64,000 nucleotides of DNA from Verrucomicrobiia bacterium (GCA_020440025.1 JAGROX010000003.1:6069-70068), one strand, 5' to 3'. Positions 1-64,000 are shown, counted from the stretch's first letter. Program-made: numbers and translations. The notes: a model not told the origin generated them from the sequence alone.

Positions 1-2162
1 AGTTCCGAAATGAAGAAGTTGTCGATCGGGTCAACACCACTGGCGCGGTTTGGATGGGGTTGACGTTGGGTTGCGCGCAATGTCACACGCACAAATTCGA
101 TCCCATCACCCAGAAGGAGTATTTCGAGATGTTCGCCTTTTTCAATCAGGGCGATGACGTCAACAACGTTGGCGCGACGGTGGAAGTCAGCGAGGGCGAG
201 ATGTTTCTTAGGGACCCCGATCCCAAACTGCTGGGGGCGTTGGATCAGGCCAAGGCCGCCCTTGCTGCGCTGGATCGCGACAAGGTGAAACGTCAGGAGG
301 CTTGGGAGAAATCCTTGATAGCCAATGACAACAAGGATGCCAATGCCCCGGGAGCTTCTTGGGCACGGGTGAAACCGACCAAACTTTCCGCCGAAGGTGG
401 CGCCAAGCTGGAACTCCAGAAGGGCGATTCGATCCTCGCCGGAGCCGGCGGCCCTCATGAAGTCTATCGAGTGGAACTGGCACCCGCTAAAGAAGCGATC
501 ACGGCGATTCGGCTGAAGCTGATTCCTCACGCGTCGCTGCCGAATCAAGGTCCCGGTCGAGCCGGAAACGGCAACATTGTCCTGACCCGGGTCGAGTTTT
601 TCCAAAATGGAAAACCGCTCACCGTGGCCAGGGCTCAGCACGATCACGCGCAACCAGGGTTTTCCGCCGCGTTCACCATTGATGGAAAAACCGACACCGG
701 TTGGGCGATCAATGTGGGGAAGGGGACGGCTCCCGGAGTGAAAATGAATGCCGAGCACGAAGCCCACTACGTGTTTGCCGAGCCGATTCTGGCCAGTGGG
801 GGACCGGTGGAGGTGGTGTTGAGGCACGAGGCCAATGCCAATTACAACATCGGGCATTTTGCCTTCGACGTTTCGCCCACGGCACCGGGCGCGGTGACGG
901 AAGAAAAACTGCTGACGACGCTCAAGATCGCCCCGGCGGATCGCAGCGATGCCGACAAGAAATTACTCACTGCAGAATTCGATAAAGCAGATTCGGAAAG
1001 ACGGGCGGCTGTTTCCAGGATCGCGGAGGCGCAGAAAGCAATTGGACTTGGAAGCTCGGTGAAAACGATGGTGATGCGTGATTTGGCGACTCCTCGGGAA
1101 AGCTTCATTCACATTCGGGGCGATTTTCTGCGCCACGATACCGAGACCGGTCCCCTGCGCCCCAATGTGCTGGCGGCGCTTCCCGCGATGCCTGACTCGG
1201 CGAAGGAAAAGGCTCTACCCAATCGGCTCGACTTGGCCCAGTGGCTGGTGCGGGCTGATCATCCGCTGACTCCGCGGGTCACGGCGAACCGGGTCTGGAT
1301 GCGCTACTTCGGCAAAGGCATCGTCGAAACCGAGAACGATTTTGGCACTCAAGGTTCGTTCCCCACACATCCGGAATTGCTCGACTGGCTCGCGCGATCT
1401 TTGATCGAAGGTGGGTGGTCGATGAAAGCCCTGCACAAGACCATCGTCACGTCGGCCACCTATCGACAGTCCTCGATGGCGCGTCCGGAACTCAACGACA
1501 TCGATCCGCTGAATCATCTGCTCTCGCGCCAGAATCGCATTCGGGTCGAGGCCGAGATCGTTCGCGATGCGGCGCTTTCTGCGAGCGGGCTTTTTACCGA
1601 GAAGATAGGCGGTCCCGGAGTGAAGCCTCCGCAACCCGAAGGCGTCTACGCCTTTACTCAGCGAAAAGTGAGCTGGGTGGCAGCCGAGGGACCGGATCGC
1701 TATCGGCGGGCGATGTACACCCAGTTTTATCGCAGTGCGCCCTATCCGCTGCTGACGACCTTTGATTCTCCGGATTTCCAAAGTGTTTGCACGGGGCGAG
1801 TGCGGTCAAACACCCCTCTGCAATCCCTGACTCTTGCCAACGACGAAGCGATGATCGAGTTGGCTCAGGGCTTAAGTGCCCGCTTGATGCAGGAAATCGG
1901 CGGAACCGATAGCGTGGCGAATCGGGAACGGATTCGGCGGGCCTTTGGCCATTGTTTTTCCAGAGAACCGAGTGAGGCGGAGGTAGAAGCCGTGGTCGCC
2001 TTTCAGGAAAAGCAGATGGCGGGCTTTGCTGCCGACGCGGAAGGAGCCAAGGCCGTGGCACCAGAGAAATGGGCAGAGGGCTTCGATGTTGCCGCGGCGG
2101 CCTCGTGGACTGCGGTGGCCCGGGCGCTGATGAACACCGACGAATTTATTACCAGAGAGTGA
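1..2162 (+). CDS. DUF1553/PSD1-type (PSCyt family) protein, 5' end cut by the window edge
   Basis: The reading frame is open from the window start (same frame as ORF 54..2162). It has a CAQCH motif followed by THKFDPITQKEYF..FAFFNQ. The middle looks discoidin-like (GNIVLTRVEF..IDGKTDTGWAI). The C-terminal block NRVWMRYFGKGIVETENDFGTQG..PTHPELLDWLA is typical of the planctomycete/verrucomicrobial DUF1549-DUF1553 family. Its usual DUF1501 partner follows directly. Confidence 0.8.
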   Translation, partial: FRNEEVVDRVNTTGAVWMGLTLGCAQCHTHKFDPITQKEYFEMFAFFNQGDDVNNVGATVEVSEGEMFLRDPDPKLLGALDQAKAALAALDRDKVKRQEAWEKSLIANDNKDANAPGASWARVKPTKLSAEGGAKLELQKGDSILAGAGGPHEVYRVELAPAKEAITAIRLKLIPHASLPNQGPGRAGNGNIVLTRVEFFQNGKPLTVARAQHDHAQPGFSAAFTIDGKTDTGWAINVGKGTAPGVKMNAEHEAHYVFAEPILASGGPVEVVLRHEANANYNIGHFAFDVSPTAPGAVTEEKLLTTLKIAPADRSDADKKLLTAEFDKADSERRAAVSRIAEAQKAIGLGSSVKTMVMRDLATPRESFIHIRGDFLRHDTETGPLRPNVLAALPAMPDSAKEKALPNRLDLAQWLVRADHPLTPRVTANRVWMRYFGKGIVETENDFGTQGSFPTHPELLDWLARSLIEGGWSMKALHKTIVTSATYRQSSMARPELNDIDPLNHLLSRQNRIRVEAEIVRDAALSASGLFTEKIGGPGVKPPQPEGVYAFTQRKVSWVAAEGPDRYRRAMYTQFYRSAPYPLLTTFDSPDFQSVCTGRVRSNTPLQSLTLANDEAMIELAQGLSARLMQEIGGTDSVANRERIRRAFGHCFSREPSEAEVEAVVAFQEKQMAGFAADAEGAKAVAPEKWAEGFDVAAAASWTAVARALMNTDEFITRE

Positions 2163-2176
2163 ACGCGAACACCCCC

Positions 2177-3619
<1,443 letters not shown>

Positions 3620-3634
3620 AGTATCCGGTGACTC

Positions 3635-6600
3635 CTACTTCTGCAGGTAGGCGATCAAATCTCGGACGCCGTCGGCATCCATGGTGGTCAACAGTCCCTC
3701 GGGCATGAGGGATTGGGTCAAGGTTTCGCGCTTGGCAATTTCTTCGACATTGATGATCTGTTCATCGGTGAGCGTCCGCAGGGTGACGGCGTATTCGTTT
3801 TCTCCCTTCACGTTGCCACTGACGATGCTGCCATCCTTTCGCGTGATGACGGTGAGCTGAAAGTCCTGCGGCAGGGTGGCGCTGGGATCGATGATATTCT
3901 CCAACAGGTAGTAGACCTCGCTCCGATTGGCACCGGTGAGATCCGGGCCGACGGCGCCGCCTTCACCGTGGAGGGTGTGGCAGGCCATGCAGAGTTGCTG
4001 AAATTTCAGGTGGCCGTTGGCGACATCAGCCTTGGCCAGGACATCGGGCAAGAGTTGATCCTGGTATTGTTTGATGAGTTGCTGTTTTTCCGACGATGAA
4101 GAGGAAGTCGATCCCCAGACCTTGGTGAGACGCTTCTTCAACTCATCGGCCTTACTACCCTTGAAACTGTGGATCTGTCTGGCGTGGTAGGCGGTCACTG
4201 CTGTTCTGGGAATGGCACCGGATTCCAGAGCGTCGAGAAGCTTGCTCGCCATTGGCGGGGAACCGACCAGCGCGGTGACGACGTGGGTGCGGTCTTCGGG
4301 AGAAAGTCCGTCGAATTTGGTGATCAATCCGTCGGCAACCTTGGAATCTCCGAAGGCTGCCAACGCTTGGATGGAGGCTGAGCCGAGATCCTTGTCAGAT
4401 GTCAGCGTGAGGATCACTGGAATCGAATCCCGATCCCGAGCCCCGCCAAGCAGCGCCAGGTAATCGGCGTGGAAGGGGAGCCGGTTTTTTTTTTGCAGCG
4501 ATTCGCGCATGGCTGCGAGGGTGGCGTCGCGATCAAAGATCAGGCCAATCTCGGCGGCGAGGGCGGGAAGCTCTTTCTCGGAAGGATCAATGATGGCGGC
4601 GTGGCTGGCCAAAGCGGGCCAGTTGACGGGAGCAGCGATTTCTTTTTTTCCGGCGAACCCGTCAGCCAATCCGTGGAGAATCGCAGCGGCCGAATCGGGT
4701 TCAAAATCTTTCACCAAGTGAGCCAGCATCTGATCTACGGCGGCCATGTCTCCTGCTTCGGCGAGGCGACGGGCGATGTGGTTCTGCAAGATGGTGAGTT
4801 TGGTCTCTGCCAGAATCGCGATGGCCTTGTCTGGATCTTCGGCGACGTGATCCTTGATCCCGAACCAGATCATCAGGGGCAGATTGTGATCATCGGCGAT
4901 GGCGGGATCACTGGCGAGCTGGCGGGCGACGCGCCAACCGAGCCCCTCGAAGTGAGCGCGCTGCATGAGTGATGCCCAGGCCAATCTCACTTGGAGCGAC
5001 GGATCTTTTGGGTTGAAGGCGATCTGAATGCTTTCGTCGTCGGCGTATTCGGATTCGGTGCAAATGCGGACCGCCCAGGTGCGAATGGTCTCGCTCTCAT
5101 CATGAACCAGATCATTGAGCGAGTCGTGGGGCAGGGTGCCGGTGGCGTGAAGAGTCAGCAGCAGGCGGAGTCGAGTCTCGTCCTTGGGATGCACGGCAAA
5201 CACTTTGCGCATGATTTCCTTGAAGCCTTCGGGGTTCTCGATCTTTCCCTCTTTGGCGCGCTGTTGAAGAATGTGGCGTGACATCCGCGCATACCATTCG
5301 TTGCCATGCAGCTGGTATTCGATCAGTTGATCCTGCGAAGCGTGGTAGAGATCGGTTTCCGGTTTCGGTGACGGCTTGTCGTAGATGATTTTGTAAATGC
5401 GTCCCGAACTGCGATGCACCCCGTCGTTGTCGTGGCACTCGCCCAGATCGGTCCAGTCGCTGAGGTAGGCATCGCCATCTGGTCCGTAGATCACCTGTAC
5501 GCCGCGAAACCACGGGCTCTCCACCTGGAGGAAATCGTCCCCATGTTTGGCGACATAGCCTGAGCCCTCGCGTTCCAGGCTGTCCATGTTGAGGCGTCGA
5601 CCGTGGGTGTTGCTCATGAACATCTTTCCGTGATAGGTCTCGGGCCACTTGCCGCCGAGATAGATCATGCCACCGCAGTGGGAGTGACCGCCGCCGAGTT
5701 GACCGTGGACGCCTTTTCCGTCGCGGGTTTTGGTCCAGTCATTGGTGGTGCCAGCGTGATGCAGGTGATCGGCGCACATGCCAATGCGATCGTAGACATG
5801 GGCGACGAACGGATCATTGCGATTCCCCATGCGCGGGTAGAAGGCACCGGGAATTCCGTGCCAGAGGTGACCGTTGACGTTGTTGGTGAAAAACATTTCC
5901 CCCTTCTCGTTCCAGTCGAGTCCCCAGGGATTGGTGGTCCCTCGGCAGACGATTTCGAACTCCTTGGTGTAGGGATGATAGCGCCAGATCGAGCAGTCGA
6001 ATTGGGTGCGCTCCTCATCGGGAGTGCCGGGTGCCCCGACGTTTGATGGCGAAGTAATCCCGTGCCGACCGTAGAGCCAGCCATCGATGCCGATGGTGAG
6101 GCCGTTGAAAAAATTGTGCTTCGCGGTCGTGGTCCATCCATCGAGAACGATCTCGGGCTCGCCATCGGGGACGTCGTCGCGGTCGCGGTCAGGGATGAAA
6201 AGCAGGTTGGGCGAATCGCAGACCCAGACGCCGCCCCAGCCAACGGTCATCCCGGACACATGATTCCCGCCGGTCCAGAAAACCTTTCGAGTGTCGTGCT
6301 TGCCGTCGTTGTCGGTGTCCTCGAACACGATGATGCGATCCTCGTGCTTCTCCTCCCACTCATAGTAGGAGTAGGACTCTGCGACCCAGAGTCGACCGCG
6401 ATCATCCGTGGCCATGGCGACCGGTTGACGCACGTCGGGTTCTCCGGCGAAAAGAGTGACCTGAAATCCTTCGGGAACCGTAATGCCCGCGACCGTCTCT
6501 TCGGGAGTCGGTGGTTCTTCGCCCGGCTTTTGGGAATTGCGCGGCTGATAGGTGTCAGTAATGTCGGCAGCAATCGTTGTGAGGAGAGAGAGCGATAAAA

Positions 6601-6649
6601 CGGCGGGGATGACGACGCGCAGGGAGAAATATGGCTGAAGAGACATCAT
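3635..6649 (-). CDS. PVC-type membrane-bound dehydrogenase-like / HEAT-repeat / haem-binding (CxxCH) protein
   Basis: 1004 aa with an N-terminal hydrophobic anchor. The N-terminal region is propeller-like (VAMATDDRGRLWVAE, DNDGKHD). The middle is helical and HEAT-like. The C-terminal cytochrome c module has CMACH (nt 3977..3991), then GPDLTG and a later M ligand region (LMPEGLL). Confidence 0.8.
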   Translation of the reverse strand: MMSLQPYFSLRVVIPAVLSLSLLTTIAADITDTYQPRNSQKPGEEPPTPEETVAGITVPEGFQVTLFAGEPDVRQPVAMATDDRGRLWVAESYSYYEWEEKHEDRIIVFEDTDNDGKHDTRKVFWTGGNHVSGMTVGWGGVWVCDSPNLLFIPDRDRDDVPDGEPEIVLDGWTTTAKHNFFNGLTIGIDGWLYGRHGITSPSNVGAPGTPDEERTQFDCSIWRYHPYTKEFEIVCRGTTNPWGLDWNEKGEMFFTNNVNGHLWHGIPGAFYPRMGNRNDPFVAHVYDRIGMCADHLHHAGTTNDWTKTRDGKGVHGQLGGGHSHCGGMIYLGGKWPETYHGKMFMSNTHGRRLNMDSLEREGSGYVAKHGDDFLQVESPWFRGVQVIYGPDGDAYLSDWTDLGECHDNDGVHRSSGRIYKIIYDKPSPKPETDLYHASQDQLIEYQLHGNEWYARMSRHILQQRAKEGKIENPEGFKEIMRKVFAVHPKDETRLRLLLTLHATGTLPHDSLNDLVHDESETIRTWAVRICTESEYADDESIQIAFNPKDPSLQVRLAWASLMQRAHFEGLGWRVARQLASDPAIADDHNLPLMIWFGIKDHVAEDPDKAIAILAETKLTILQNHIARRLAEAGDMAAVDQMLAHLVKDFEPDSAAAILHGLADGFAGKKEIAAPVNWPALASHAAIIDPSEKELPALAAEIGLIFDRDATLAAMRESLQKKNRLPFHADYLALLGGARDRDSIPVILTLTSDKDLGSASIQALAAFGDSKVADGLITKFDGLSPEDRTHVVTALVGSPPMASKLLDALESGAIPRTAVTAYHARQIHSFKGSKADELKKRLTKVWGSTSSSSSEKQQLIKQYQDQLLPDVLAKADVANGHLKFQQLCMACHTLHGEGGAVGPDLTGANRSEVYYLLENIIDPSATLPQDFQLTVITRKDGSIVSGNVKGENEYAVTLRTLTDEQIINVEEIAKRETLTQSLMPEGLLTTMDADGVRDLIAYLQK

Positions 6650-6725
6650 GAGGACGGGAGTCTACGGATCGAGGTGGACGAAATGAAGTCCGCTTTCGCG
6701 GGTGGTGGCGATTTTTGCCGGCGGT

Positions 6726-7988
6726 TCAGAAACGCCAGACTACGCCCCCACGAATGCTCCAGTCCGGGCTTGCCGGGGTCAATCCCATTCCGGCGCCGGC
6801 TCGGAGAGTGACGTGGTGATTGGGAATCACAAAGGCTCCGAGACTGATCTCATGGTAGCCGTCGGCAGAAAAATCGCCCATAGCCTCGACGCTGACTGAC
6901 ACTGCATGAGTCAGAGTGTGGCGCAGGCCGGCGGCATATCCCCAGGCGGCGGTGCCGTCGTCCGGCAGGACGTTGATCAGATTCACAACGAGTTTGTCAT
7001 TGTCTCCCAAGTCGGTCTCCATGATGAAGCGACCGATGAATGCGTCTTGGCCGTGAACGTGGATGGTGCCCTCGTGATTGTGGTGTCCGTTTCCCTTCCC
7101 ATGATCATGTCCGCTGTCCTCCTCGTCATTCGTGTGGGAATGGGTGCCGTCCGTGTGATCGTGTTTGTCGTTGCTGCTGTGGGAATGACTCGCGCCGCTG
7201 GTATCAGTGTGGCCGGCGCCGTTGTGTGAGTGGTCGTGGCCATCGCCCGCGCCGCTATTGCCACCGCCGCTGGTGCCTCCACCCGTGCCGCTTGGATCGG
7301 GACAAGGCGGAGCGTCCGGTCCGAGATCGGGACAGGAACTAGTAGTCGTGGTCGCGGTCGCGGTGGTGCTACCGGAACCGTAGTCGGCCGGCGCCGCGCC
7401 GACCATAGGTTCGGAGGAGGGAGCAGGTGCGGAGCCAGACGTCAGTTCTGGCGAACCGCCGAGCAGCGCCGATACGGCATGGGCGATGCCGCCCCCGTTG
7501 CTGGAAGAGGTCGAGGAATTCGCGGGACGACTGGATCGGTTGGAGGAGGTTGGTCGAGAGGATTTGGTTCGGCTGCCGCTTCCCGAGTTGGAGGATGAGG
7601 TGCTGGTCACGATTCTTTGATTTTCATACTCCCGGGCGAATTCGTATCCTGCGGAGATGGCGAATCGAATGGGGAAGTTGGAATCGGGTGGCGACAGTTG
7701 AATGTGAATAGCCGGTGTCACTGATTCATAGGCCCAATTCATGCCTGTCTGATCGGTGAAACCAACCGAGACCCCGAGCGCCACCCGCGGTAGCACACCG
7801 ATGAGAATCTCCGGCTCGATGCCGAACTCGTAGTCAGTGCCGGATTGAGAATACTCCATGTTGGTGATCAGCACGCCATCGTATAACCCCGGCAGGTAGT
7901 AATCTTGAACCATGAGGAAATCCCTTCCGTGGTGAGCGGCGACAAGAGACGGGAACATCAGGCAAGCCAAGAAAATCAGGCGTTTCAT
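6726..7988 (-). CDS. Secreted beta-barrel-like protein with a Ser/Gly/Thr-rich and extremely His/Asp-rich internal insert
   Basis: I chose the ATG at 7988, which gives the signal peptide MKRLIFLACLMFPSLVAA. The longer ORF start at 8231 would overlap the upstream gene. The N- and C-terminal parts have alternating hydrophobic strands and a terminal ...GGVVWRF, which looks like an OMP. The insert at 7050..7610 includes GHDHSHNGAGHTDTSGASHSHSSNDKHDHTDGTHSHTNDEEDSGHDHGKGNGHHNHEGTIHVHG. Confidence 0.6.
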   Translation of the reverse strand: MKRLIFLACLMFPSLVAAHHGRDFLMVQDYYLPGLYDGVLITNMEYSQSGTDYEFGIEPEILIGVLPRVALGVSVGFTDQTGMNWAYESVTPAIHIQLSPPDSNFPIRFAISAGYEFAREYENQRIVTSTSSSNSGSGSRTKSSRPTSSNRSSRPANSSTSSSNGGGIAHAVSALLGGSPELTSGSAPAPSSEPMVGAAPADYGSGSTTATATTTTSSCPDLGPDAPPCPDPSGTGGGTSGGGNSGAGDGHDHSHNGAGHTDTSGASHSHSSNDKHDHTDGTHSHTNDEEDSGHDHGKGNGHHNHEGTIHVHGQDAFIGRFIMETDLGDNDKLVVNLINVLPDDGTAAWGYAAGLRHTLTHAVSVSVEAMGDFSADGYHEISLGAFVIPNHHVTLRAGAGMGLTPASPDWSIRGGVVWRF

Positions 7989-8083
7989 GGTGTCGGAAGA
8001 GGTCAAAAGAAATGGAAGAAAATGGGGAGAAGCGGAGCCGACCGGGATGATCAGCTCCGCCAAGAAGTTGGGCCCCCAAGGAA

Positions 8084-11000
8084 TCAAGGGGCCAGTGGCT
8101 CGAGCAACACGTTGCCCGAGAGAATGGGGGAATTCCTCAGACTGGTAGCTGACGAAGTCGGGGAGGGTAGCTGCGGCATCAAGAAGAATCCGTAGAGTTT
8201 CGGTCCGTTTCCGTCGTCGACGATCACACATTCGAACGGCACCGTTCTCGTCAATTCCGTCTCGGGATTCAGTGGGTTCGGGTCTAGTAGTTTGAACTGG
8301 CCGAAGCAGATGCCCGCGCGCGCGTTACGGGCCGCCCGGAAGGGCAGCGAGCTTCGTATCACGAGACTGACACTCCCGGGATTCGGGGAGATGACATTGA
8401 CCGCTTTCCTTTCGCCAGCCACCACCTCGACGGTGACGTCGAGTCGTGTACCAGGATCTACTAGCCCACCGTCGGCGAAACTCAGTAGCGCATTGCCCGC
8501 AGGATTCTCCATCAGGCCAAGCGCGTCGAGCGGAGAAAGCGAAGGATCGTAGCTGCGCCCGGTAACCTCCAGCAACAGCGGGCCGAACCCATCGCGATAG
8601 ACCCGATCTCGCGAGCCGGCGGGGCGGGCATTTTTGAACCAATCGAAGGCCGACAGTCTCAGGTCACCGTCATCCTGCACTTGGAAGGCACCCAGAAGCG
8701 ATCCTTTGCCGCCGTAGAGGAGACGACAGACATCGACGTAGCCATCCACATTCAGCGGACCAGAGTAGCTGACCAGAGTGCGGTCGGCGAGCCTGATGGT
8801 TCCGCGGGCGAGACCACGCGACGTGATTCGCATTGCGCCGATGGAGTATCCTTGGGGCACGCCGTCGTTGCCTGCCATGGAGGGATCGGGAAGCAGAGCA
8901 AAGGTGTAGCCACCTTCGAAGGCCGTCGAATCGGCGATTGGCTGCCGTGCGGCGAATGGGAGCGAGCTACGTCCGTCCGACACGTTGCCGGAGATCACGC
9001 CGCTGTTGCCCTGGATGGTAAAGGACACGTCCACTGGCGGGCGGCCGCGCCGGACGATGGTGAAGTCTCCCGTGGGAGAGTCGCCACCTTGTGGAAGGTC
9101 GAGACTGCCGCGGGTCCGGTGGATCGATTGGCCCAATTTCAGCATCACCGAGAATGCACCACTGGGTGTGGTGCGGATAGCGATGGTGCCCCCGAGCTGA
9201 TTGTTGAGCAACGGCGACCGCTCGATGATGCCAGCGAAAGAGCCGACCGAGTTGTCGGGCATCGGGTCGACCGCGAGTTGAAACGTCATCGGCGCGCTGC
9301 GTCCGGCCGCGTTGATCGCGAAGACCTGAATCTCGAAATCACCGGAGACGGCTGGAATGCCGAAGATTTCTCCAGTTCGTCGATTGTAACCCAGACCGCG
9401 TGGTAGGCCGCGAATGACGTAGCGGCCGTAGGGCAATTCATCGAGCGCGAAACTTCCCCTCTGTCCGACAGTGAATTCTGCGGGAAGTCCGGGATCGAGG
9501 ATTTCAGGTGCGCTGACGACGATGAGCGTTGCCGGATTACTGTGCAACGAACCGGCAGAATTGCGAACCTCGGCCACGTACTCCCCGGCGTCGCCTGGCA
9601 TCGCGGGAGAAACCACCAGCAGGGGACGGGTCGCTCCGGGAATCGGCGATCCGTTGTGCATCCACTGAATCGCGACTTCGGGACCGCTTGCGCCCACAAG
9701 GAATCGAGCGGTGCGCCCTTCAACCACCATCTGGTTGCGAGGCTGACGAGTCAGGTTGGGCGCTACCCAGCGAGCTGGTGAGGTGCTCCAGGAGAAGGCG
9801 AAGCCTTGGCGGTCAGCGTCGGTCGCGGGCGCATTGCTGCCCAACGCCATGGTGTAGTAACCGGGCTCGAGCGTCCAGGATCGAGTGATCATTTCCGCAG
9901 AAGAATTGTCACAGTGGTCGAGGTAGTCGAGATCCTCAGCCCAAGCCACGTTGCCGCGATTGTTGTAGGTGTGGCTGTCGCCGCCGTCGTTGTCCCAGCC
10001 TTTCCAGAGAGTTAGGGAGGGATACATGGAAGCGGTGCTGGCCTTGCGCTCGGGATCCGAGCCGCTCGGCCAAGGCACGTTGGCGTCCCGGGACATTTCG
10101 ATATCGAGCGTTAAGGGTTCAGTCACGTGCAGGGCCACCCAGCGAGACGTATGGGTCCAACCGACCGGTGGCTCGCCTTCCCCAAAGAGAGCGTTGTCCT
10201 CCCAACTCCATGCGCCGACGTGATCCGTGAGGCTGCCAGTGTCGCCGGAGCCCACGCTGATGGTCCAGGAATAGCCGATTCCGCCCGCCGCGGGGTCTTC
10301 CTGTCTCACCGGTTCGAAAGCATTGGCGGCATAGGTCAAGAGATAGCCCTGTCGGTTCGGGTTGTTCGAGGTAGCATTGCTGCCGAGCGCCAAGGTGTAG
10401 TTGCCTGCCGGCAGATGCCAGGTGCGGGTGATGGATTCCTCGGTGGAATTGTCGAGGTGATCAAGGTATCGCAAATCCTCAGCCCAGGCCACGTTGCCGC
10501 GATTGTTATAGGTGTGGCTGTCGCCGCCATCGTTGTCCCAGCTGCGGTAGAGCGTCAGCGAGGGATACATCGAGCTGGTGTCGGCCTTGCGATCGGGATC
10601 GGCCTGACTCGGCCAAGGCACATTGGCGTCGCGTGCCATGGTGATGGTGACGTAGCTTTCCTCCTCCACGTTGAGTGCCATCCAGTTTGAAGTATGGGTC
10701 CAGCCCACTGTCGGCTCGCCGGGAGAGAAGAGGGCATTGTCTTCCCAGCTCCAGGCTCCGACGTGTGAGGAAAACGATCCTGTGTCGCCATTCGCCACGG
10801 TTACGGTGTGGGCATAGCTGACACCACCTGCCGTTGCCAGTGGGTCTCCCTCGAATTCGGGTTGTGTGGTATAGGCAAAGCGGAGTCCCTGGCGAAGGGG
10901 GTTGTTTGCGGGTGCGTTGCTGCCAAGCGCCAGCGAGTAGTCGCCCGCTCGCAGGAACCAGGTGCGGGTGATGGTCTCTTGGGTGGAGTTGTCGACATGG

Positions 11001-12004
11001 TCGAAGTAGCGCAGGTCTTCGGCCCAGGGGACATCGCCGCGATTGTTGTAGGTGTGGCTGTCAACACCATCGTTGTCCCAGCCTTCGTAAACCGTGAGGG
11101 AAGGATACATCGACGTGGTGTCGGCCATACGACCCGGCTCATCGACACTCGGCCACGGCACATTGTCGTCGCGTTCCATGGTGACCGTAAAGGTCGTGTC
11201 GCGCAGCACCCGCAGAGCCACCCAGCTGGAAGTGTGTGTCCAGCCGACGGTGGGGTCGCCGGGAGCGAAAAGCGAATCGTCCTCCCAGCTCCACGCGCCA
11301 ACATGTTCGGAAAACTGCCCGGCGTCTGATCGATCGACGATCAGGGTGTGACGGTAGCCAATGCCACCGGGAGCAGGGTCAGTGATCGCGATGGTGCTGG
11401 TCGTGAAGCTGATCTGAAAGCCCTGGCGATCCGAATCTGTGGCCGGAGCGTTGCTGCCCAGCGCCAGCGTGTATTCCCCGGCTGGAAGCACCCAAGATCG
11501 GGTGATGCTCTCCTCGGTAGAATTGTCGATGTGATCGAGGTATTCGAGATCTTCGGCCCAAGCGACCACACCCCGATTGTTGTAGGTGTGGCTATCTCCG
11601 TCATCGTTGTCCCACCCCTGCCAGATCGTCAAGGAGGGATACATTGAGGCCACGCTCGCCTTTCGATCGGGCTGATCCACACTTGGCCAAGGCACGTTGG
11701 CGTCCCGGCTCATCGTCAACGTCAACACGGTGGACGCCTGGAGGTTTACGGCGACCCACTTGGAAGTGTGCGTCCAGCCGACGGTGGGTTCGGGAGGTGT
11801 GAAGAGAGAGTCGTCTTCCCAGCTCCACGCTCCGACGTGATTCGACAGCGTGGCAGAGTCGTTGCCATTGAGAGTGACAGTGTGGGCATAGCCGATTCCG
11901 CCGGATGGTCCCGGATCTGTATCAGCCACCGTGCCGGCCCGAGTGAAGCCGGCCCAAGGGATCAGGAGCCCCACGAGCAGGCAGGTTTTAGTTCTGGTTT
12001 TCAT
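8084..12004 (-). CDS. Giant secreted protein: 4x ~180-aa unrecognised repeat + I-set Ig-like + He_PIG-like + shared C-terminal tail
   Basis: 1306-aa ORF with signal peptide MKTRTKTCLLVGLLIPWAGFTRAG. Four tandem repeats span aa 30-743. The Ig-like segment is FLVGASGPEVAIQWMHNGSPIPG...GEYVAEVRNSAGS. The He_PIG-like segment is IRGLPRGLGYNRRTGEIFGIPAVSGDFEIQVFAINAAG. The tail is paralogous to those of 12068..16447 and 40564..45666. Confidence 0.8.
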   Translation of the reverse strand: MKTRTKTCLLVGLLIPWAGFTRAGTVADTDPGPSGGIGYAHTVTLNGNDSATLSNHVGAWSWEDDSLFTPPEPTVGWTHTSKWVAVNLQASTVLTLTMSRDANVPWPSVDQPDRKASVASMYPSLTIWQGWDNDDGDSHTYNNRGVVAWAEDLEYLDHIDNSTEESITRSWVLPAGEYTLALGSNAPATDSDRQGFQISFTTSTIAITDPAPGGIGYRHTLIVDRSDAGQFSEHVGAWSWEDDSLFAPGDPTVGWTHTSSWVALRVLRDTTFTVTMERDDNVPWPSVDEPGRMADTTSMYPSLTVYEGWDNDGVDSHTYNNRGDVPWAEDLRYFDHVDNSTQETITRTWFLRAGDYSLALGSNAPANNPLRQGLRFAYTTQPEFEGDPLATAGGVSYAHTVTVANGDTGSFSSHVGAWSWEDNALFSPGEPTVGWTHTSNWMALNVEEESYVTITMARDANVPWPSQADPDRKADTSSMYPSLTLYRSWDNDGGDSHTYNNRGNVAWAEDLRYLDHLDNSTEESITRTWHLPAGNYTLALGSNATSNNPNRQGYLLTYAANAFEPVRQEDPAAGGIGYSWTISVGSGDTGSLTDHVGAWSWEDNALFGEGEPPVGWTHTSRWVALHVTEPLTLDIEMSRDANVPWPSGSDPERKASTASMYPSLTLWKGWDNDGGDSHTYNNRGNVAWAEDLDYLDHCDNSSAEMITRSWTLEPGYYTMALGSNAPATDADRQGFAFSWSTSPARWVAPNLTRQPRNQMVVEGRTARFLVGASGPEVAIQWMHNGSPIPGATRPLLVVSPAMPGDAGEYVAEVRNSAGSLHSNPATLIVVSAPEILDPGLPAEFTVGQRGSFALDELPYGRYVIRGLPRGLGYNRRTGEIFGIPAVSGDFEIQVFAINAAGRSAPMTFQLAVDPMPDNSVGSFAGIIERSPLLNNQLGGTIAIRTTPSGAFSVMLKLGQSIHRTRGSLDLPQGGDSPTGDFTIVRRGRPPVDVSFTIQGNSGVISGNVSDGRSSLPFAARQPIADSTAFEGGYTFALLPDPSMAGNDGVPQGYSIGAMRITSRGLARGTIRLADRTLVSYSGPLNVDGYVDVCRLLYGGKGSLLGAFQVQDDGDLRLSAFDWFKNARPAGSRDRVYRDGFGPLLLEVTGRSYDPSLSPLDALGLMENPAGNALLSFADGGLVDPGTRLDVTVEVVAGERKAVNVISPNPGSVSLVIRSSLPFRAARNARAGICFGQFKLLDPNPLNPETELTRTVPFECVIVDDGNGPKLYGFFLMPQLPSPTSSATSLRNSPILSGNVLLEPLAP
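9776..11917 (-). repeat. Four in-frame tandem ~540-bp (about 180-aa) repeats inside CDS 8084..12004
   Basis: Repeat units cover about aa 30-205, 206-385, 386-568 and 569-743. Each carries HVGAWSWED(D/N)(S/A)LF, (T/P)VGWTHTS.W(V/M)A, (A/D)NVPWPS, MYPSLT, WDND(G/D)(G/V)DSHTYNNRG, WAEDL.Y.DH.DNS and LALGSNA. Confidence 0.9.
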
Positions 12005-12067
12005 TGTTATGTCCTTGTTTGGAGTTTGGTTGGGTTTCGGGTCAGCAAAATTTTTAGAAGCAGGCTA

Positions 12068-15000
12068 TCAGGGGAGCGGATCAAACCGCACCCGCCCAGA
12101 AAGGATCGGGGAGTTTCTCAATGTGGTCGGAGGTGGGCCGACTGACGGCATCTGCTGCAGCGTGAAGAAGCCGTAGCCGTGGTTTCCGGTGCCGTCGTTC
12201 ACCACCACAAAACGAAGAACTGATCGCCGTCGGCGTGAGGGCTCGCTCGCCAGAGTCGTGTCGAGATCAATGAGGAGAAAGGATCCCGCTCCGGTTCCGG
12301 TCGCTCCCGGAATGAATCTTCTTCCCTTTCCCGGCTGGAGCACGAAGCGAACCAGTCCAGGGTTTTCTCCCGTAATCGTTGCTGACGATGGATGGCGAGC
12401 GGGGAATTCCGCTTCTGCCACATCGAGCCGATTTGCCGGATCCGGTGCTCCGCCTTCAGTGAAGACAAGGGAAGCGCGATCGAATCCGGAAATGGTTTCG
12501 CCGCGAGGAGGGATATCGTAGAGGCCTCCCCGCACGTTCAGTTCGATCGAATCGAATCCTTCCGGGTAGCTGCGGGTCTTCGCTGTTTGCAATGCCTTGC
12601 TCCAGCTGATCGCAGATCCTTCGAGTCGATGTGTCAGTGCAGGGGCGATGTGCAGAACCCCGGCCAACGATCCGGTGCCGCGGTAGAGCAATTGAAACAG
12701 GCCGATGTTACCCCCTTCGGTCACTGGCGCTGCGAAGCGCATCCGGGTGCCGTCCGAGAGAAAGAGTCCACCCCGTGCCATGCCCCGGCCGTCAACGGTG
12801 AAACCGCCGATGCCGTCTCCCTGAGGAATGGTGTCATTCCCGATGAATTCGGCGGGAAGCGTGAGCGCGAGCGTGTGATTGCCGACGAATTCACCGGGAT
12901 TGGACGCGGCACCCGCGCCGGAAAAGTCGAGATGCTCGGCTTCGATCGTGACTCTACCTGTCAGCGTCCGGGTTGCGGGGTCGATGGTCATCGCGAGGAT
13001 GATGTCTGGCTGGTTTCGCCGCCGGATGGTGACAGTCGAGTGGGGATCGATTCCTTCGCTCACCGTCCAGGATCCCCGAACGGGAAGCCGCTTGCGACCC
13101 ATTTGCAGAATTCCGCTGTAGGACGCGAACCGACTCGTGGTGATCCGCAGCCAACCGGCGAGGTTTTCGTTTTGCATCAAATCGCGGGGGAGGACTGCTT
13201 CATAGATACCGAGCGCCTCCTCGGTGAAAGGCCGCACTTCGAGCATGACGGTGGTCGGCTTGCCGCTCGATCCTGCCGCATTGAAGGCTGTGATACGCAC
13301 CGGGAAGTTTCCCGGTCTTCGTGGTCTTCCGCTGATCATGAGTTCGTTCCTCGGGATCGAGAGCCCCGGTGGCAGGGCAGAAGCGGCGAAGCGGGTGGGA
13401 GAATTCTTCGCGGAGAGCGGCCCGATATATTCCTGGCCTACGATGGCGTAGGGGAGTGAGGTGGTATCGAAGACGGGGCGCTGAATCACGGTCAGCGTGA
13501 CCGGATTGCTGGTCACGCTTCCCGCGCCGTTGGAGATGCGAATTGCGTAATTGCCGGAATCGGCTCCCTGCGCATTGCGAAATGACAAAGTGGCACTATT
13601 GGCTCCGGAAATCGGCTTGCCGCCGCGTAGCCATTGATAGTGAAGTCCGGAGCCGGAGGCACGGGAGGTAAAATTGGTGGAGCGTCCTTCGACGATCGTT
13701 CGATCCACCGGTTGCAGGTCGATCGTCGGTGCTGGATAGACTTCGACCGAAATGCCGCGGCTTTCGGTGCTTCCTTCGGAATTAATGATGGTAATCTGGT
13801 AGGTGCCGGCGGTAGTTGCCGTCACATCAGTGATCTCCAACACCGGGCCGATCTGGCCATCCAGTGGTGTGCCGTTATGGAACCATTGGAGGTCAGCGCC
13901 AGCGCCGAGGAATTCGACTGCCAATCGCAAGGTGCCGCCCGGTGCCACCGCCGTATCCGCAGGTTCCCTGACCACGCGAGGCACTCCGTTGTAGGCGGCC
14001 AGATCGGGATCATTCCCATCGAGTACGCCGTCGAGATCAGCGTCTCCTCCGAGTCGATCTCCTTGGCCGGGAGTGACTCCGAGAAAGGTAATACTCTCCG
14101 TGCCTGTGAGGCCATCCAACAGGGTTGAACGCGAGACCATACCCTCTTCACTCCGGTCGGATCGGTAGAGCTGCGACCCGGACTGGTAGAGCCAGCGACG
14201 ATCCTCGCCGACGAATCGGCCGCGCACCACCAGTTCACAATCGCCCGCAGCGACTCGGCTTTCGAGAAAGGTGAGTTCGTTGAGCAGGGCTTGATCGGCG
14301 CGGTTGAACGGGGTAACGGTTGCGCTACGCCCAACCGCAGGAGCTGTGCCAGTATCATAGCACAGGAGGAATGCGGTGACGTCCTGAAGTTCCTGAATAG
14401 TTCGCAGATTGTCCAGGACGTAGGGATGGCCGAGTGGCATCTCGAAGCCGGTGCCGTCGTGCAACAGGCCGAAGCCTGAGGGGGATTCAGCGCCGGGACG
14501 GGGATCGAAAAAGAGTCGTTGGTAGACCGTTCGCAGGGTGGCGGTTTTTACCGGTTGCACCAACCCCGTCTCCTGGGGGAGGTCGAGATTTCCGTCAGAG
14601 CCATTCGGGTAGGCGTGGCAGGTGATGCAATGGGACTTGTTGTGGTCATTGAACAGGTCGCGGCCGATAGTCGGATTGCCCGGTCCGGCACTGGAGGGCA
14701 GGCTGCGGTCAGGGTTGCGATTGGGATTGGGATGATTGCGGAGCGTCAGGAGGTAGGCCGTGAGATCTGCCATGTCCTCGACGTCGATGAGTTCGCCACC
14801 CAGCAAATTGGGAAAAGTGGGATTGAAATCGGCAATTTCTGCGCGGTCTCCGCGCCAGTGGAAAGGGGCGCCGCCCGCGAGTCCTCTCAGCGTCTGCGTG
14901 ACCATGGGGCCTTTCATCGGATGCATCACGCGCGTGCGTGGGGTGGTATCGTGAACGGAGAGATTGGCACCGAGGACGGTCTGGAGTTCGCCTGCGGGAT

Positions 15001-16447
15001 CGCCGAGATCCCAGGCGAGCCCGTCGCGGTCGGCGTCGAGGTGGCAGATGCCACAGGAAACGAGACCGTTGCCGCTGAGCCGAGAGTCGAAGAGATAACC
15101 GCGACCGCTTTTGACTGAGCGGGGTAGTGGCTCGTGGTCGCTCAGTGACGTTTCGGCGACAACGGCAGGCGTGGTGATCTGAGTATCGATCACGCTGATG
15201 GTTTCGCTGAGCTTATTGAGCACAAAGAGGCGTTCGTTGGCGGCGTTGTAGGCAAGCCCGCGAGGGCCGCGCATTTCGTTGGATTCCCCGGTTCCACCGA
15301 TGCGTATGTCGACTCGCTCGGTGATGGCTCCGTCGGTGCTGCTGATTCGTGCGATGCGATCGCTGGCGAAGGCGGCGGTCCAGAGATGGTTTCCGTCGGG
15401 CTCGAAGACGAGGGCGGATGGCTGGGACAGCGCCACGGCGGCGGCTCCTGGATTGGGGAGCAGATTGAGATCAATGCCAGGATTGAGATCGTGAATTGAC
15501 GCGTTGCCCGTGGACAGATCGATGCTGGCGAGTCGGCTAAGGGCGAACTTTCCGTTCAACTCCGGCTCGAAACGGATTAGGTTTTGAGACTCGGTGTGGC
15601 TTGCCCACACGGTGGATCCGTCGGGGCTGACGGCGATGCCTAGAAAATTGGTGCCGATACCGTCGAAGTAGCGCTCAACGGAGTGGGTGGTGGTATCGAT
15701 CTCGGCGAGGTCATGGTCCAGCACCGTGTAAGGGATCCGGGAGTCATTTGTAGGGACGATGACGGTCGTGCGGGGTGCGGTTGGAAGAGCGGGATTTTCC
15801 GGCTCCGTGGGATTTGGTGCGGCATTGCGTGGCAACACGGTGGTGTTGTTCCCTGAATGGAGGAAGGAAACGAAAACTCGGTCGCCGGAGGGACTCGCGG
15901 CGAGGGCGGTGGGATAAAGTCCGTCGAGCGGGATGGTGTCGAGCACTGCGCCGGTGGTGAGGTCGTGGACCCAGATTTCGTTGAAGCGAGCGCACGACAC
16001 GAAGGCCTTTCCGGCAGCGAATACAACGTCAGCCGGTTCGTCGCCGGTCGCCACGGTGGTGGCCACCGTTCCGGTCCCGTCGGGATTGAGCAGGATGATG
16101 GTGAGGCTGTCGGACACCTCATTGACTACCCAGACTTCGCTGTTGCTGCGGGCACGAACGCTGACGGGTTCGAGCCCGACAGGAATCTCCGCGGTCTTCA
16201 CAAGATCGACCGTTGCGCCGGAGACTTCGAAAACGCTCAAGGACGCTGCCTCCGAATGAACCGCCAGCAGTCGCTCACCATCCGGGGTGAGCGCAATGGG
16301 GTGCGTCTGTCTCGCTTCGAACCCGGAATACGATTCCGCCTCCTGCGCCCAACTGCGATTTTGACAGGTGATGACGGCCATTATCGCCCCCGCGAGTAGA
16401 GCGGCGTCGACTAGCGATCGAAAAGGAAGCGTGGTTCGGAAAATCAT
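12068..16447 (-). CDS. Giant secreted protein: beta-propeller (YVTN-like) + di-haem cytochrome c peroxidase-like + 2x Ig-like + He_PIG-like + shared C-terminal tail
   Basis: I chose the ATG at 16447 (MIFRTTLPFRSLVDAALLAGAIMAVITCQNRSWAQ). Propeller-like repeats include PIALTPDGERLLAV, ALAASPSGDRVFVS and GIAVSPDGSTVWAS. Two CxxCH motifs are present: CGICH at nt 15041..15055 and CITCH at nt 14615..14629, with MHPMKGPM..FHWRGD between them. A calcium-site-like DADLDGVLDGNDPD follows. There are two Ig-like modules (LQWFHNGTPLDG..GTYQITIINSEGS and YQWLRGGKPISG..GNYAIRISNGAGS). Confidence 0.8.
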   Translation of the reverse strand: MIFRTTLPFRSLVDAALLAGAIMAVITCQNRSWAQEAESYSGFEARQTHPIALTPDGERLLAVHSEAASLSVFEVSGATVDLVKTAEIPVGLEPVSVRARSNSEVWVVNEVSDSLTIILLNPDGTGTVATTVATGDEPADVVFAAGKAFVSCARFNEIWVHDLTTGAVLDTIPLDGLYPTALAASPSGDRVFVSFLHSGNNTTVLPRNAAPNPTEPENPALPTAPRTTVIVPTNDSRIPYTVLDHDLAEIDTTTHSVERYFDGIGTNFLGIAVSPDGSTVWASHTESQNLIRFEPELNGKFALSRLASIDLSTGNASIHDLNPGIDLNLLPNPGAAAVALSQPSALVFEPDGNHLWTAAFASDRIARISSTDGAITERVDIRIGGTGESNEMRGPRGLAYNAANERLFVLNKLSETISVIDTQITTPAVVAETSLSDHEPLPRSVKSGRGYLFDSRLSGNGLVSCGICHLDADRDGLAWDLGDPAGELQTVLGANLSVHDTTPRTRVMHPMKGPMVTQTLRGLAGGAPFHWRGDRAEIADFNPTFPNLLGGELIDVEDMADLTAYLLTLRNHPNPNRNPDRSLPSSAGPGNPTIGRDLFNDHNKSHCITCHAYPNGSDGNLDLPQETGLVQPVKTATLRTVYQRLFFDPRPGAESPSGFGLLHDGTGFEMPLGHPYVLDNLRTIQELQDVTAFLLCYDTGTAPAVGRSATVTPFNRADQALLNELTFLESRVAAGDCELVVRGRFVGEDRRWLYQSGSQLYRSDRSEEGMVSRSTLLDGLTGTESITFLGVTPGQGDRLGGDADLDGVLDGNDPDLAAYNGVPRVVREPADTAVAPGGTLRLAVEFLGAGADLQWFHNGTPLDGQIGPVLEITDVTATTAGTYQITIINSEGSTESRGISVEVYPAPTIDLQPVDRTIVEGRSTNFTSRASGSGLHYQWLRGGKPISGANSATLSFRNAQGADSGNYAIRISNGAGSVTSNPVTLTVIQRPVFDTTSLPYAIVGQEYIGPLSAKNSPTRFAASALPPGLSIPRNELMISGRPRRPGNFPVRITAFNAAGSSGKPTTVMLEVRPFTEEALGIYEAVLPRDLMQNENLAGWLRITTSRFASYSGILQMGRKRLPVRGSWTVSEGIDPHSTVTIRRRNQPDIILAMTIDPATRTLTGRVTIEAEHLDFSGAGAASNPGEFVGNHTLALTLPAEFIGNDTIPQGDGIGGFTVDGRGMARGGLFLSDGTRMRFAAPVTEGGNIGLFQLLYRGTGSLAGVLHIAPALTHRLEGSAISWSKALQTAKTRSYPEGFDSIELNVRGGLYDIPPRGETISGFDRASLVFTEGGAPDPANRLDVAEAEFPARHPSSATITGENPGLVRFVLQPGKGRRFIPGATGTGAGSFLLIDLDTTLASEPSRRRRSVLRFVVVNDGTGNHGYGFFTLQQMPSVGPPPTTLRNSPILSGRVRFDPLP

Positions 16448-16779
16448 CGTGGCAAGAGAGAGGTTAGGAGGAGTATGGAAGAACGTTTTCGGCGGCAGAG
16501 TTCGCCCGCCAGCTGGCCCAATGCACGGCTGACGGGCGGCCGCCAAAAGGCGGCTTCCGGTTTTGCTGACCCAGTGGTTTGGGGACCGGAAAGCGGTGGT
16601 GGAAGGATCCCGGCGCAGGTAGAGGCTTTGACGCGTGAGAGCGTTTCAGCAGCAATCAGCTACCCTTTGGAGGTGGCTCCAGTGATCGGTGAAATACCGG
16701 GTCGCTGGATATCTCGCCGCTTAGCCAGATGATGGCTGGAAACAGGAGAACGCGCTGCGATCAGAGCAGCGTGCCGGGA

Positions 16780-17169
16780 TCAGGCGATCTCTTCTGGCGG
16801 CTGAGAATCGGGCGCGCTGGCGCGGGGCGCGGCGCGAAGATCGAGGGAGTCCGTAGGAAGGCGGAAAATTGGGGGTGGATTCAGGCGAACTCGCTCTGCC
16901 TGACAAATTTCCACCTTGAGCTTGGAAGGATAGTTCTGGGCGGGATCGTCGGAACCGTTTTCTTCTTGAGTGCCTTTTTCAACGACTTCGCAGAGAGGGC
17001 AGGGGTGTTCGCCGTCGAATGTCTTGCTGAGGCCCTCGCTCACTGATCCTTCCTCAAGCGAGTAAGCTACCGCCATACCAACCCAAGCGACGCCCTGCAA
17101 CACGGCCCACTGGGCCCCGATGGAAAGCATCAGAGCGCAGGTGACAAGAAGTCTGGACGCAGATTTCAC
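16780..17169 (-). CDS. Small membrane protein with an HPCPLCE Cys pair
   Basis: 129 aa. The hydrophobic N-terminus is MKSASRLLVTCALMLSIGAQWAVLQGVAWVGMAVAY, followed by FDGEHPCPLCEVV. It runs in the same direction as, and upstream of, the giant-protein cluster. I recognise no family. Confidence 0.5.
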   Translation of the reverse strand: MKSASRLLVTCALMLSIGAQWAVLQGVAWVGMAVAYSLEEGSVSEGLSKTFDGEHPCPLCEVVEKGTQEENGSDDPAQNYPSKLKVEICQAERVRLNPPPIFRLPTDSLDLRAAPRASAPDSQPPEEIA

Positions 17170-17251
17170 GTCGCGAAGGTAGACCGAGTGACCGGTTGAT
17201 CAAGCGGAACCGAAACATCCGGCGCGATCCCGGTCAATTCCGACTACGATC

Positions 17252-18697
17252 TCAATTTGGGGAGGGAGCCGGTTCAGCGGGTAACTTCTTTTCTTCGGCC
17301 GGCTTGGGAGAATCCGCTTTGGGAGAATCCGCTTTGGGTTTCTCGGCAGTAGCAGGTTTCGGAGCTTCCTTTTCGGTCTTGGGAGGATTGGGAAGCTCTT
17401 TCTTTTCAGCTGGCATGGCTCCGGGAGCGGCGCCTTTCGGAGCTTTCGGGACAGATGGAATCATGCCGGCGGGGAGACCGGGAATATTGATCGGGGATCC
17501 GTCCGGTCCGGTTGGCATGGCTCCGGGAGTAAAGGTCGGGCCGGCGTTTCCGGCTTCGGGCGCTTCTGCGCTCTTGAGAAGTTCGGAGCGTTTCTTGAGG
17601 AAAGGATTCACGACATACTCGCGCACCTTGTAAACCTTGCCCGCCATGGCTTTTTCGGCAGCGATTTTTGCCTGAAGTTTGCCCAAGGCGGAAGCGAAGG
17701 CGGCGTCACGCTCTTTGGCCTCTTCCTCGGTTTCCTCTTCGCCTGGCTTCCGCTTGTCAGGAAAGGACGCCTCCACGTCGTAGGTGAGGGAGTATTCGTT
17801 GAGGTCGGTTTTTTCGCCAACTTTGACGGTGTATTTGAAACCATTGAACGCCTCGATGACGAAGGTCGTCTTGTCGGGGGCATTTTCCTTGGCGGCGTCG
17901 CCGACCAGCACGTCTTCAAAGCGCGGGCTGGAGAATGCGTTCTTCATGGCACCGACTTTCACTGGATCGAGTTCCTCGTCGTCTTTGCCATCGACCAGAG
18001 TGAAGTCGCCATCTTCGTCTTCACGGACAAGTTTCCAATCATCCTCGGGATTGCCAGTTTGGATGGCGATGGTTTTGACCTTCTCGATTTTGAAGAAATC
18101 TTCATTCAACCAACCGGCGGGGTCGGTCTCGATGTCTGAGAAAGTCTCGCTGACCAGATAGACGGTGGGTTCACTGCCGGTCTTCACGTAGCGACCAGCC
18201 TCGGTGGTGCTGGGACCGTAGGGGCTGGGTTGACCGCTTTCGCGTTCGACCACTTTGCCGAGCCAGAGGGCGGACAGTTCCTTGCCGCTGGCATCCATGA
18301 AGCTGATCACGGTCGCGGAGGTGCCTTCGCCGCCCTTGGTGGGATCGAGCAGGGACAGGCGACTGTATTGGGATTCACCGATTTCCGGGCTTTGGACGAC
18401 TTTGAGATCCCAGATGGATCGCAGCAATCCCACCACGGTGGCGGGAGTGGCGGGGTAGTCTCCACGCTCGGCGACGGTCCAGCTGTCGGCGGATTTTTTC
18501 AGATTCAATTCCTCGGCGGAGGTTTTGATCCGAATCTGGGCCACGTCGTTGATGGGGAAGTTGTCGAAGACTTTCTCCCGATCTGTACTGCTGGCGACGG
18601 TCTGGACGTTTCCAGTGCCGACGAGTTTGACCACCAGTGCGATGGCACCGATGACGACGAAGATGATGAGAAGGCGAATCAGGGCTTTCTGTCCCAT
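17252..18697 (-). CDS. DUF4340-like protein (GldG-associated) with a Pro/Lys/Ala-rich C-terminal tail
   Basis: 481 aa with N-terminal anchor LIRLLIIFVVIGAIALVV. It sits immediately downstream of a GldG-like gene, the usual position for DUF4340 proteins. The tail is ...KTEKEAPKPATAEKPKADSPKADSPKPAEEKK. Confidence 0.65.
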   Translation of the reverse strand: MGQKALIRLLIIFVVIGAIALVVKLVGTGNVQTVASSTDREKVFDNFPINDVAQIRIKTSAEELNLKKSADSWTVAERGDYPATPATVVGLLRSIWDLKVVQSPEIGESQYSRLSLLDPTKGGEGTSATVISFMDASGKELSALWLGKVVERESGQPSPYGPSTTEAGRYVKTGSEPTVYLVSETFSDIETDPAGWLNEDFFKIEKVKTIAIQTGNPEDDWKLVREDEDGDFTLVDGKDDEELDPVKVGAMKNAFSSPRFEDVLVGDAAKENAPDKTTFVIEAFNGFKYTVKVGEKTDLNEYSLTYDVEASFPDKRKPGEEETEEEAKERDAAFASALGKLQAKIAAEKAMAGKVYKVREYVVNPFLKKRSELLKSAEAPEAGNAGPTFTPGAMPTGPDGSPINIPGLPAGMIPSVPKAPKGAAPGAMPAEKKELPNPPKTEKEAPKPATAEKPKADSPKADSPKPAEEKKLPAEPAPSPN

Positions 18698-18754
18698 GGT
18701 TCTATAGGAAGGTTGGGGTTCTTGGTAAAAGGGGGTGGGGATCGTTTCGGAAAA

Positions 18755-20764
18755 TCAGCGGGCGGCGGTCTTCATGCGTCGGGCAATGGCGAGCCAGATG
18801 CCGACGATGATCACGAGCAGGGGCATCAATCCGGTGGTGATGAGTTTGATCAGCAACTGAGCGAGATCGAAATCGCGCTTCATTTCCTTGTTCAGCTCAC
18901 GGACTTTCTTGTTCATCTCGACCTGCTGAATTCGGAGGTTTTCGATCTCGGACTGAACCTCGGGAGTCAGAAGGGCCTCCTGCACATCGCCGGGGGTCTG
19001 GCTGAGGATATCATTGATGCGTTTTTCGGCATCCTTGGCCTGAGCTTCGAATCCGGAAAGTTCGTCGCGGAATTTGGACTCGGCTTCGCTGAGCCATTCG
19101 CTGAGCTTGGTAAAGGGACGGCGGGCGGAGCCACGGCTGCGGACATTGATCAAGTCGGTGTCGCCGGAGAGTTGATCGATCGCATTCTGCACCAGACTGA
19201 GGTTGCCGTTGAGCGGCTCGGGAATGCGAATATTCATCCCGGGGATCTGATTGATGCGAACGCAGACGGCGTCGTAGAGAAAATCGACATCCGAGATCAG
19301 GAGAACGATGCCCTCCTTTTCGCTCGATTTCAGTGAGTCATCCTTCTTGGGCTCATCCGCCTTCTTTTCTTCCGCGGCGGCGTCATCCTTTTTCTCCTCG
19401 TCTTCGGAAGCCTTCTCCTCGGTCGCTGCCGCAGGATTCCCATCGGGGAAAGCAGTGGTGAAGGTGCCGGAGAGACGGCTGATGATGGAATAGGTGGTGC
19501 CGGAAGGTTGGAAGTTGTCACGAAGACTCTTGATCGAATCCTCCTGAGTGGGATCTGCCTCAAAAGCGCCGACCAACTGAGTCTGGTCGCTGGTGGTGAC
19601 GAGGTCGGTCTTGGTCACACCTTCGGGAGCCGTGATGGTAAAGCCACCAGGCATCAGGAACTGGGCATTGGTCACGGAACTCACGATGGGATCGTCGGAC
19701 GGCATGGCGTCGTGATTCAAGGTGAGGAAAGTCGGGACAAAGTAGCCCTGACGAATGATCTCGGTGCCGTAGCGGAGGTCGGCGACCACTTTGGTGTCGT
19801 CATACTCGACGCCCCAGGCGCTGAAAAGTTTCGCCAGGTTCGAGTTGGGTGCGGGTCCAGCCGGGCCACCCTGCATGGGATTGCCACCTGCTCCCATGGC
19901 GCGGGAGTAGAAGAAGCTGGGATCGACTGCCACGATGACTTTGCCGCCTTTCAGGAGATATTGGTCGATGGCATACTGGGTCTCTTCGCCAACATCGTAG
20001 GGATGCAGGACAATGAGGGTCTCGGTATCGGCGGGAATTTCCTCGGCCGTCGCGGGCAGGAATTCCACGGTGAAGTCTTTGCGCAAATCCTCGACAAAGA
20101 ACCAGGGAGGTGTCGGAGCACCACCTTGCATGGGATTCCCGGAAAAACCGCCACCAATCTGCATGGTGGTCATGATGCGAACAATGGAACCAGCGCCGTC
20201 GTGGACGCGGGCGATCGCTCGGGAGAGATCATATTCCATCAAGGTCTCCGGACGAGCGGGCAGGAAGGGAAGCGTCTCGGTTTCGTCGACGCAGGTGACG
20301 GCAATGCCAAGGAAGATCTCGCCGCCGGTTTCTCGGGACATGCCTCGCTGAAGGCCATCGAGAATCGCCGAATCTTCGGCGTCCGTGCTGGGCTCGGGAT
20401 TGAGCTTTTTCACCGTTACGGTGCCGCCAGCCGCTTTCTGGTATTCAGATAGGAGATCCTCGACGCGACGGGAGTACTCCAACTCGGCGGGCGTCATGAA
20501 GTCCGAGCTGTCATTCACGTAGTAGCGAATCTCCACCGGCGTGTCGAGACGCTTCAGGATCGACTTGGTGCCCTTGGACAGGGTGTAGAGGTTGTTCTCC
20601 GTCAGGTCAGCGCGACCGCCGATGGAACCGGCGATGAAGTTAACCAGCACGGCGATCATGAAGACGACAATCACGCCGATGATGGCAGTGGGAATGCGTC
20701 CAAAATTGCCGTGGTGGCGATGCTGGGCGTTGGAGGACTTCGAGGAGGCTTTGGCTTCGCTCAT
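18755..20764 (-). CDS. GldG-like ABC-transporter auxiliary component
   Basis: 669 aa with N- and C-terminal TM helices (IIGVIVVFMIAVLVNFIAG and LITTGLMPLLVIIVGIWLAI) flanking a large extracytoplasmic region. Blocks DLTENNLYTLS and VLHPYD are present. It follows ABC ATPase and ABC-2 permease genes. Confidence 0.75.
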   Translation of the reverse strand: MSEAKASSKSSNAQHRHHGNFGRIPTAIIGVIVVFMIAVLVNFIAGSIGGRADLTENNLYTLSKGTKSILKRLDTPVEIRYYVNDSSDFMTPAELEYSRRVEDLLSEYQKAAGGTVTVKKLNPEPSTDAEDSAILDGLQRGMSRETGGEIFLGIAVTCVDETETLPFLPARPETLMEYDLSRAIARVHDGAGSIVRIMTTMQIGGGFSGNPMQGGAPTPPWFFVEDLRKDFTVEFLPATAEEIPADTETLIVLHPYDVGEETQYAIDQYLLKGGKVIVAVDPSFFYSRAMGAGGNPMQGGPAGPAPNSNLAKLFSAWGVEYDDTKVVADLRYGTEIIRQGYFVPTFLTLNHDAMPSDDPIVSSVTNAQFLMPGGFTITAPEGVTKTDLVTTSDQTQLVGAFEADPTQEDSIKSLRDNFQPSGTTYSIISRLSGTFTTAFPDGNPAAATEEKASEDEEKKDDAAAEEKKADEPKKDDSLKSSEKEGIVLLISDVDFLYDAVCVRINQIPGMNIRIPEPLNGNLSLVQNAIDQLSGDTDLINVRSRGSARRPFTKLSEWLSEAESKFRDELSGFEAQAKDAEKRINDILSQTPGDVQEALLTPEVQSEIENLRIQQVEMNKKVRELNKEMKRDFDLAQLLIKLITTGLMPLLVIIVGIWLAIARRMKTAAR

Positions 20765-20827
20765 GGTCTCAGTAGGGGAAAAGGTTTTGGGAAAAGGAGT
20801 GGGTTTCTTTCGAAGGAAGGAGAGATA

Positions 20828-21667
20828 TCAGGCGCGTTTCACTCGGAGCACCACTGCGGTGCTGAAGAGGCAGAACGCGATGAAGGTCAGGAAAAACACG
20901 ATGTCGCGGAATCCGAGGACACCTTTCGCGAGTTCCATGAAGTGCGGTAGGACGCCGATGATGTTGATGAACTTCAGGGCGGGCCAGAAAACCAACCAGC
21001 CGCCTTTGAGGCTACTGACGGCTGCCGACACGGGCTGCAGTCCACCGAGCCAGAGCAGCAGGCAGAGTCCGATGGAAATGAGCAGAGCGACGATTTGACT
21101 CCGAGTAAATGCCGACACCACTGAGGTCACTGCGAGGAAGCAGAGAGCGGTGAAGAAAGTAGCGACAAATCCTGCCATGATGACACCGTTGTCGGGTTTG
21201 CCCAGATAGTTGATGACCCAGACAATGGGGAAGGACAGCACCAGCATCGCGAAAAGCACGATGGCGGCGGCGAGGTATTTTCCGACGATGGCGTGCCAGG
21301 GAGCGATCGGCATCGTCAGCATCAGTTCCATGGTGCCGAGGCGTTGTTCCTCCGACCACAGGCGCATGCCGACTGCCGGAGCCACGACGACAAAATACCA
21401 GGGCAGGTATTGGAAGTAAGACATGTAGAGACTCGCTTCGCCGCCTTCAAGCAGGCTACCGAACCAAAAGGTGATCCCATTGGAGATCAGCAGAAAGATC
21501 ACCACGCAGACGTAGGCGATGGGCGAGTTGAAGTAGGCTTTCAGTTCGCGTTTAAAAATGGTCCGCACCTCCCGAGGCAGGGCGAACAACAGGATCGCGA
21601 TGAAAATCGCCGAGACGATCACGGTGGGAATGGCGAAATGAAGCAGGAGAGCAATGGTGGCTTCCAT
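20828..21667 (-). CDS. ABC-2 type transporter permease (GldF-like)
   Basis: 279 aa, about 6 TM segments. The start FKRELKAYFNSPIAYV is typical of the ABC-2/GldF family. It lies in an operon with the ATPase. Confidence 0.75.
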   Translation of the reverse strand: MEATIALLLHFAIPTVIVSAIFIAILLFALPREVRTIFKRELKAYFNSPIAYVCVVIFLLISNGITFWFGSLLEGGEASLYMSYFQYLPWYFVVVAPAVGMRLWSEEQRLGTMELMLTMPIAPWHAIVGKYLAAAIVLFAMLVLSFPIVWVINYLGKPDNGVIMAGFVATFFTALCFLAVTSVVSAFTRSQIVALLISIGLCLLLWLGGLQPVSAAVSSLKGGWLVFWPALKFINIIGVLPHFMELAKGVLGFRDIVFFLTFIAFCLFSTAVVLRVKRA

Positions 21668-21717
21668 GACGTTTTGGGGAAAAGAGAATTGAAATTCGGA
21701 CGGGTGAAAATGTCGGG

Positions 21718-22668
21718 TCAGTCTTCCATGTCTGTCCGGGTGATCTCGCGGAACAACTCATCGAGACGTCCCTCCTCTACCCGGAGTTCGTGAATGGTGA
21801 GCCCCCTGGCCACCGCGAGTTTGAAAATCGCTTCCGGCAGGGCCTTGTCCTTGCCCTTGTTCGGCAGGACGCGGGCGGTGATGCCGTTGTCGCCGGACTC
21901 GAGCACGTTGACGGCACGCACCTCGGGAAGTTTTTCTAGTTCCTGACGGACTCCGGTGGCGGCCAATCCGGTCGCATTGAAGATGACGGCTCCGGCATTC
22001 ATTGCCTTGGCCTTCAGCTGATCGGGAGTGCCGTCAGCGATGATCTTGCCGCGGTCGATGATGATGGCCCGGGAGCAGGATGCCTCCACTTCCTCCAAAA
22101 TGTGGGTGGAGAAAATGATCGCCTTGGTTTCGCCCATCCGTTTGATGAGGTTTCGCACCTCATGCTTTTGGTTGGGATCGAGACCATCGGTCGGTTCGTC
22201 GAGAATGAGAACCTCGGGATCGTGAATGATCGACTGAGCCAGGCAAGTGCGATGGCGGAAACCCTTGGAAAGGGTGTCGACGCTCTGGTGGCGCACCCGC
22301 TGGAGAAAACAGGTTTCGATGGCCTTGTCGATGGCGGCTTCGATCTCGGATTCCGGCACCCGACGCATCTCGGCCGAGAAGCGGAGAAAGTCCTCCACCG
22401 ACATGTCCGAGTAGAGCGGCGCGTTTTCCGGCAGATAGCCGATCTTCGACTTCGCGGCGATTTCGTCGTCGAGAATGTCGGCACCACCTACGGAGATCGA
22501 GCCCGCACTCGGCGGCAGATATCCGGTGACCATGCGCATCGTCGTCGATTTCCCGGCGCCATTGGGTCCGAGGAAGCCGAGGACTTCGCCTTTCTCGACG
22601 GTGAAGGAGATATCGTCGACGGCGACTTTCTCTCCGAAGTGTTTACTGAGGTTTTTGACTTCGATCAT
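21718..22668 (-). CDS. ABC transporter ATP-binding protein (GldA-like)
   Basis: Walker A GPNGAGKST, signature LSKGFRHR, Walker B VLILDEPTDGLD and H-loop FSTHILEE. Confidence 0.9.
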   Translation of the reverse strand: MIEVKNLSKHFGEKVAVDDISFTVEKGEVLGFLGPNGAGKSTTMRMVTGYLPPSAGSISVGGADILDDEIAAKSKIGYLPENAPLYSDMSVEDFLRFSAEMRRVPESEIEAAIDKAIETCFLQRVRHQSVDTLSKGFRHRTCLAQSIIHDPEVLILDEPTDGLDPNQKHEVRNLIKRMGETKAIIFSTHILEEVEASCSRAIIIDRGKIIADGTPDQLKAKAMNAGAVIFNATGLAATGVRQELEKLPEVRAVNVLESGDNGITARVLPNKGKDKALPEAIFKLAVARGLTIHELRVEEGRLDELFREITRTDMED

Positions 22669-22969
22669 GATGGGGAACTGGCATTCGATTCCGCTTTGGG
22701 GCGGCCGCGGTATTCTCCTGAGGAGAATCCAGTTCGCAATCGGACAAGCGAAATCTCAAGCGAGACTCATTTGCCACAGAACTGGACCCGCGCAAGAAAA
22801 AAACATTTACATCGTAAAGCCAACGTTAGCCGACGATCGGTTTCCTACAATGGCGCAAATTCGCACAGACAAATCCCGATTTCGGCTTCGCTTAGAGGGG
22901 TTCGGTTTTGGCTAGCCACGATTTTCCGGATTTCGTTGCCAGTCCTGTTGATCCCCCTATGGTGCGGGC

Positions 22970-23728
22970 ATGAAACTCCACAGTTGGAATGTAAACGGGA
23001 TCCGGGCGGTGCAGAAAAAGGGCTTTGACGACTACGTCCTTCAGCATCAGCCGGACCTTTTGCTGCTGCAGGAAACCAAGGCCCAGCCGGAGCAGGTCGA
23101 AATTTCCTCAGCCTTGAAGGATTGGGAAGTTCACTGGAACTCCGCCGAGAAGAAGGGCTACTCTGGAGTCGCCATCTTTACCCGCGAGTCTCCCCTGAAT
23201 GTTACCTCGGGAATTGGAATCGCCGAGCACGACACGGAAGGCCGGGTGCTGACTCTGGAGTTTCCCGATTTCTTCCTTGTGAGCGTTTACACGCCCAACT
23301 CGCAGGATGGACTGCGCCGCCTGGCCTACCGACAGGAGTGGGATTGTGCGTTTCTCGATCACATGCGAGAGCTGGAAAAGACGAAGCCTGTTATCTTCGG
23401 CGGCGATCTCAATGTGGCGCATCAGGAAATCGATCTGGCTCGACCAAAACAGAATCGCATGAGCGCCGGGTTCTCCGATGAAGAACGAGCGGGGTTCGAT
23501 CAGATCGTCGACGCTGGATTCATCGACAGCTTCCGTCTTTTTCATCCCGAGGAGCCCGAGCACTACAGTTGGTGGAGCTATCGCGGCGGTGCCCGAGCCA
23601 ACAACGTGGGATGGCGGATCGATTACTTCTGTGTATCACCGAAACTTCAAGATCGGATGAAGTCGGCCAAGATTCATCCCGACGTGATGGGTTCGGATCA
23701 TTGTCCGGTGGAACTGGTGTTGGGATGA
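22970..23728 (+). CDS. xth: Exodeoxyribonuclease III
   Basis: MKLHSWNVNGIRA...LLLQETK...GYSGVAIF...GGDLNVAH.EIDL...WWSYRGGARANNVGWRIDY...GSDHCPV matches the ExoIII/APE1 family along its full length. Confidence 0.9.
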   Translation: MKLHSWNVNGIRAVQKKGFDDYVLQHQPDLLLLQETKAQPEQVEISSALKDWEVHWNSAEKKGYSGVAIFTRESPLNVTSGIGIAEHDTEGRVLTLEFPDFFLVSVYTPNSQDGLRRLAYRQEWDCAFLDHMRELEKTKPVIFGGDLNVAHQEIDLARPKQNRMSAGFSDEERAGFDQIVDAGFIDSFRLFHPEEPEHYSWWSYRGGARANNVGWRIDYFCVSPKLQDRMKSAKIHPDVMGSDHCPVELVLG

Positions 23729-23857
23729 AGTGGCTGGCTGAATCCTTCGTTGATTCATCGAGCCTCAGTTGCGTGAGCGAATCGATCGTTCTCATCCCGT
23801 ACGGTGCGAGACAAGCGGCGAGCGAATTGAGATAAGTGAATCAACCGTTTTCCGAGG

Positions 23858-24136
23858 ATGCCAAGTAGTCCCTATCAAGCCGAGTTTCAGGATTACCTGT
23901 GGTCCACTGGCGAGGGTTTCGACTGGCGTTGGGTGTTGGGAGTGTCGCTGGCGCTGTCGCTGTGGTGCCTGTTCCATCTCTTTCGCAGCACCGCACCTTG
24001 GCATTCGAAACTCGTGTGGACGTTGCTTGTTCTTTTCCCGTTGGTGGGGCCATTGATGTTTGCGGCGTTATTCCGCCCGCCTTCGCCTCAATCCAAGGAT
24101 CTCCAAGCACCCCCGGCGAGTGGGATCGGACTCTAG
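23858..24136 (+). CDS. Small 2-TM membrane protein (PLD-nuclease N-terminal-like)
   Basis: 92 aa with two hydrophobic helices (WRWVLGVSLALSLWCLFHLF and LVWTLLVLFPLVGPLMFAALF). The family assignment is weak. Confidence 0.45.
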   Translation: MPSSPYQAEFQDYLWSTGEGFDWRWVLGVSLALSLWCLFHLFRSTAPWHSKLVWTLLVLFPLVGPLMFAALFRPPSPQSKDLQAPPASGIGL

Positions 24137-24150
24137 GGCGCTTCAAGAAT

Positions 24151-25602
24151 TCACTTGCCCAGCCGATCCAGCACATTGCGCGTGATTTGTTCCACCGCGG
24201 GATCTTTTCCTTTCAGCCCGTGGGCCCAGTCGGTGGAACCGGTCGTGACGACGGTGCCGCCTTTCTCGGTGGTGTAGAGTCCGAGGACGGCGTGTCCGGT
24301 GTGTTCGGGGCCGGGCCACTCCTCGTACCACCAGCTGTCGCCGGGTGCCCATTTGGCGGGCGCGCTGCCGAGAATGGTGAAAGTTTTCGGCGTTCCATCC
24401 TGATGAGTGGGGAAGGGCAGTCCGTCTCGCCACTCCATCTCGCAGCCATCGCATTCATAGCCGACGATGCTGTCCTTGCCCCCGAATTCGTCACCCGCTT
24501 TCAGCTGGGTTCCCTCGTAGAGCCAGTGGTCGGGGCGATGCACGGTATAGGCGCCGCTGCCGTCCATGAGTTGATCGTGACTCTTGTGGTAGCCGCCATG
24601 AAGAAATCCGACGCCGGTCATCTGATTTTCGGGACGGCCCACCAGATGATGTCCCCACAGGGTGGCCAGCAGGGGAACCGTATCGGCTGTCGACGAGTAG
24701 AGTTCGTCTTGATTGAACCACTGTTTCCAACTGAGGAGCGATTTCGTCGTGGGATCCCAGCGAACCTGCCAGCAACAGGTGTTTCCGGAAAAGAAGGCGA
24801 TATTGCCACCGGCCGCTGCGTAGTTCTCGATGGTGTCGCGCATCGGAGTCGACCAGTATTCATCGTGCCCAACACTGAGCACGAGTTGGTAGGGCTTCAC
24901 GATTTCGGGACGGAGTTCGAGATCGAGATTGGTGGCGTAGTCGAGTGAGTAGCCATTTTCCTCGGCCCAGACGACAAAGGGCAGCTCCCATCGACCGAAT
25001 TGGGGTTTCATCGGTCTCAGGTAGGACACCTGATGCCCCTGCAGGTTGGCGCGACCGTGATAGCCGTAGAGGCTGGATCCGCCCCAGTTGTTGTAGGCGT
25101 TGTAGGTATTGGTCGCGAGCTGGAGCAGGATCTTGCTGTCCTTGCCAGGTTCTGAGGCCCGCAGGACAAAGAAACAGGATCCCTCCGCGCTGCGGGTGTT
25201 CCATTGACTGAAGCGCCCGCCGGTGTCGCGAATGGTCATGCGAACCTCATAAAAACCGGTTTTCCACTCGGAGGGAATCTTCATCTGAAAGCCGACCGGC
25301 CATCCGCAGCCTTCGGACGAGGCTTTTTCGGGAATGCCGTATTCCTGGCCACCTTCGATTTTTTGCTGACTGAAGACCACGACGCGCTCGCGACCGACTC
25401 GTGCGATCTCAAGATCATAGGTAGGAGATGTGGTCGACAGGTGCAATTGAAGTTCATCGCCCGGAGCGTAGCTGATGTCTCCCGCATAGCCTTCGATGTA
25501 GAGCGAACGTCCTTCGTCGATGGCCCAAGCGGCTGCGGTCGAGAGAGCGAGGCCGATGGCGAGGCAAAGTCGGAAGAGAAAAATCGGGGACCGTGTGTTC
25601 AT
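24151..25602 (-). CDS. Secreted N,N-dimethylformamidase large-subunit-like (DUF6605-type) protein
   Basis: Signal peptide MNTRSPIFLFRLCLAIGLALSTAAAWA. The block LATNTYNAYNNWGGSSLYGY and downstream SVGHDEYWS are characteristic of this family as I remember it. Confidence 0.6.
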   Translation of the reverse strand: MNTRSPIFLFRLCLAIGLALSTAAAWAIDEGRSLYIEGYAGDISYAPGDELQLHLSTTSPTYDLEIARVGRERVVVFSQQKIEGGQEYGIPEKASSEGCGWPVGFQMKIPSEWKTGFYEVRMTIRDTGGRFSQWNTRSAEGSCFFVLRASEPGKDSKILLQLATNTYNAYNNWGGSSLYGYHGRANLQGHQVSYLRPMKPQFGRWELPFVVWAEENGYSLDYATNLDLELRPEIVKPYQLVLSVGHDEYWSTPMRDTIENYAAAGGNIAFFSGNTCCWQVRWDPTTKSLLSWKQWFNQDELYSSTADTVPLLATLWGHHLVGRPENQMTGVGFLHGGYHKSHDQLMDGSGAYTVHRPDHWLYEGTQLKAGDEFGGKDSIVGYECDGCEMEWRDGLPFPTHQDGTPKTFTILGSAPAKWAPGDSWWYEEWPGPEHTGHAVLGLYTTEKGGTVVTTGSTDWAHGLKGKDPAVEQITRNVLDRLGK

Positions 25603-25733
25603 GTCCGACCAGCATAGCGAGGTTGGTGAACGTCAGGCAATGACTAAGCTTGGCGCATCGGCGCGAGATTGAGCTTGGATTCGGGGGAGCCGCATCAGAT
25701 AATCCGACGGTCTGGAACGCTCACCTTTTTTCG

Positions 25734-26339
25734 ATGAACCGTCGCCCGCTGTCATTCGCCATCTGCCTGGTCGTGCCCTTTGTCATTCTGGTGCTGGGCC
25801 TCGGGACGGCGGGATGGCAGGGCTATCAAGCCTCTCGCCTTCTGGTTCGGGAAGCCGGTCGTGGTGTCGTGCCGCCGGGTTTCTCGGTCGAGTTGACGGA
25901 GTCAGGCGAGCATACCCTCTGGTTGCATACTTATACCATGCACGAAGGCGCCGCCTTTGAGTCTGGCGAGCAACTGCCGCCCGGAGCCAAAATCATCATC
26001 ACCCACGATGCGACCGGGGACATCTATCCGCTGAATCCTTACTCGATGGCGACAAAAAGTCTCGGCTCAGAAACAGCGGTTTCACTGGGAACCTTTGAGC
26101 CTCGCTCGACTGGTCGCATCTCAGTGATGGGAACCGGAATTTCGAAACCGGTGGTGCTATCGGTCGCTCCCGTGAAAATGCGGGAAATGCTCAACGCCGC
26201 CATTCAAGTGGGCGGAATCGCCGCCATGTCGCTGTTGCTGGCCATTGTCTCACTCATCGTGCTTCTGCATCGTCGTCAAAAAATGATGCGGGCCGAGGAA
26301 CAGATGCACGGGGGGCATTCGCCTTCACATCCCCATTGA
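25734..26339 (+). CDS. Hypothetical bitopic/2-TM membrane protein
   Basis: I chose the ATG at 25734 (MNRRPLSFAICLVVPFVILVLGLG). A second TM helix lies near the C-terminus (VGGIAAMSLLLAIVSLIVLL). I recognise no family. Its 3' end overlaps the recQ 3' end by 15 nt, convergently. Confidence 0.5.
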   Translation: MNRRPLSFAICLVVPFVILVLGLGTAGWQGYQASRLLVREAGRGVVPPGFSVELTESGEHTLWLHTYTMHEGAAFESGEQLPPGAKIIITHDATGDIYPLNPYSMATKSLGSETAVSLGTFEPRSTGRISVMGTGISKPVVLSVAPVKMREMLNAAIQVGGIAAMSLLLAIVSLIVLLHRRQKMMRAEEQMHGGHSPSHPH

Positions 26340-28274
26340 TTCGACCTGCGTCAGTACCGTTTGAAACGGCACCTCGGCAAGCAGTCCGAAGGCGTCGTGA
26401 CGCGAGAGTCGCTCGCGAGTAGCCGCCGGACTGGAGATGCCGCAGAGAAAGCGGGTTAGCTGACGCGGTTGACGAAGTGCGGCGTGTTTTTCCGAGATGA
26501 TCTCATGGATTGCGGCCACTTGCTCCGGGGTGATGTCATCCTCAAGAGAAGAGGGGAGCACCCGATCCTGGGTCGGCGGGTTGAGGCAGTTGCCACAGTT
26601 TCCGCAGCCACTCTCCAAGCCTTCACCAAAATGCGCCAGCAAATGTCGCGTGAGACAGTCGCGAGTTTCGCAGAGATCTATCACCATGCCGAGTCGGTCG
26701 ATCTCGCCGAGTTCGCGGCGGGCAAAAAGGTCCTGCAAGATCGCGGCGACGGGACCGACTTCCCGCGGTCGATCGGGTGCCAGTCGATAGCCGTGTCGCA
26801 GTCCGCTGGGGCGCAATCGGATGTCGCCCATGTCGGCCAAGTGATTGAGCGCTTTGCGAATGCGATCAGAAGGCTCGCCCGTCTTGAAGGCGACCTCATC
26901 CACCTTCACCGTGATCCAACTGCGGGCTTTCTTCGAATGGTCGAAAATGGATTTCAGAAACGCCTGACGCGCCGGGGTATGCCCGGCGAGGACGCGGTCC
27001 TCCGGCTGAAGAAACTGAAACTGGTATCCGGCGTAGAAAGGTCCGGTCGGAATGATGAGCCCACTGAGCTCCAAGTAAGTCATCGCCGTTGCCACCACCA
27101 GCGGACGGATGTCCTTGGTCCCCGAGAGATCGTAGCGGGAGATGCTGAACGTTTCGCCCTGGAGCAGGACGTGCTCGACCAGCGATTTCAATGACTGGGG
27201 AGAAGGCGTATCGCCATAGACAAAGTTTTCCAACACCACCCTGTCGTCCGCACAGGCCAGCATCTCGCAGGTCGCCGGAGCCCCGTCGCGCCCGGCTCGA
27301 CCGCTTTCCTGAACGAAATTTTCCAACGATTTGGGAAGGTTGTAGTGATAGACATAGCGGATGTCGGCTTTGTCGATGCCCATGCCAAACGCGATGGTCG
27401 CGACGACGATGTCGAATCGTCCCGCCATGAAATCGTCCTGCACTTCTGCCCGCCAATCATCCGCCAGCCCGGCGTGATATGCCTTTGCCGCCAGCCCGTT
27501 GCGAGCCAGATAACCCGCCACGTCCTCGGCGGTGTGTTGCAGGGTCACGTAGACCACCGCCGGACCGGGGGGGCGTTCTCTGATTCGGGATAGCAGCAGC
27601 GCTTTGCGATCCGCCGCGAGGCAGGGCGTGACGTGGAAACTCAGGTTGGAGCGCCGAAACCCGGTTTGAACATGGTCGTTCTCCGCGATGTTGAATTCAC
27701 GGCAGATGTCTGCCGCTACCTTGGGCGTGGCCGTTGCCGTCAGGGCGAGCACTCGAGTGACGTCCAGATCGCGGGTCAGTTGTGCGAGCTTCAGGTAGTC
27801 CGGCCGGAAATTGTGACCCCACTCCGAGATGCAGTGGGCTTCATCGATGGCGATGAACGAAATCCGAGTGCGGCGCAGTTTCAGCAAAAAGCCTTCATTG
27901 GCGATGCGCTCGGGGGCGACGTAGAGCAGTTTCAAATCGCCCGAGTCCATCCGATCATAGATGGATCTAACCTCCGAAGCGTCGAGTGATGAATCCAATC
28001 GCGCCGCCGCCACACCTCGGGCGAGGAGGGCTTCCACCTGATCCTTCATCAGGGCGATCAGGGGAGAGATCACCAGCGTGAGCCCATCCAGCATCAACGC
28101 CGGCAACTGATAGCAGAGACTTTTCCCGCCCCCGGTGGGAAAAATCGCCAGCGAGGGACGACCCGCGATCAAGGTTTCGATCACTTGAAGTTGGCCGGGG
28201 CGGAACTCGAAATGACCGAACACGGAGGCCAAGACGGCGGCGGGATCTGAGGATGGCGGAGGCGTCTGTGGCAC
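26325..28274 (-). CDS. recQ: RecQ-family ATP-dependent DNA helicase
   Basis: FGHFEFRPGQLQVIE, Walker A FPTGGGKSLCYQLPA, DEAH box (AIDEAHCISEWGHNFRPDY), ATIAFGMGIDKADIRYVYHY and QESGRAGRDG. GTG start. Confidence 0.9.
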   Translation of the reverse strand: MPQTPPPSSDPAAVLASVFGHFEFRPGQLQVIETLIAGRPSLAIFPTGGGKSLCYQLPALMLDGLTLVISPLIALMKDQVEALLARGVAAARLDSSLDASEVRSIYDRMDSGDLKLLYVAPERIANEGFLLKLRRTRISFIAIDEAHCISEWGHNFRPDYLKLAQLTRDLDVTRVLALTATATPKVAADICREFNIAENDHVQTGFRRSNLSFHVTPCLAADRKALLLSRIRERPPGPAVVYVTLQHTAEDVAGYLARNGLAAKAYHAGLADDWRAEVQDDFMAGRFDIVVATIAFGMGIDKADIRYVYHYNLPKSLENFVQESGRAGRDGAPATCEMLACADDRVVLENFVYGDTPSPQSLKSLVEHVLLQGETFSISRYDLSGTKDIRPLVVATAMTYLELSGLIIPTGPFYAGYQFQFLQPEDRVLAGHTPARQAFLKSIFDHSKKARSWITVKVDEVAFKTGEPSDRIRKALNHLADMGDIRLRPSGLRHGYRLAPDRPREVGPVAAILQDLFARRELGEIDRLGMVIDLCETRDCLTRHLLAHFGEGLESGCGNCGNCLNPPTQDRVLPSSLEDDITPEQVAAIHEIISEKHAALRQPRQLTRFLCGISSPAATRERLSRHDAFGLLAEVPFQTVLTQVESMGM

Positions 28275-28283
28275 GATGCCTCC

Positions 28284-28322
28284 GACTCAACAGGGTTGAG
28301 TCCGGGAGTCAACCCTGTTGAA
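28284..28322. repeat. ~40-bp palindromic intergenic element, copy 1 (perfect 13-bp arms)
   Basis: TCAACAGGGTTGA (28287-28299) and TCAACCCTGTTGA (28309-28321) are exact reverse complements separated by 9 nt. The element sits between the divergent recQ and FadL-like genes. Confidence 0.7.
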
Positions 28323-28329
28323 TTGCCTT

Positions 28330-28457
28330 GAACGAGCTGTCACGGCTTCGAATTTCAATAGCCAAAAAACAATTTTAAAAAATATTGTAATTATTGTTAA
28401 TTTAAATTAATTTCTCATTCTTGATGAAATTTCTGAAACCAAGATCGAAGCGATAGC
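28330..28457 (+). promoter_or_regulatory. AT-rich divergent promoter region (recQ / FadL-like-HK-T2SS block) containing a perfect 14-bp palindrome
   Basis: There is a sharp GC drop (...CAAAAAACAATTTTAAAAAATATTGTAATTATTGTTAATTTAAATTAATTTCTCATTC...) in an otherwise GC-rich window. TTAATTTAAATTAA at 28397-28410 is its own reverse complement. The region lies directly upstream of the GTG at 28458. No specific -35/-10 assignment is claimed. Confidence 0.4.
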
Positions 28458-29828
28458 GTGAATAAAGAGCGTAAAACATTCTCCCGTTTTGCCCGAGCTT
28501 TCTCCCTTCCGTGGCGGGCGGGAATGATCGTCGGTTTGGCAGTGCTGCTCCTTGCGAATTTTTCGTCAGCGAACGGTATCAATCGCAATGGTTCCGGGGC
28601 CCGCAGCATGGCCATGGGAGGCGCATCGGTTGCCGATCGAGATGACTATTTTGCTTCGATGGCGCTGAATCCTTCACTGCTCAGCTATGTCGATGGGGTT
28701 GATTTGTCCATCGGTGTGGTGGGAGCTCTCGCGGAGGGAACTTTCGATAATGGTTCCGATCGCCTGGGGTATCTGGATGATCGGGGTGGGGCATTTCCGG
28801 AAGTCGTCTTGCGGAGTTCACTGGGATCGAATCTGGGACTCGGTTTCTCTTTGGTCCCGGAGGAAATTCGAATTGCTGACTGGGTCTATGAGGACCTGCC
28901 GGGAGGCATCGATGGAGATACCTCCTATGGCAGTCGGACCCACCGGTCGGAGATTCTCGGGGTGCGAGCAGCAGTGGGACTGGGCTGGCAGGTGACGGAC
29001 ACGCTTTCCATCGGTGTGTCAGGTGGAGCGGTCTACAATCAGAACCGTCTAAAAGCTCCCTACATTTTTCAGAGTCATCCGGCGCTGGCGGGCTTCAAAA
29101 CGTTACTCGACTTGGAGACGGACGGCGTCGGGTTGAATGGTGATATCGGTCTGACATGGGAGGTGACGAAATCCCTCACCGTGGGGCTTTCCTATCGGAC
29201 GCCTACCCGGATTTCGACAGAAGGGACGGCGCGCGGAGACATCGGTGAGCAACTGGCTTCATTGGGCCTGGATCAGGTGCCTTCGACTTTTGCCTATCGT
29301 GCGGAAGTGGAGAATGAGTTTCCCCAGTCAGCGACGGGAGGGATCTCCTGGCAGGTGACGGAAAAGACCCGAGTCGCATTTCAGGTCGACTGGATTGGCT
29401 GGGAGCGAGCTTTTGACAATCTGACGGTGAATCTGAGCGATGGAACCAACGAGTCGATCAATGGGCTACTCGGAAGCGACGAAATCGTGGACAGCGTGCC
29501 TTTGGACTGGGACGATCAGTTCGTCTATCGAGCCGGTATCGAGCATCGATTGAGCGAAGAATGGGCGCTCCGCCTCGGCTACTCCTACGGGAAAGCGCCG
29601 ATGCCGACGAGCACCACGACGCCAATGACGGCCGCCATCTCCGAGCATACGGTGGGGGTGGGAGTTGGCTACGCGAGGGGGCCCTATCGGGTGGATCTCA
29701 GCTATCAATGGGACCTGCCAGCGACTCAGCAGCTTTCGGATAGTCGGATCCTTTCTGGCGAATACAAGAACTCCAAGGTGGGATTGGAAGCCCACTGGTT
29801 GGCACTGACCGTTGGTTATGACTTTTGA
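28458..29828 (+). CDS. FadL/OmpP1/TodX-family outer-membrane transport protein
   Basis: Leader ...AGMIVGLAVLLLANFSSANG, followed by GSGARSMAMGGASVA...NPSLL, typical of FadL-like barrels. It ends ...LALTVGYDF. GTG start; an alternative ATG lies at 28524. Confidence 0.75.
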   Translation: MNKERKTFSRFARAFSLPWRAGMIVGLAVLLLANFSSANGINRNGSGARSMAMGGASVADRDDYFASMALNPSLLSYVDGVDLSIGVVGALAEGTFDNGSDRLGYLDDRGGAFPEVVLRSSLGSNLGLGFSLVPEEIRIADWVYEDLPGGIDGDTSYGSRTHRSEILGVRAAVGLGWQVTDTLSIGVSGGAVYNQNRLKAPYIFQSHPALAGFKTLLDLETDGVGLNGDIGLTWEVTKSLTVGLSYRTPTRISTEGTARGDIGEQLASLGLDQVPSTFAYRAEVENEFPQSATGGISWQVTEKTRVAFQVDWIGWERAFDNLTVNLSDGTNESINGLLGSDEIVDSVPLDWDDQFVYRAGIEHRLSEEWALRLGYSYGKAPMPTSTTTPMTAAISEHTVGVGVGYARGPYRVDLSYQWDLPATQQLSDSRILSGEYKNSKVGLEAHWLALTVGYDF

Positions 29829-31269
29829 CTTCGAGTCAGGGACGTTCAAGTCCGAGGAGATCGAGGCCGAAGAGTGCATTCCTTCGGAGCTCGATTCTGT
29901 CGTTGAGCCGGAGACTTGGTGGGATCGCTATGTGCCGGTCTCGATGCGGAGCGATCCCGAGCTGAATCGACGCGCCAGGTTGCAGGTGAGGTTTGGTTTT
30001 CTGGGAGCCCTATTCGGGGCCCTTTACGCCGCATTCTATTTTCTGATCGGGCACAATTATGGCGGTATCTTCATTCTGATCTGTAGCCTCTCGGTGGCGA
30101 TGATTCCTCGGATCCTGCTGAAATTTCAGCGACTGGGGCTCACGGGCCATCTTTTTGCTGCCGTGTTGCTGGTTGGCTTCGGTGGACTCTGCCTCGTGGA
30201 AGGAGGGATGAAAGGGCACGCGATTGCCTGGTTGGCGAGTATTCCTCTGTGCGTGCTGCTGCTGGTGGAGCAGCGTGGCGCGATCATTTGGACCGTGCTT
30301 TGTAGTGTGGTGGCTTCGGCTTTTGGCCTGCTGCACATGAACGGTGTCACCTTTCCGACGACCTATCCCGAAAAATGGGGACCGGCGATCGATGCTGCCG
30401 GATATGCCGGGTTGGTTCCTTTCATGGCCATTCTTGGACTGATCTTCGAAATCACTCGCCGCAAGGCCTTTGATCGGCTTCAAAAAACTCTGAATGAGCT
30501 TTCATCGGCAAATGAGCGCCTAGTGAGATTGAACGAGGACAAAAACGAATTCCTCAATATTGCCGCCCACGATCTCAAGAATCCGTTGAGTGTGATCAGT
30601 GGATACGCGGGACTCATTCAGATGACGGATCCTCTAGATCCCAAGGTGGTGAAAGATCAGACCAAAGAGATTCTCGGATCGGCCAACCGAATGCTTGATA
30701 TCATCAGTAATCTTCTCGATACGCGGGCAATCGAGGATGGAAAACTGAAGCTCAAAGCCGAGCGTTGTCCTTTTGAACCCTTGGTAGAGGTTTTGGTTCG
30801 CGACTATGCCAATGCGGCAGCAGCCAAGCAGATCTCGGTAACGGTTCAAGGGGATGCCGATGATGTCATCTCCTGTTCAGACCGGGTAGCCACCCATCAG
30901 ATCCTGGACAATCTCTTCTCGAACGCGATCAAATACTCTCCTCCGGGAAGCAGCGTTTCGCTGTCACTGAGGAAAGATGACTCTGAATCGGTCGTGATTG
31001 ATGTCATCGATGAGGGACCAGGATTGAGTGATCAGGATCAGGCGAAGCTTTTCCAGAAATTCTCTCGCCTGACCCCGCAGCCGACGGGAGGAGAGAGTTC
31101 CAATGGATTGGGACTCTGGATCGTTCATCGTATGGCTCAGGGAATGAAGGGTGAGGTTGCCTGCCACAGCAAGCTGGGAGAGGGATCGACCTTTTCACTG
31201 AAGCTCCCTGTCTGGTCGGGCGATGATTCCGATGACGAATTGGTGGGGGAAATCGCGCTGGTTTCCTGA
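29818..31269 (+). CDS. Membrane sensor histidine kinase (multi-TM sensor, HisKA + HATPase_c), no adjacent response regulator
   Basis: About 6 TM helices in aa 60-220. H-box FLNIAAHDLKNPL, N-box LDNLFSNAIKYSP, G1 VIDEGPGL, G2 GGESSNGLGLWIV. The start is ATG 29818 or TTG 29812, overlapping the FadL-like stop. Confidence 0.85.
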   Translation: MTFDFESGTFKSEEIEAEECIPSELDSVVEPETWWDRYVPVSMRSDPELNRRARLQVRFGFLGALFGALYAAFYFLIGHNYGGIFILICSLSVAMIPRILLKFQRLGLTGHLFAAVLLVGFGGLCLVEGGMKGHAIAWLASIPLCVLLLVEQRGAIIWTVLCSVVASAFGLLHMNGVTFPTTYPEKWGPAIDAAGYAGLVPFMAILGLIFEITRRKAFDRLQKTLNELSSANERLVRLNEDKNEFLNIAAHDLKNPLSVISGYAGLIQMTDPLDPKVVKDQTKEILGSANRMLDIISNLLDTRAIEDGKLKLKAERCPFEPLVEVLVRDYANAAAAKQISVTVQGDADDVISCSDRVATHQILDNLFSNAIKYSPPGSSVSLSLRKDDSESVVIDVIDEGPGLSDQDQAKLFQKFSRLTPQPTGGESSNGLGLWIVHRMAQGMKGEVACHSKLGEGSTFSLKLPVWSGDDSDDELVGEIALVS

Positions 31270-31375
31270 GTCTCCATACCTCTGGTTCGATCTTGCCCGT
31301 TTGCAGGGGCCCAGATGCGGTAATGCAACGAAAGAAAAGTAACCTCTCCGTCACGTATCCAGGGTTCCACCGGAC

Positions 31376-33196
31376 TTGACGAAGAGGGCGAAGCCGGGGA
31401 AGCTGAGGTTCGTGAAAGGTGGCGGCATAGCGGAAGAGATTCTGACGGCGGCCGGGAAGGCGGGTTGCACCGATCCCGGGGCGTTGCGTGATGTCGTGGA
31501 GGAGTCCCTGGCCGGGAATCTGGAACTGATCGACCGCATTCTCGATTCCGATCTGGTCGAGGATGAGGCCTTTCTCAAAGTGCTTGGCGAACAGTTGGGA
31601 CTCAGCTGGGAGGGCGATCCCGAGCCGGACACCAATGATGCCAGGGAGCTGAAGCAACTTTGCGGGCCGCAGGTCAGTATTCGGAATCTTCTCCTGCCGC
31701 TGCGATTGGAGCGCCCCGATGAAAAGGCAGACCCTACGGCGATCGTGATCGCTACCTACGATCCGTTCGGAATCCATCGCCGCCGGGCGATCTATCAATC
31801 GGTTGACCTGCCCATCCATTGGGTGATCGCCTCTCGGCGTCAGGTCATTGCCGGGATCCAGAATTTTTTCGGGGTAGGGGCTGACACCTTTGAGGAGGTC
31901 CTGGCGAATCGCGACCTCGACGGATCTGACGCGGAGATTCAGGAAGAGGTCAATGTGATCGACGACAACGACACCGAGGCCTCAGTGGTGAAGTTCGTGA
32001 ATCAGATCCTCAAGGAAGCTCTGGCGCGTCGGGCCACTGATATTCACGTCGAGCCGCTGTCGGCTGATTTGCGGGTTCGCTATCGGATTGATGGGGTGCT
32101 GCAGCGGGTGGCGGTGCCGGAGAAGATCAAGGATTTGCAGGCATCTGTGATTGCTCGGCTCAAAGTGATGTCGGGGCTAGATATTGCCGAGAAACGTCTG
32201 CCGCAGGACGGGCGCATCCATTTGCGCCTCGAAGGGCAACCCATCGATGTCCGTGTCGCGACCATCCCCGGTATCGAAGGCGAAAGCATCAGTCTGCGTC
32301 TGTTGGGACAGGAGAAATTCAATCTTGAGCGGCTGGGGATGTTGCCGCACATCCGTCATGACGTGGACGAAATCCTTCAGCGTCCCAACGGCATCATGCT
32401 GGTGACAGGGCCGACGGGTTGCGGAAAATCGACATCGCTCTACTGCTTTCTCGCGGTGCTCAACGACGAATCACGACGCATCGTGACCATTGAGGATCCG
32501 GTGGAAAACAAGATGGAGGGTGTGGTCCAGATCGCGGTCAAGCCCGAGATCAATCTCACCTTTGCCGGTGGTCTTCGCAGCATTCTCCGTGGTGATCCCA
32601 ATGTGGTCATGGTGGGGGAGATTCGTGACCTTGAGACCGCCGAGATCGCGATTCGGGCGGCTTTGACCGGTCACTTGGTTTTTAGCACCCTGCATACGAA
32701 TGATGCCATTGGCGGCATCGCCCGGCTGGTCGACATGGGGGTGGAACCATTTCTGGTAACGGCGGCGGTGCGCGGATTCATGGCCCAGCGACTGGTGCGT
32801 CGTCTGTGCAAAGAGTGCCGCCAACCCGCCAGTCACGGTGACGATTACCTGAAATCCTGTGGTTTTCCCCATGAGCTGCTTGGGAGGCACGCTCTCTACG
32901 AGGCCAAGGTGGGCGGTTGTGAGGCCTGTGGGAGGACGGGATATCGGGGACGACTGGCGATCTATGAGCTTTGCCGGATGACGCCGAAGCTGCAGGAGTT
33001 GATCGTTCGTGGCGGCACGCGCGCGGACATCCAGCGTCAGACCATGCTCGACGGTTTTCGCTCGATGAGAGACTATGGCTGGGAAAAGGTCGCCGAAGGC
33101 GAGACAACGGTAGCAGAAGTCGTCTCGGTGACGGAAGAAGCTCATGAAACAGACAACGAACAGGTTGTGGTCCCCGCTGTCGTGGGAGCTAGCTGA
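31376..33196 (+). CDS. gspE: Type II secretion / type IV pilus assembly ATPase (GspE/PilB family)
   Basis: T2SSE N-terminal-like region, Walker A GPTGCGKST, Asp box, Walker B VMVGEIRD, His box TGHLVFSTLHTND and a tetracysteine CKEC...CEACGRTGYRGR. The start is uncertain (TTG 31376 or GTG 31412); there is no upstream ATG. Confidence 0.9.
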   Translation: MTKRAKPGKLRFVKGGGIAEEILTAAGKAGCTDPGALRDVVEESLAGNLELIDRILDSDLVEDEAFLKVLGEQLGLSWEGDPEPDTNDARELKQLCGPQVSIRNLLLPLRLERPDEKADPTAIVIATYDPFGIHRRRAIYQSVDLPIHWVIASRRQVIAGIQNFFGVGADTFEEVLANRDLDGSDAEIQEEVNVIDDNDTEASVVKFVNQILKEALARRATDIHVEPLSADLRVRYRIDGVLQRVAVPEKIKDLQASVIARLKVMSGLDIAEKRLPQDGRIHLRLEGQPIDVRVATIPGIEGESISLRLLGQEKFNLERLGMLPHIRHDVDEILQRPNGIMLVTGPTGCGKSTSLYCFLAVLNDESRRIVTIEDPVENKMEGVVQIAVKPEINLTFAGGLRSILRGDPNVVMVGEIRDLETAEIAIRAALTGHLVFSTLHTNDAIGGIARLVDMGVEPFLVTAAVRGFMAQRLVRRLCKECRQPASHGDDYLKSCGFPHELLGRHALYEAKVGGCEACGRTGYRGRLAIYELCRMTPKLQELIVRGGTRADIQRQTMLDGFRSMRDYGWEKVAEGETTVAEVVSVTEEAHETDNEQVVVPAVVGAS

Positions 33197-33227
33197 CGGA
33201 AACCTGTTTTGAAACCAAGCGCCACAC

Positions 33228-34502
33228 GTGCCCGAGTTTTCCTATAAAGCCCTGCGAAACGACGGATCTGTCGTCGAAGGCACGGTGTCAGCGAAAGATC
33301 GCCAGGAGGCGAATCGAAAACTGACTCATGCCGGGATGCAGCCGTATCAAGTATCGGAGGCGGGAGCGAGTTCGGGATCGAAATCGAAAAAGTCGGGGGC
33401 AAATTCCGTGAAACCGCCTGCGGCAAAGTCCGGTGGTCTTCCGAAGAGTTCGAGTCGGCTGAAACTTTCCACCAATCAGGTGATCTATTTCACCGAGGAG
33501 TTGAGTGATCTGCTGACCGCAGGCGTGCAGTTGGAACCCGCGCTCAAGATGATGGAGGGCCGGGACGCGGCCGGTCCGATTCGCGAGGTGACGGTGAGAA
33601 TTCGAGAGCAGGTGCGCGATGGCGTTTCTCTCTCTCGGGCGATGGCGGTGGCATCGCCGAGCTTTGGACCGCTATACTGCAATCTCGTCGCGGCAGGAGA
33701 GGCGGGTGGGGCGCTGGCTGATATTCTCAGGCGGCAGATCAGCTACCTGACGACGCTCGCCGAGTTGCGATCGAAAGTCGTGACGGCGATGATCTACCCC
33801 GCCTTTCTTTTCTTCGTCGGCGCGCTGGTGACCGTCTTCTTCATCAGCTTTCTGATGCCTCGCTTGATCAAGCTGGTTCAGTCCAATGGCGGCGAAGTGC
33901 CCATGATGGTGAAGATTCTCATCGCCACCACCGGGTTTTTGAAGAGTTGGTGGTGGTTGCTGCTGTTGGGGGTGATCATTTGCGTGGTGCTGTTCTTTGC
34001 GATCACGCGCAATCCCCGTTATCGACCGGGTTGGGATCGCTTTCGGCTCAAGATTCCGCTTTTCGGCAACCTCCAGTTGAGGCGATTTCACGTCCAGTTT
34101 CTTGAGACGCTTTCCAATCTGCTGGGAAATGGCATGTCGCTCATCAACAGCCTGCAACTCTGCCGAGGCAGTGCCGAGAACCTCTATTTGCAGGCTCAGT
34201 TGACCCAGGTGGGTGAACAGGTGGCCGATGGTGCCTCGCTCCACCGTTCGATGGAGAAAGCGGGCGTTTTCCCCACGAATCTGATCGACATGATTCGTGT
34301 CGGCGAGCAGACCGGGCAGCTTACCGAATCTCTCGCCAAGGCAGGCAATCGACTCGACAGGGATCTGAACCGCAGCGTGGAGCGCATCAGCGCCTTCATT
34401 CAACCCGTCATCATCGTGATGATGGCAGGAGTGGTCGGAACCATGGCGGTGCTGATGGTGAGTGTGATTCAAGACACCATATCGATGTTGCAGTCGCGAT
34501 GA
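33228..34502 (+). CDS. gspF: Type II secretion platform protein (GspF/PilC family)
   Basis: MPEFSYKALRNDGSVVEGTVSAKDRQEA is a classical GspF N-terminus. It has two T2SSF repeats and 3 TM helices. GTG start. Confidence 0.9.
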   Translation: MPEFSYKALRNDGSVVEGTVSAKDRQEANRKLTHAGMQPYQVSEAGASSGSKSKKSGANSVKPPAAKSGGLPKSSSRLKLSTNQVIYFTEELSDLLTAGVQLEPALKMMEGRDAAGPIREVTVRIREQVRDGVSLSRAMAVASPSFGPLYCNLVAAGEAGGALADILRRQISYLTTLAELRSKVVTAMIYPAFLFFVGALVTVFFISFLMPRLIKLVQSNGGEVPMMVKILIATTGFLKSWWWLLLLGVIICVVLFFAITRNPRYRPGWDRFRLKIPLFGNLQLRRFHVQFLETLSNLLGNGMSLINSLQLCRGSAENLYLQAQLTQVGEQVADGASLHRSMEKAGVFPTNLIDMIRVGEQTGQLTESLAKAGNRLDRDLNRSVERISAFIQPVIIVMMAGVVGTMAVLMVSVIQDTISMLQSR

Positions 34503-34532
34503 CGAAACGATAAATTTCCTACCCGAATAATC

Positions 34533-34967
34533 ATGAAGACAAACCAGAAAACTCGTAGTGCGCAGGCTCGCGGTTACACCTTGATGGAGATGCTCTTGGT
34601 CTTGGGGATCATCGGGCTCCTCCTCGGACTCGGAGTCTACTCGATGGTGGGCGTGCTGGGTGATGCCGACGATAGCAAGGTGAGAGCCGACATTCAGAAT
34701 TTCCACGCCAACCTCATTCGATACAAAACCAAGGCGGGCATCTACCCGACCACGGAGCAGGGCTTGGAAGCCTTGGTGAAGCGTCCCAGCAGTGGTCCGG
34801 CACCGAGGGCTTGGAAACAGTTCCTCAAGGAATCTGCCCTCGTTGATCCCTGGTCGAAACCCTATCAATATCGCTACCCCGGAAAGCACAATCCTGACAG
34901 CTACGACATCTTCAGCTTCGGCATGGATGGTCAGGAAGGAACCGAGGACGATATTGGAAACTGGTAG
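34533..34967 (+). CDS. gspG: Major pseudopilin (GspG family)
   Basis: Prepilin leader ...QARG/YTLMEMLLVLGIIGLL with Glu at +5. The GspG core is VRADIQNF..AL..YK...G.YPT.EQGL.ALV......W........DPW..PYQY..PG.....YDI.S.G.DG..GT.DDI.NW. Confidence 0.9.
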   Translation: MKTNQKTRSAQARGYTLMEMLLVLGIIGLLLGLGVYSMVGVLGDADDSKVRADIQNFHANLIRYKTKAGIYPTTEQGLEALVKRPSSGPAPRAWKQFLKESALVDPWSKPYQYRYPGKHNPDSYDIFSFGMDGQEGTEDDIGNW

Positions 34968-34995
34968 TCTCAGGACAGCCTTTGCCTCCGAAGGA

Positions 34996-35532
34996 ATGAG
35001 ACTCGCTTGGCAAAATCGAGGCTCAGTTGTCGGTGCCAAGCGGCGGAGCTCCAAGGGGTTTACCCTGATGGAGATGATCGTCGTGCTGGCGATCATCGTG
35101 CTGATGACCGGCTTCTTCGCGATGAGCTTCGATGAGTCTCCAGTCGAGCGACTCCTCTCACCGGTCGCTCAGGATCTGAAAAAATTGAGTCGGCAAGCGG
35201 TGACGGAAGCGGCGGCCTACCGCGAGGACTATGCCATCCTGATGACGCCCGGTCAGTTGCAGCTGGTTCGGGGACAGGGAGCGGGAGCAGGAGGCGCGGT
35301 ATCACTGGAGATCGAGGAAACGTTGACAATCCCCGCAGGAGCTACGGTCACCGCGAAGTGGCCGGGGGATGACAATTGGCAACCTGTGGATGGTCAGGCG
35401 TGGCTGATTCGTTCCGGAGGATTGTGCGAGCCGCTGATCGTTCGGCTTGGCTCGACGCAAGGCAACGCGTTTATCGAACTGGCTTTTGATCCCCTGACAG
35501 GCATGGCGGAGGAGCAGAGTTATTTTCCATGA
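34996..35532 (+). CDS. Minor pseudopilin (GspH-like by position)
   Basis: I chose the ATG at 34996. Prepilin motif ...SSKG/FTLMEMIVVLAIIVLMTG with Glu +5. 178 aa. Confidence 0.7.
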   Translation: MRLAWQNRGSVVGAKRRSSKGFTLMEMIVVLAIIVLMTGFFAMSFDESPVERLLSPVAQDLKKLSRQAVTEAAAYREDYAILMTPGQLQLVRGQGAGAGGAVSLEIEETLTIPAGATVTAKWPGDDNWQPVDGQAWLIRSGGLCEPLIVRLGSTQGNAFIELAFDPLTGMAEEQSYFP

Positions 35533-35984
35533 GAACTCCCGCCCGATATCGACGAAAGGTGAGCGCCTTTTCACTGTTGGAAGTGATTCTGGCTCTCGGC
35601 GTTTTCGCGGTGGCAGGGGTGAGCTTGATGGTTGCGCTGAATGATATTGCAAAAGCTTCCACCGAATCGGTCGATGAGGCTCGGGTCACCAGTCAATTGC
35701 GCACGCTGCTGACCTATTACAGCCGCCAACCCAGGATCGAACCATTTGAGAAAATCGATAGTCCCTCGCGATTGATGGGGTTTCCGGATGAGTTGCCCGA
35801 TTCGAGCGGCATCGCCTATCGCGTTCTGGTGGAGCCGGCCGAATTCACCACCGCCAAAGGAGAGAAACTCAATGACATGTTTCGCATCGAGATCACCGCA
35901 CTTCGAAAGCTCCCGGGAAGCGGCGAAGAAGTGATCGAGAAAGCAGAGACCCTCCGCTACGGACAGTTCAACCTTGGTCGATGA
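35529..35984 (+). CDS. Minor pseudopilin (GspI-like by position)
   Basis: N-terminus ...KVSA/FSLLEVILALGVFAVAG is a prepilin-type methylation motif with Ala at -1. It overlaps the upstream stop by 4 nt. Confidence 0.65.
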   Translation: MRTPARYRRKVSAFSLLEVILALGVFAVAGVSLMVALNDIAKASTESVDEARVTSQLRTLLTYYSRQPRIEPFEKIDSPSRLMGFPDELPDSSGIAYRVLVEPAEFTTAKGEKLNDMFRIEITALRKLPGSGEEVIEKAETLRYGQFNLGR

Positions 35985-36763
35985 TGCGGAGAACACGGTA
36001 CAGATTCTCCCGGCATCGGGGAAGCCTCCACGGGTTCACCATCATGGAGCTGTCGGTGGCGCTCGCGGTGATGGTGATCCTCACGGCCGGCATCTTCACG
36101 CTGGCATCTGGTGGGCTGGAGTTGCTCAATGATGTCCAGGATCTGCAGCAGCGGGAAACCCGGAAGCGGCGATTTGTCGAGCTCTGTCGTCAGAATCTCG
36201 AATCCCTGCCGGCTGGCGCAGAAGTGTCTTTTTCCTATGAACCTCGCGGAGGTCACTACGACACCTATCTCTCGGTGCGGCATGCGCCATCGGCTTTCGG
36301 TTTCGGGCGGGGGGATTTTGAGGTGCAAAGAGTGGTGATCGCCGCAGAGGTCGATTCCAGCGGTTTTATCAGAGCCAGCATCTACTATCTCGATGCGGAG
36401 GCGGACGATCGCTATGAGCGCGGGGACATGAGCAGTCTCGATTCCCGATCTCTTCAATTGATGAGGCGGCTTCGACAGTTGAGCTGGAACTTTTACGACA
36501 GCTCGCGCCTTGAGTGGGTCGATGTTCTGCCCAAGGGATCGAACAATCCGAGCATGATCGCATTGACCGTTGCCGGTGAGGGCGAGCCGGAGCCGGTGCG
36601 CGCGGTTTTTTGGGTTCCTGCCCGTCAAATCGAGGATCCTCCTCAAGGTGCCCCCGCGTCACCCAACGGGAACGAGGGAGCAAATCAGCCACCCGCAGAA
36701 GCCGACGGGCAAGGTCAGCCCGCTCCGACCGAAGAATCTGCGAGCGAGGCGCCGGTTCGCTGA
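35981..36763 (+). CDS. Minor pseudopilin (GspJ-like by position)
   Basis: ...SLHG/FTIMELSVALAVMVILTAG is a prepilin motif with Glu +5. It overlaps the upstream stop by 4 nt and has an acidic/Pro-rich C-terminal tail. Confidence 0.65.
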   Translation: MMRRTRYRFSRHRGSLHGFTIMELSVALAVMVILTAGIFTLASGGLELLNDVQDLQQRETRKRRFVELCRQNLESLPAGAEVSFSYEPRGGHYDTYLSVRHAPSAFGFGRGDFEVQRVVIAAEVDSSGFIRASIYYLDAEADDRYERGDMSSLDSRSLQLMRRLRQLSWNFYDSSRLEWVDVLPKGSNNPSMIALTVAGEGEPEPVRAVFWVPARQIEDPPQGAPASPNGNEGANQPPAEADGQGQPAPTEESASEAPVR

Positions 36764-36770
36764 AACAGCC

Positions 36771-37724
36771 ATGCATTTACCACCTTCCACCGCCAGAGTT
36801 GACCTTCGCCAGAATCGGCGGGCCTCCGCGTTGTTGGCGGTCTATTGGGTCATCGCGATCCTGAGCATGGCGCTCTTTACCGGGGCACAGTTTCTCCTCG
36901 TCGAACTGGAGACACAGGGAAACACCTCGCTCGAGTTCCGCGCCGAGCAACTCGCCGATGCTGGAGTCGCTCTGGCGATGCATCCAAAGATGGAGCGTTG
37001 GGACCCACTCTTGCGCCAGCGAACCGGACCGACGGAAGGCTTCGAAGCAAGCATCATCAGTGAAGGGGCTCGCCTCAATCCGAATGTCCTCGCCATCAGC
37101 GAAGGCGGCCGACGGGTGTTGACCGATCTCTTCATGGAGTTTGGACTCAGTGAATTCGATAGCCAGTCTCTCTCAGCCGCCATGGCCGACTGGGTGGATC
37201 GTGACAGCGACGAGACTCCGCTGGGTGCCGAGGGAGAGTATTACCGCAGCAAGGGATGGCGCGGAATCCCTTTCAATCGACCTTTTCGCGATCTGGAGGA
37301 AATGGTTTATGTCCGCGGCTTCGACGAAGTGGCGGTGAGATATCCGGGGTGGCGGGATGTCTTTACTCTCTGGAGCGCTGGAAAACTCGATCTCAACGAT
37401 GCGCCGGCCGAACTCATCTCTCTGGTTTGTGCCTGTCCTCCTGGAAATGCGAGTCGCTTCGTCAAAGTTCGGGCTGGCCGGGATGGGATTGCCGGCACCG
37501 AAGACGACGTGAAATTTGAGTCCGTGAGTCAGGCTTTGGATGTGCTGGGACTGCAGGGAGAGGTCAAACAGTTGGTTGAAAACCTGGTCTCCGTTGACGA
37601 TGCTACTGCCCGTCTCATCTCAGTGGGCAAGATCGGAGATATCCTGATCGAGCGCACTGTCGTGGTTCGGGACCGAAACGAGAATCCCTCCTTTGTGGAG
37701 GTGCGAACACGCAGACTGAGGTGA
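36771..37724 (+). CDS. GspK-like pseudopilin
   Basis: I chose the ATG at 36771. The hydrophobic N-terminus ASALLAVYWVIAILSMALFTG lacks Glu +5, as in GspK. The GKLDLNDAPAELI block resembles the GspK helix-hairpin-helix region. Confidence 0.6.
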   Translation: MHLPPSTARVDLRQNRRASALLAVYWVIAILSMALFTGAQFLLVELETQGNTSLEFRAEQLADAGVALAMHPKMERWDPLLRQRTGPTEGFEASIISEGARLNPNVLAISEGGRRVLTDLFMEFGLSEFDSQSLSAAMADWVDRDSDETPLGAEGEYYRSKGWRGIPFNRPFRDLEEMVYVRGFDEVAVRYPGWRDVFTLWSAGKLDLNDAPAELISLVCACPPGNASRFVKVRAGRDGIAGTEDDVKFESVSQALDVLGLQGEVKQLVENLVSVDDATARLISVGKIGDILIERTVVVRDRNENPSFVEVRTRRLR

Positions 37725-39001
37725 AAGACAACCCGACAGCGACCTGTCTCTGGACGCCTGGCGCCAGTGAATGGGAGTGGTGGCGGAAACGTCCCGGCGA
37801 TCCCGTGGCCGTGCCGTCAGACCGGCCTGCTGCGGGCACCCCTGCGGTGTTTGGCCTGCCGGCGCACCAATGTAGTTCCGTGCCCGTGTGGGTGAACTCT
37901 GCCGACCCTGAGGTGATCGAACAGGTGTTGCAGGTGGAACTGGAGCGTCTCGGCGTTCCTGTCCCGGATGGCGCGGGGTGCCATCTGGCTTGGCGCGTGG
38001 TCGGCTCGGTCGAAGCCCGCCGCCTCGTGCGCGCGATCGCGATTCCGCGGACTTTGGATCCACGGGGAGCCAAGGAAAAGGCCGACTGGGAGACTTTTTT
38101 GCCGTCGCCACTGATGCATCCTCCGCGACCACGAGCGATTGTCCTCTGGCAAGAGCTGGGGCGTTGGGTGGTGGGATTCAGCCGAGAGGGGCAATGGGTC
38201 CACTTTCAGAGCCTCGGACGCCGTGAGCCAGATGCGTCTTTGTTGCAGGACCTGCGATGCTTGTATCTGGAGCTTGATGGCCGCCGCATGGTGGATCTGG
38301 TGGATACTCTGGTACTGTGGAAATCGGCAGGCAATCAGCCGATACCGCCTGAATTCGGTGATCAGGTTGCAGAAGTTTTGAATCTCGATTTTCGGGTGGT
38401 GGAAAAACCGGCTCCCGAGGCGAAGCTCGCAGAGGGATTTTCCTTTGAACCCGGGGAAATCGCCGACGCCAGACTGCGCCGCGATCGCAGTCGCAAAGCG
38501 GTTCGCACCGCCGTGTTGGTGGCCGCGTTTTATGGCATCCTAATCTCAGTGGGAATTGTCGATCTCTTCAGGCGTCAGAGTGCGAATCAGGTGCTACGAG
38601 AGCAGGTCGAAGCGAAGCAGCCGGAAACTCAGGTCATCAGCGAGGCTAGGGCACGCTGGGAGGCGCTGGAGCCAGCGCTCGATGTGAATCGCTATCCAGT
38701 GGAGCTTTTCTATCGGGTGGCAAAGCTGTTCCCTGAGAAAGGGCTGAGAATGACCAAATTCGAACTGACACCCGGTGGGCAGATCGTGGTCCGCGGCGAG
38801 GCGTCAAGTGTTCCCGTGGCCATTCGTTTTAAGGCCGATCTTGAGGCCAGTCCGGATTTGCAGGACTATGCTTGGGAGATTCCGCCCCCTGAAATCAATG
38901 ACGACACAGCGGAGTTCGTCGCTTTTGGCAATTACCGCTATTCGGTGCCGAATGAGGAAGGCATGGCGGTGGCGTCTGAGAAAGACGGATGGATGAAATG
39001 A
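37721..39001 (+). CDS. GspL/PilM-N-like assembly-platform protein (assigned by topology and position)
   Basis: 426 aa with a single TM helix near aa 265-288 (AVRTAVLVAAFYGILISVGIVDLF), separating a ~260-aa cytoplasmic part from a ~135-aa periplasmic part. GTG start overlaps the gspK-like stop by 4 nt. Confidence 0.5.
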   Translation: MKDNPTATCLWTPGASEWEWWRKRPGDPVAVPSDRPAAGTPAVFGLPAHQCSSVPVWVNSADPEVIEQVLQVELERLGVPVPDGAGCHLAWRVVGSVEARRLVRAIAIPRTLDPRGAKEKADWETFLPSPLMHPPRPRAIVLWQELGRWVVGFSREGQWVHFQSLGRREPDASLLQDLRCLYLELDGRRMVDLVDTLVLWKSAGNQPIPPEFGDQVAEVLNLDFRVVEKPAPEAKLAEGFSFEPGEIADARLRRDRSRKAVRTAVLVAAFYGILISVGIVDLFRRQSANQVLREQVEAKQPETQVISEARARWEALEPALDVNRYPVELFYRVAKLFPEKGLRMTKFELTPGGQIVVRGEASSVPVAIRFKADLEASPDLQDYAWEIPPPEINDDTAEFVAFGNYRYSVPNEEGMAVASEKDGWMK

Positions 39002-39002
39002 A

Positions 39003-39527
39003 ATGAAAGCGAGCGAGAAATTACTGCTGACCCTGTTCGCCGTCCTTCTGCTGGGAGGAGGGGCGCTCGTGATGTGGGATCTCTACCGTGACAAGCGCGA
39101 TGCCCTCAGCGACGAGCGTGATCTCTTGACGTTGGAAATGGTGGAGATCGAGGCGCTTCTCGAGGAACGTGACCTCTGGATGGAACGCGCTGATTGGCTG
39201 GAGGAGAATCAGCCTCCTTATGCCTCGCGCGACCAGATTGACAATGCCATTTTTGAAGATGCCCAAGCGGTCAATGCCGACGGAGTCACCACCTCAGCGA
39301 TACAACTTTTGGATGCCGTCGAGACGCCCCACTACGTCGAGGCCAGTGTTTCGTTGACCGCCACCGGCACCGTCGAAGATGTTTTCGGTTGGCTCCATGA
39401 ACTGCAGCGTCCCGAGGAGTTCAGATCCATCCGCCGGCTGGAGGTTGGTTCCGATCCTGAGGATGATGCCCTGATCGTTTGTGATCTCGAACTGTCGCGC
39501 TGGTATGCGAACCGAAAGCCCCAATGA
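39003..39527 (+). CDS. GspM/PilO-like protein (assigned by topology and position)
   Basis: 174 aa with N-terminal TM helix LLLTLFAVLLLGGGALVMW followed by a coiled-coil segment. It starts 2 nt after the upstream stop. Confidence 0.45.
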   Translation: MKASEKLLLTLFAVLLLGGGALVMWDLYRDKRDALSDERDLLTLEMVEIEALLEERDLWMERADWLEENQPPYASRDQIDNAIFEDAQAVNADGVTTSAIQLLDAVETPHYVEASVSLTATGTVEDVFGWLHELQRPEEFRSIRRLEVGSDPEDDALIVCDLELSRWYANRKPQ

Positions 39528-39531
39528 CAAC

Positions 39532-40329
39532 ATGACCGCGAGCGATTTTTTCAAACAGAGTTCTCAAAAGCCGGCATTCCTTTTGGGAGGAGTGGCTTGC
39601 CTGGTTGGTGGTCTGGCAATGTACGGTTTCGGACAAGAGGACGCACCGGTTGAGGTCATGGAGGAACCGACGATTCCCCAAGCCTATCCGGTGGAGCGTT
39701 ACCTGGACGTTTGGTTGAAGTCGCCTTTTCAACTGGAGGCTGTCGGAGAAGTGGCGGCAGTGAAGCAGTCGTTCGCCCGCGACTATGTGCTGACGGGGTT
39801 GATTCAAGATGGTGACGATTCCATTGCCTACATTCAGAATAAGAAGACGGGTGAATTGAAGCGTCTGACCACGGGGGAAACCGTGGATGGACTGGTCCTC
39901 GTCAGCGCCACCAACAGCCCTGATCCACAGGCGGCATCGATCGTCGTCAGCCAAGGTTCGGAGAACGCCACCCTGGGATACGATGAAGCTTCTTTCAGTC
40001 AGGCCGCCGTTCAGCCCGTTGGGTATTCGCCGACAGGGGCTGCCGGCAACGGGATTCCTGGCAATGCCACGCCGCCAGGACAGCGTCCCGTGATTCCCAA
40101 TCAGCCGGGTGCCATGCCGAATCGGACCTTCAATTCCGTTCAGAATCCGGCGAATGCCGCCAACGGAAGTGGTGTCGTTGCTCCCAATGACGCGGCGGTG
40201 AATCCTGCGGCCATGCGTTTGCAGCAACTGAAAGAGCGTCAGCAACAGTCCGCGGGTCCAGATTCGAAAAGTGATCCGGCTTCTCGCTCACGTCGTCGAG
40301 TTCTTTTGCCGAGTGCATCGGGGCAGTGA
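39532..40329 (+). CDS. GspC/PilP-like protein (assigned by topology and position)
   Basis: I chose the ATG at 39532. TM helix AFLLGGVACLVGGLAMYGF. A small beta domain (YVLTGLIQDGDDSIAYIQNKKTGELKRLTTGETVDGLVLVSA) resembles PilP/GspC HR domains. The C-terminus is Pro/Asn/Ala-rich. Confidence 0.4.
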   Translation: MTASDFFKQSSQKPAFLLGGVACLVGGLAMYGFGQEDAPVEVMEEPTIPQAYPVERYLDVWLKSPFQLEAVGEVAAVKQSFARDYVLTGLIQDGDDSIAYIQNKKTGELKRLTTGETVDGLVLVSATNSPDPQAASIVVSQGSENATLGYDEASFSQAAVQPVGYSPTGAAGNGIPGNATPPGQRPVIPNQPGAMPNRTFNSVQNPANAANGSGVVAPNDAAVNPAAMRLQQLKERQQQSAGPDSKSDPASRSRRRVLLPSASGQ

Positions 40330-40368
40330 TTCGCCAATCCGAGCGTGGTTGGTGGAGCCACGACTGAA

Positions 40369-40406
40369 CCAAACAGGGTCTAGTCTGTGACTCAACCCCG
40401 TTGAAT
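40369..40406. repeat. ~40-bp palindromic intergenic element, copy 2 (degenerate left arm)
   Basis: GACTCAACCCCGTTGAAT (40389-40406) matches GAGTCAACCCTGTTGAAT of copy 1 at 16/18 positions. The left arm CCAAACAGGGTCTAGTC matches CTCAACAGGGTTGAGTC at 13/17. It lies 40 nt after the stop of the last T2SS-operon gene. Confidence 0.55.
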
Positions 40407-40466
40407 AGAGGGGCTGGGTTCGATTTGAGGTGACGCCTTTTCGACCGTATCGGTCGGCGGCACCAA

Positions 40467-40500
40467 TGAAAAACCCTCCCCGCTTTCGCGAGGAGGGTTG
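40467..40500 (-). terminator. Rho-independent terminator downstream of the 1700-aa gene
   Basis: Hairpin 40472-40483 / 40488-40499 (AACCCTCC-C-CGC, loop TTTC, GCG-A-GGAGGGTT). On the minus strand it is followed by a T5 run (A at 40469-40473). It lies 64 nt past the stop at 40564. Confidence 0.55.
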
Positions 40501-40563
40501 ATCAGGTGAGGAACTTTCCTCGATGATGATTGAGTCGCGGAAAGTCCCCGGGGAAAGATCCGA

Positions 40564-43500
40564 TCAGGGCGTTTGAGTCATTTCGATGCCGACCGTGCGG
40601 AAGGCACCGCGGACACCAACGACCGGGATTTTGACAAGCCCGGCCCCCACTTGGGTGCCGAAGCTTTCATCCTGGAGGAAGACTCCGTTTACCGTGCTCC
40701 GCCCGTCAGGATGGAACATGGAACCGGCAAACGATCCCTTAACCTTGTTGGCTTTCACCACAGTGCGCAGGGCAGTCACGGGTTCCACCGGAAGCAAGGT
40801 GAACGCATTCCTGAGGCTGAACATGGTGGGGAGATTTGGATTGGCGTCGCCAGTGTAGGCGGCGTCAATCTCCCGGAAGTTCAAGCCGAGGGAATCAGCG
40901 AAGGCCGTCGCGTTTGGCACCGGAATCCAGCGGCTGGTCTGGCCGTCGAGATCCTGAACCGGGAAGCCATTGGGATAGCTCCTCTCACGAGTATCTGCAG
41001 CTTTGAGCCACTTGATTCCCGGGTTGGGATCGCCATCGAGGGCGCCGCCGCGCGAGGCTTGACCGAGGTCACCGATATCGAAGATTCCTCCAACGAAGGA
41101 ATCCTTATTCCGATACGGTGTGCTCCACAGCACTGCCTGATTGCTCTGCGAGAGGCAGAGCGAGACGCTGGCGCGTTGGGCATCTCCGAGGAGTCCCACC
41201 AGGCGCATGATTCCGCGGTTGTTGATGGAACCGCTCAGGGTACCAACACCTGCCGGCACGTTGACACTGTCACCGGCAACATCCGGCATCAGAGCCACCG
41301 AAAGGCGAACCACGCCACCCGGATTGCGCACCGGCTTGGCGATGCGGAAGCCGCGTACAGTGGCGGTAGTGCCATTGAGGTCGCCGGTGATGAGGTCCGA
41401 TGTCGTGGCGAGATCGAGGGTCACCGTGTGATCACCGAGACGGCGATTCGGGAAGACGGCCACGATCTGCTGTGCGGTGGATTGGGCGTTGGCGAAGGTG
41501 CCTCGTGCGCGCCGAGTCGGCTCGCCTTGAACTTCGAGAACTCCGGTCCATGCACCCACCTTATTCACCGTGATCTTGACCGAGCCGCTGGGCAGTGGCG
41601 TTCCTCCTATGCTTTCAAGCAGCCCCTGATAGGTCCCGAGGAATGGGTAATCCTCCACCGAGAAGGCCAGACTCAGAGTGCCCGCCGGTCGTCGACCGTC
41701 GAACTTCCGGATCACGGCTCCTGCATCACTACCGGGTGCCAGTATGGTGCCGGTAATGTGCTTGGTATTGGGATCGTAGGTGAGTCCGCGAGGCAGTCCC
41801 GAGACCAGGATGCGAAGGCTGCTGTCATCGAGGAAACTCAGGTCGATATCGACCGTGTCTCCCACGTTGAAGCGCTTGGCTACGGCAGCCAGTTGGCTTT
41901 CCTCGAAATCGGAGAAGCCGTTGCCGTCACCATCAGTGGCATCCGGAGCGAAGGTCGCTCCGATGGTCTTGGTGGCATCCATCAATACGGACAGCGGATT
42001 GGTGGTGCCGGAGGCATCACCCGTCCAGCCCGTGAAGCTGAAGCCTGCTTCAGGAACAGCGGTCAGTTCGACCGTGTCTCCCGCCGGCACAGGGCCAGAG
42101 GCAGCACCGGTGATGGCACCGTTGGTCGTGGCATCGATGGTCAGGTCGAAGGTCGGCACGTCGAAACTGAAGATCGACACCGTTTCACTGACTTCGTTGG
42201 TCACCACCAGTAGGGCCTGAGCTGTCGGGGAATCCGTCGCAGGAATGAAGGTCAATCCTTCCGGACTGACATCGCCAGCCTGGCTGAGGAAAGCTTCGAA
42301 CACCGGTGTCGCCGGCGTGGAGAGGTCGAAGACCATCACGCCGTTGGAGCGCTCAAGGCCGATGAAAGCCTTGGGCTGACCGTTGATCATACCGATCTCG
42401 ACGCCTTCGGGTTCGGGGCCCTTGTTGTCGCTGCGGCCATCGTCAAAGAAGGGCAGGCCGTAACTTTGGACCGCCTTTTCGATCATGTCGCCGCTGTCGA
42501 ACACCATGGCACCACTCGAATCGAGGATGGAGAACGAACGCCCGCCGAGAGCGAGTATGCGATCAATGTCACCGTCGCCGTCGATGTCACCACGAAGACC
42601 CAGGGAATTCGAGATCGTCAGGCGACCGAGGTTCTTGTCGAGCTTCAAGTCGGCTTCATTGGGGAACACCGTATCATCGAGATCGACAACCCCGTCTTTT
42701 ACCCGAGCCGTTTCTGCGTTCACGAGGAAGTCGTCGCGGTCGTCACCTTCGTTGGCGATCACGTAGAACGTCTGGCCGCCGGATACAAAGGTATCGATGC
42801 TGTCGGGCATGTAGAGACCGAAGACCGAATTGCCGGTGGTCATCTGCCCGATGTTACCGCCCGTGAGGCTGTCCCGGTCGCTGAAGTCGGCGAGAAGTCC
42901 GCTGAAGTCTTTTTCGCCCAACGGAACCACCGAGGTGAATGTACCTGTGGCGATGTTGAGGATCGCGACTGCATTGTTTTCCTGGAGCGTGACCATGGCG
43001 GTCAGACCGTCGGGAGAAACCGCGATGTATTCGGGCTCGAAGTCCTGTGAGGGAGGCATCAATTCACCGACTTCATCGGCAACGGTATCACCGTCGTTGT
43101 CGAGACCGTCACCTTCGCCGCTGAAAATCCGCACACCGGCGGCTTTCAGGGCATCGCGTTGGCTGTCGAAGGCCGTGAAGTCGGCAGTCGTCACCGCCGG
43201 GGCTGCAAAACCGCCGCTCACATCGATGATGCTCACGGTACCAAGTGCGGTGCCGAAACCGGCATTGCCGTCGAGGGCTTCCCCTTCATCTGCCGTCAGG
43301 ACCTTGTTGCCATCGGGCGTGAAGGTGACCATGTCGGGCAGAGAACCCACCGTGGCGGTGCCAAGATGAGCCAGGGTGGCGGCGTTGAGGAACACCACGT
43401 GACCGGGATTGTTCTTATCGACACCATCGGGGACGGCGACGGCCACGAAGCCGTTTTTGGTCGCCACACTGGTCACTGAAGTTCCGGTCAGATTGAACGG

Positions 43501-45666
43501 TGCCTGAGTGAAGTCGATACTCTGAACGGCTACCGGACTTGCGGGATTCGACAGATCAAGGACGGCGATGCCGGTTCCCTGAGTGACGAAGAGACGAGCG
43601 CTACCAGCGTCGAATGCCGAGATTTCAGCACCTCCAACGGTGTTGGTTGTGGACACGTGAGCGACGGTCGACGGAAACGCAGGAGCCGTGTTTGCGACCG
43701 CCGGGTTCGTGTTGTGAATGTTCACTTCGTCAAAAGCCGAGATGCCATCGCCGTCGACGTCGGTGAGATCCTTGCCGAAAGTGGCGCCGATCGTCTTGTT
43801 CGCATCGAAGGTTACTGTCAGCGGATTGACCGACCCGGAAGCATCGCCGGTCCAGCCGGTGAAGACTGAGCCTAGTTGAGTCGAAACTGCCTGGATGGTC
43901 ACGGTGGAACCTTCAGCATAGAGAGCGTTACCATTGAGCAGACCGTTGATCTGACCTCCGGTGGCTGTGCCCTGAGACAGGGTGAAGTAGTTGGTGGCCG
44001 TGCCTCCGATGCTCACGTTTCCACCGGAATCGATGGTGAGTGTCGCCACGTAGGAGCCCACGCCGCTGTTCGGCAGAATGCGCTGAATGTCGACCTTGGC
44101 AGGACCTCCCTGGCCAAAGGTATTCTGAATGCCTCCGGCAAACACCGTGTAGCCCGCGCCTTGGACACCCGCCGCGATGAACGGATTATGGGCAGACCAA
44201 CCGTTGGCAAACTGGGCCGGTTCAGCAGAACTCACGGTAGCTGCCTCGTTGCCGTTTGCGGTGAGGCCTCCCATCATGTTGTACTGACCCTGAATGATCG
44301 TGGCCGCAGTACCGAGTCCGCTGGCATTGATGGTGAATGGCAGAGAGGCACCGTCGGAAACGGTAGACCGGCTGACATAGAGCGTGCGAGTCGGATCTCC
44401 ATTGGTGACTCCACCAGCGCTCGGACCTGTGAGAGGAGCATTGCTGAAGTTTCCAATGACGCCGAAGTAGAGGTCGGTTCGGGTGAACCAATTGGCACCG
44501 TAGGTGGCTTCCAGTTCAGCATTGAGGATCGCAATCGTTCCAGGGCTGGAACTGTCACGAACGTCAGTTGCCGGTCCGAGATTGGCGAAAAGGTTCACGT
44601 TGGAACCGGTGCCGCCCTCTGCCTGGAAACCGAGGACCAGATCACCGGGAGCCGGTGGCCAAGTGCCCGTGAGAGTGATGAAGGTCGCTCCGATGGTCTT
44701 GTTGCCATCGAGAGTCACCGTGAGCGGATTCACGGTGCCTGATGCGTCACCTGTCCAGCCTCCGAAAACAGTGCCAGACTGGCCAGCGACGGCAGTCAAA
44801 GTCACCGTCGATCCGTCGGCGTAGAGGGTGCCACCCTGAAGACCGTTGATCTGTCCACCAGTAGCTGCGCCTGCGGTGAGTGTGAAGTAGCTGGCGGCTG
44901 AACCGCTGGCAATCACGTCGCCGGAATCAGAAATCGTGATGGTCGCCACATAGGTGCCTTCACCGGTCGTGGGAAGAATACGCTGGATGTCGACTTTTGA
45001 GTTGGCACCAGCATTGAAGGTATTCTGAATACCACCGGCGAAAACCGTGTAGGCCGCACCCTGTACCCCTGAAGTGATAAAGGGGTTGTGGGCTGACCAG
45101 CTATTGGCAAACTTCGCGGGCTCCGCGCTGCTCACCGTGGCAACCTGACTGCCATCGGCCGTCAGAGTGGTGAGCATGGAATACTGCCCCTGAAGAATGG
45201 TGGCAGCGGTTCCAAGACCGGAGGAGTTGAAGCTCGAGAAGGCCAGGGAATCTCCGTCAGCTGTCGCAGGACGACTGGCGTAGATCGTTCTCGAAGGGTC
45301 TCCATTGGTGACCGAACCAGCGGACGGTCCCGTCAAGGGAGCGTTGCTGAAATTGGCGATCACACCAAAATAGAGATCCGTCCGGTTTTCCCAGCCGACG
45401 CCGAAAGTCGCCTGCATTTGTGCGGCGATGTTAACCAAGGTTCCAGCGTTCGGAGTGTTCCGAAGGTCAGTGGCGGAGCCAAGGTTATAGAAGAGGTTGG
45501 TATTGGAGCCGGTTCCGCTCTCAGCCTGGACACCGAGGACAAGATCGCCCGGTGCCGGTGGCCACGTATCGGCAAAGGCCGATGGCACGACAGCCATGGC
45601 CAAAGCGATGAGCAGGGCGCCCGTATTTCGTAGGATATTCACGAAGTTTGGTAGTGGGATTGGCAC
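40564..45666 (-). CDS. Giant secreted protein: 2x ~300-aa repeat (unknown domain + InlB-B-like repeat) + choice-of-anchor-I-like domain + He_PIG-like + shared C-terminal tail
   Basis: 1700 aa with signal peptide ...GALLIALAMAVVPSAFA. Repeats cover aa 34-334 and 335-630. There are three WTGDASG..NPLTVT....KTIGATF modules. The central region (aa ~665-1168) has LPDMVTFTPDGNKVLTADEGE, FEPEYIAVSPDGLTAMVTLQENNAVAILN, YVIANEGDDRD, GDIDGDGDIDRI and PEGLTF...LLVVTNEVSETVSIFSF, which I recognise as choice-of-anchor I family (often annotated alkaline-phosphatase-like). Confidence 0.8.
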   Translation of the reverse strand: MPIPLPNFVNILRNTGALLIALAMAVVPSAFADTWPPAPGDLVLGVQAESGTGSNTNLFYNLGSATDLRNTPNAGTLVNIAAQMQATFGVGWENRTDLYFGVIANFSNAPLTGPSAGSVTNGDPSRTIYASRPATADGDSLAFSSFNSSGLGTAATILQGQYSMLTTLTADGSQVATVSSAEPAKFANSWSAHNPFITSGVQGAAYTVFAGGIQNTFNAGANSKVDIQRILPTTGEGTYVATITISDSGDVIASGSAASYFTLTAGAATGGQINGLQGGTLYADGSTVTLTAVAGQSGTVFGGWTGDASGTVNPLTVTLDGNKTIGATFITLTGTWPPAPGDLVLGFQAEGGTGSNVNLFANLGPATDVRDSSSPGTIAILNAELEATYGANWFTRTDLYFGVIGNFSNAPLTGPSAGGVTNGDPTRTLYVSRSTVSDGASLPFTINASGLGTAATIIQGQYNMMGGLTANGNEAATVSSAEPAQFANGWSAHNPFIAAGVQGAGYTVFAGGIQNTFGQGGPAKVDIQRILPNSGVGSYVATLTIDSGGNVSIGGTATNYFTLSQGTATGGQINGLLNGNALYAEGSTVTIQAVSTQLGSVFTGWTGDASGSVNPLTVTFDANKTIGATFGKDLTDVDGDGISAFDEVNIHNTNPAVANTAPAFPSTVAHVSTTNTVGGAEISAFDAGSARLFVTQGTGIAVLDLSNPASPVAVQSIDFTQAPFNLTGTSVTSVATKNGFVAVAVPDGVDKNNPGHVVFLNAATLAHLGTATVGSLPDMVTFTPDGNKVLTADEGEALDGNAGFGTALGTVSIIDVSGGFAAPAVTTADFTAFDSQRDALKAAGVRIFSGEGDGLDNDGDTVADEVGELMPPSQDFEPEYIAVSPDGLTAMVTLQENNAVAILNIATGTFTSVVPLGEKDFSGLLADFSDRDSLTGGNIGQMTTGNSVFGLYMPDSIDTFVSGGQTFYVIANEGDDRDDFLVNAETARVKDGVVDLDDTVFPNEADLKLDKNLGRLTISNSLGLRGDIDGDGDIDRILALGGRSFSILDSSGAMVFDSGDMIEKAVQSYGLPFFDDGRSDNKGPEPEGVEIGMINGQPKAFIGLERSNGVMVFDLSTPATPVFEAFLSQAGDVSPEGLTFIPATDSPTAQALLVVTNEVSETVSIFSFDVPTFDLTIDATTNGAITGAASGPVPAGDTVELTAVPEAGFSFTGWTGDASGTTNPLSVLMDATKTIGATFAPDATDGDGNGFSDFEESQLAAVAKRFNVGDTVDIDLSFLDDSSLRILVSGLPRGLTYDPNTKHITGTILAPGSDAGAVIRKFDGRRPAGTLSLAFSVEDYPFLGTYQGLLESIGGTPLPSGSVKITVNKVGAWTGVLEVQGEPTRRARGTFANAQSTAQQIVAVFPNRRLGDHTVTLDLATTSDLITGDLNGTTATVRGFRIAKPVRNPGGVVRLSVALMPDVAGDSVNVPAGVGTLSGSINNRGIMRLVGLLGDAQRASVSLCLSQSNQAVLWSTPYRNKDSFVGGIFDIGDLGQASRGGALDGDPNPGIKWLKAADTRERSYPNGFPVQDLDGQTSRWIPVPNATAFADSLGLNFREIDAAYTGDANPNLPTMFSLRNAFTLLPVEPVTALRTVVKANKVKGSFAGSMFHPDGRSTVNGVFLQDESFGTQVGAGLVKIPVVGVRGAFRTVGIEMTQTP
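43777..45567 (-). repeat. Two in-frame tandem ~900-bp (about 300-aa) repeats inside CDS 40564..45666
   Basis: aa 34-334 and aa 335-630 both begin TWPPAPGDLVLG.QAE.GTGSN.NLF.NLG.ATD.R. They share long identical runs (LTGPSAG, LGTAATI.QGQY, SAEPA.FAN.WSAHNPFI..GVQGA.YTVFAGGIQNTF, KVDIQRILP). Confidence 0.9.
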
Positions 45667-45792
45667 CCCGCTCAGGCAGCGTCACACTCGAATGGATGAA
45701 TGTGATCTGCCTTGGAGTCGGTCTGTGATGCCGTGTTGTGTAAAAGTGTGAGAAGAGAGGTTCGAATGAGTTTCCCGAGATGGGAGGTGAAC

Positions 45793-46938
45793 TCAGTTCG
45801 GAGAAACCGGGCCGCCGTCGCCACCGTTGCGGGTTACTTTCAAAGCGGAAATCGCTACGAAGTTGGAACCCAGATTGTTCGGGATCGCGTTGCGAAGCGC
45901 GGTGTCGAATGCGGTCTGATCGGCATCGAGTGCGGGAATCGAATAGAGCTGCTGGTAGCCCCAGAAGGTATAGGAGCCGTTGATCACGTTATCGATCGAG
46001 AATTCGACGCCATTATATTTTAGGGCCTTTCCGCCATTGCTGATCACTGTGGCACCATCGGACGCGCCGATATAACCAATAGCGACGTAGTTTTCGCCAC
46101 TCACGTTGCTGAAGTCGGAAGCGAGGATGTTGCGGAGCGTTCCGCCGCTGGATTGTCCTCCGTCACCAAGGGTGCCGAGCGAATTGATTGGCTGTCCGGC
46201 ACCTGCGGTCACCGTATCTGCGCCGTACTGCTGCACGGCCGTAAACGCACCGTATTGGGTTTCAGCAAGTGCGGTGGCACGGGTTCCGGAACCGTTGTTG
46301 CGACCAAATGGGAGGACATAGCGGCCCGTGGAAGGGGAAGCGACCGGATCGTCGGCCGGATTGTTGGTCCAGGTGCTAAGCGGCATTTGACCCTGAGAGT
46401 AGAGGGCGGCGAAGATCTGATCCGTCATGTTATCCAACTCTGCTGGAGCCGTGGAGCTGGCAGCAAAGATGAACGGGACGACTCCGACCGGTCCGCCAGC
46501 CAGGTTGGCTGTAGGATCGTTGGAGAGAGCAACACCCACATCCGAGAATGCGAACTGGGCTTTCACTGCCTTCGTTCCGGTTGCCTGACTTGCGGCACCC
46601 GCCGTGGTGGGAACGGCGATCGTCTCGTCGAGCACGTTGATGTCGGTCTGTTGAGCGACCGAGGAAATACCAGCGGTTGATCCACTCCAAGCCGTGCGAA
46701 TGATATAGGTTTTCGCGTTGAAGGTACCAGTGAAGACCGCCTGGCTTGCACCGCTGAGGGTGGAACCCGTGTGGGCGTAAGAGGCAACTCCCTGGCCGCC
46801 TAGAACGTCCAGGATAGTGGAGTGAGCGGCAGACCGAAACGCGGTGGAACCCGTGAGATTGATTTCAACTTGGGCGAAACTGGAAGCGGTGCCGAGGAGG
46901 GCCACCGCGCCAGCAATGAGTAGGGACTTGAATTTCAT
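45793..46938 (-). CDS. Secreted PstS-like (type 2 periplasmic-binding fold) substrate-binding protein
   Basis: I chose the ATG at 46938 (MKFKSLLIAGAVALLGTASSFAQ). Mature start INLTGSTAF, WSGSTAGISSV, FSDVG and RNNGSGTRA fit the PBP_like_2/PstS pattern. The family call is by eye only. Confidence 0.55.
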   Translation of the reverse strand: MKFKSLLIAGAVALLGTASSFAQVEINLTGSTAFRSAAHSTILDVLGGQGVASYAHTGSTLSGASQAVFTGTFNAKTYIIRTAWSGSTAGISSVAQQTDINVLDETIAVPTTAGAASQATGTKAVKAQFAFSDVGVALSNDPTANLAGGPVGVVPFIFAASSTAPAELDNMTDQIFAALYSQGQMPLSTWTNNPADDPVASPSTGRYVLPFGRNNGSGTRATALAETQYGAFTAVQQYGADTVTAGAGQPINSLGTLGDGGQSSGGTLRNILASDFSNVSGENYVAIGYIGASDGATVISNGGKALKYNGVEFSIDNVINGSYTFWGYQQLYSIPALDADQTAFDTALRNAIPNNLGSNFVAISALKVTRNGGDGGPVSPN

Positions 46939-47414
46939 GGTTGATGCTGTGGTGAAGGGTAACGTGTTAGTTTGGATTAAAAGGAGGACGGTTGAGCCCT
47001 CGCCTATTGGCACGCCTTATTTCCTTTTTAAATGATAGATCGCAATTTTTGATCGGTGACATTCTCGGCACGAGATTGTGTAAGTTGTCACATGAAATTA
47101 GAGGGAAAGGTGAATGCTAAAAGATGGCGAAAAAGTCACATTGAGTATTTGGTGATAGTAGATCTTTGTATGGCATTGAGCGGCATCGAATTCCCTGTGA
47201 TTGGATTTTCTATGTATATAAAAAACGAAAAACGTTGCTTGCCTTTGAAGGGGTTTGGTTGCCGCCGATTTCCGCAGAATTTGGTTCCGGGTACGATGCG
47301 ATGCTGGATTTGAAATCCCTGGCGGCGATGGGGGAATTGCCGAAGTCCCATTTTTGAGCCGCTCAGAAATTGAACGGCCTGTCCTAGCCTTGGGCGTCCC
47401 GATGAGCCGAAGCG

Positions 47415-50400
47415 TTATTCAGGCTTCGCGTCATCGTCATCGTCCTCCCGAGGAGCTGCGCCTTCGGGCACTGGCGCCGCTGAGCTTCCCCCACCGTAGC
47501 CGAGAACCTGGACGGTGATGACGGAAGGGGGAGCCTCGGTGGTCGTCGTGTTCGACTGTCTCCTCGAGGCCTCTTCTGTGGCGCTTGCGGTTGTCGTCGA
47601 CGCTCCCGCCGTTGAGGCTGCGGCGCTGAGTCCGCCGATATTGGGAGCGGAAACCGTGGGGGCCGCCGGTGCTCCCGTGGCTGACCCGCCCACTGATATA
47701 TTCGAGGCATTCACCACCTGAGTTGCCGCGAGGTTGATGTTGCCCGTGACTCGGATACCGGCATCTCCGGCATCGATGACTCCGGTGGGAGCGATCAGAT
47801 CGACGTCGCCCGGCATCACGCCAGCCACGGTGTCGAGCACACCGATTCCACCGCCGGTGGCAAGGCCTGCCAGATCGGTCTCGACGGTGGCGCTTTGGGG
47901 ATCGATCAGAACGCGAGTCGGCGGCGCCGATTGAACCGTCTTCGATGAAGAACCTGCGGCGATATCACCGCTCGAAGACCAGATCATGATATTGCCTCCC
48001 CGGAGGGTGAAGATACGACCGACACCAATGTCGACATTGGTATCCGTGAAGATGGAGATATCGCCGCCGGACTCAGTAACGATGCCAGGAGGCACTAGAG
48101 AATTGGCATCAAGCGTGCTCGAAAGGGTGAGCCCACCGCTCGGAGCGAGGATGGCGATATCGCCACCATTCTGTGTTCGGATATTGCGAGCGCGGGTGAG
48201 GATTTCACCCTGTCCGCCACCTTGGCCAAACAGGGCATCGATGGCGGCGAACCCGGAGTCATAGTTGCCAAACCCTGGGCTGGTGGGGTCATTGAAATTT
48301 CTACCGGCATCCCGGAGGATGAGATAGAAGACCTCCAATGCCTTCTGTGCCTGTTGTTCGGCGGATAAGCTGTCGAAATCATCAATTCCGAGCTCGGCGA
48401 GATAGCGATCGCCCTCTGCTCCCTTTACGAACTGATCAATGAAAGATTGGATTTCGATATCACTGTTCGCAAGGCTGGTGGCGGAACCGATCCCGGCACC
48501 GACAATCAGGTTGGCACCTTCAAAAGATAGAAAGGGATTTCGAGAGTTACCTAGACTGACGATACCAGTTCCGGTGCCGTCGGGATTGTTGGATCCTGAA
48601 CCGAGATCCACGTCGCGCTCAGCGAGCACCTGAAGACTTCCGGGGCCGCCAATATGAATGTCGCCCGCTCTCGGGCTCTCATTGACCGCGAGAGCATTTC
48701 CGGATGCGAGGGAATTCACCCGCAGTGGGCTGGCTGAGTTATAGGCGGTAATGTCTCGGCCTGCCGTGATGATGGTCGCATCTTCTTCGCCGAGATTCTG
48801 GAGATAGAAAGCGATGTCGGAAATATCATTCGAAGCATAGATCCGAGAAGCTTTGGGAGAGAAGAGCCGAAGGCCCGAAAGGTTTCCACCCAGGGCGTAG
48901 ACCCTGAGCGGATCTGAATCGTTGAGATGGAGCAGACCAGGAGTATGCAATGCCTGTTTCGTTTGAGAGACAGCGAATCGGCCGGTATTGGAACCCGACT
49001 CCGAAAAGAGATTGCCGATGTTGGCGAGGAAGTTGTTTTGAGTGTTGATGTTGGCGTTGGAAGAGCTGCCCGCGACACTGAAGTAGGCGAAGGGATCGAT
49101 TGCGGAGGGAACGGAGTTCGGATTGGCGTCAGAGACGTTGATCTGTGAGGCGCTCCAGAGTCTGACGGTTTGTCCGGGGAACCGCGTGGTGGATAGGCCG
49201 ATCGGCTGCAAGGCATTAATCTGATTCGCGGCGAGCAGCTCAAGCTGTCCACTGGGCGCGGGGAAGAGAGTGATGTCTCCAGCCAGATTGATGTCTCCAG
49301 CCAGAGAGGTGGCGCGAAGGGTGGGAGGCTGCACCGGGAGGATGGCGGAGAAGGGTTGGAGACTGGTTTCCGCGAGTCGCAACCAGGGATGGTAGTAAGC
49401 CGCTCCGGTAGGACCGACGGAGAGTAGCTGTTGTTTTTCGAGCCAGACCTCGAGGATGTTTCGGGAAACCGCGCTATCGGGGGTCACGACGGAGTTGCGC
49501 AGGGTCACATCCCCACCGAGAGACGAAACATTGATGGCGGAGTCCGGGCTGTAGGTGCTGAAATAGCTCTTATACCAGAATCGGTTGTTCAGACCGGGAG
49601 GAAGGAGAAACGGGTTACCGGTGGGCCCGAGAAGGAGATCTCCATTCGCGGAAACATTGAAAGTACTCTTGCCGGCAAACAGGGTGGTCGGAAGCCATGT
49701 CAGGGGATCGAGGCGAGCGGTATCGGGATTGTTCAGATTTTGAATGATGCCAAGGGACGGCGACCGAGTGGCGTTGGTCGTGATCTCGTTGCCGGCTTCG
49801 AGGCGACCGGTGCCTCGCTCCACGTAGTAGATGCCGCCATCGATGTTGTTGCCGCTCCGAATCAGCAGATCTCCGCCACCGAGTTCCAGCAACTTGTCGG
49901 CATCGGGAGCGCCGATGGCTGCTCTTGAGTTGGTCGGGATGACGGCATCGACATTCTTCACATCGAGCCCGGCAACCAAGGAGACATCGCCACCTCCCAG
50001 AGCGCCGACGCCTTGGAAGAAATTGCTGAAGTCAACCCACCAGCTGGTGGAAGCGGCGGGGTCGGTCAAGGCAATCGGACCCGATCCGACTCTAACCAGG
50101 CCATAGTTCCCGTCGGACCCGATGTATCCCCGGCGATAGAGCCAGTTGTTCGGCAGTTGCCGTGAAGAATCGTCGATCAGACCCGAATTGTTGGCGGTTT
50201 TTCGCTCAATATTTTCGCCAGCCGAGATGAAGACATTGCCTCCGCCCATGCTGTACTGAGCGGGGTAGGATTGTTGGCGCGCACCCAGGCTGCCTTGCGT
50301 CAAATTGCTGACAGTGATGGGAACCACGAAGTCGTTGGCCGCGAAGATCGACGTGGGATTGGCCACCTGGGTTCCTGCGGTGTAGATCGAAGCGAAGGGA

Positions 50401-53400
50401 TTGAGCAATTGCAGGCTTCGACCAACATTCAGTTCGATGTTTCCGGAGCCTGTCCGGATGACTTGGAAGGCATTGCCGATCACGGAAGAGGTCACCGCAT
50501 TGTTGCCACCGTTGGTGATGGTATTACCTGTGTTCTTTCCAAGCCGCAGAATACCGGTATTTGCGATCAGCTGGTCGGTGGGGCGTACCTCGCGAAAGTT
50601 GGCTGCGGCAAAATCTGATCCGGCGGTGAACTGGTAGGACCACGACTCGGTGTTGTCCGGGAGTAGGGGATTGTTGGCGACCAAGGGAGAGAGCCAGAGG
50701 CTGGTGCCGCCGCCAAATCCGTCGCTGATTGCGTTGTAGAAATTCAAATCATCCTGGGCGCGAAGAGTGAGGACGCCGGGAGCGCTACGAGGTCCGAATC
50801 GGAGTCCGGCGAGGTTCCAGTCCGATCCGGAATTGGAGAAGCTTGAGCCGAGATTGAGGCTACCGCTGCGATTGATGACTTCCGCTCCGGGCGCGAGAAT
50901 CAAATCGAGCGTGGGTTGAATCGAAGTCAACCGGGCCAGCATGGCGCTGTAGTTGGCTCCGCTGACCCCGGAGGCGCCGAGAAAGGCATTGCCATCGGCT
51001 TGGATGGTGGACAAAAGAGGGTTATCCAGCACACCTGACCCTGTTAGGTCGTAGAGTCGATACCCTTCAACTAGAATGCTGGACGGATCGGTGATGGTGG
51101 AACCGATGGAGGTAATCTGGACATCGGTGAACCCGGCGTTTTGCGGTGCGCGCAGATGCAGAGTGCCGGTAAACTGTCCGCGCGATTCACTGTTGGGCTG
51201 GGCCGCAGCAACGGAGAGATCGAGAGTCGAGCCTGCCTGGAGGTCGAGCATGGCGCCGGGATTGATGCTGCCATTGATGGCGGCCCCGGCAGTCAGTGAG
51301 ATGTCGCCGCCTTTTCCGGCGGCGGAGAATGCGTCGCCCGACGCGTCGAGCAGGGCCCCTGATTGAACGGTCAAATCTCCGGCGGCGATCAGATCAATGC
51401 TGCCCCCGGTTTGGCCGGAGGCATCGATCGATCCGGTAACCGTGATCGATCCGTTGTCGGCGGCAAGGCGATAGCTTCGGGCGGTGGCGCTACCGGAGAT
51501 CGTGAGATCACCGTTGCGGACTCGGTAGTCGCGAAGTTCGCGGAAAGTGCCGGCATTCAACTGAGTGTCGATGGCGCTGAGGTCATTCTCAGCGATGTTG
51601 CCTGCGTCGAGAGAGAAAGAACCGGTGCGACGATTTCCTCCGGCCGAGCCGGTGATGGCTCCGGAGATGGTAAAGGTTCCGTTTGGCGCGCTGACGTTGA
51701 GGTTTCCTGCGTTGCCGCCGCCCGATGGCGCAGAGATGTCGATGGCGCCATTGGCCGCAATGGTGACTCCGCCAGTGTCGGAGATCAGGTTCACGGTTCC
51801 GCCGTTGGTGTAGCGAACCAGATCAAGGAAATTTCGAGAGACGCCACCGACGTTGATACGGGCATCGTCGAGGTTGCCGACCACCAGTTCGCCGCCCGTT
51901 GCCTGCACCGTGATCTGGCCGCTCGGGGCGAGAATATTGGTGTTGGCCGAAACGGTATTCCCTTTCAGGGCAAGGGTGGCTCCAAGTCCTCCGGCCCCGG
52001 TCCCGTTTCCTCCTCCAACAGGTCGAGACAGCGAAAGATCACCATCTGCAGAGATGAGGTAGTTGGAAGCTCCCGCACCGGTCACGATGGGGGTGACGAT
52101 TTCGATGTTTCCGACGGTTTGAAAGGAGCCGATACCTGCTGTCAGCAATCGCGACTTTGAATTCATTTCGACCGTATCGAAATTTTCGACGTGGACATCG
52201 TTGTTGCCGAGAGAGATCTGGTTGGCATTGAAAGCCAGGGAACCATCGAGAGGGCCGGCGGGCAATGCGGTGAAAGGGGCATCGTTGGCATTGCCGATGA
52301 GCAACTGATTCGCGGTGAAGGCGACCTGGCCTCCGGCGGTGTTGAAACCTCGAATCGATCCGGCCTGCAGCGACAGTCTTCCCAGGGCATCTGATCCCAC
52401 CGAACCCGTGCCGTAGAGATCGAGCGTGGAGTAGCTCGCCAGAGTGAGGCGGCGGGCAGTTTGCTGGAGCGTTTCCAGCGCCAGTCCCGACAGTACGAGT
52501 CCGTCAGTGGGATTGAGCGCTCCGGGATTGTCGAGTTGGAGACTGATTTGGCCGCTGTTGAGGTTGACGGTTTTTGCGGTGAGACGTGCCGTCGGATCGA
52601 GGTCGGTTGCGTAGGTGGAATCGAGCGTCAGGCTGCCTCCGCTGAGCGAGGCATTCGCTCCGATGGTCATGGAGGGAATGGTTGATCCGCTGACACCGTC
52701 ACGGAAGACGGGGGCGCTGGTGTTTCCGCTCGCCCGGATGAGAACCCCGTCCCCGCTGCCTGGAATAGCGTCGTCACCGATGAAGATCGAATCCAGCGTG
52801 GCAGCGGATCTTGTGCCGCGGATGGAGGCACCATCAGTAAGTTCGATGCTGCCAGTGGCTGCGAGAATGATGTCCGAACCGGTGAGTGGCGCGCCAGCAT
52901 TGTCGACCATGATGTTGCTCGTCCGCACGGTCACGGTGGCACCGTTGGTGTCGAACTTGCGAAGTCCGCCGATGAGCAGACTCTCGGCGTTGAAGGCATT
53001 CAACTGAGAAGCACTCAACACGAGATTGCCGACACCTCCGCCAGTTCCGGTCCGGTTGACGATGATGTCGACCGGGCTACTGATGTCGATAAGGCTGCCG
53101 CGTCCTCCCGGAGGTGCCACGGAATCGACGGCCCCGCGGAGCGACATTGCGGAGAGAGCTGAGAAAGAGAGGTAGCCGGAATCGATTGGCAGACGCGGCG
53201 GGGTGAAGTCGCGATCGATGGCGGCCTGACGAAGGAAGGTGTTCGCGTAGAGATCTTCGTATTCCGCCCGCTGTCGCATCACGTTGGCCGAGGCGACTTC
53301 AAGACGGATCATCGACGTGCGCCCGACGCGGCTGGCATCTAGGCCGTTGGATCGGTATCCAGAAACAAGGCTCGAGCCGTCCGGCATCACAAAAGTCCCG

Positions 53401-56400
53401 ATGGGATCGCCCGCCTGCGGGGTGGCGCTTGCCGGAGTCACGAGAAAGGCGCCCGGCAACAAAGCATAGCGCGCCGGTAGCAAAGTGTAGGTCCCGGCCG
53501 CAAGCCCGGGGCTGCCCCCGAGAGTGACGCGATCTCCGACGCTGAGGGTATCGTTGACGTAGCCGCGATCTCCCTGAAGCTCGACGGCGAGGGAACTGGT
53601 ATTGAAAGAGCCATAGGGTGAGTAGTTGAATCCATAGCCAGGGATGACCGCGAAGCTGGTGGAGTTGGCGAGAATGTCGCGCGTGCCACCGTTGCCTTGA
53701 ACCCATCGGTAGGCGTAGAGATCGCCACCTCCACGAATGTCGATGGTGGATCCGGCTTGAGTGGTGACGTTGTTTCCGCGGAGATTGACCGCCTTGGTCG
53801 GCAGCCCGGCGATGGTGATGTCGTTGCCGGCAGGATCGATCCACGAGTTTCCGTCGATGCTGATACCGAAAGGAATGAGCAATCCTTCGCCGGTCCGGGG
53901 ATCGACCGCTGCCACCGAGGTGACGCTGCCAGCTCTGAGAGTCAGGTTGTCGGTTACCGGCGTTGCGATGGTGCTGCCAGCGATCGGATTGACCGGGGCG
54001 TCGCCGACGCCATTGTATCCGAGATTGATGACCCCGATCGGGGCACGGAGGGTTCCTCCTTGGGAAATGTTCGAAGCGTAGATCGACAGAGTGCCGCCGC
54101 CCGAGATCGGCATGGGTCGGTAGCTGCCTCCGAGAATGTTGACCGAACCGGGGCGAACGCCGCTGCCGGGATCGTAGTCGTAGGCATAGACATTGAAATC
54201 TGACAGCGTGGTCGGATAGATCTGACCTGCCTGAAGCGTCAGATTACCGGCGATGTTCAGAGTGCCATTTCCCCGGATATCGCCCTTCGGCGCGAGGAAA
54301 CGGGCGTTGCCGATTCCCTGCAGAGACAGGTTGCCGATGTCGATGAGTTCGGCCCGGACCGTCAGACTACCTTTGCCCCACGTCGGGGCGAAGTGATAGA
54401 AAGGCGTGGTGATTCCCGCCGCGTCGGTACTGGTGAAAAGCGAGACCTGATCGGCATCGAGGGCTGGTGGACGGAAGTTCTGGCCGAGCGCCACGTAGGT
54501 GGCGCTGAGCGATACCGCGTCGTTTGCGTAGATCACGCCGCCGTCGGCCACGCGAAGGCTGCCGGGCATGTTGATGGACACCGGGCCGGAAAACTGAACA
54601 TTTCCGCCGAGCGCGAGCGAGTCGAAACCGCCACCGGCAAAGCTGGAGACGGCAATGTTTCCGAGACTGGGCAGCGCATTTCCGCTCGCGTCCAACACCT
54701 GCCGCCCGACGCCTCGTGGAAAAGGTGAATTCGGGAGGGTGACGCCATTTTGGGTCACGACCAAATTCGGATCAGCTGAAGTGTAGGGCTGACCGGGGAT
54801 GGTAAGTCGTCCCGAGGATACGGAGAGGGTTCCACCGATGGCGGAGGGGCCGCCGGGGCGTCCGATGAAAGTGGCATCGGTGTAAAGAAATTCGGAACCT
54901 TCGATGGCGATGCTGCCGCCATTGCTGTCCAAGCGGACCGGCACCCATTGAGTTCCGCGCAGGCCTTGAATGGGTTCGGCATCGACGGTGAGGAAGCCGG
55001 GCGGCAGATCCAGTACGCCCGTACTGCCGGACACGTCGAAAACCGAGCCGCGCTCGGCGACGATATTACCGGAAACCGAGACGGATCCGCCGGGAAGGAT
55101 GGTGCCGACGCGATGCCCTCGGCCGTCGGTATAGATGATGGGTTTTCCAGCTGCGGAGAGGAAAGCCTCGCGCCCGATGTAAACGGTGGTGCGGGCGATG
55201 CCGGTTTCGAATTCTGAGCCCGGATAGGTATCGGCTCCGGCGATGCTGATGCTGCCGCCTGGGGCGACGACGGAACCTTCGATGCTAACCGTCTGCCCGG
55301 AAAAAGCAACGCTGCCCAGTCCGTCAGTTTCGATGGAAGTGTTTCTTTCCATCACCACATCCCCGACCACAATCGGTACGTTGGTGTAGGGATCGGTGGC
55401 GCCGGTGGCGTTGAATGCGAGGTTTGCCGGACTGCGCAATCCCTCGGGTCTGGTGAAAGGCGTCAGAGTGAGTCCCTTGCCCCAGTCCGTATGCGGGATT
55501 GCAAGCCAGCCTTCGACGATGGGGCGAATATCCGTGCCGCTGACGATTCGGACGCCGGGTATGGAGGGCATCCCGTTTTCTCCTGGAATGCCAATGCCGG
55601 TCAGAGAGAAGCTCGCAAAGCCGCCGGTGCTGAAAAAATCGGGATCAATGGAAATGACCCGTGGATCACTGGATCTCCCGCCGACGACGAAGGCTGGCGC
55701 CGTCAGGCTGAGTGAACCACCGGTGGCGCCGGAGTAGCCTTGCATCGTGCCGCCCGCCAGATTCAGCGAGCCGCCGATGACCGAGTCGATATTGAGATCG
55801 CGCCCCCCGGCGATGGAGAGACTACCTCCGTCGCCGTAGGTGACCTTGCCGACGGGATTCATGCGGGCACCGCCTGACACGTCGAGAAAGGTATCTCGAC
55901 CGATGGTGGTATCGAATCCGGCAAGAGTGATCGTGCCGCCGCCGATCGTGACCGGCAGCAACTCGGGAGAGCTGGCGCGCTCGTCGACCACCAGTCCGGC
56001 GGTGCTGAGAAAGGCTCCTGGTTCCAGCATCAGACGTCCCCTACCAAGAGTGGGATCGGGCAAAACGGGTGACGAGGAATTGTTCAGAGCATTGAGGGTA
56101 TCGAGCGAGAGATTGTAGGCATTCAGTTCGATGTTGCCACCGGGGGCGATCAGGCTGCCCGCCACGGTGATGTTCGAACCGTGCATCACCAGATTACCAC
56201 CCGGTTGGGTCTCCAGAGTGATGCTTCCGGGAACCTCGATTTCACCGTCGTAGTTTTCGATCGTCAAGGAGCCGAAGCCGCCTTTGGTCAGCAGATCAGG
56301 CGAGAGTTCGACCTTGGCCAATCGGTCGGCACGCAGAGGGCTTGGATTGCCCAAAGCGTCTAGCCCAAACGCGGTCGCCGCACGCTGTGAGGGAGAGTTG

Positions 56401-58757
56401 GTGAACTCAATTCGTGGCGGAGTGGGTGAGAAATCGGGGAAGGCCGGGTAGCTGATGTCCTGCCCGAGGAAAGCGAGTCGCAATGAGCTGAAAGGCGTGC
56501 GCTCCTCGCGCTGACGCGGACCGTTGATGGTGCGGCCAAGGATTTCACCATCGAGAGCCATTGCGGGTGCGGTGATGTCAATGCTGCCGCCGGCGGCGCC
56601 TTGGATGTAATCGGCTTCCCAGTGCTCACCGGTCAAGGCCAACGGTTGGTTGTAGGTCTTCGTCACTCCCCATCGCTGGCTGGTGGTGGTGACTGTACCC
56701 TCATAGATGCCATCATAGACCCTGTCTGGTGTGGCGTCCTTGATGTCGAAAATCCTGCCTTGATAAAGTAACCGAGTGGTTCTCACCATGGCCCCCTGAT
56801 AGTTGATGAAGCCGCCTGAGACGTCGATCTCTGAGCCCTGTTGCATCACCATCGAATTTCCCGCGCTGATGGTGACGGTGCCGCCAGGGGCGGTGAATTC
56901 TTCGATGGTTCGCTGAATGAGAGCCGCGAAACCGGTGGCATCGGCGAGTGGTGTGCCTACCCAGCAGAGTCCGTTGTAGAAACCCTTGTTGCGGATGTCG
57001 ACGGTGATCGATCCGCCCCGGAGAAATCCGTCCCGTTGCAGCGGGGCGTTGGCGAACTCTGCTCCGCGCAGTTCCAGGGTGAGGATGTTTTGGAGAACGG
57101 AAACGGGCACGTCCGTGGTTCCCGAGACATCGACCAGAGAATTGCGATCGAGATAGACCTGCCCCGCCGAGCGGGTGAATCGCGACGTGGGCAGAGACCC
57201 ATCCTGATACTCCCATTCCCCGGCGCGGAGAGTGACATCGCCACTGGGAGCCTGAATGGTGGCGTTCGGTGCCAGGTGAATCGCGCGACCGGTGGCATTG
57301 ATTTGTGAATTGAGAGCCAGTCGCGTCCCGATCACGGTTTCAGTGCTGCCATACTCGGGGAGAACACGGGTCACGCTTCCCGCACCAAGTCTTACCGAGC
57401 CCGTGTCTCGGTTGAGGAAAGGCCGACCGAGGCTCGGGTTGGTGGCATCGTAGGCGGTGTTGGATACGGCATTGTAGGAAGCGATCAAATCGATGCGCCC
57501 ATTGAGCGAAACCGTGGTCGAGGATTCCAGGGCACCCAGTTGATTCACCTCCGCGCCGGCCATGGTGATGTTACCGCGGAGCGCCTCGATCAGGCCGCGG
57601 TTGGTGACAGCGCCCGCGTAGCGAGCCACCCCGGTTTCCTCGACGGCACCGATGAAGACATCGAGACCGCGAAGACTGGGATCATCGGTGGAGTGGGCAT
57701 CAATGCCGACCTGGAGACCGGCGGCGAGAATGGCCTGGCCGTCCGGAGTGAGAATCGTTCCCGAGTTGCGCACGTTTGGCCCCACCAGCATGATGCGGCC
57801 GCCGACGTTGGCAGCGTTGGTCGGGCTGACGAGTCTTGCGCCCGGTTGGACGATCACATCGCCGTAGCGTCCCGTTTGCGTTGGCGGTGCTTCCGGGGTG
57901 AAAGCCGGAGTGCCATTGGCGCCAGCGGGAATGGCGAGTCCGGAGAAAAGGAATTGGGCGTCCGGATTATTGAGGAGACCGTTGTTGATGAGGTTGTCGT
58001 TGATCGGCAAGGACGAGGCCACGAGGGTTCCGACATTGATCTGGCTGGTTCCGCCGAAGATGATGCCGTTTCGATTGATGACATAGACCTGTCCCGGTGC
58101 CTGGATAGTTCCCAGGATCTGGCTGGGGACACCGCTGGGATCATTGACCCGGTTGAATGCGATCCATTTGTTGGCGTTGGCTGCTCCCGCCGATTGATCG
58201 AAACGCAGGGTGGTGTTTTTTCCCACGTTGAAAGTACGCCAGCTCAACAGAGCCTGAGATTCCGTCTGCTTGACGGTGACGTTGGTGCGCCCTCCCGCTT
58301 TGGATTGGACGGGCAGTTTCGCTCCTGACCAGACGGCGGTAGAGGCGAGAACGCCGGGATCGACTTCGAGCCCGCCGGTGGCGAGACCATCGGGAACATT
58401 GGGCAGGGGAACTCCCGGTTGATGGGGATTGATGCCGAGATTGTTGGCCGATTGCGAACTGGCGGCAGCTCGCGCCGCAGCTTGGAACGACTTGACCGAT
58501 TGCAGGGCCCGGTTGGTTCGAGCCAGTGAGTCGCGGGCGTTGGCCCTGGCCGCAGCGGCAGCTTCCGCCGTGGCGCGATTGATCGCTTCCGAGCGGGCGG
58601 CCGCATTTCCCGCTGGTGTGCCACCGCGGAGGATATCTCCGGCTTGGACAATCGGCATGCCGCCGATTGAAATCGAGAGCACCGTCGCCACGAAGGCGTG
58701 GACCGGATTTACCCTCTCGAATTTCCTTGGTGTTGAGTCGCTTGAGCCGGCGCGCAT
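47415..58757 (-). CDS. Giant filamentous-haemagglutinin-family exoprotein (TPS domain + beta-helix repeats), 3780 aa
   Basis: The N-terminal TPS/haemagglutination-activity domain reads VTVKQTESQALLSWRTFNVGKNTTLRFDQS...NRVNDPSGVPSQILGTIQAPGQVYVINRNGIIFG. Thousands of residues of Gly/Ser/Asn/Thr-rich degenerate beta-helix repeats follow. The C-terminus is ...PPSVITVQVLGYGGGSS...REDDDDDAKPE. Confidence 0.9.
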   Translation of the reverse strand: MRAGSSDSTPRKFERVNPVHAFVATVLSISIGGMPIVQAGDILRGGTPAGNAAARSEAINRATAEAAAAARANARDSLARTNRALQSVKSFQAAARAAASSQSANNLGINPHQPGVPLPNVPDGLATGGLEVDPGVLASTAVWSGAKLPVQSKAGGRTNVTVKQTESQALLSWRTFNVGKNTTLRFDQSAGAANANKWIAFNRVNDPSGVPSQILGTIQAPGQVYVINRNGIIFGGTSQINVGTLVASSLPINDNLINNGLLNNPDAQFLFSGLAIPAGANGTPAFTPEAPPTQTGRYGDVIVQPGARLVSPTNAANVGGRIMLVGPNVRNSGTILTPDGQAILAAGLQVGIDAHSTDDPSLRGLDVFIGAVEETGVARYAGAVTNRGLIEALRGNITMAGAEVNQLGALESSTTVSLNGRIDLIASYNAVSNTAYDATNPSLGRPFLNRDTGSVRLGAGSVTRVLPEYGSTETVIGTRLALNSQINATGRAIHLAPNATIQAPSGDVTLRAGEWEYQDGSLPTSRFTRSAGQVYLDRNSLVDVSGTTDVPVSVLQNILTLELRGAEFANAPLQRDGFLRGGSITVDIRNKGFYNGLCWVGTPLADATGFAALIQRTIEEFTAPGGTVTISAGNSMVMQQGSEIDVSGGFINYQGAMVRTTRLLYQGRIFDIKDATPDRVYDGIYEGTVTTTSQRWGVTKTYNQPLALTGEHWEADYIQGAAGGSIDITAPAMALDGEILGRTINGPRQREERTPFSSLRLAFLGQDISYPAFPDFSPTPPRIEFTNSPSQRAATAFGLDALGNPSPLRADRLAKVELSPDLLTKGGFGSLTIENYDGEIEVPGSITLETQPGGNLVMHGSNITVAGSLIAPGGNIELNAYNLSLDTLNALNNSSSPVLPDPTLGRGRLMLEPGAFLSTAGLVVDERASSPELLPVTIGGGTITLAGFDTTIGRDTFLDVSGGARMNPVGKVTYGDGGSLSIAGGRDLNIDSVIGGSLNLAGGTMQGYSGATGGSLSLTAPAFVVGGRSSDPRVISIDPDFFSTGGFASFSLTGIGIPGENGMPSIPGVRIVSGTDIRPIVEGWLAIPHTDWGKGLTLTPFTRPEGLRSPANLAFNATGATDPYTNVPIVVGDVVMERNTSIETDGLGSVAFSGQTVSIEGSVVAPGGSISIAGADTYPGSEFETGIARTTVYIGREAFLSAAGKPIIYTDGRGHRVGTILPGGSVSVSGNIVAERGSVFDVSGSTGVLDLPPGFLTVDAEPIQGLRGTQWVPVRLDSNGGSIAIEGSEFLYTDATFIGRPGGPSAIGGTLSVSSGRLTIPGQPYTSADPNLVVTQNGVTLPNSPFPRGVGRQVLDASGNALPSLGNIAVSSFAGGGFDSLALGGNVQFSGPVSINMPGSLRVADGGVIYANDAVSLSATYVALGQNFRPPALDADQVSLFTSTDAAGITTPFYHFAPTWGKGSLTVRAELIDIGNLSLQGIGNARFLAPKGDIRGNGTLNIAGNLTLQAGQIYPTTLSDFNVYAYDYDPGSGVRPGSVNILGGSYRPMPISGGGTLSIYASNISQGGTLRAPIGVINLGYNGVGDAPVNPIAGSTIATPVTDNLTLRAGSVTSVAAVDPRTGEGLLIPFGISIDGNSWIDPAGNDITIAGLPTKAVNLRGNNVTTQAGSTIDIRGGGDLYAYRWVQGNGGTRDILANSTSFAVIPGYGFNYSPYGSFNTSSLAVELQGDRGYVNDTLSVGDRVTLGGSPGLAAGTYTLLPARYALLPGAFLVTPASATPQAGDPIGTFVMPDGSSLVSGYRSNGLDASRVGRTSMIRLEVASANVMRQRAEYEDLYANTFLRQAAIDRDFTPPRLPIDSGYLSFSALSAMSLRGAVDSVAPPGGRGSLIDISSPVDIIVNRTGTGGGVGNLVLSASQLNAFNAESLLIGGLRKFDTNGATVTVRTSNIMVDNAGAPLTGSDIILAATGSIELTDGASIRGTRSAATLDSIFIGDDAIPGSGDGVLIRASGNTSAPVFRDGVSGSTIPSMTIGANASLSGGSLTLDSTYATDLDPTARLTAKTVNLNSGQISLQLDNPGALNPTDGLVLSGLALETLQQTARRLTLASYSTLDLYGTGSVGSDALGRLSLQAGSIRGFNTAGGQVAFTANQLLIGNANDAPFTALPAGPLDGSLAFNANQISLGNNDVHVENFDTVEMNSKSRLLTAGIGSFQTVGNIEIVTPIVTGAGASNYLISADGDLSLSRPVGGGNGTGAGGLGATLALKGNTVSANTNILAPSGQITVQATGGELVVGNLDDARINVGGVSRNFLDLVRYTNGGTVNLISDTGGVTIAANGAIDISAPSGGGNAGNLNVSAPNGTFTISGAITGSAGGNRRTGSFSLDAGNIAENDLSAIDTQLNAGTFRELRDYRVRNGDLTISGSATARSYRLAADNGSITVTGSIDASGQTGGSIDLIAAGDLTVQSGALLDASGDAFSAAGKGGDISLTAGAAINGSINPGAMLDLQAGSTLDLSVAAAQPNSESRGQFTGTLHLRAPQNAGFTDVQITSIGSTITDPSSILVEGYRLYDLTGSGVLDNPLLSTIQADGNAFLGASGVSGANYSAMLARLTSIQPTLDLILAPGAEVINRSGSLNLGSSFSNSGSDWNLAGLRFGPRSAPGVLTLRAQDDLNFYNAISDGFGGGTSLWLSPLVANNPLLPDNTESWSYQFTAGSDFAAANFREVRPTDQLIANTGILRLGKNTGNTITNGGNNAVTSSVIGNAFQVIRTGSGNIELNVGRSLQLLNPFASIYTAGTQVANPTSIFAANDFVVPITVSNLTQGSLGARQQSYPAQYSMGGGNVFISAGENIERKTANNSGLIDDSSRQLPNNWLYRRGYIGSDGNYGLVRVGSGPIALTDPAASTSWWVDFSNFFQGVGALGGGDVSLVAGLDVKNVDAVIPTNSRAAIGAPDADKLLELGGGDLLIRSGNNIDGGIYYVERGTGRLEAGNEITTNATRSPSLGIIQNLNNPDTARLDPLTWLPTTLFAGKSTFNVSANGDLLLGPTGNPFLLPPGLNNRFWYKSYFSTYSPDSAINVSSLGGDVTLRNSVVTPDSAVSRNILEVWLEKQQLLSVGPTGAAYYHPWLRLAETSLQPFSAILPVQPPTLRATSLAGDINLAGDITLFPAPSGQLELLAANQINALQPIGLSTTRFPGQTVRLWSASQINVSDANPNSVPSAIDPFAYFSVAGSSSNANINTQNNFLANIGNLFSESGSNTGRFAVSQTKQALHTPGLLHLNDSDPLRVYALGGNLSGLRLFSPKASRIYASNDISDIAFYLQNLGEEDATIITAGRDITAYNSASPLRVNSLASGNALAVNESPRAGDIHIGGPGSLQVLAERDVDLGSGSNNPDGTGTGIVSLGNSRNPFLSFEGANLIVGAGIGSATSLANSDIEIQSFIDQFVKGAEGDRYLAELGIDDFDSLSAEQQAQKALEVFYLILRDAGRNFNDPTSPGFGNYDSGFAAIDALFGQGGGQGEILTRARNIRTQNGGDIAILAPSGGLTLSSTLDANSLVPPGIVTESGGDISIFTDTNVDIGVGRIFTLRGGNIMIWSSSGDIAAGSSSKTVQSAPPTRVLIDPQSATVETDLAGLATGGGIGVLDTVAGVMPGDVDLIAPTGVIDAGDAGIRVTGNINLAATQVVNASNISVGGSATGAPAAPTVSAPNIGGLSAAASTAGASTTTASATEEASRRQSNTTTTEAPPSVITVQVLGYGGGSSAAPVPEGAAPREDDDDDAKPE

Positions 58758-58775
58758 CAGGGGATCCTTGGAAGA

Positions 58776-59714
58776 TTACTCGGTGTCTGCAGGAATCAGT
58801 TTTGAAAGCACCATCTCGTTGACGGCGATCGGATTGTCCTGCAGGAGCTTGCCGAGAAACGCTTGAGTTCCGGCGCGGGCCCGTTCCTGGCGAAGCCTGG
58901 CAACGAGCTGCTCCCTGATTTGTGGGAGCGTCGGAACGAATGATTCCCGGATGTCGATAACCTTGATGAAATGCCAGCCGTCCTGCATGCGGACTGGCGC
59001 TGAAATCTGGCCCAGTTTCAGTTCGGGCAGTGCCGACAACACTGCGGGTTGAATCTGAGGCTCCGCCAGCCAGCCGATTTCGCCATCGCGCTCGGCGCTG
59101 ACGCTTTCCTCGCTGTGCTCTCGGGCGATGGCACCGAAATCAGAATTCTCGGCCAACAGAAGGTCGGCCAATTTGGTCAGTTTGAGGTTGGCCTCTACTG
59201 AAGGTGGCGCTTCGATGTCATCGGTGGGATCCGCCACGAAAATCTGTGAAAGATACCAGGATTTTGGGACGCGCAATGCTTCGCGATTTGCTTCGTAGGC
59301 CGCTTTGACTTCCTCATCCGACGGAAACCCTTCGGGCGCCTGACTCATTGATTCGATGAAGGTCGTTGCGACAACGCCATCACGGAGGAGTGCCATGCGC
59401 TCGGTAACCTCCTTGCTCTGATCCCAGCCCTGAGCGGTGGCTTCCCGCAGCACCACCTGCTGAACGAGTAGCGCTCGGACATACTGATTGAGAGCTGCTG
59501 GCTGACTGCGCATCGCCTCGCGTTCCTCTGGCGTCAGAGTGGCGAGATTTTTGCGAACGTCACTCATTTTGACTTCGAGATCGCCGACCTTGCCGAGCAC
59601 TTCATCGGCGACAGGTGCCGCCGGAGAGGGGAGGGGCTGGGCAATGGGGGCCTCCTGAGCGGCAGAGATTCCGGCGAGAGAAAGGAAAGTGGCGATGGAA
59701 TAGAATCGATTCAT
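58776..59714 (-). CDS. Secreted parvulin-type peptidyl-prolyl isomerase (SurA/PrsA-like chaperone)
   Basis: I chose the ATG at 59714 (MNRFYSIATFLSLAGISAAQ). It has a SurA-like N-terminal helical part and a PpiC rotamase block GEIGWLAE...LKLGQISAPVRMQDGWHFIKV. Its stop is 18 nt upstream of the FHA start. Confidence 0.8.
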   Translation of the reverse strand: MNRFYSIATFLSLAGISAAQEAPIAQPLPSPAAPVADEVLGKVGDLEVKMSDVRKNLATLTPEEREAMRSQPAALNQYVRALLVQQVVLREATAQGWDQSKEVTERMALLRDGVVATTFIESMSQAPEGFPSDEEVKAAYEANREALRVPKSWYLSQIFVADPTDDIEAPPSVEANLKLTKLADLLLAENSDFGAIAREHSEESVSAERDGEIGWLAEPQIQPAVLSALPELKLGQISAPVRMQDGWHFIKVIDIRESFVPTLPQIREQLVARLRQERARAGTQAFLGKLLQDNPIAVNEMVLSKLIPADTE

Positions 59715-59763
59715 ACGTTTCTGGGTAGGGGTGGAAGGGGAAAGGGAGAGAGATAGTGGATGC

Positions 59764-60483
59764 TTAGTCAGCTTCTTCTTTTTCAGCAGTTTCGGCGGCC
59801 TCGACATCTGCCGTGGTGTTGGCCTCGCGGCGGGCCTGATCGACGGCATCTGGCTCGGCAATCTGATCGACAAGCTTGTCCTTGTAGTCGGCGACGGCGG
59901 CTTCGATCTGGACTCGGGCGAGGCCGGTGAAGGGTTCGCGGGCAATCAGAGCCCGACCGAGGGCAAAGTTCTCATAGCGTTTTAGAACCTCTTCTCCCAC
60001 TCGATAGAGTTCCGCGTTCTGGCCGGTCCTTTTCTCCAAAGTCTGCCGGGTTTCTTCAAGGTCGCGGGCGACTTTTTGAAGCTGTCCGACCGTGGTCTCG
60101 GCGAAAGTCTTGATCTCGGCGTGGGAGCCCTGCCATTCCTTAAGCGCCTTTTCCAGCCGCTCGATCTTCGCGTTACTGGTGGTGAGATTACGATCCATTT
60201 CAGCGATGGCTTTGTCAGCGGCTTCGCGTTCGAGGGTGCCGGTCTTGATGGATTCGGCCAGGCTGGTTTCGAGATTCTTGATCTTGATCTCGCTCTGAGC
60301 CTTGATGGCCTTCATCTCCGCGTCGATGCGCGCCTTTTCCGTCTGCTCGTTGCGAAGCTGCAGCATGGTGTTGCGCAGCGTTTCCCGGAGTTGGGCCTCG
60401 ACCTGCGAAGGTTGTTCCTGAGCTCTGCCGCCGGAGATGATCGCCAGAGTGGTGAAAATGATAAGCAACCGTTTCGTATTCAT
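59764..60483 (-). CDS. Secreted coiled-coil protein
   Basis: Signal peptide MNTKRLLIIFTTLAIISGGRAQ, then ~200 aa of heptad-like Glu/Lys/Leu-rich sequence and an acidic tail. Its ATG overlaps the stop of the upstream barrel gene by 1 nt (TGATG). Confidence 0.6.
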   Translation of the reverse strand: MNTKRLLIIFTTLAIISGGRAQEQPSQVEAQLRETLRNTMLQLRNEQTEKARIDAEMKAIKAQSEIKIKNLETSLAESIKTGTLEREAADKAIAEMDRNLTTSNAKIERLEKALKEWQGSHAEIKTFAETTVGQLQKVARDLEETRQTLEKRTGQNAELYRVGEEVLKRYENFALGRALIAREPFTGLARVQIEAAVADYKDKLVDQIAEPDAVDQARREANTTADVEAAETAEKEEAD

Positions 60484-62489
60484 CAGAACTTGGCGTTGAT
60501 GTCGAACTGAATGACGTCAGACTTGAGCGGTGGGCCCGCGATTTCGTTGGCGCTCATCCAGCGAAGATTGAGAAAGACCTTGGGGGAGAGGGCGATGCCC
60601 GTGCTCAGAGTGAGGCCTTCCATGTTGGTGCCACCAAGCCCGAAGTCAGAGTCGGTGAGTCCGTCGATGAATGCGTCACTCTCAACGTAGCGATAGCCGA
60701 TCGCCGCGTTCCAGTTCCCCAGTCGTTCCATGGCGGCGGAGCCGAATTGCAACTCCAACATCCAGGCGTCTCCGCCGCCTTCGAAACCGCCAACCGCCCC
60801 ATCCTCGGTGATGGCTCCGCGGTTGTTGACGGCATACAGATCGATCTGTTCCGCATCGAAAGCGAGGTTGGAAGCAAACTCACCGAGCAGGCTGACCTGG
60901 TAAAAATCGGAGACATTCCAATCGATCCGGCCATTGAAATTGAGCACCTCGAAAGGCGACGCCAGGCCGTAGTATTGATACTGCATGGCCGTTCCGAACC
61001 CATTGAGAGGATCAGGAATGATATCGCGAAGCGGTCGATAGGTGTTGCCCTTCTGGGCGAAGGTGGGGCGGAGGTGATCGGTGTTGCCCTGATCCTTGCT
61101 GGAAAAGGGAATGAAGGGATCGGAAAGCTCGCCTTTGACGTTGTCGAACTCGAAATAGCCGACGGCAAGTTTGCCGGCCAGATCAACGCCTTTCAGGAGA
61201 TCCACCCCAAGCTGAGTGCCGTAGATCCACTTGTCGGTGCTTTCAAACTTGTCGGGATTGTTGGTCGCGAAATCGAATTCGGTGTTGTAGATCGGGAAGA
61301 TGCCGCCGTTGAAAAAGGGCGTGATCCCCGGCTTGATCTGTTTGCTGGCTCGAAGCGCGAGACCATCGAAACCGAGATCGTTGTCCCACATGATGTCGCT
61401 GCTGGCGAAGAACGGATTGTCGAAGCGACCGACTATGAACTCCACAAAGTTGTAGGGATCGGTGTCGATCTTTTCGACGGCGTTGGGATCGTGCGACTGC
61501 CACTTCAGATAGGCACGATCCAGCCAGAGCTGGTATTTGCTGAAATCGGAACCGAGTGTCTGGTTGGTGCTGACGGGGCTGTCGCTGCTGCCCGTGCCGA
61601 CCCGCATTCCGGCGGTGAACTTGTCCCCCAGATAGATCTCGGTGCCGATTCGAGCGCGGAGACGGTAGCGATGGCGCTCCTCGTCGACGTTCAACTGCGG
61701 AGAGAAATCATAGCCAGCAATGTCGAAGGGGGCACCGGTATTGATGGCGTTGAAGTCGGGAAAGGATCCAGTGGTGTCGTTGCCTTCGGGAAAGATCGTG
61801 CCGTCGTAGCGAAAACGCAGATCACCGAAGAAGCTGGTGTTCTGTGCCCATTCGGGAATTTCGTTGGGTGCCGCCCAACGCTCGTCCATCGCCTGCTCGA
61901 AGATGTCGCGCTTGATGTCGACCCTGAGTTGGGCCTTGATCGAATCCGGAATGTGGGTAACGACAATGTCATCCTCAGACGCCATCGCAGAATCCTCGGC
62001 GATGGCAGCGGATTGCTCCCGCACCGTGGCGGCTTCCTGCTCGGCCTGTGAGATCAGGCCACTCGCGTCTCCCTGGGTGAGGACACCGCGCTGGACCAGA
62101 AGATTGATCAGGTTGATGACGACGCTTTCGGTGGGAGTGGCGCCATCTTCCATGCCTGGAAGGGAAAGCTCTCCGTCCGGTCCAAAGGCACCCTCGGGCA
62201 TGTCGGGAAAGAGAGAGGGATTGATGCTGGATGGCGGGGGAACAGGCTCGTTTTCCGCATTTTCGTCGTTACTCTCTTCGGCGGGAACTTCGTCAGCCGA
62301 GTCGGACGGTTGCGCTGGTTCTGCGGAATCGTCTGGCGTGGACTCGGATTTCTCCAAAGGAGCCGGGGAGGGAAGCGGCCCGTTCTGCGCCTGTGCCCAT
62401 CCCGTTGCGAGAGCGAGACAGAAGACGGCGAGCAGGAACGACGTTCTTGACCGGGAGGAGAGATTGACCTTGGAAATCGGAAGCTTCAT
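60483..62489 (-). CDS. Outer-membrane beta-barrel protein, putative-porin-like
   Basis: 668 aa with a signal peptide ending ...ATGWAQA and an acidic Pro/Glu/Asp-rich linker. The helical motif LINLLVQRGVLTQGDASGLI, then IPDSIKAQLRVDIKRDI...WAAPNEIPEWAQNTSFFGDLRFRYD, resembles the putative-porin family. Alternating strands run to a terminal ...VIQFDINAKF. I saw no POTRA-like repeats. Confidence 0.65.
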   Translation of the reverse strand: MKLPISKVNLSSRSRTSFLLAVFCLALATGWAQAQNGPLPSPAPLEKSESTPDDSAEPAQPSDSADEVPAEESNDENAENEPVPPPSSINPSLFPDMPEGAFGPDGELSLPGMEDGATPTESVVINLINLLVQRGVLTQGDASGLISQAEQEAATVREQSAAIAEDSAMASEDDIVVTHIPDSIKAQLRVDIKRDIFEQAMDERWAAPNEIPEWAQNTSFFGDLRFRYDGTIFPEGNDTTGSFPDFNAINTGAPFDIAGYDFSPQLNVDEERHRYRLRARIGTEIYLGDKFTAGMRVGTGSSDSPVSTNQTLGSDFSKYQLWLDRAYLKWQSHDPNAVEKIDTDPYNFVEFIVGRFDNPFFASSDIMWDNDLGFDGLALRASKQIKPGITPFFNGGIFPIYNTEFDFATNNPDKFESTDKWIYGTQLGVDLLKGVDLAGKLAVGYFEFDNVKGELSDPFIPFSSKDQGNTDHLRPTFAQKGNTYRPLRDIIPDPLNGFGTAMQYQYYGLASPFEVLNFNGRIDWNVSDFYQVSLLGEFASNLAFDAEQIDLYAVNNRGAITEDGAVGGFEGGGDAWMLELQFGSAAMERLGNWNAAIGYRYVESDAFIDGLTDSDFGLGGTNMEGLTLSTGIALSPKVFLNLRWMSANEIAGPPLKSDVIQFDINAKF

Positions 62490-62554
62490 GGGCGATTCGC
62501 GAGCGAACAGAAAGTGGGTAGGGAGGAGGACGAGAACTTCGAAAAACGAACAGT

Positions 62555-63280
62555 TCAGGGTTTGCGGGCGGTGATGCGCAGGTTGATCGGCATGGGCATG
62601 TCAGCGGGCGGTGGTTCCGGAAGCTGAATCGACGCCAGCACTTCGTTGGAAAGCACTTGATCAAGTCCGCTGTCGCCGGTCGAATTGACCAGCTTGGCCT
62701 GAGTGACCCGTCCCAGTTGATCGGCCCAGATTTTGACTTCCACGGACATCACTGCAGACCTGGTCGTGCGATTTCTCTGCATGGCGTTGACGATGGCGCC
62801 CTGCACTTTGCCGGCGTACCAGCCGTATTTGCTTCCGCCTTTGCCTCCGTTTCCACCGATTCCGCGGCCGCCGATCATGCCACCACCACCGCCGGATTTG
62901 AGACCGTAGGAGTCGGAGCCTCCGTCGCCTTGGACATTGGTTCCGAGTGGCTCCGGAGAAGGTTCCGCCTCAGCCGGTTCGGGTTCACTCATTTCCGGTG
63001 CTTCTTCGGGAACGAATGCTTGCTCCTGTTCGATCACCTCTTGGGGAGGCGGTGGTTCTTCAGGTTTTGGCGGGGGAGGAGGAGGGGGCGGCGGGGGAGG
63101 AGGCGCCACGATGTCGATCATGGCAATCTGAGGTGCCGACGGTTTTGTTTCGCCGGGATCGCGACCGAAGAAGAACCAGCCTGCCGTGGCTGCCCCAACA
63201 AACAAGACCGCTCCGAAACCGATTTTGGTTCCGTGCCGCTCGAAAAAGGATTCGTCCTCGTCAAAGAAGTCGCCGTTCAT
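62555..63280 (-). CDS. tonB: TonB-family energy transducer
   Basis: I chose the ATG at 63280. It has an N-terminal TM helix (IGFGAVLFVGAATAGWFFF), a poly-Pro spacer (PPPPPPPPPPPPKPEEPPPP) and a C-terminal TonB_C-like domain (...VEVKIWADQLGRVTQAKLVNSTGDSGLDQ...). Confidence 0.8.
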   Translation of the reverse strand: MNGDFFDEDESFFERHGTKIGFGAVLFVGAATAGWFFFGRDPGETKPSAPQIAMIDIVAPPPPPPPPPPPPKPEEPPPPQEVIEQEQAFVPEEAPEMSEPEPAEAEPSPEPLGTNVQGDGGSDSYGLKSGGGGGMIGGRGIGGNGGKGGSKYGWYAGKVQGAIVNAMQRNRTTRSAVMSVEVKIWADQLGRVTQAKLVNSTGDSGLDQVLSNEVLASIQLPEPPPADMPMPINLRITARKP

Positions 63281-63338
63281 GCCGTGTCTATTCCGCGTGT
63301 TTCCGTAAGTGCCTGATGCAGGGAGGTGAGCCGCTGCC

Positions 63339-63737
63339 TCACTTGGGGCCCTGAGTGGCCAGGCCGATTTTTTCAATCCCCACACGTCCGACAACATCGA
63401 GGACATCCATGATGCCCTGATATTGGGTGCCTCGGTCACCTCTTACCACGATGGGAAACTCCGGGTGGCTTGCCTTGTGCTCATTGAGCCGCTGCTCCAG
63501 TTCCTGAAGGGTGACCGGCACGGTATCGAGAAAGATTTTGCCCTCGTTGTTCACGGTGACGGCACGACCTTTGGGGCCGGAAATCTCCGGAGCTTTGCTC
63601 CCTTTCGGGAGATCGACCTTGATACCCTGGACACCGGCAGTCGTCATGATGATGAAGATGAGCAACAGCACGAGGTAGAGGTCCACCATCGGCGTGACGT
63701 TGATGTCGTCGTAGCTTTTTCCGCTATCAGTTTGCAT
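63339..63737 (-). CDS. exbD: ExbD/TolR-family biopolymer transport protein
   Basis: I chose the ATG at 63737. DINVTPMVDLYLVLLLIFIIMTT is the canonical ExbD TM block. The periplasmic domain ends ...VVRGDRGTQYQGIMDVLDVV. Confidence 0.85.
   Translation of the reverse strand: MQTDSGKSYDDINVTPMVDLYLVLLLIFIIMTTAGVQGIKVDLPKGSKAPEISGPKGRAVTVNNEGKIFLDTVPVTLQELEQRLNEHKASHPEFPIVVRGDRGTQYQGIMDVLDVVGRVGIEKIGLATQGPK

Positions 63738-64000: not shown

Follow-up and report, generated by a model that had tools for sequence, protein, structure and literature searches.

The three genes p1, p2 and p3 lie in one 64,000-nucleotide stretch of DNA from a Verrucomicrobiia bacterium (the window) and encode giant, apparently secreted proteins that end in a similar C-terminal module, which raises the question of what a common tail does for such different cargo. 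Soil, water and the gut all harbour abundant Verrucomicrobiota, and it is not understood how the many giant extracellular proteins that they encode are targeted.

Three secreted proteins of the window share a homologous tail

The gene positions, sequence motifs and two near-identical protein ends (...LRNSPILSGNVLLEPLAP and ...LRNSPILSGRVRFDPLP) that had been quoted in the first-pass annotation were all found in the translations (Table 1), and its proposal that the three secreted proteins share a C-terminal module was borne out both by pairwise BLASTP and by a family profile. The tails of p1 and p2 aligned with 33% identity over 449 aa (E 6e-61), and the p3 tail aligned over ~300 aa with those of p1 (E 1e-8) and p2 (E 3e-11). 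A family HMM made of 130+ foreign members, including neither window sequences nor p3-type sequences, matched all three tails (E-values in Table 1, calculated for a 1.84-billion-sequence space, Z=1.84e9). Specifically, p3 aligned over HMM positions 46–443 of 508 and so reached the third sub-domain, its divergence being confined to the last ~45 residues; its type of ending (...RGAFRTVGIEMTQTP) is common to other representatives, such as P0037. The three tails are homologous, with p3 as a divergent member, and a six-frame HMM scan revealed no fourth copy in the window.

The cargo had been described as a fourfold repeat (p1), a propeller with a di-haem region (p2) and a choice-of-anchor I domain (p3), which Pfam and NCBIfam confirmed, albeit with a weak di-haem match. 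In p1, a signal peptide is followed by four CorA/MopE-like Cu(I)-binding repeats, one Ig domain (I-set, E 2.3e-6), a He_PIG-like segment and the tail. The four repeats are visible in the sequence, and their assignment to a copper-binding family is a Pfam score (Cu_bind_CorA, PF18252; 46.7 bits at a cut-off of 27, E 3.6e-12, two scored stretches). The p2 protein carries a signal peptide, a beta-propeller, a MauG/MbnH-like di-haem region, two Ig domains, He_PIG and the tail; Lactonase, Ig_3 and I-set exceeded their Pfam cut-offs, but the di-haem region only weakly matched CCP_MauG (PF03150; 23.5 bits, just under the 25.6-bit cut-off, E 9.7e-5) and the MbnH family of NCBIfam (E 0.016). The p3 protein consists of a signal peptide, two ~300-aa N-terminal repeats that each contain Flg_new_2 (E 4e-28), a choice-of-anchor I domain (PF22494 choice_anch_I, 314 bits at a cut-off of 32, E 2e-93; NCBIfam NF038117, 459.7 bits at a cut-off of 300), further Flg_new_2, a degenerate He_PIG-like motif and the divergent tail. 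The He_PIG-like segment that had been attributed to all three proteins stood in p2 (PF05345, 27.2 bits at a gathering cut-off of 24), but was sub-threshold in p1 (20.4 bits) and went undetected by Pfam in p3. All three N termini are signal-peptide-like, and no lipobox was evident in them by eye.

Table 1. Positions in the window of the three genes and of the domains of the shared C-terminal cassette
Feature	Position	Strand	Extent	Basis
Gene p1	8084..12004	(-)	1306 aa	ORF and translation
p1 Ig (I-set-like) domain	9518..9760	(-)	residues 749-829	Pfam I-set, Ig_3, Ig_2
p1 He_PIG-like segment, sub-threshold	9269..9409	(-)	residues 866-912	Pfam He_PIG E 7.4e-4
p1 tail domain, without database name	8087..9262	(-)	392 aa	family HMM E 7e-113
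Sub-domain B of p1 tail (predicted)	8534..8941	(-)	tail residues 108-243	AF2 pLDDT 93.8, pTM 0.85
Gene p2	12068..16447	(-)	1459 aa counted from ATG	translation
p2 Ig-like domains	13487..13990	(-)	roughly residues 820-987	Pfam Ig_3, two stretches, E 7.7e-13; I-set E 2.4e-12
p2 He_PIG domain	13244..13477	(-)	residues 991-1068	Pfam E 5.3e-6, 27.2 bits vs cut-off 24
p2 tail domain	12071..13222	(-)	384 aa	BLASTP to p1 tail E 6e-61; family HMM E 3e-103
Gene p3	40564..45666	(-)	1700 aa	translation
p3 He_PIG-like motif region (VSGLPRGLTYDPNTKHITG)	41647..41868	(-)		aligns to He_PIG part of family HMM; undetected by Pfam
p3 tail domain, divergent subfamily	40567..41640	(-)	358 aa	BLASTP E 1e-8 (p1), 3e-11 (p2); family HMM E 9e-24

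The tail belongs to a very large domain family without a database name

A profile search revealed the tail in at least 8,644 clusters (50% identity) at E<=1e-3, and in 2,269 at E<=1e-30. Among the best 150 matches, the carriers are large proteins, and in 145 of the 165 near-full-length copies (88%) the tail stops no more than 10 aa before the C terminus. The tail was preceded by Ig domains in 39 of 44 members and by He_PIG in 30 of them (E<=1e-4), with 48 different Pfam families among the cargo. Cargo seen in the family ranges from copper proteins, proteases and choice-of-anchor I to cadherin-like repeats and PATR giants. The idea that a modular cassette is joined to cargo of many kinds is thereby strongly supported. 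All four named relatives are Verrucomicrobiota, and a hydrophobic run within the first 45 residues, as a crude proxy for a signal peptide, was present in 95 of 130 Met-starting carriers among the best matches. PATR repeats have led to the annotation of some members as 'autotransporter-associated beta strand' proteins.

The tail is not invariably terminal, nor always single. Among the best matches, multi-copy proteins carry 2–4 tails, some of them internal or N-terminal, directly after the signal peptide. P0034, P0075, P0116 and P0150 only have an internal tail, with other domains then following, while P0004, P0020 and P0057 consist of 3–4 tails and linkers with little other cargo, P0004 seeming to be mainly tails with linkers. 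The family end is conserved as FLLPQLP, a Pro/Thr-rich linker, SPxLSGxVxL and Pro, with Pro as the final residue in 87 of 139 C termini and an aromatic residue in three.

The tail proper (the ~390 aa after He_PIG) had no match in Pfam (E<=10), NCBIfam (E<=1) or PDB sequences, and none of the named sorting signals (PEP-CTERM, T9SS CTD, LPXTG, GlyGly-CTERM and others) in NCBIfam or Pfam matched the tails, in keeping with the earlier statement that the tail is not a named sorting domain. Neither a terminal TM helix nor a basic cluster was visible in p1, p2 or p3. Judged by sequence, the tail is an undescribed and very large family of ~390-residue domains that is nameless in the databases searched.

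The tail is predicted to contain small soluble barrels

In the AF2 model of the whole p1 tail (pLDDT 77, pTM 0.79), the fold is all-beta, with about 24 strands of mostly 6–9 residues arranged in three blocks (A, 1–112; B, 113–245; C, 246–392). A fold search had been suggested earlier, and for the middle barrel, sub-domain B, it yielded calycin-like matches at the level of the fold: nitrobindin, lipocalins and designed 8-strand barrels were the best Foldseek matches (TM 0.45–0.61, probability ~1, E 4e-3), and the top 50 were soluble calycins, with no OmpA, OmpX or PagP among them. Since these matches are at fold level only (7–14% identity in the structural alignments), function cannot be transferred from calycins, and no lipocalin-type sequence match was found for the tail in Pfam (E<=10) or the PDB. 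For the whole tail the top match was TbpB (E 7e-4, but TM 0.18 and rmsd 17 A); the superposition does not bear out the bilobed handle-plus-barrel fold of TbpB, and the resemblance may merely reflect strings of beta-meanders.

The model suggests that the tail is probably made up of three small soluble up-and-down barrels of the calycin type, a subdivision based on the secondary-structure pattern and on one weak profile-profile match between blocks A and C (75% probability; A–B and B–C were not significant). Conservation centres on barrel B, which holds 20 of the 42 positions conserved at >=80% (D160 and G138 at 100%), the motifs PQG, LADG, LY..GS..G, W.K and R.Y..GF, and a concentration of conserved non-glycine residues.

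Genomic context does not tie the tail to the T2SS-like operon

The window contains a T2SS-like operon (GspE, F, G, H, I, J, K and M), which the three tail genes had been said to bracket. This wording is loose: p3 is located 235 bp from the end of the operon in convergent orientation, and p1 and p2 are separated from the operon by ~15 kb and at least 10 unrelated genes. The suggested link between tail and T2SS operon found no support in this context: in seven other long loci with family members, which we checked for co-occurrence, no T2SS operon adjoined the tail gene, a T2SSE gene was present in one only, about 10 kb off, and linkage was not consistent. These seven loci did not reveal a conserved partner gene adjoining family members either. 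The T2SS could still export the tail proteins, since its machinery can be encoded far from the genes of its substrates, a class defined by GspD/E-dependent export and not by a sequence signal.

Instead of T2SS genes, p2 and p1 have a conserved copper-type gene cluster as their setting, which recurs without such genes. The two proteins correspond to the co-transcribed CorA/MopE and di-haem peroxidase pair of methanotrophs, and both partners carry the same tail here as well as in loci L003 and L011. In methanotrophs, CorA, MopE and SACCP are located at the cell surface (PMC3912023). In the window, the tail suggests a CorA/MopE-type copper-capture pair that is tethered to the surface outside methanotrophs.

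A surface-retention role is the favoured reading

We propose, with a probability of roughly 0.45, that the tail is an independently folding domain that acts as a non-covalent cell-surface retention module, forming the last unit of a conserved Ig(n)–He_PIG–tail cassette that Verrucomicrobiota would attach to a very wide range of Sec-exported extracellular domains. After export by Sec, such a protein would cross the outer membrane, plausibly through a general T2SS, whereupon the tail would bind a conserved envelope component non-covalently. Candidate ligands are lipid, LPS and glycan moieties, which would sit inside a barrel or between barrels and contact a putative binding site formed by polar and aromatic residues that are invariant in barrel B (PQG, D160, Y183, W208, Y222). 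Ig and He_PIG would serve as a stalk keeping the cargo away from the surface. Of the window proteins, p1 would be retained on the cell surface as a CorA/MopE-like copper-binding protein, p2 as its di-haem enzyme partner and p3 as a protein with choice-of-anchor I.

Several observations favour anchoring, among them the homology of the three tails, the size of the family, the C-terminal position of most copies, the signal-peptide-like N termini, the Ig and He_PIG domains ahead of the tail, the breadth of the cargo and the concentration of conserved non-glycine residues in barrel B. Modules in 2–4 copies are typical of non-covalent wall- or envelope-binding repeats, which gain avidity thereby, and the multi-copy tails fit such repeats rather than sorting signals. 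The counterparts of the p1/p2 pair are surface-located in methanotrophs, and both partners carry the tail. The cargo moreover includes choice-of-anchor I, a family that owes its name to the alternative anchor or sorting domains found at the C termini of its members, and the small barrel predicted for sub-domain B (pLDDT 93.8) has ligand-binding calycins as its best matches. The reading is weakened by P0004, in which the preponderance of tails hints that the tail may itself be the working, outward-facing binding part, and by the four proteins with internal-only copies.

This leads to a doubtful but possible alternative, in which the barrels form a common working end that captures ligands from outside, such as hydrophobic small molecules, metal chelates, polysaccharides or the surfaces of other cells, instead of attaching the protein to its own cell. 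Not only is the calycin-like fold class typically ligand-binding, but barrel B also has a conserved polar and aromatic cluster, and proteins built of 3–4 tails and linkers would suit such a module. However, one identical ligand function would then have to serve very different cargo, and the C-terminal bias, together with the conserved last strand and its terminal Pro, fits a positional role better. In a further alternative, the tail would be a secretion or sorting signal resembling the T9SS CTD, read by a dedicated outer-membrane translocon or by the T2SS and perhaps removed or modified afterwards. The extreme C-terminal position of 88% of copies, the conserved tail end, a cargo diversity as seen for CTD-type signals and the proximity of p3 to the T2SS-like operon are consistent with this. 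We nevertheless consider it unlikely, given that known CTD signals have only a quarter of its ~390 aa, that copies recur within one protein, even directly after the signal peptide, or are internal only, that neither a conserved partner gene nor a T2SS operon adjoined the tail genes of the seven other loci, and that the last 45 residues of p3 are unlike the rest of the family while the domain itself is conserved.

An outer-membrane-embedded barrel, inserted through BAM as an autotransporter- or OmpA-like anchor, might be expected from an all-beta module of about 24 antiparallel strands that closes surface proteins, and from the 'autotransporter-associated beta strand' annotation of some members. 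It is very improbable, however: the usual OMP beta-signal is missing from the C termini, whose last residue is mostly Pro and rarely aromatic, the predicted strands are short, Foldseek pointed to soluble barrels for sub-domain B, some copies are N-terminal or lie internally, flanked by soluble Ig domains, and no Pfam autotransporter or OMP family matched. Taken together, the 2–4 copies, the Pro ends and the lack of consistent T2SS linkage speak against the tail being a sorting signal, a barrel in the outer membrane or a cassette specific to the T2SS. A broader proposal, which we regard as improbable, is that Ig–He_PIG–tail is the address label of an undescribed surface-display pathway across Verrucomicrobiota and perhaps other PVC bacteria, its triple-barrel tail being recognised by the outer membrane or inserting a bound lipid into it; the tail would then do for thousands of proteins what the T9SS CTD does in Bacteroidota or Slam-dependent barrels do in Proteobacteria.

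Because a single uncatalogued domain closes so many protein clusters, naming the tail and finding its ligand would at one stroke give an annotation to thousands of 'hypothetical' C termini and offer a sequence-based means of predicting the phylum's surface proteome. Should the tail prove to be a portable surface-retention module, it might also serve for surface display in the hard-to-engineer Verrucomicrobiota.

Comparison with known systems

The T9SS CTD of Bacteroidota resembles the tail in being beta-rich, located at the extreme C terminus and present on hundreds of unrelated secreted cargos within one phylum, often behind Ig-like spacers. However, the CTD consists of one Ig-like sandwich (~80–100 aa), is present in one copy only and is swapped for a lipid-glycan anchor upon cleavage, whereas the ~390-aa tail is predicted to form several barrels, may be internal or present in 2–4 copies, and matches no CTD model of NCBIfam or Pfam. 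Autotransporter and OMP beta-domains are likewise C-terminal all-beta modules on large surface proteins, but the tail differs in its lack of a terminal aromatic beta-signal, its short strands, its soluble-barrel matches and its internal and N-terminal copies.

TbpB/fHbp-type surface lipoprotein barrels (Slam substrates) are multi-barrel, all-beta and surface-exposed, and TbpB headed the whole-tail Foldseek matches, but at a TM of only 0.18; the window proteins have no lipobox evident by eye, and Slam is proteobacterial. Sub-domain B is predicted to be a small up-and-down antiparallel barrel like those of the calycin superfamily (lipocalins, nitrobindin/THAP4-type barrels, FABPs), with which the tail nevertheless has no sequence similarity (no Pfam or PDB match); most known calycins have a single domain, instead of standing as triplets at the C terminus of giant proteins. 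Non-covalent envelope-binding anchors, such as SLH, LysM and choline-binding repeats or LPS-bound T2SS substrates like heat-labile enterotoxin, have no sequence or fold relationship to the tail. They resemble it in being modular, attached to diverse cargo and sometimes repeated, and they would achieve surface retention without a dedicated sortase, the mechanism proposed for the tail.

Three window proteins share a homologous C-terminal tail

The three large secreted proteins p1, p2 and p3 end in a common tail of ca. 390 residues that follows a He_PIG segment. Pairwise BLASTP aligned the tails of p1 and p2 at 33% identity across 449 aa (E 6e-61), and yielded E-values of 1e-8 for p1 versus p3 and 3e-11 for p2 versus p3. 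Moreover, a family profile constructed from more than 130 foreign members, with window and p3-type sequences left out, scored p1, p2 and p3 at 7e-113, 3e-103 and 9e-24, respectively, in a space of 1.84 billion sequences. These significant E-values and foreign-profile matches confirm that the common tail proposed in the first-pass annotation is real, and the C-terminal endings quoted there were found in the translations exactly as given. The alignment of p3 to the family profile extends far into the final third of the domain, and only its last ca. 45 residues correspond to the ending of another subfamily that is also present in other database proteins. A six-frame scan of the 64-kb window revealed no further copy of the tail.

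Ahead of the tail, p1 carries four CorA/MopE-like Cu(I)-binding repeats, one Ig domain and a sub-threshold He_PIG segment, and p2 a beta-propeller, a weak sub-threshold MauG/MbnH-like di-haem match, two Ig domains and a He_PIG domain above the Pfam cut-off. p3 combines two N-terminal repeats of ca. 300 aa with a choice-of-anchor I domain and Flg_new_2 domains. These direct repeats (residues ~33-640; DTWPPAPGDLVLG...NPLTVT.D.NKTIGATF) each consist of an unassigned domain, for which no Pfam match was found, followed by an Flg_new_2 repeat.

Features of the window bearing on the tail-bearing genes and their surroundings
Feature	Position (nt)	Strand	Remarks
PSCyt2/PSD1 (DUF1549/DUF1553) gene	54-3619	plus	region; gene extends past window start
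p2-p1-OMP-DUF7133 cluster	3635-16447	minus	co-oriented
DUF7133/cytochrome c protein	3635-6649	minus	last gene in cluster order
OMP-like protein	6726-7991	minus	~420 aa, ends ...VWRF
Neighbour of p1	6726-8231		compared with neighbour of p3
p1	8084-12004	minus	1306 aa, signal-peptide-like N terminus
p2	12068-16447	minus	1459 aa counted from ATG, signal-peptide-like N terminus
T2SS-like operon	31376-40329	plus	GspE, GspF, GspG, H-/I-/J-/K-like pseudopilins, GspM-like protein
p3	40564-45666	minus	1700 aa, signal-peptide-like N terminus
p3 N-terminal repeats	43750-45570	minus	two direct repeats
Neighbour of p3	45793-47013		compared with neighbour of p1
TpsA/filamentous-haemagglutinin-like protein	47415-58757	minus	3780 aa, TPS domain and DUF3739

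The tail defines a large family without annotation

The ca. 390 residues following He_PIG matched neither Pfam (E<=10) nor NCBIfam (E<=1), upholding the earlier statement that the tail is not a named sorting domain. A profile search against all PDB sequences gave no match in the tail proper, the only matches (SraP and alpha-galactosidase Ig domains) falling in the He_PIG-like segment carried by longer rows, and no description was found in a full-text literature search aimed at the tail or its cassette. None of the tested window proteins was present in a collection of 15 billion proteins upon exact-sequence lookup.

Exhaustive HMMER profile searching of 1.84 billion cluster representatives revealed 8,644 tail carriers at E<=1e-3, 6,919 at E<=1e-10 and 2,269 at E<=1e-30. 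A word-indexed homologue search badly under-samples this family, returning 3 matches with a single tail and 8 with a 22-sequence profile. Among the best 150 proteins and the three of the window, 145 of 165 near-full-length copies stop no more than 10 residues short of the C terminus, in proteins that can reach 5,838 aa. Ig domains precede the tail in 39 of the 44 members scanned and He_PIG in 30, indicating a conserved Ig(n) - He_PIG - tail cassette. The remainder of these 44 members comprises 48 Pfam families, including Calx-beta, PKD, proprotein-convertase P-domain, RCC1 and propellers, and additional members bear PATR, cadherin-like, DUF4347 or peptidase M6 domains. Tail genes often occur in tandem, with three in one of the other loci (L004) and two each in four more (L001, L003, L009 and L011). 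All four organism-named relatives are Verrucomicrobiota, namely a Verrucomicrobiales MAG (73% identity), a Verrucomicrobiia MAG, a 'Verrucomicrobia bacterium' MAG and Prosthecobacter debontii. A single-protein scan for related loci yielded only two close loci, both from Verrucomicrobiota MAGs.

Some members (database proteins P0004, P0005, P0020 and P0057) contain three to four full tails at a spacing of ~400-800 aa with little other recognisable cargo, and the tail copies in such proteins begin directly after the signal peptide. The role of these all-tail proteins is relevant to deciding between an anchor and a working domain.

Predicted structure of the tail

The whole p1 tail was predicted as an all-beta structure of about 24 strands (pLDDT 77, pTM 0.79), the spacing of which delineates three blocks of about eight strands: A (residues 1-112), B (113-245) and C (246-392). 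A fold search with the whole tail gave weak and ambiguous multi-barrel matches (TbpB with an E-value of 7e-4 but a TM of 0.18), next to a DUF3598 two-barrel protein and local matches to propellers and FABPs. Block B alone, examined with 38 sequences, was predicted with a pLDDT of 93.8 and a pTM of 0.85, and matched nitrobindin, lipocalins and designed eight-strand barrels (TM 0.45-0.61), with no membrane barrel among its top 50 fold matches. Profile-profile comparison with hhalign revealed a modest similarity between A and C (75% probability, E 2.6e-5), centred on a common 'TGxFSGxLxL...FxG' hairpin, and no significant relationship for A-B or B-C. As the internal-repeat signal is limited to this modest A versus C match, three homologous barrels are not established.

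Block B holds 20 of the 42 positions with a conservation of 80% or more, among them P136, Q137, G138, D160 (100%), Y183, S188, W208, Y222 and F226. The chain end is conserved as well, running from FLLPQLP over a Pro/Thr-rich linker to SPxLSGxVxL and a Pro; the last residue is Pro in 87 and aromatic in 3 of 139 chains drawn from the best 150 representatives.

Genomic context of the tail genes

The first-pass annotation had proposed the tail proteins as candidate substrates or surface partners of the T2SS-like operon of the window, which is genuine and has a GspG scoring above the NCBIfam cut-off. This operon also encodes unassigned proteins of 426 and 282 aa, and no secretin (GspD) gene is present anywhere in the 64-kb window. 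p3 converges on the operon, its end 235 bp away, while p1 and p2 are at a distance of ca. 15 kb, with an ABC/GldG-like transporter, a nuclease, a RecQ-type helicase, a FadL-like porin and a histidine kinase in between. The link did not prove consistent: none of seven other long loci (L003-L006 and L009-L011) has a T2SS operon adjoining its tail genes, and in one of them T2SSE is encoded at a distance of about 10 kb, so that physical linkage to the T2SS is not a family property. The closest relatives of p3 are not informative in this respect, as their contigs are too short. The T2SS could serve as an export route for tail proteins. A common partner gene was rejected, since the neighbours of p1 and p3 are mutually unrelated.

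Further along the window, the TpsA-like protein has neither a tail nor an adjoining TpsB transporter gene. Encoded next to it are a SurA-like PPIase and a Porin_5 protein. In L006, too, a comparable TpsA gene occurs close to a gene with a tail. At the opposite end, the PSCyt2/PSD1 gene is followed by a DUF1501 gene, a pair typical of Planctomycetes and Verrucomicrobia and thus of PVC bacteria, in agreement with the inferred origin of the window.

p2 and p1 head a cluster continuing with an OMP-like protein and a DUF7133/cytochrome c protein. Its first three genes occur in the same order in L003 (10001-21812) and L011 (10001-20759), with the DUF7133 gene next in L003. The OMP-like protein, which has no Pfam or NCBIfam match, is homologous in its OMP-like N- and C-terminal thirds to the same-position genes of L003 and L011 (331 aa and 359 aa). 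The OMP-like protein of the conserved cluster has a variable Ser/Thr/His-rich insert and ends in ...(V/I)RF; in the window the insert is a low-complexity region of ~200 aa with a His-rich stretch (HDHSHNGAGH...HSHSS...HDHGKGNGHHNHEG), possibly serving as a metal-binding loop of an outer-membrane channel. In methanotrophs, corA-corB and mopE-SACCP are co-transcribed, CorA, MopE and SACCP reside at the cell surface, and production of the kynurenine copper ligand is ascribed tentatively to the di-haem enzyme (PMC3912023). The p2-p1 pairing resembles these gene pairs, and the cluster looks like a candidate module for copper acquisition at the surface in a lineage other than methanotrophs. The presence of the same tail on both p1 and p2 would fit a role in keeping partners together at the surface.

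Possible function of the tail

Our leading reading, at a probability of roughly 0.45, takes the tail for a module that retains proteins at the surface non-covalently. Tail-bearing proteins would be exported by Sec and cross the outer membrane, possibly via a general T2SS, after which the barrel triplet would bind a conserved envelope component with the Ig/He_PIG units as a stalk. The extreme C-terminal bias of the tail argues for such retention, as do the wide variety of its cargo, one example being a 'choice-of-anchor' domain, the precedent of a surface location for the CorA/MopE pair, and the predicted ligand-binding fold class with its conserved polar/aromatic cluster in barrel B. The multi-copy proteins are also reminiscent of avidity-type anchors such as SLH or LysM. 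Proteins consisting almost wholly of tails favour a rival reading, an outward-facing ligand or adhesion module, which we regard as rather unlikely. That the tail acts as a secretion or sorting signal seems more doubtful still, since it is large, can occur repeatedly or internally within a protein, and has no partner gene. A barrel embedded in the outer membrane is highly improbable: the chains tend to end in Pro, the strands are short, the folds matched are those of soluble proteins, and some copies lie internally. This reading was rejected on the grounds of the terminal residues, the length of the strands and the position of the domain.

Comparison with known systems

The tail is most aptly viewed as a domain family not yet described that varies a known theme, i.e. 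a C-terminal module common to many surface proteins of one phylum. Its interest lies in its abundance and complete absence of annotation, rather than in a demonstrated new mechanism. By the tests run, it belongs to neither the T9SS CTDs nor the non-covalent anchors, and no Pfam or PDB sequence match places it among the calycins; the T9SS CTD and non-covalent envelope anchors are its closest analogues in function, and the calycins are the closest class by predicted fold.
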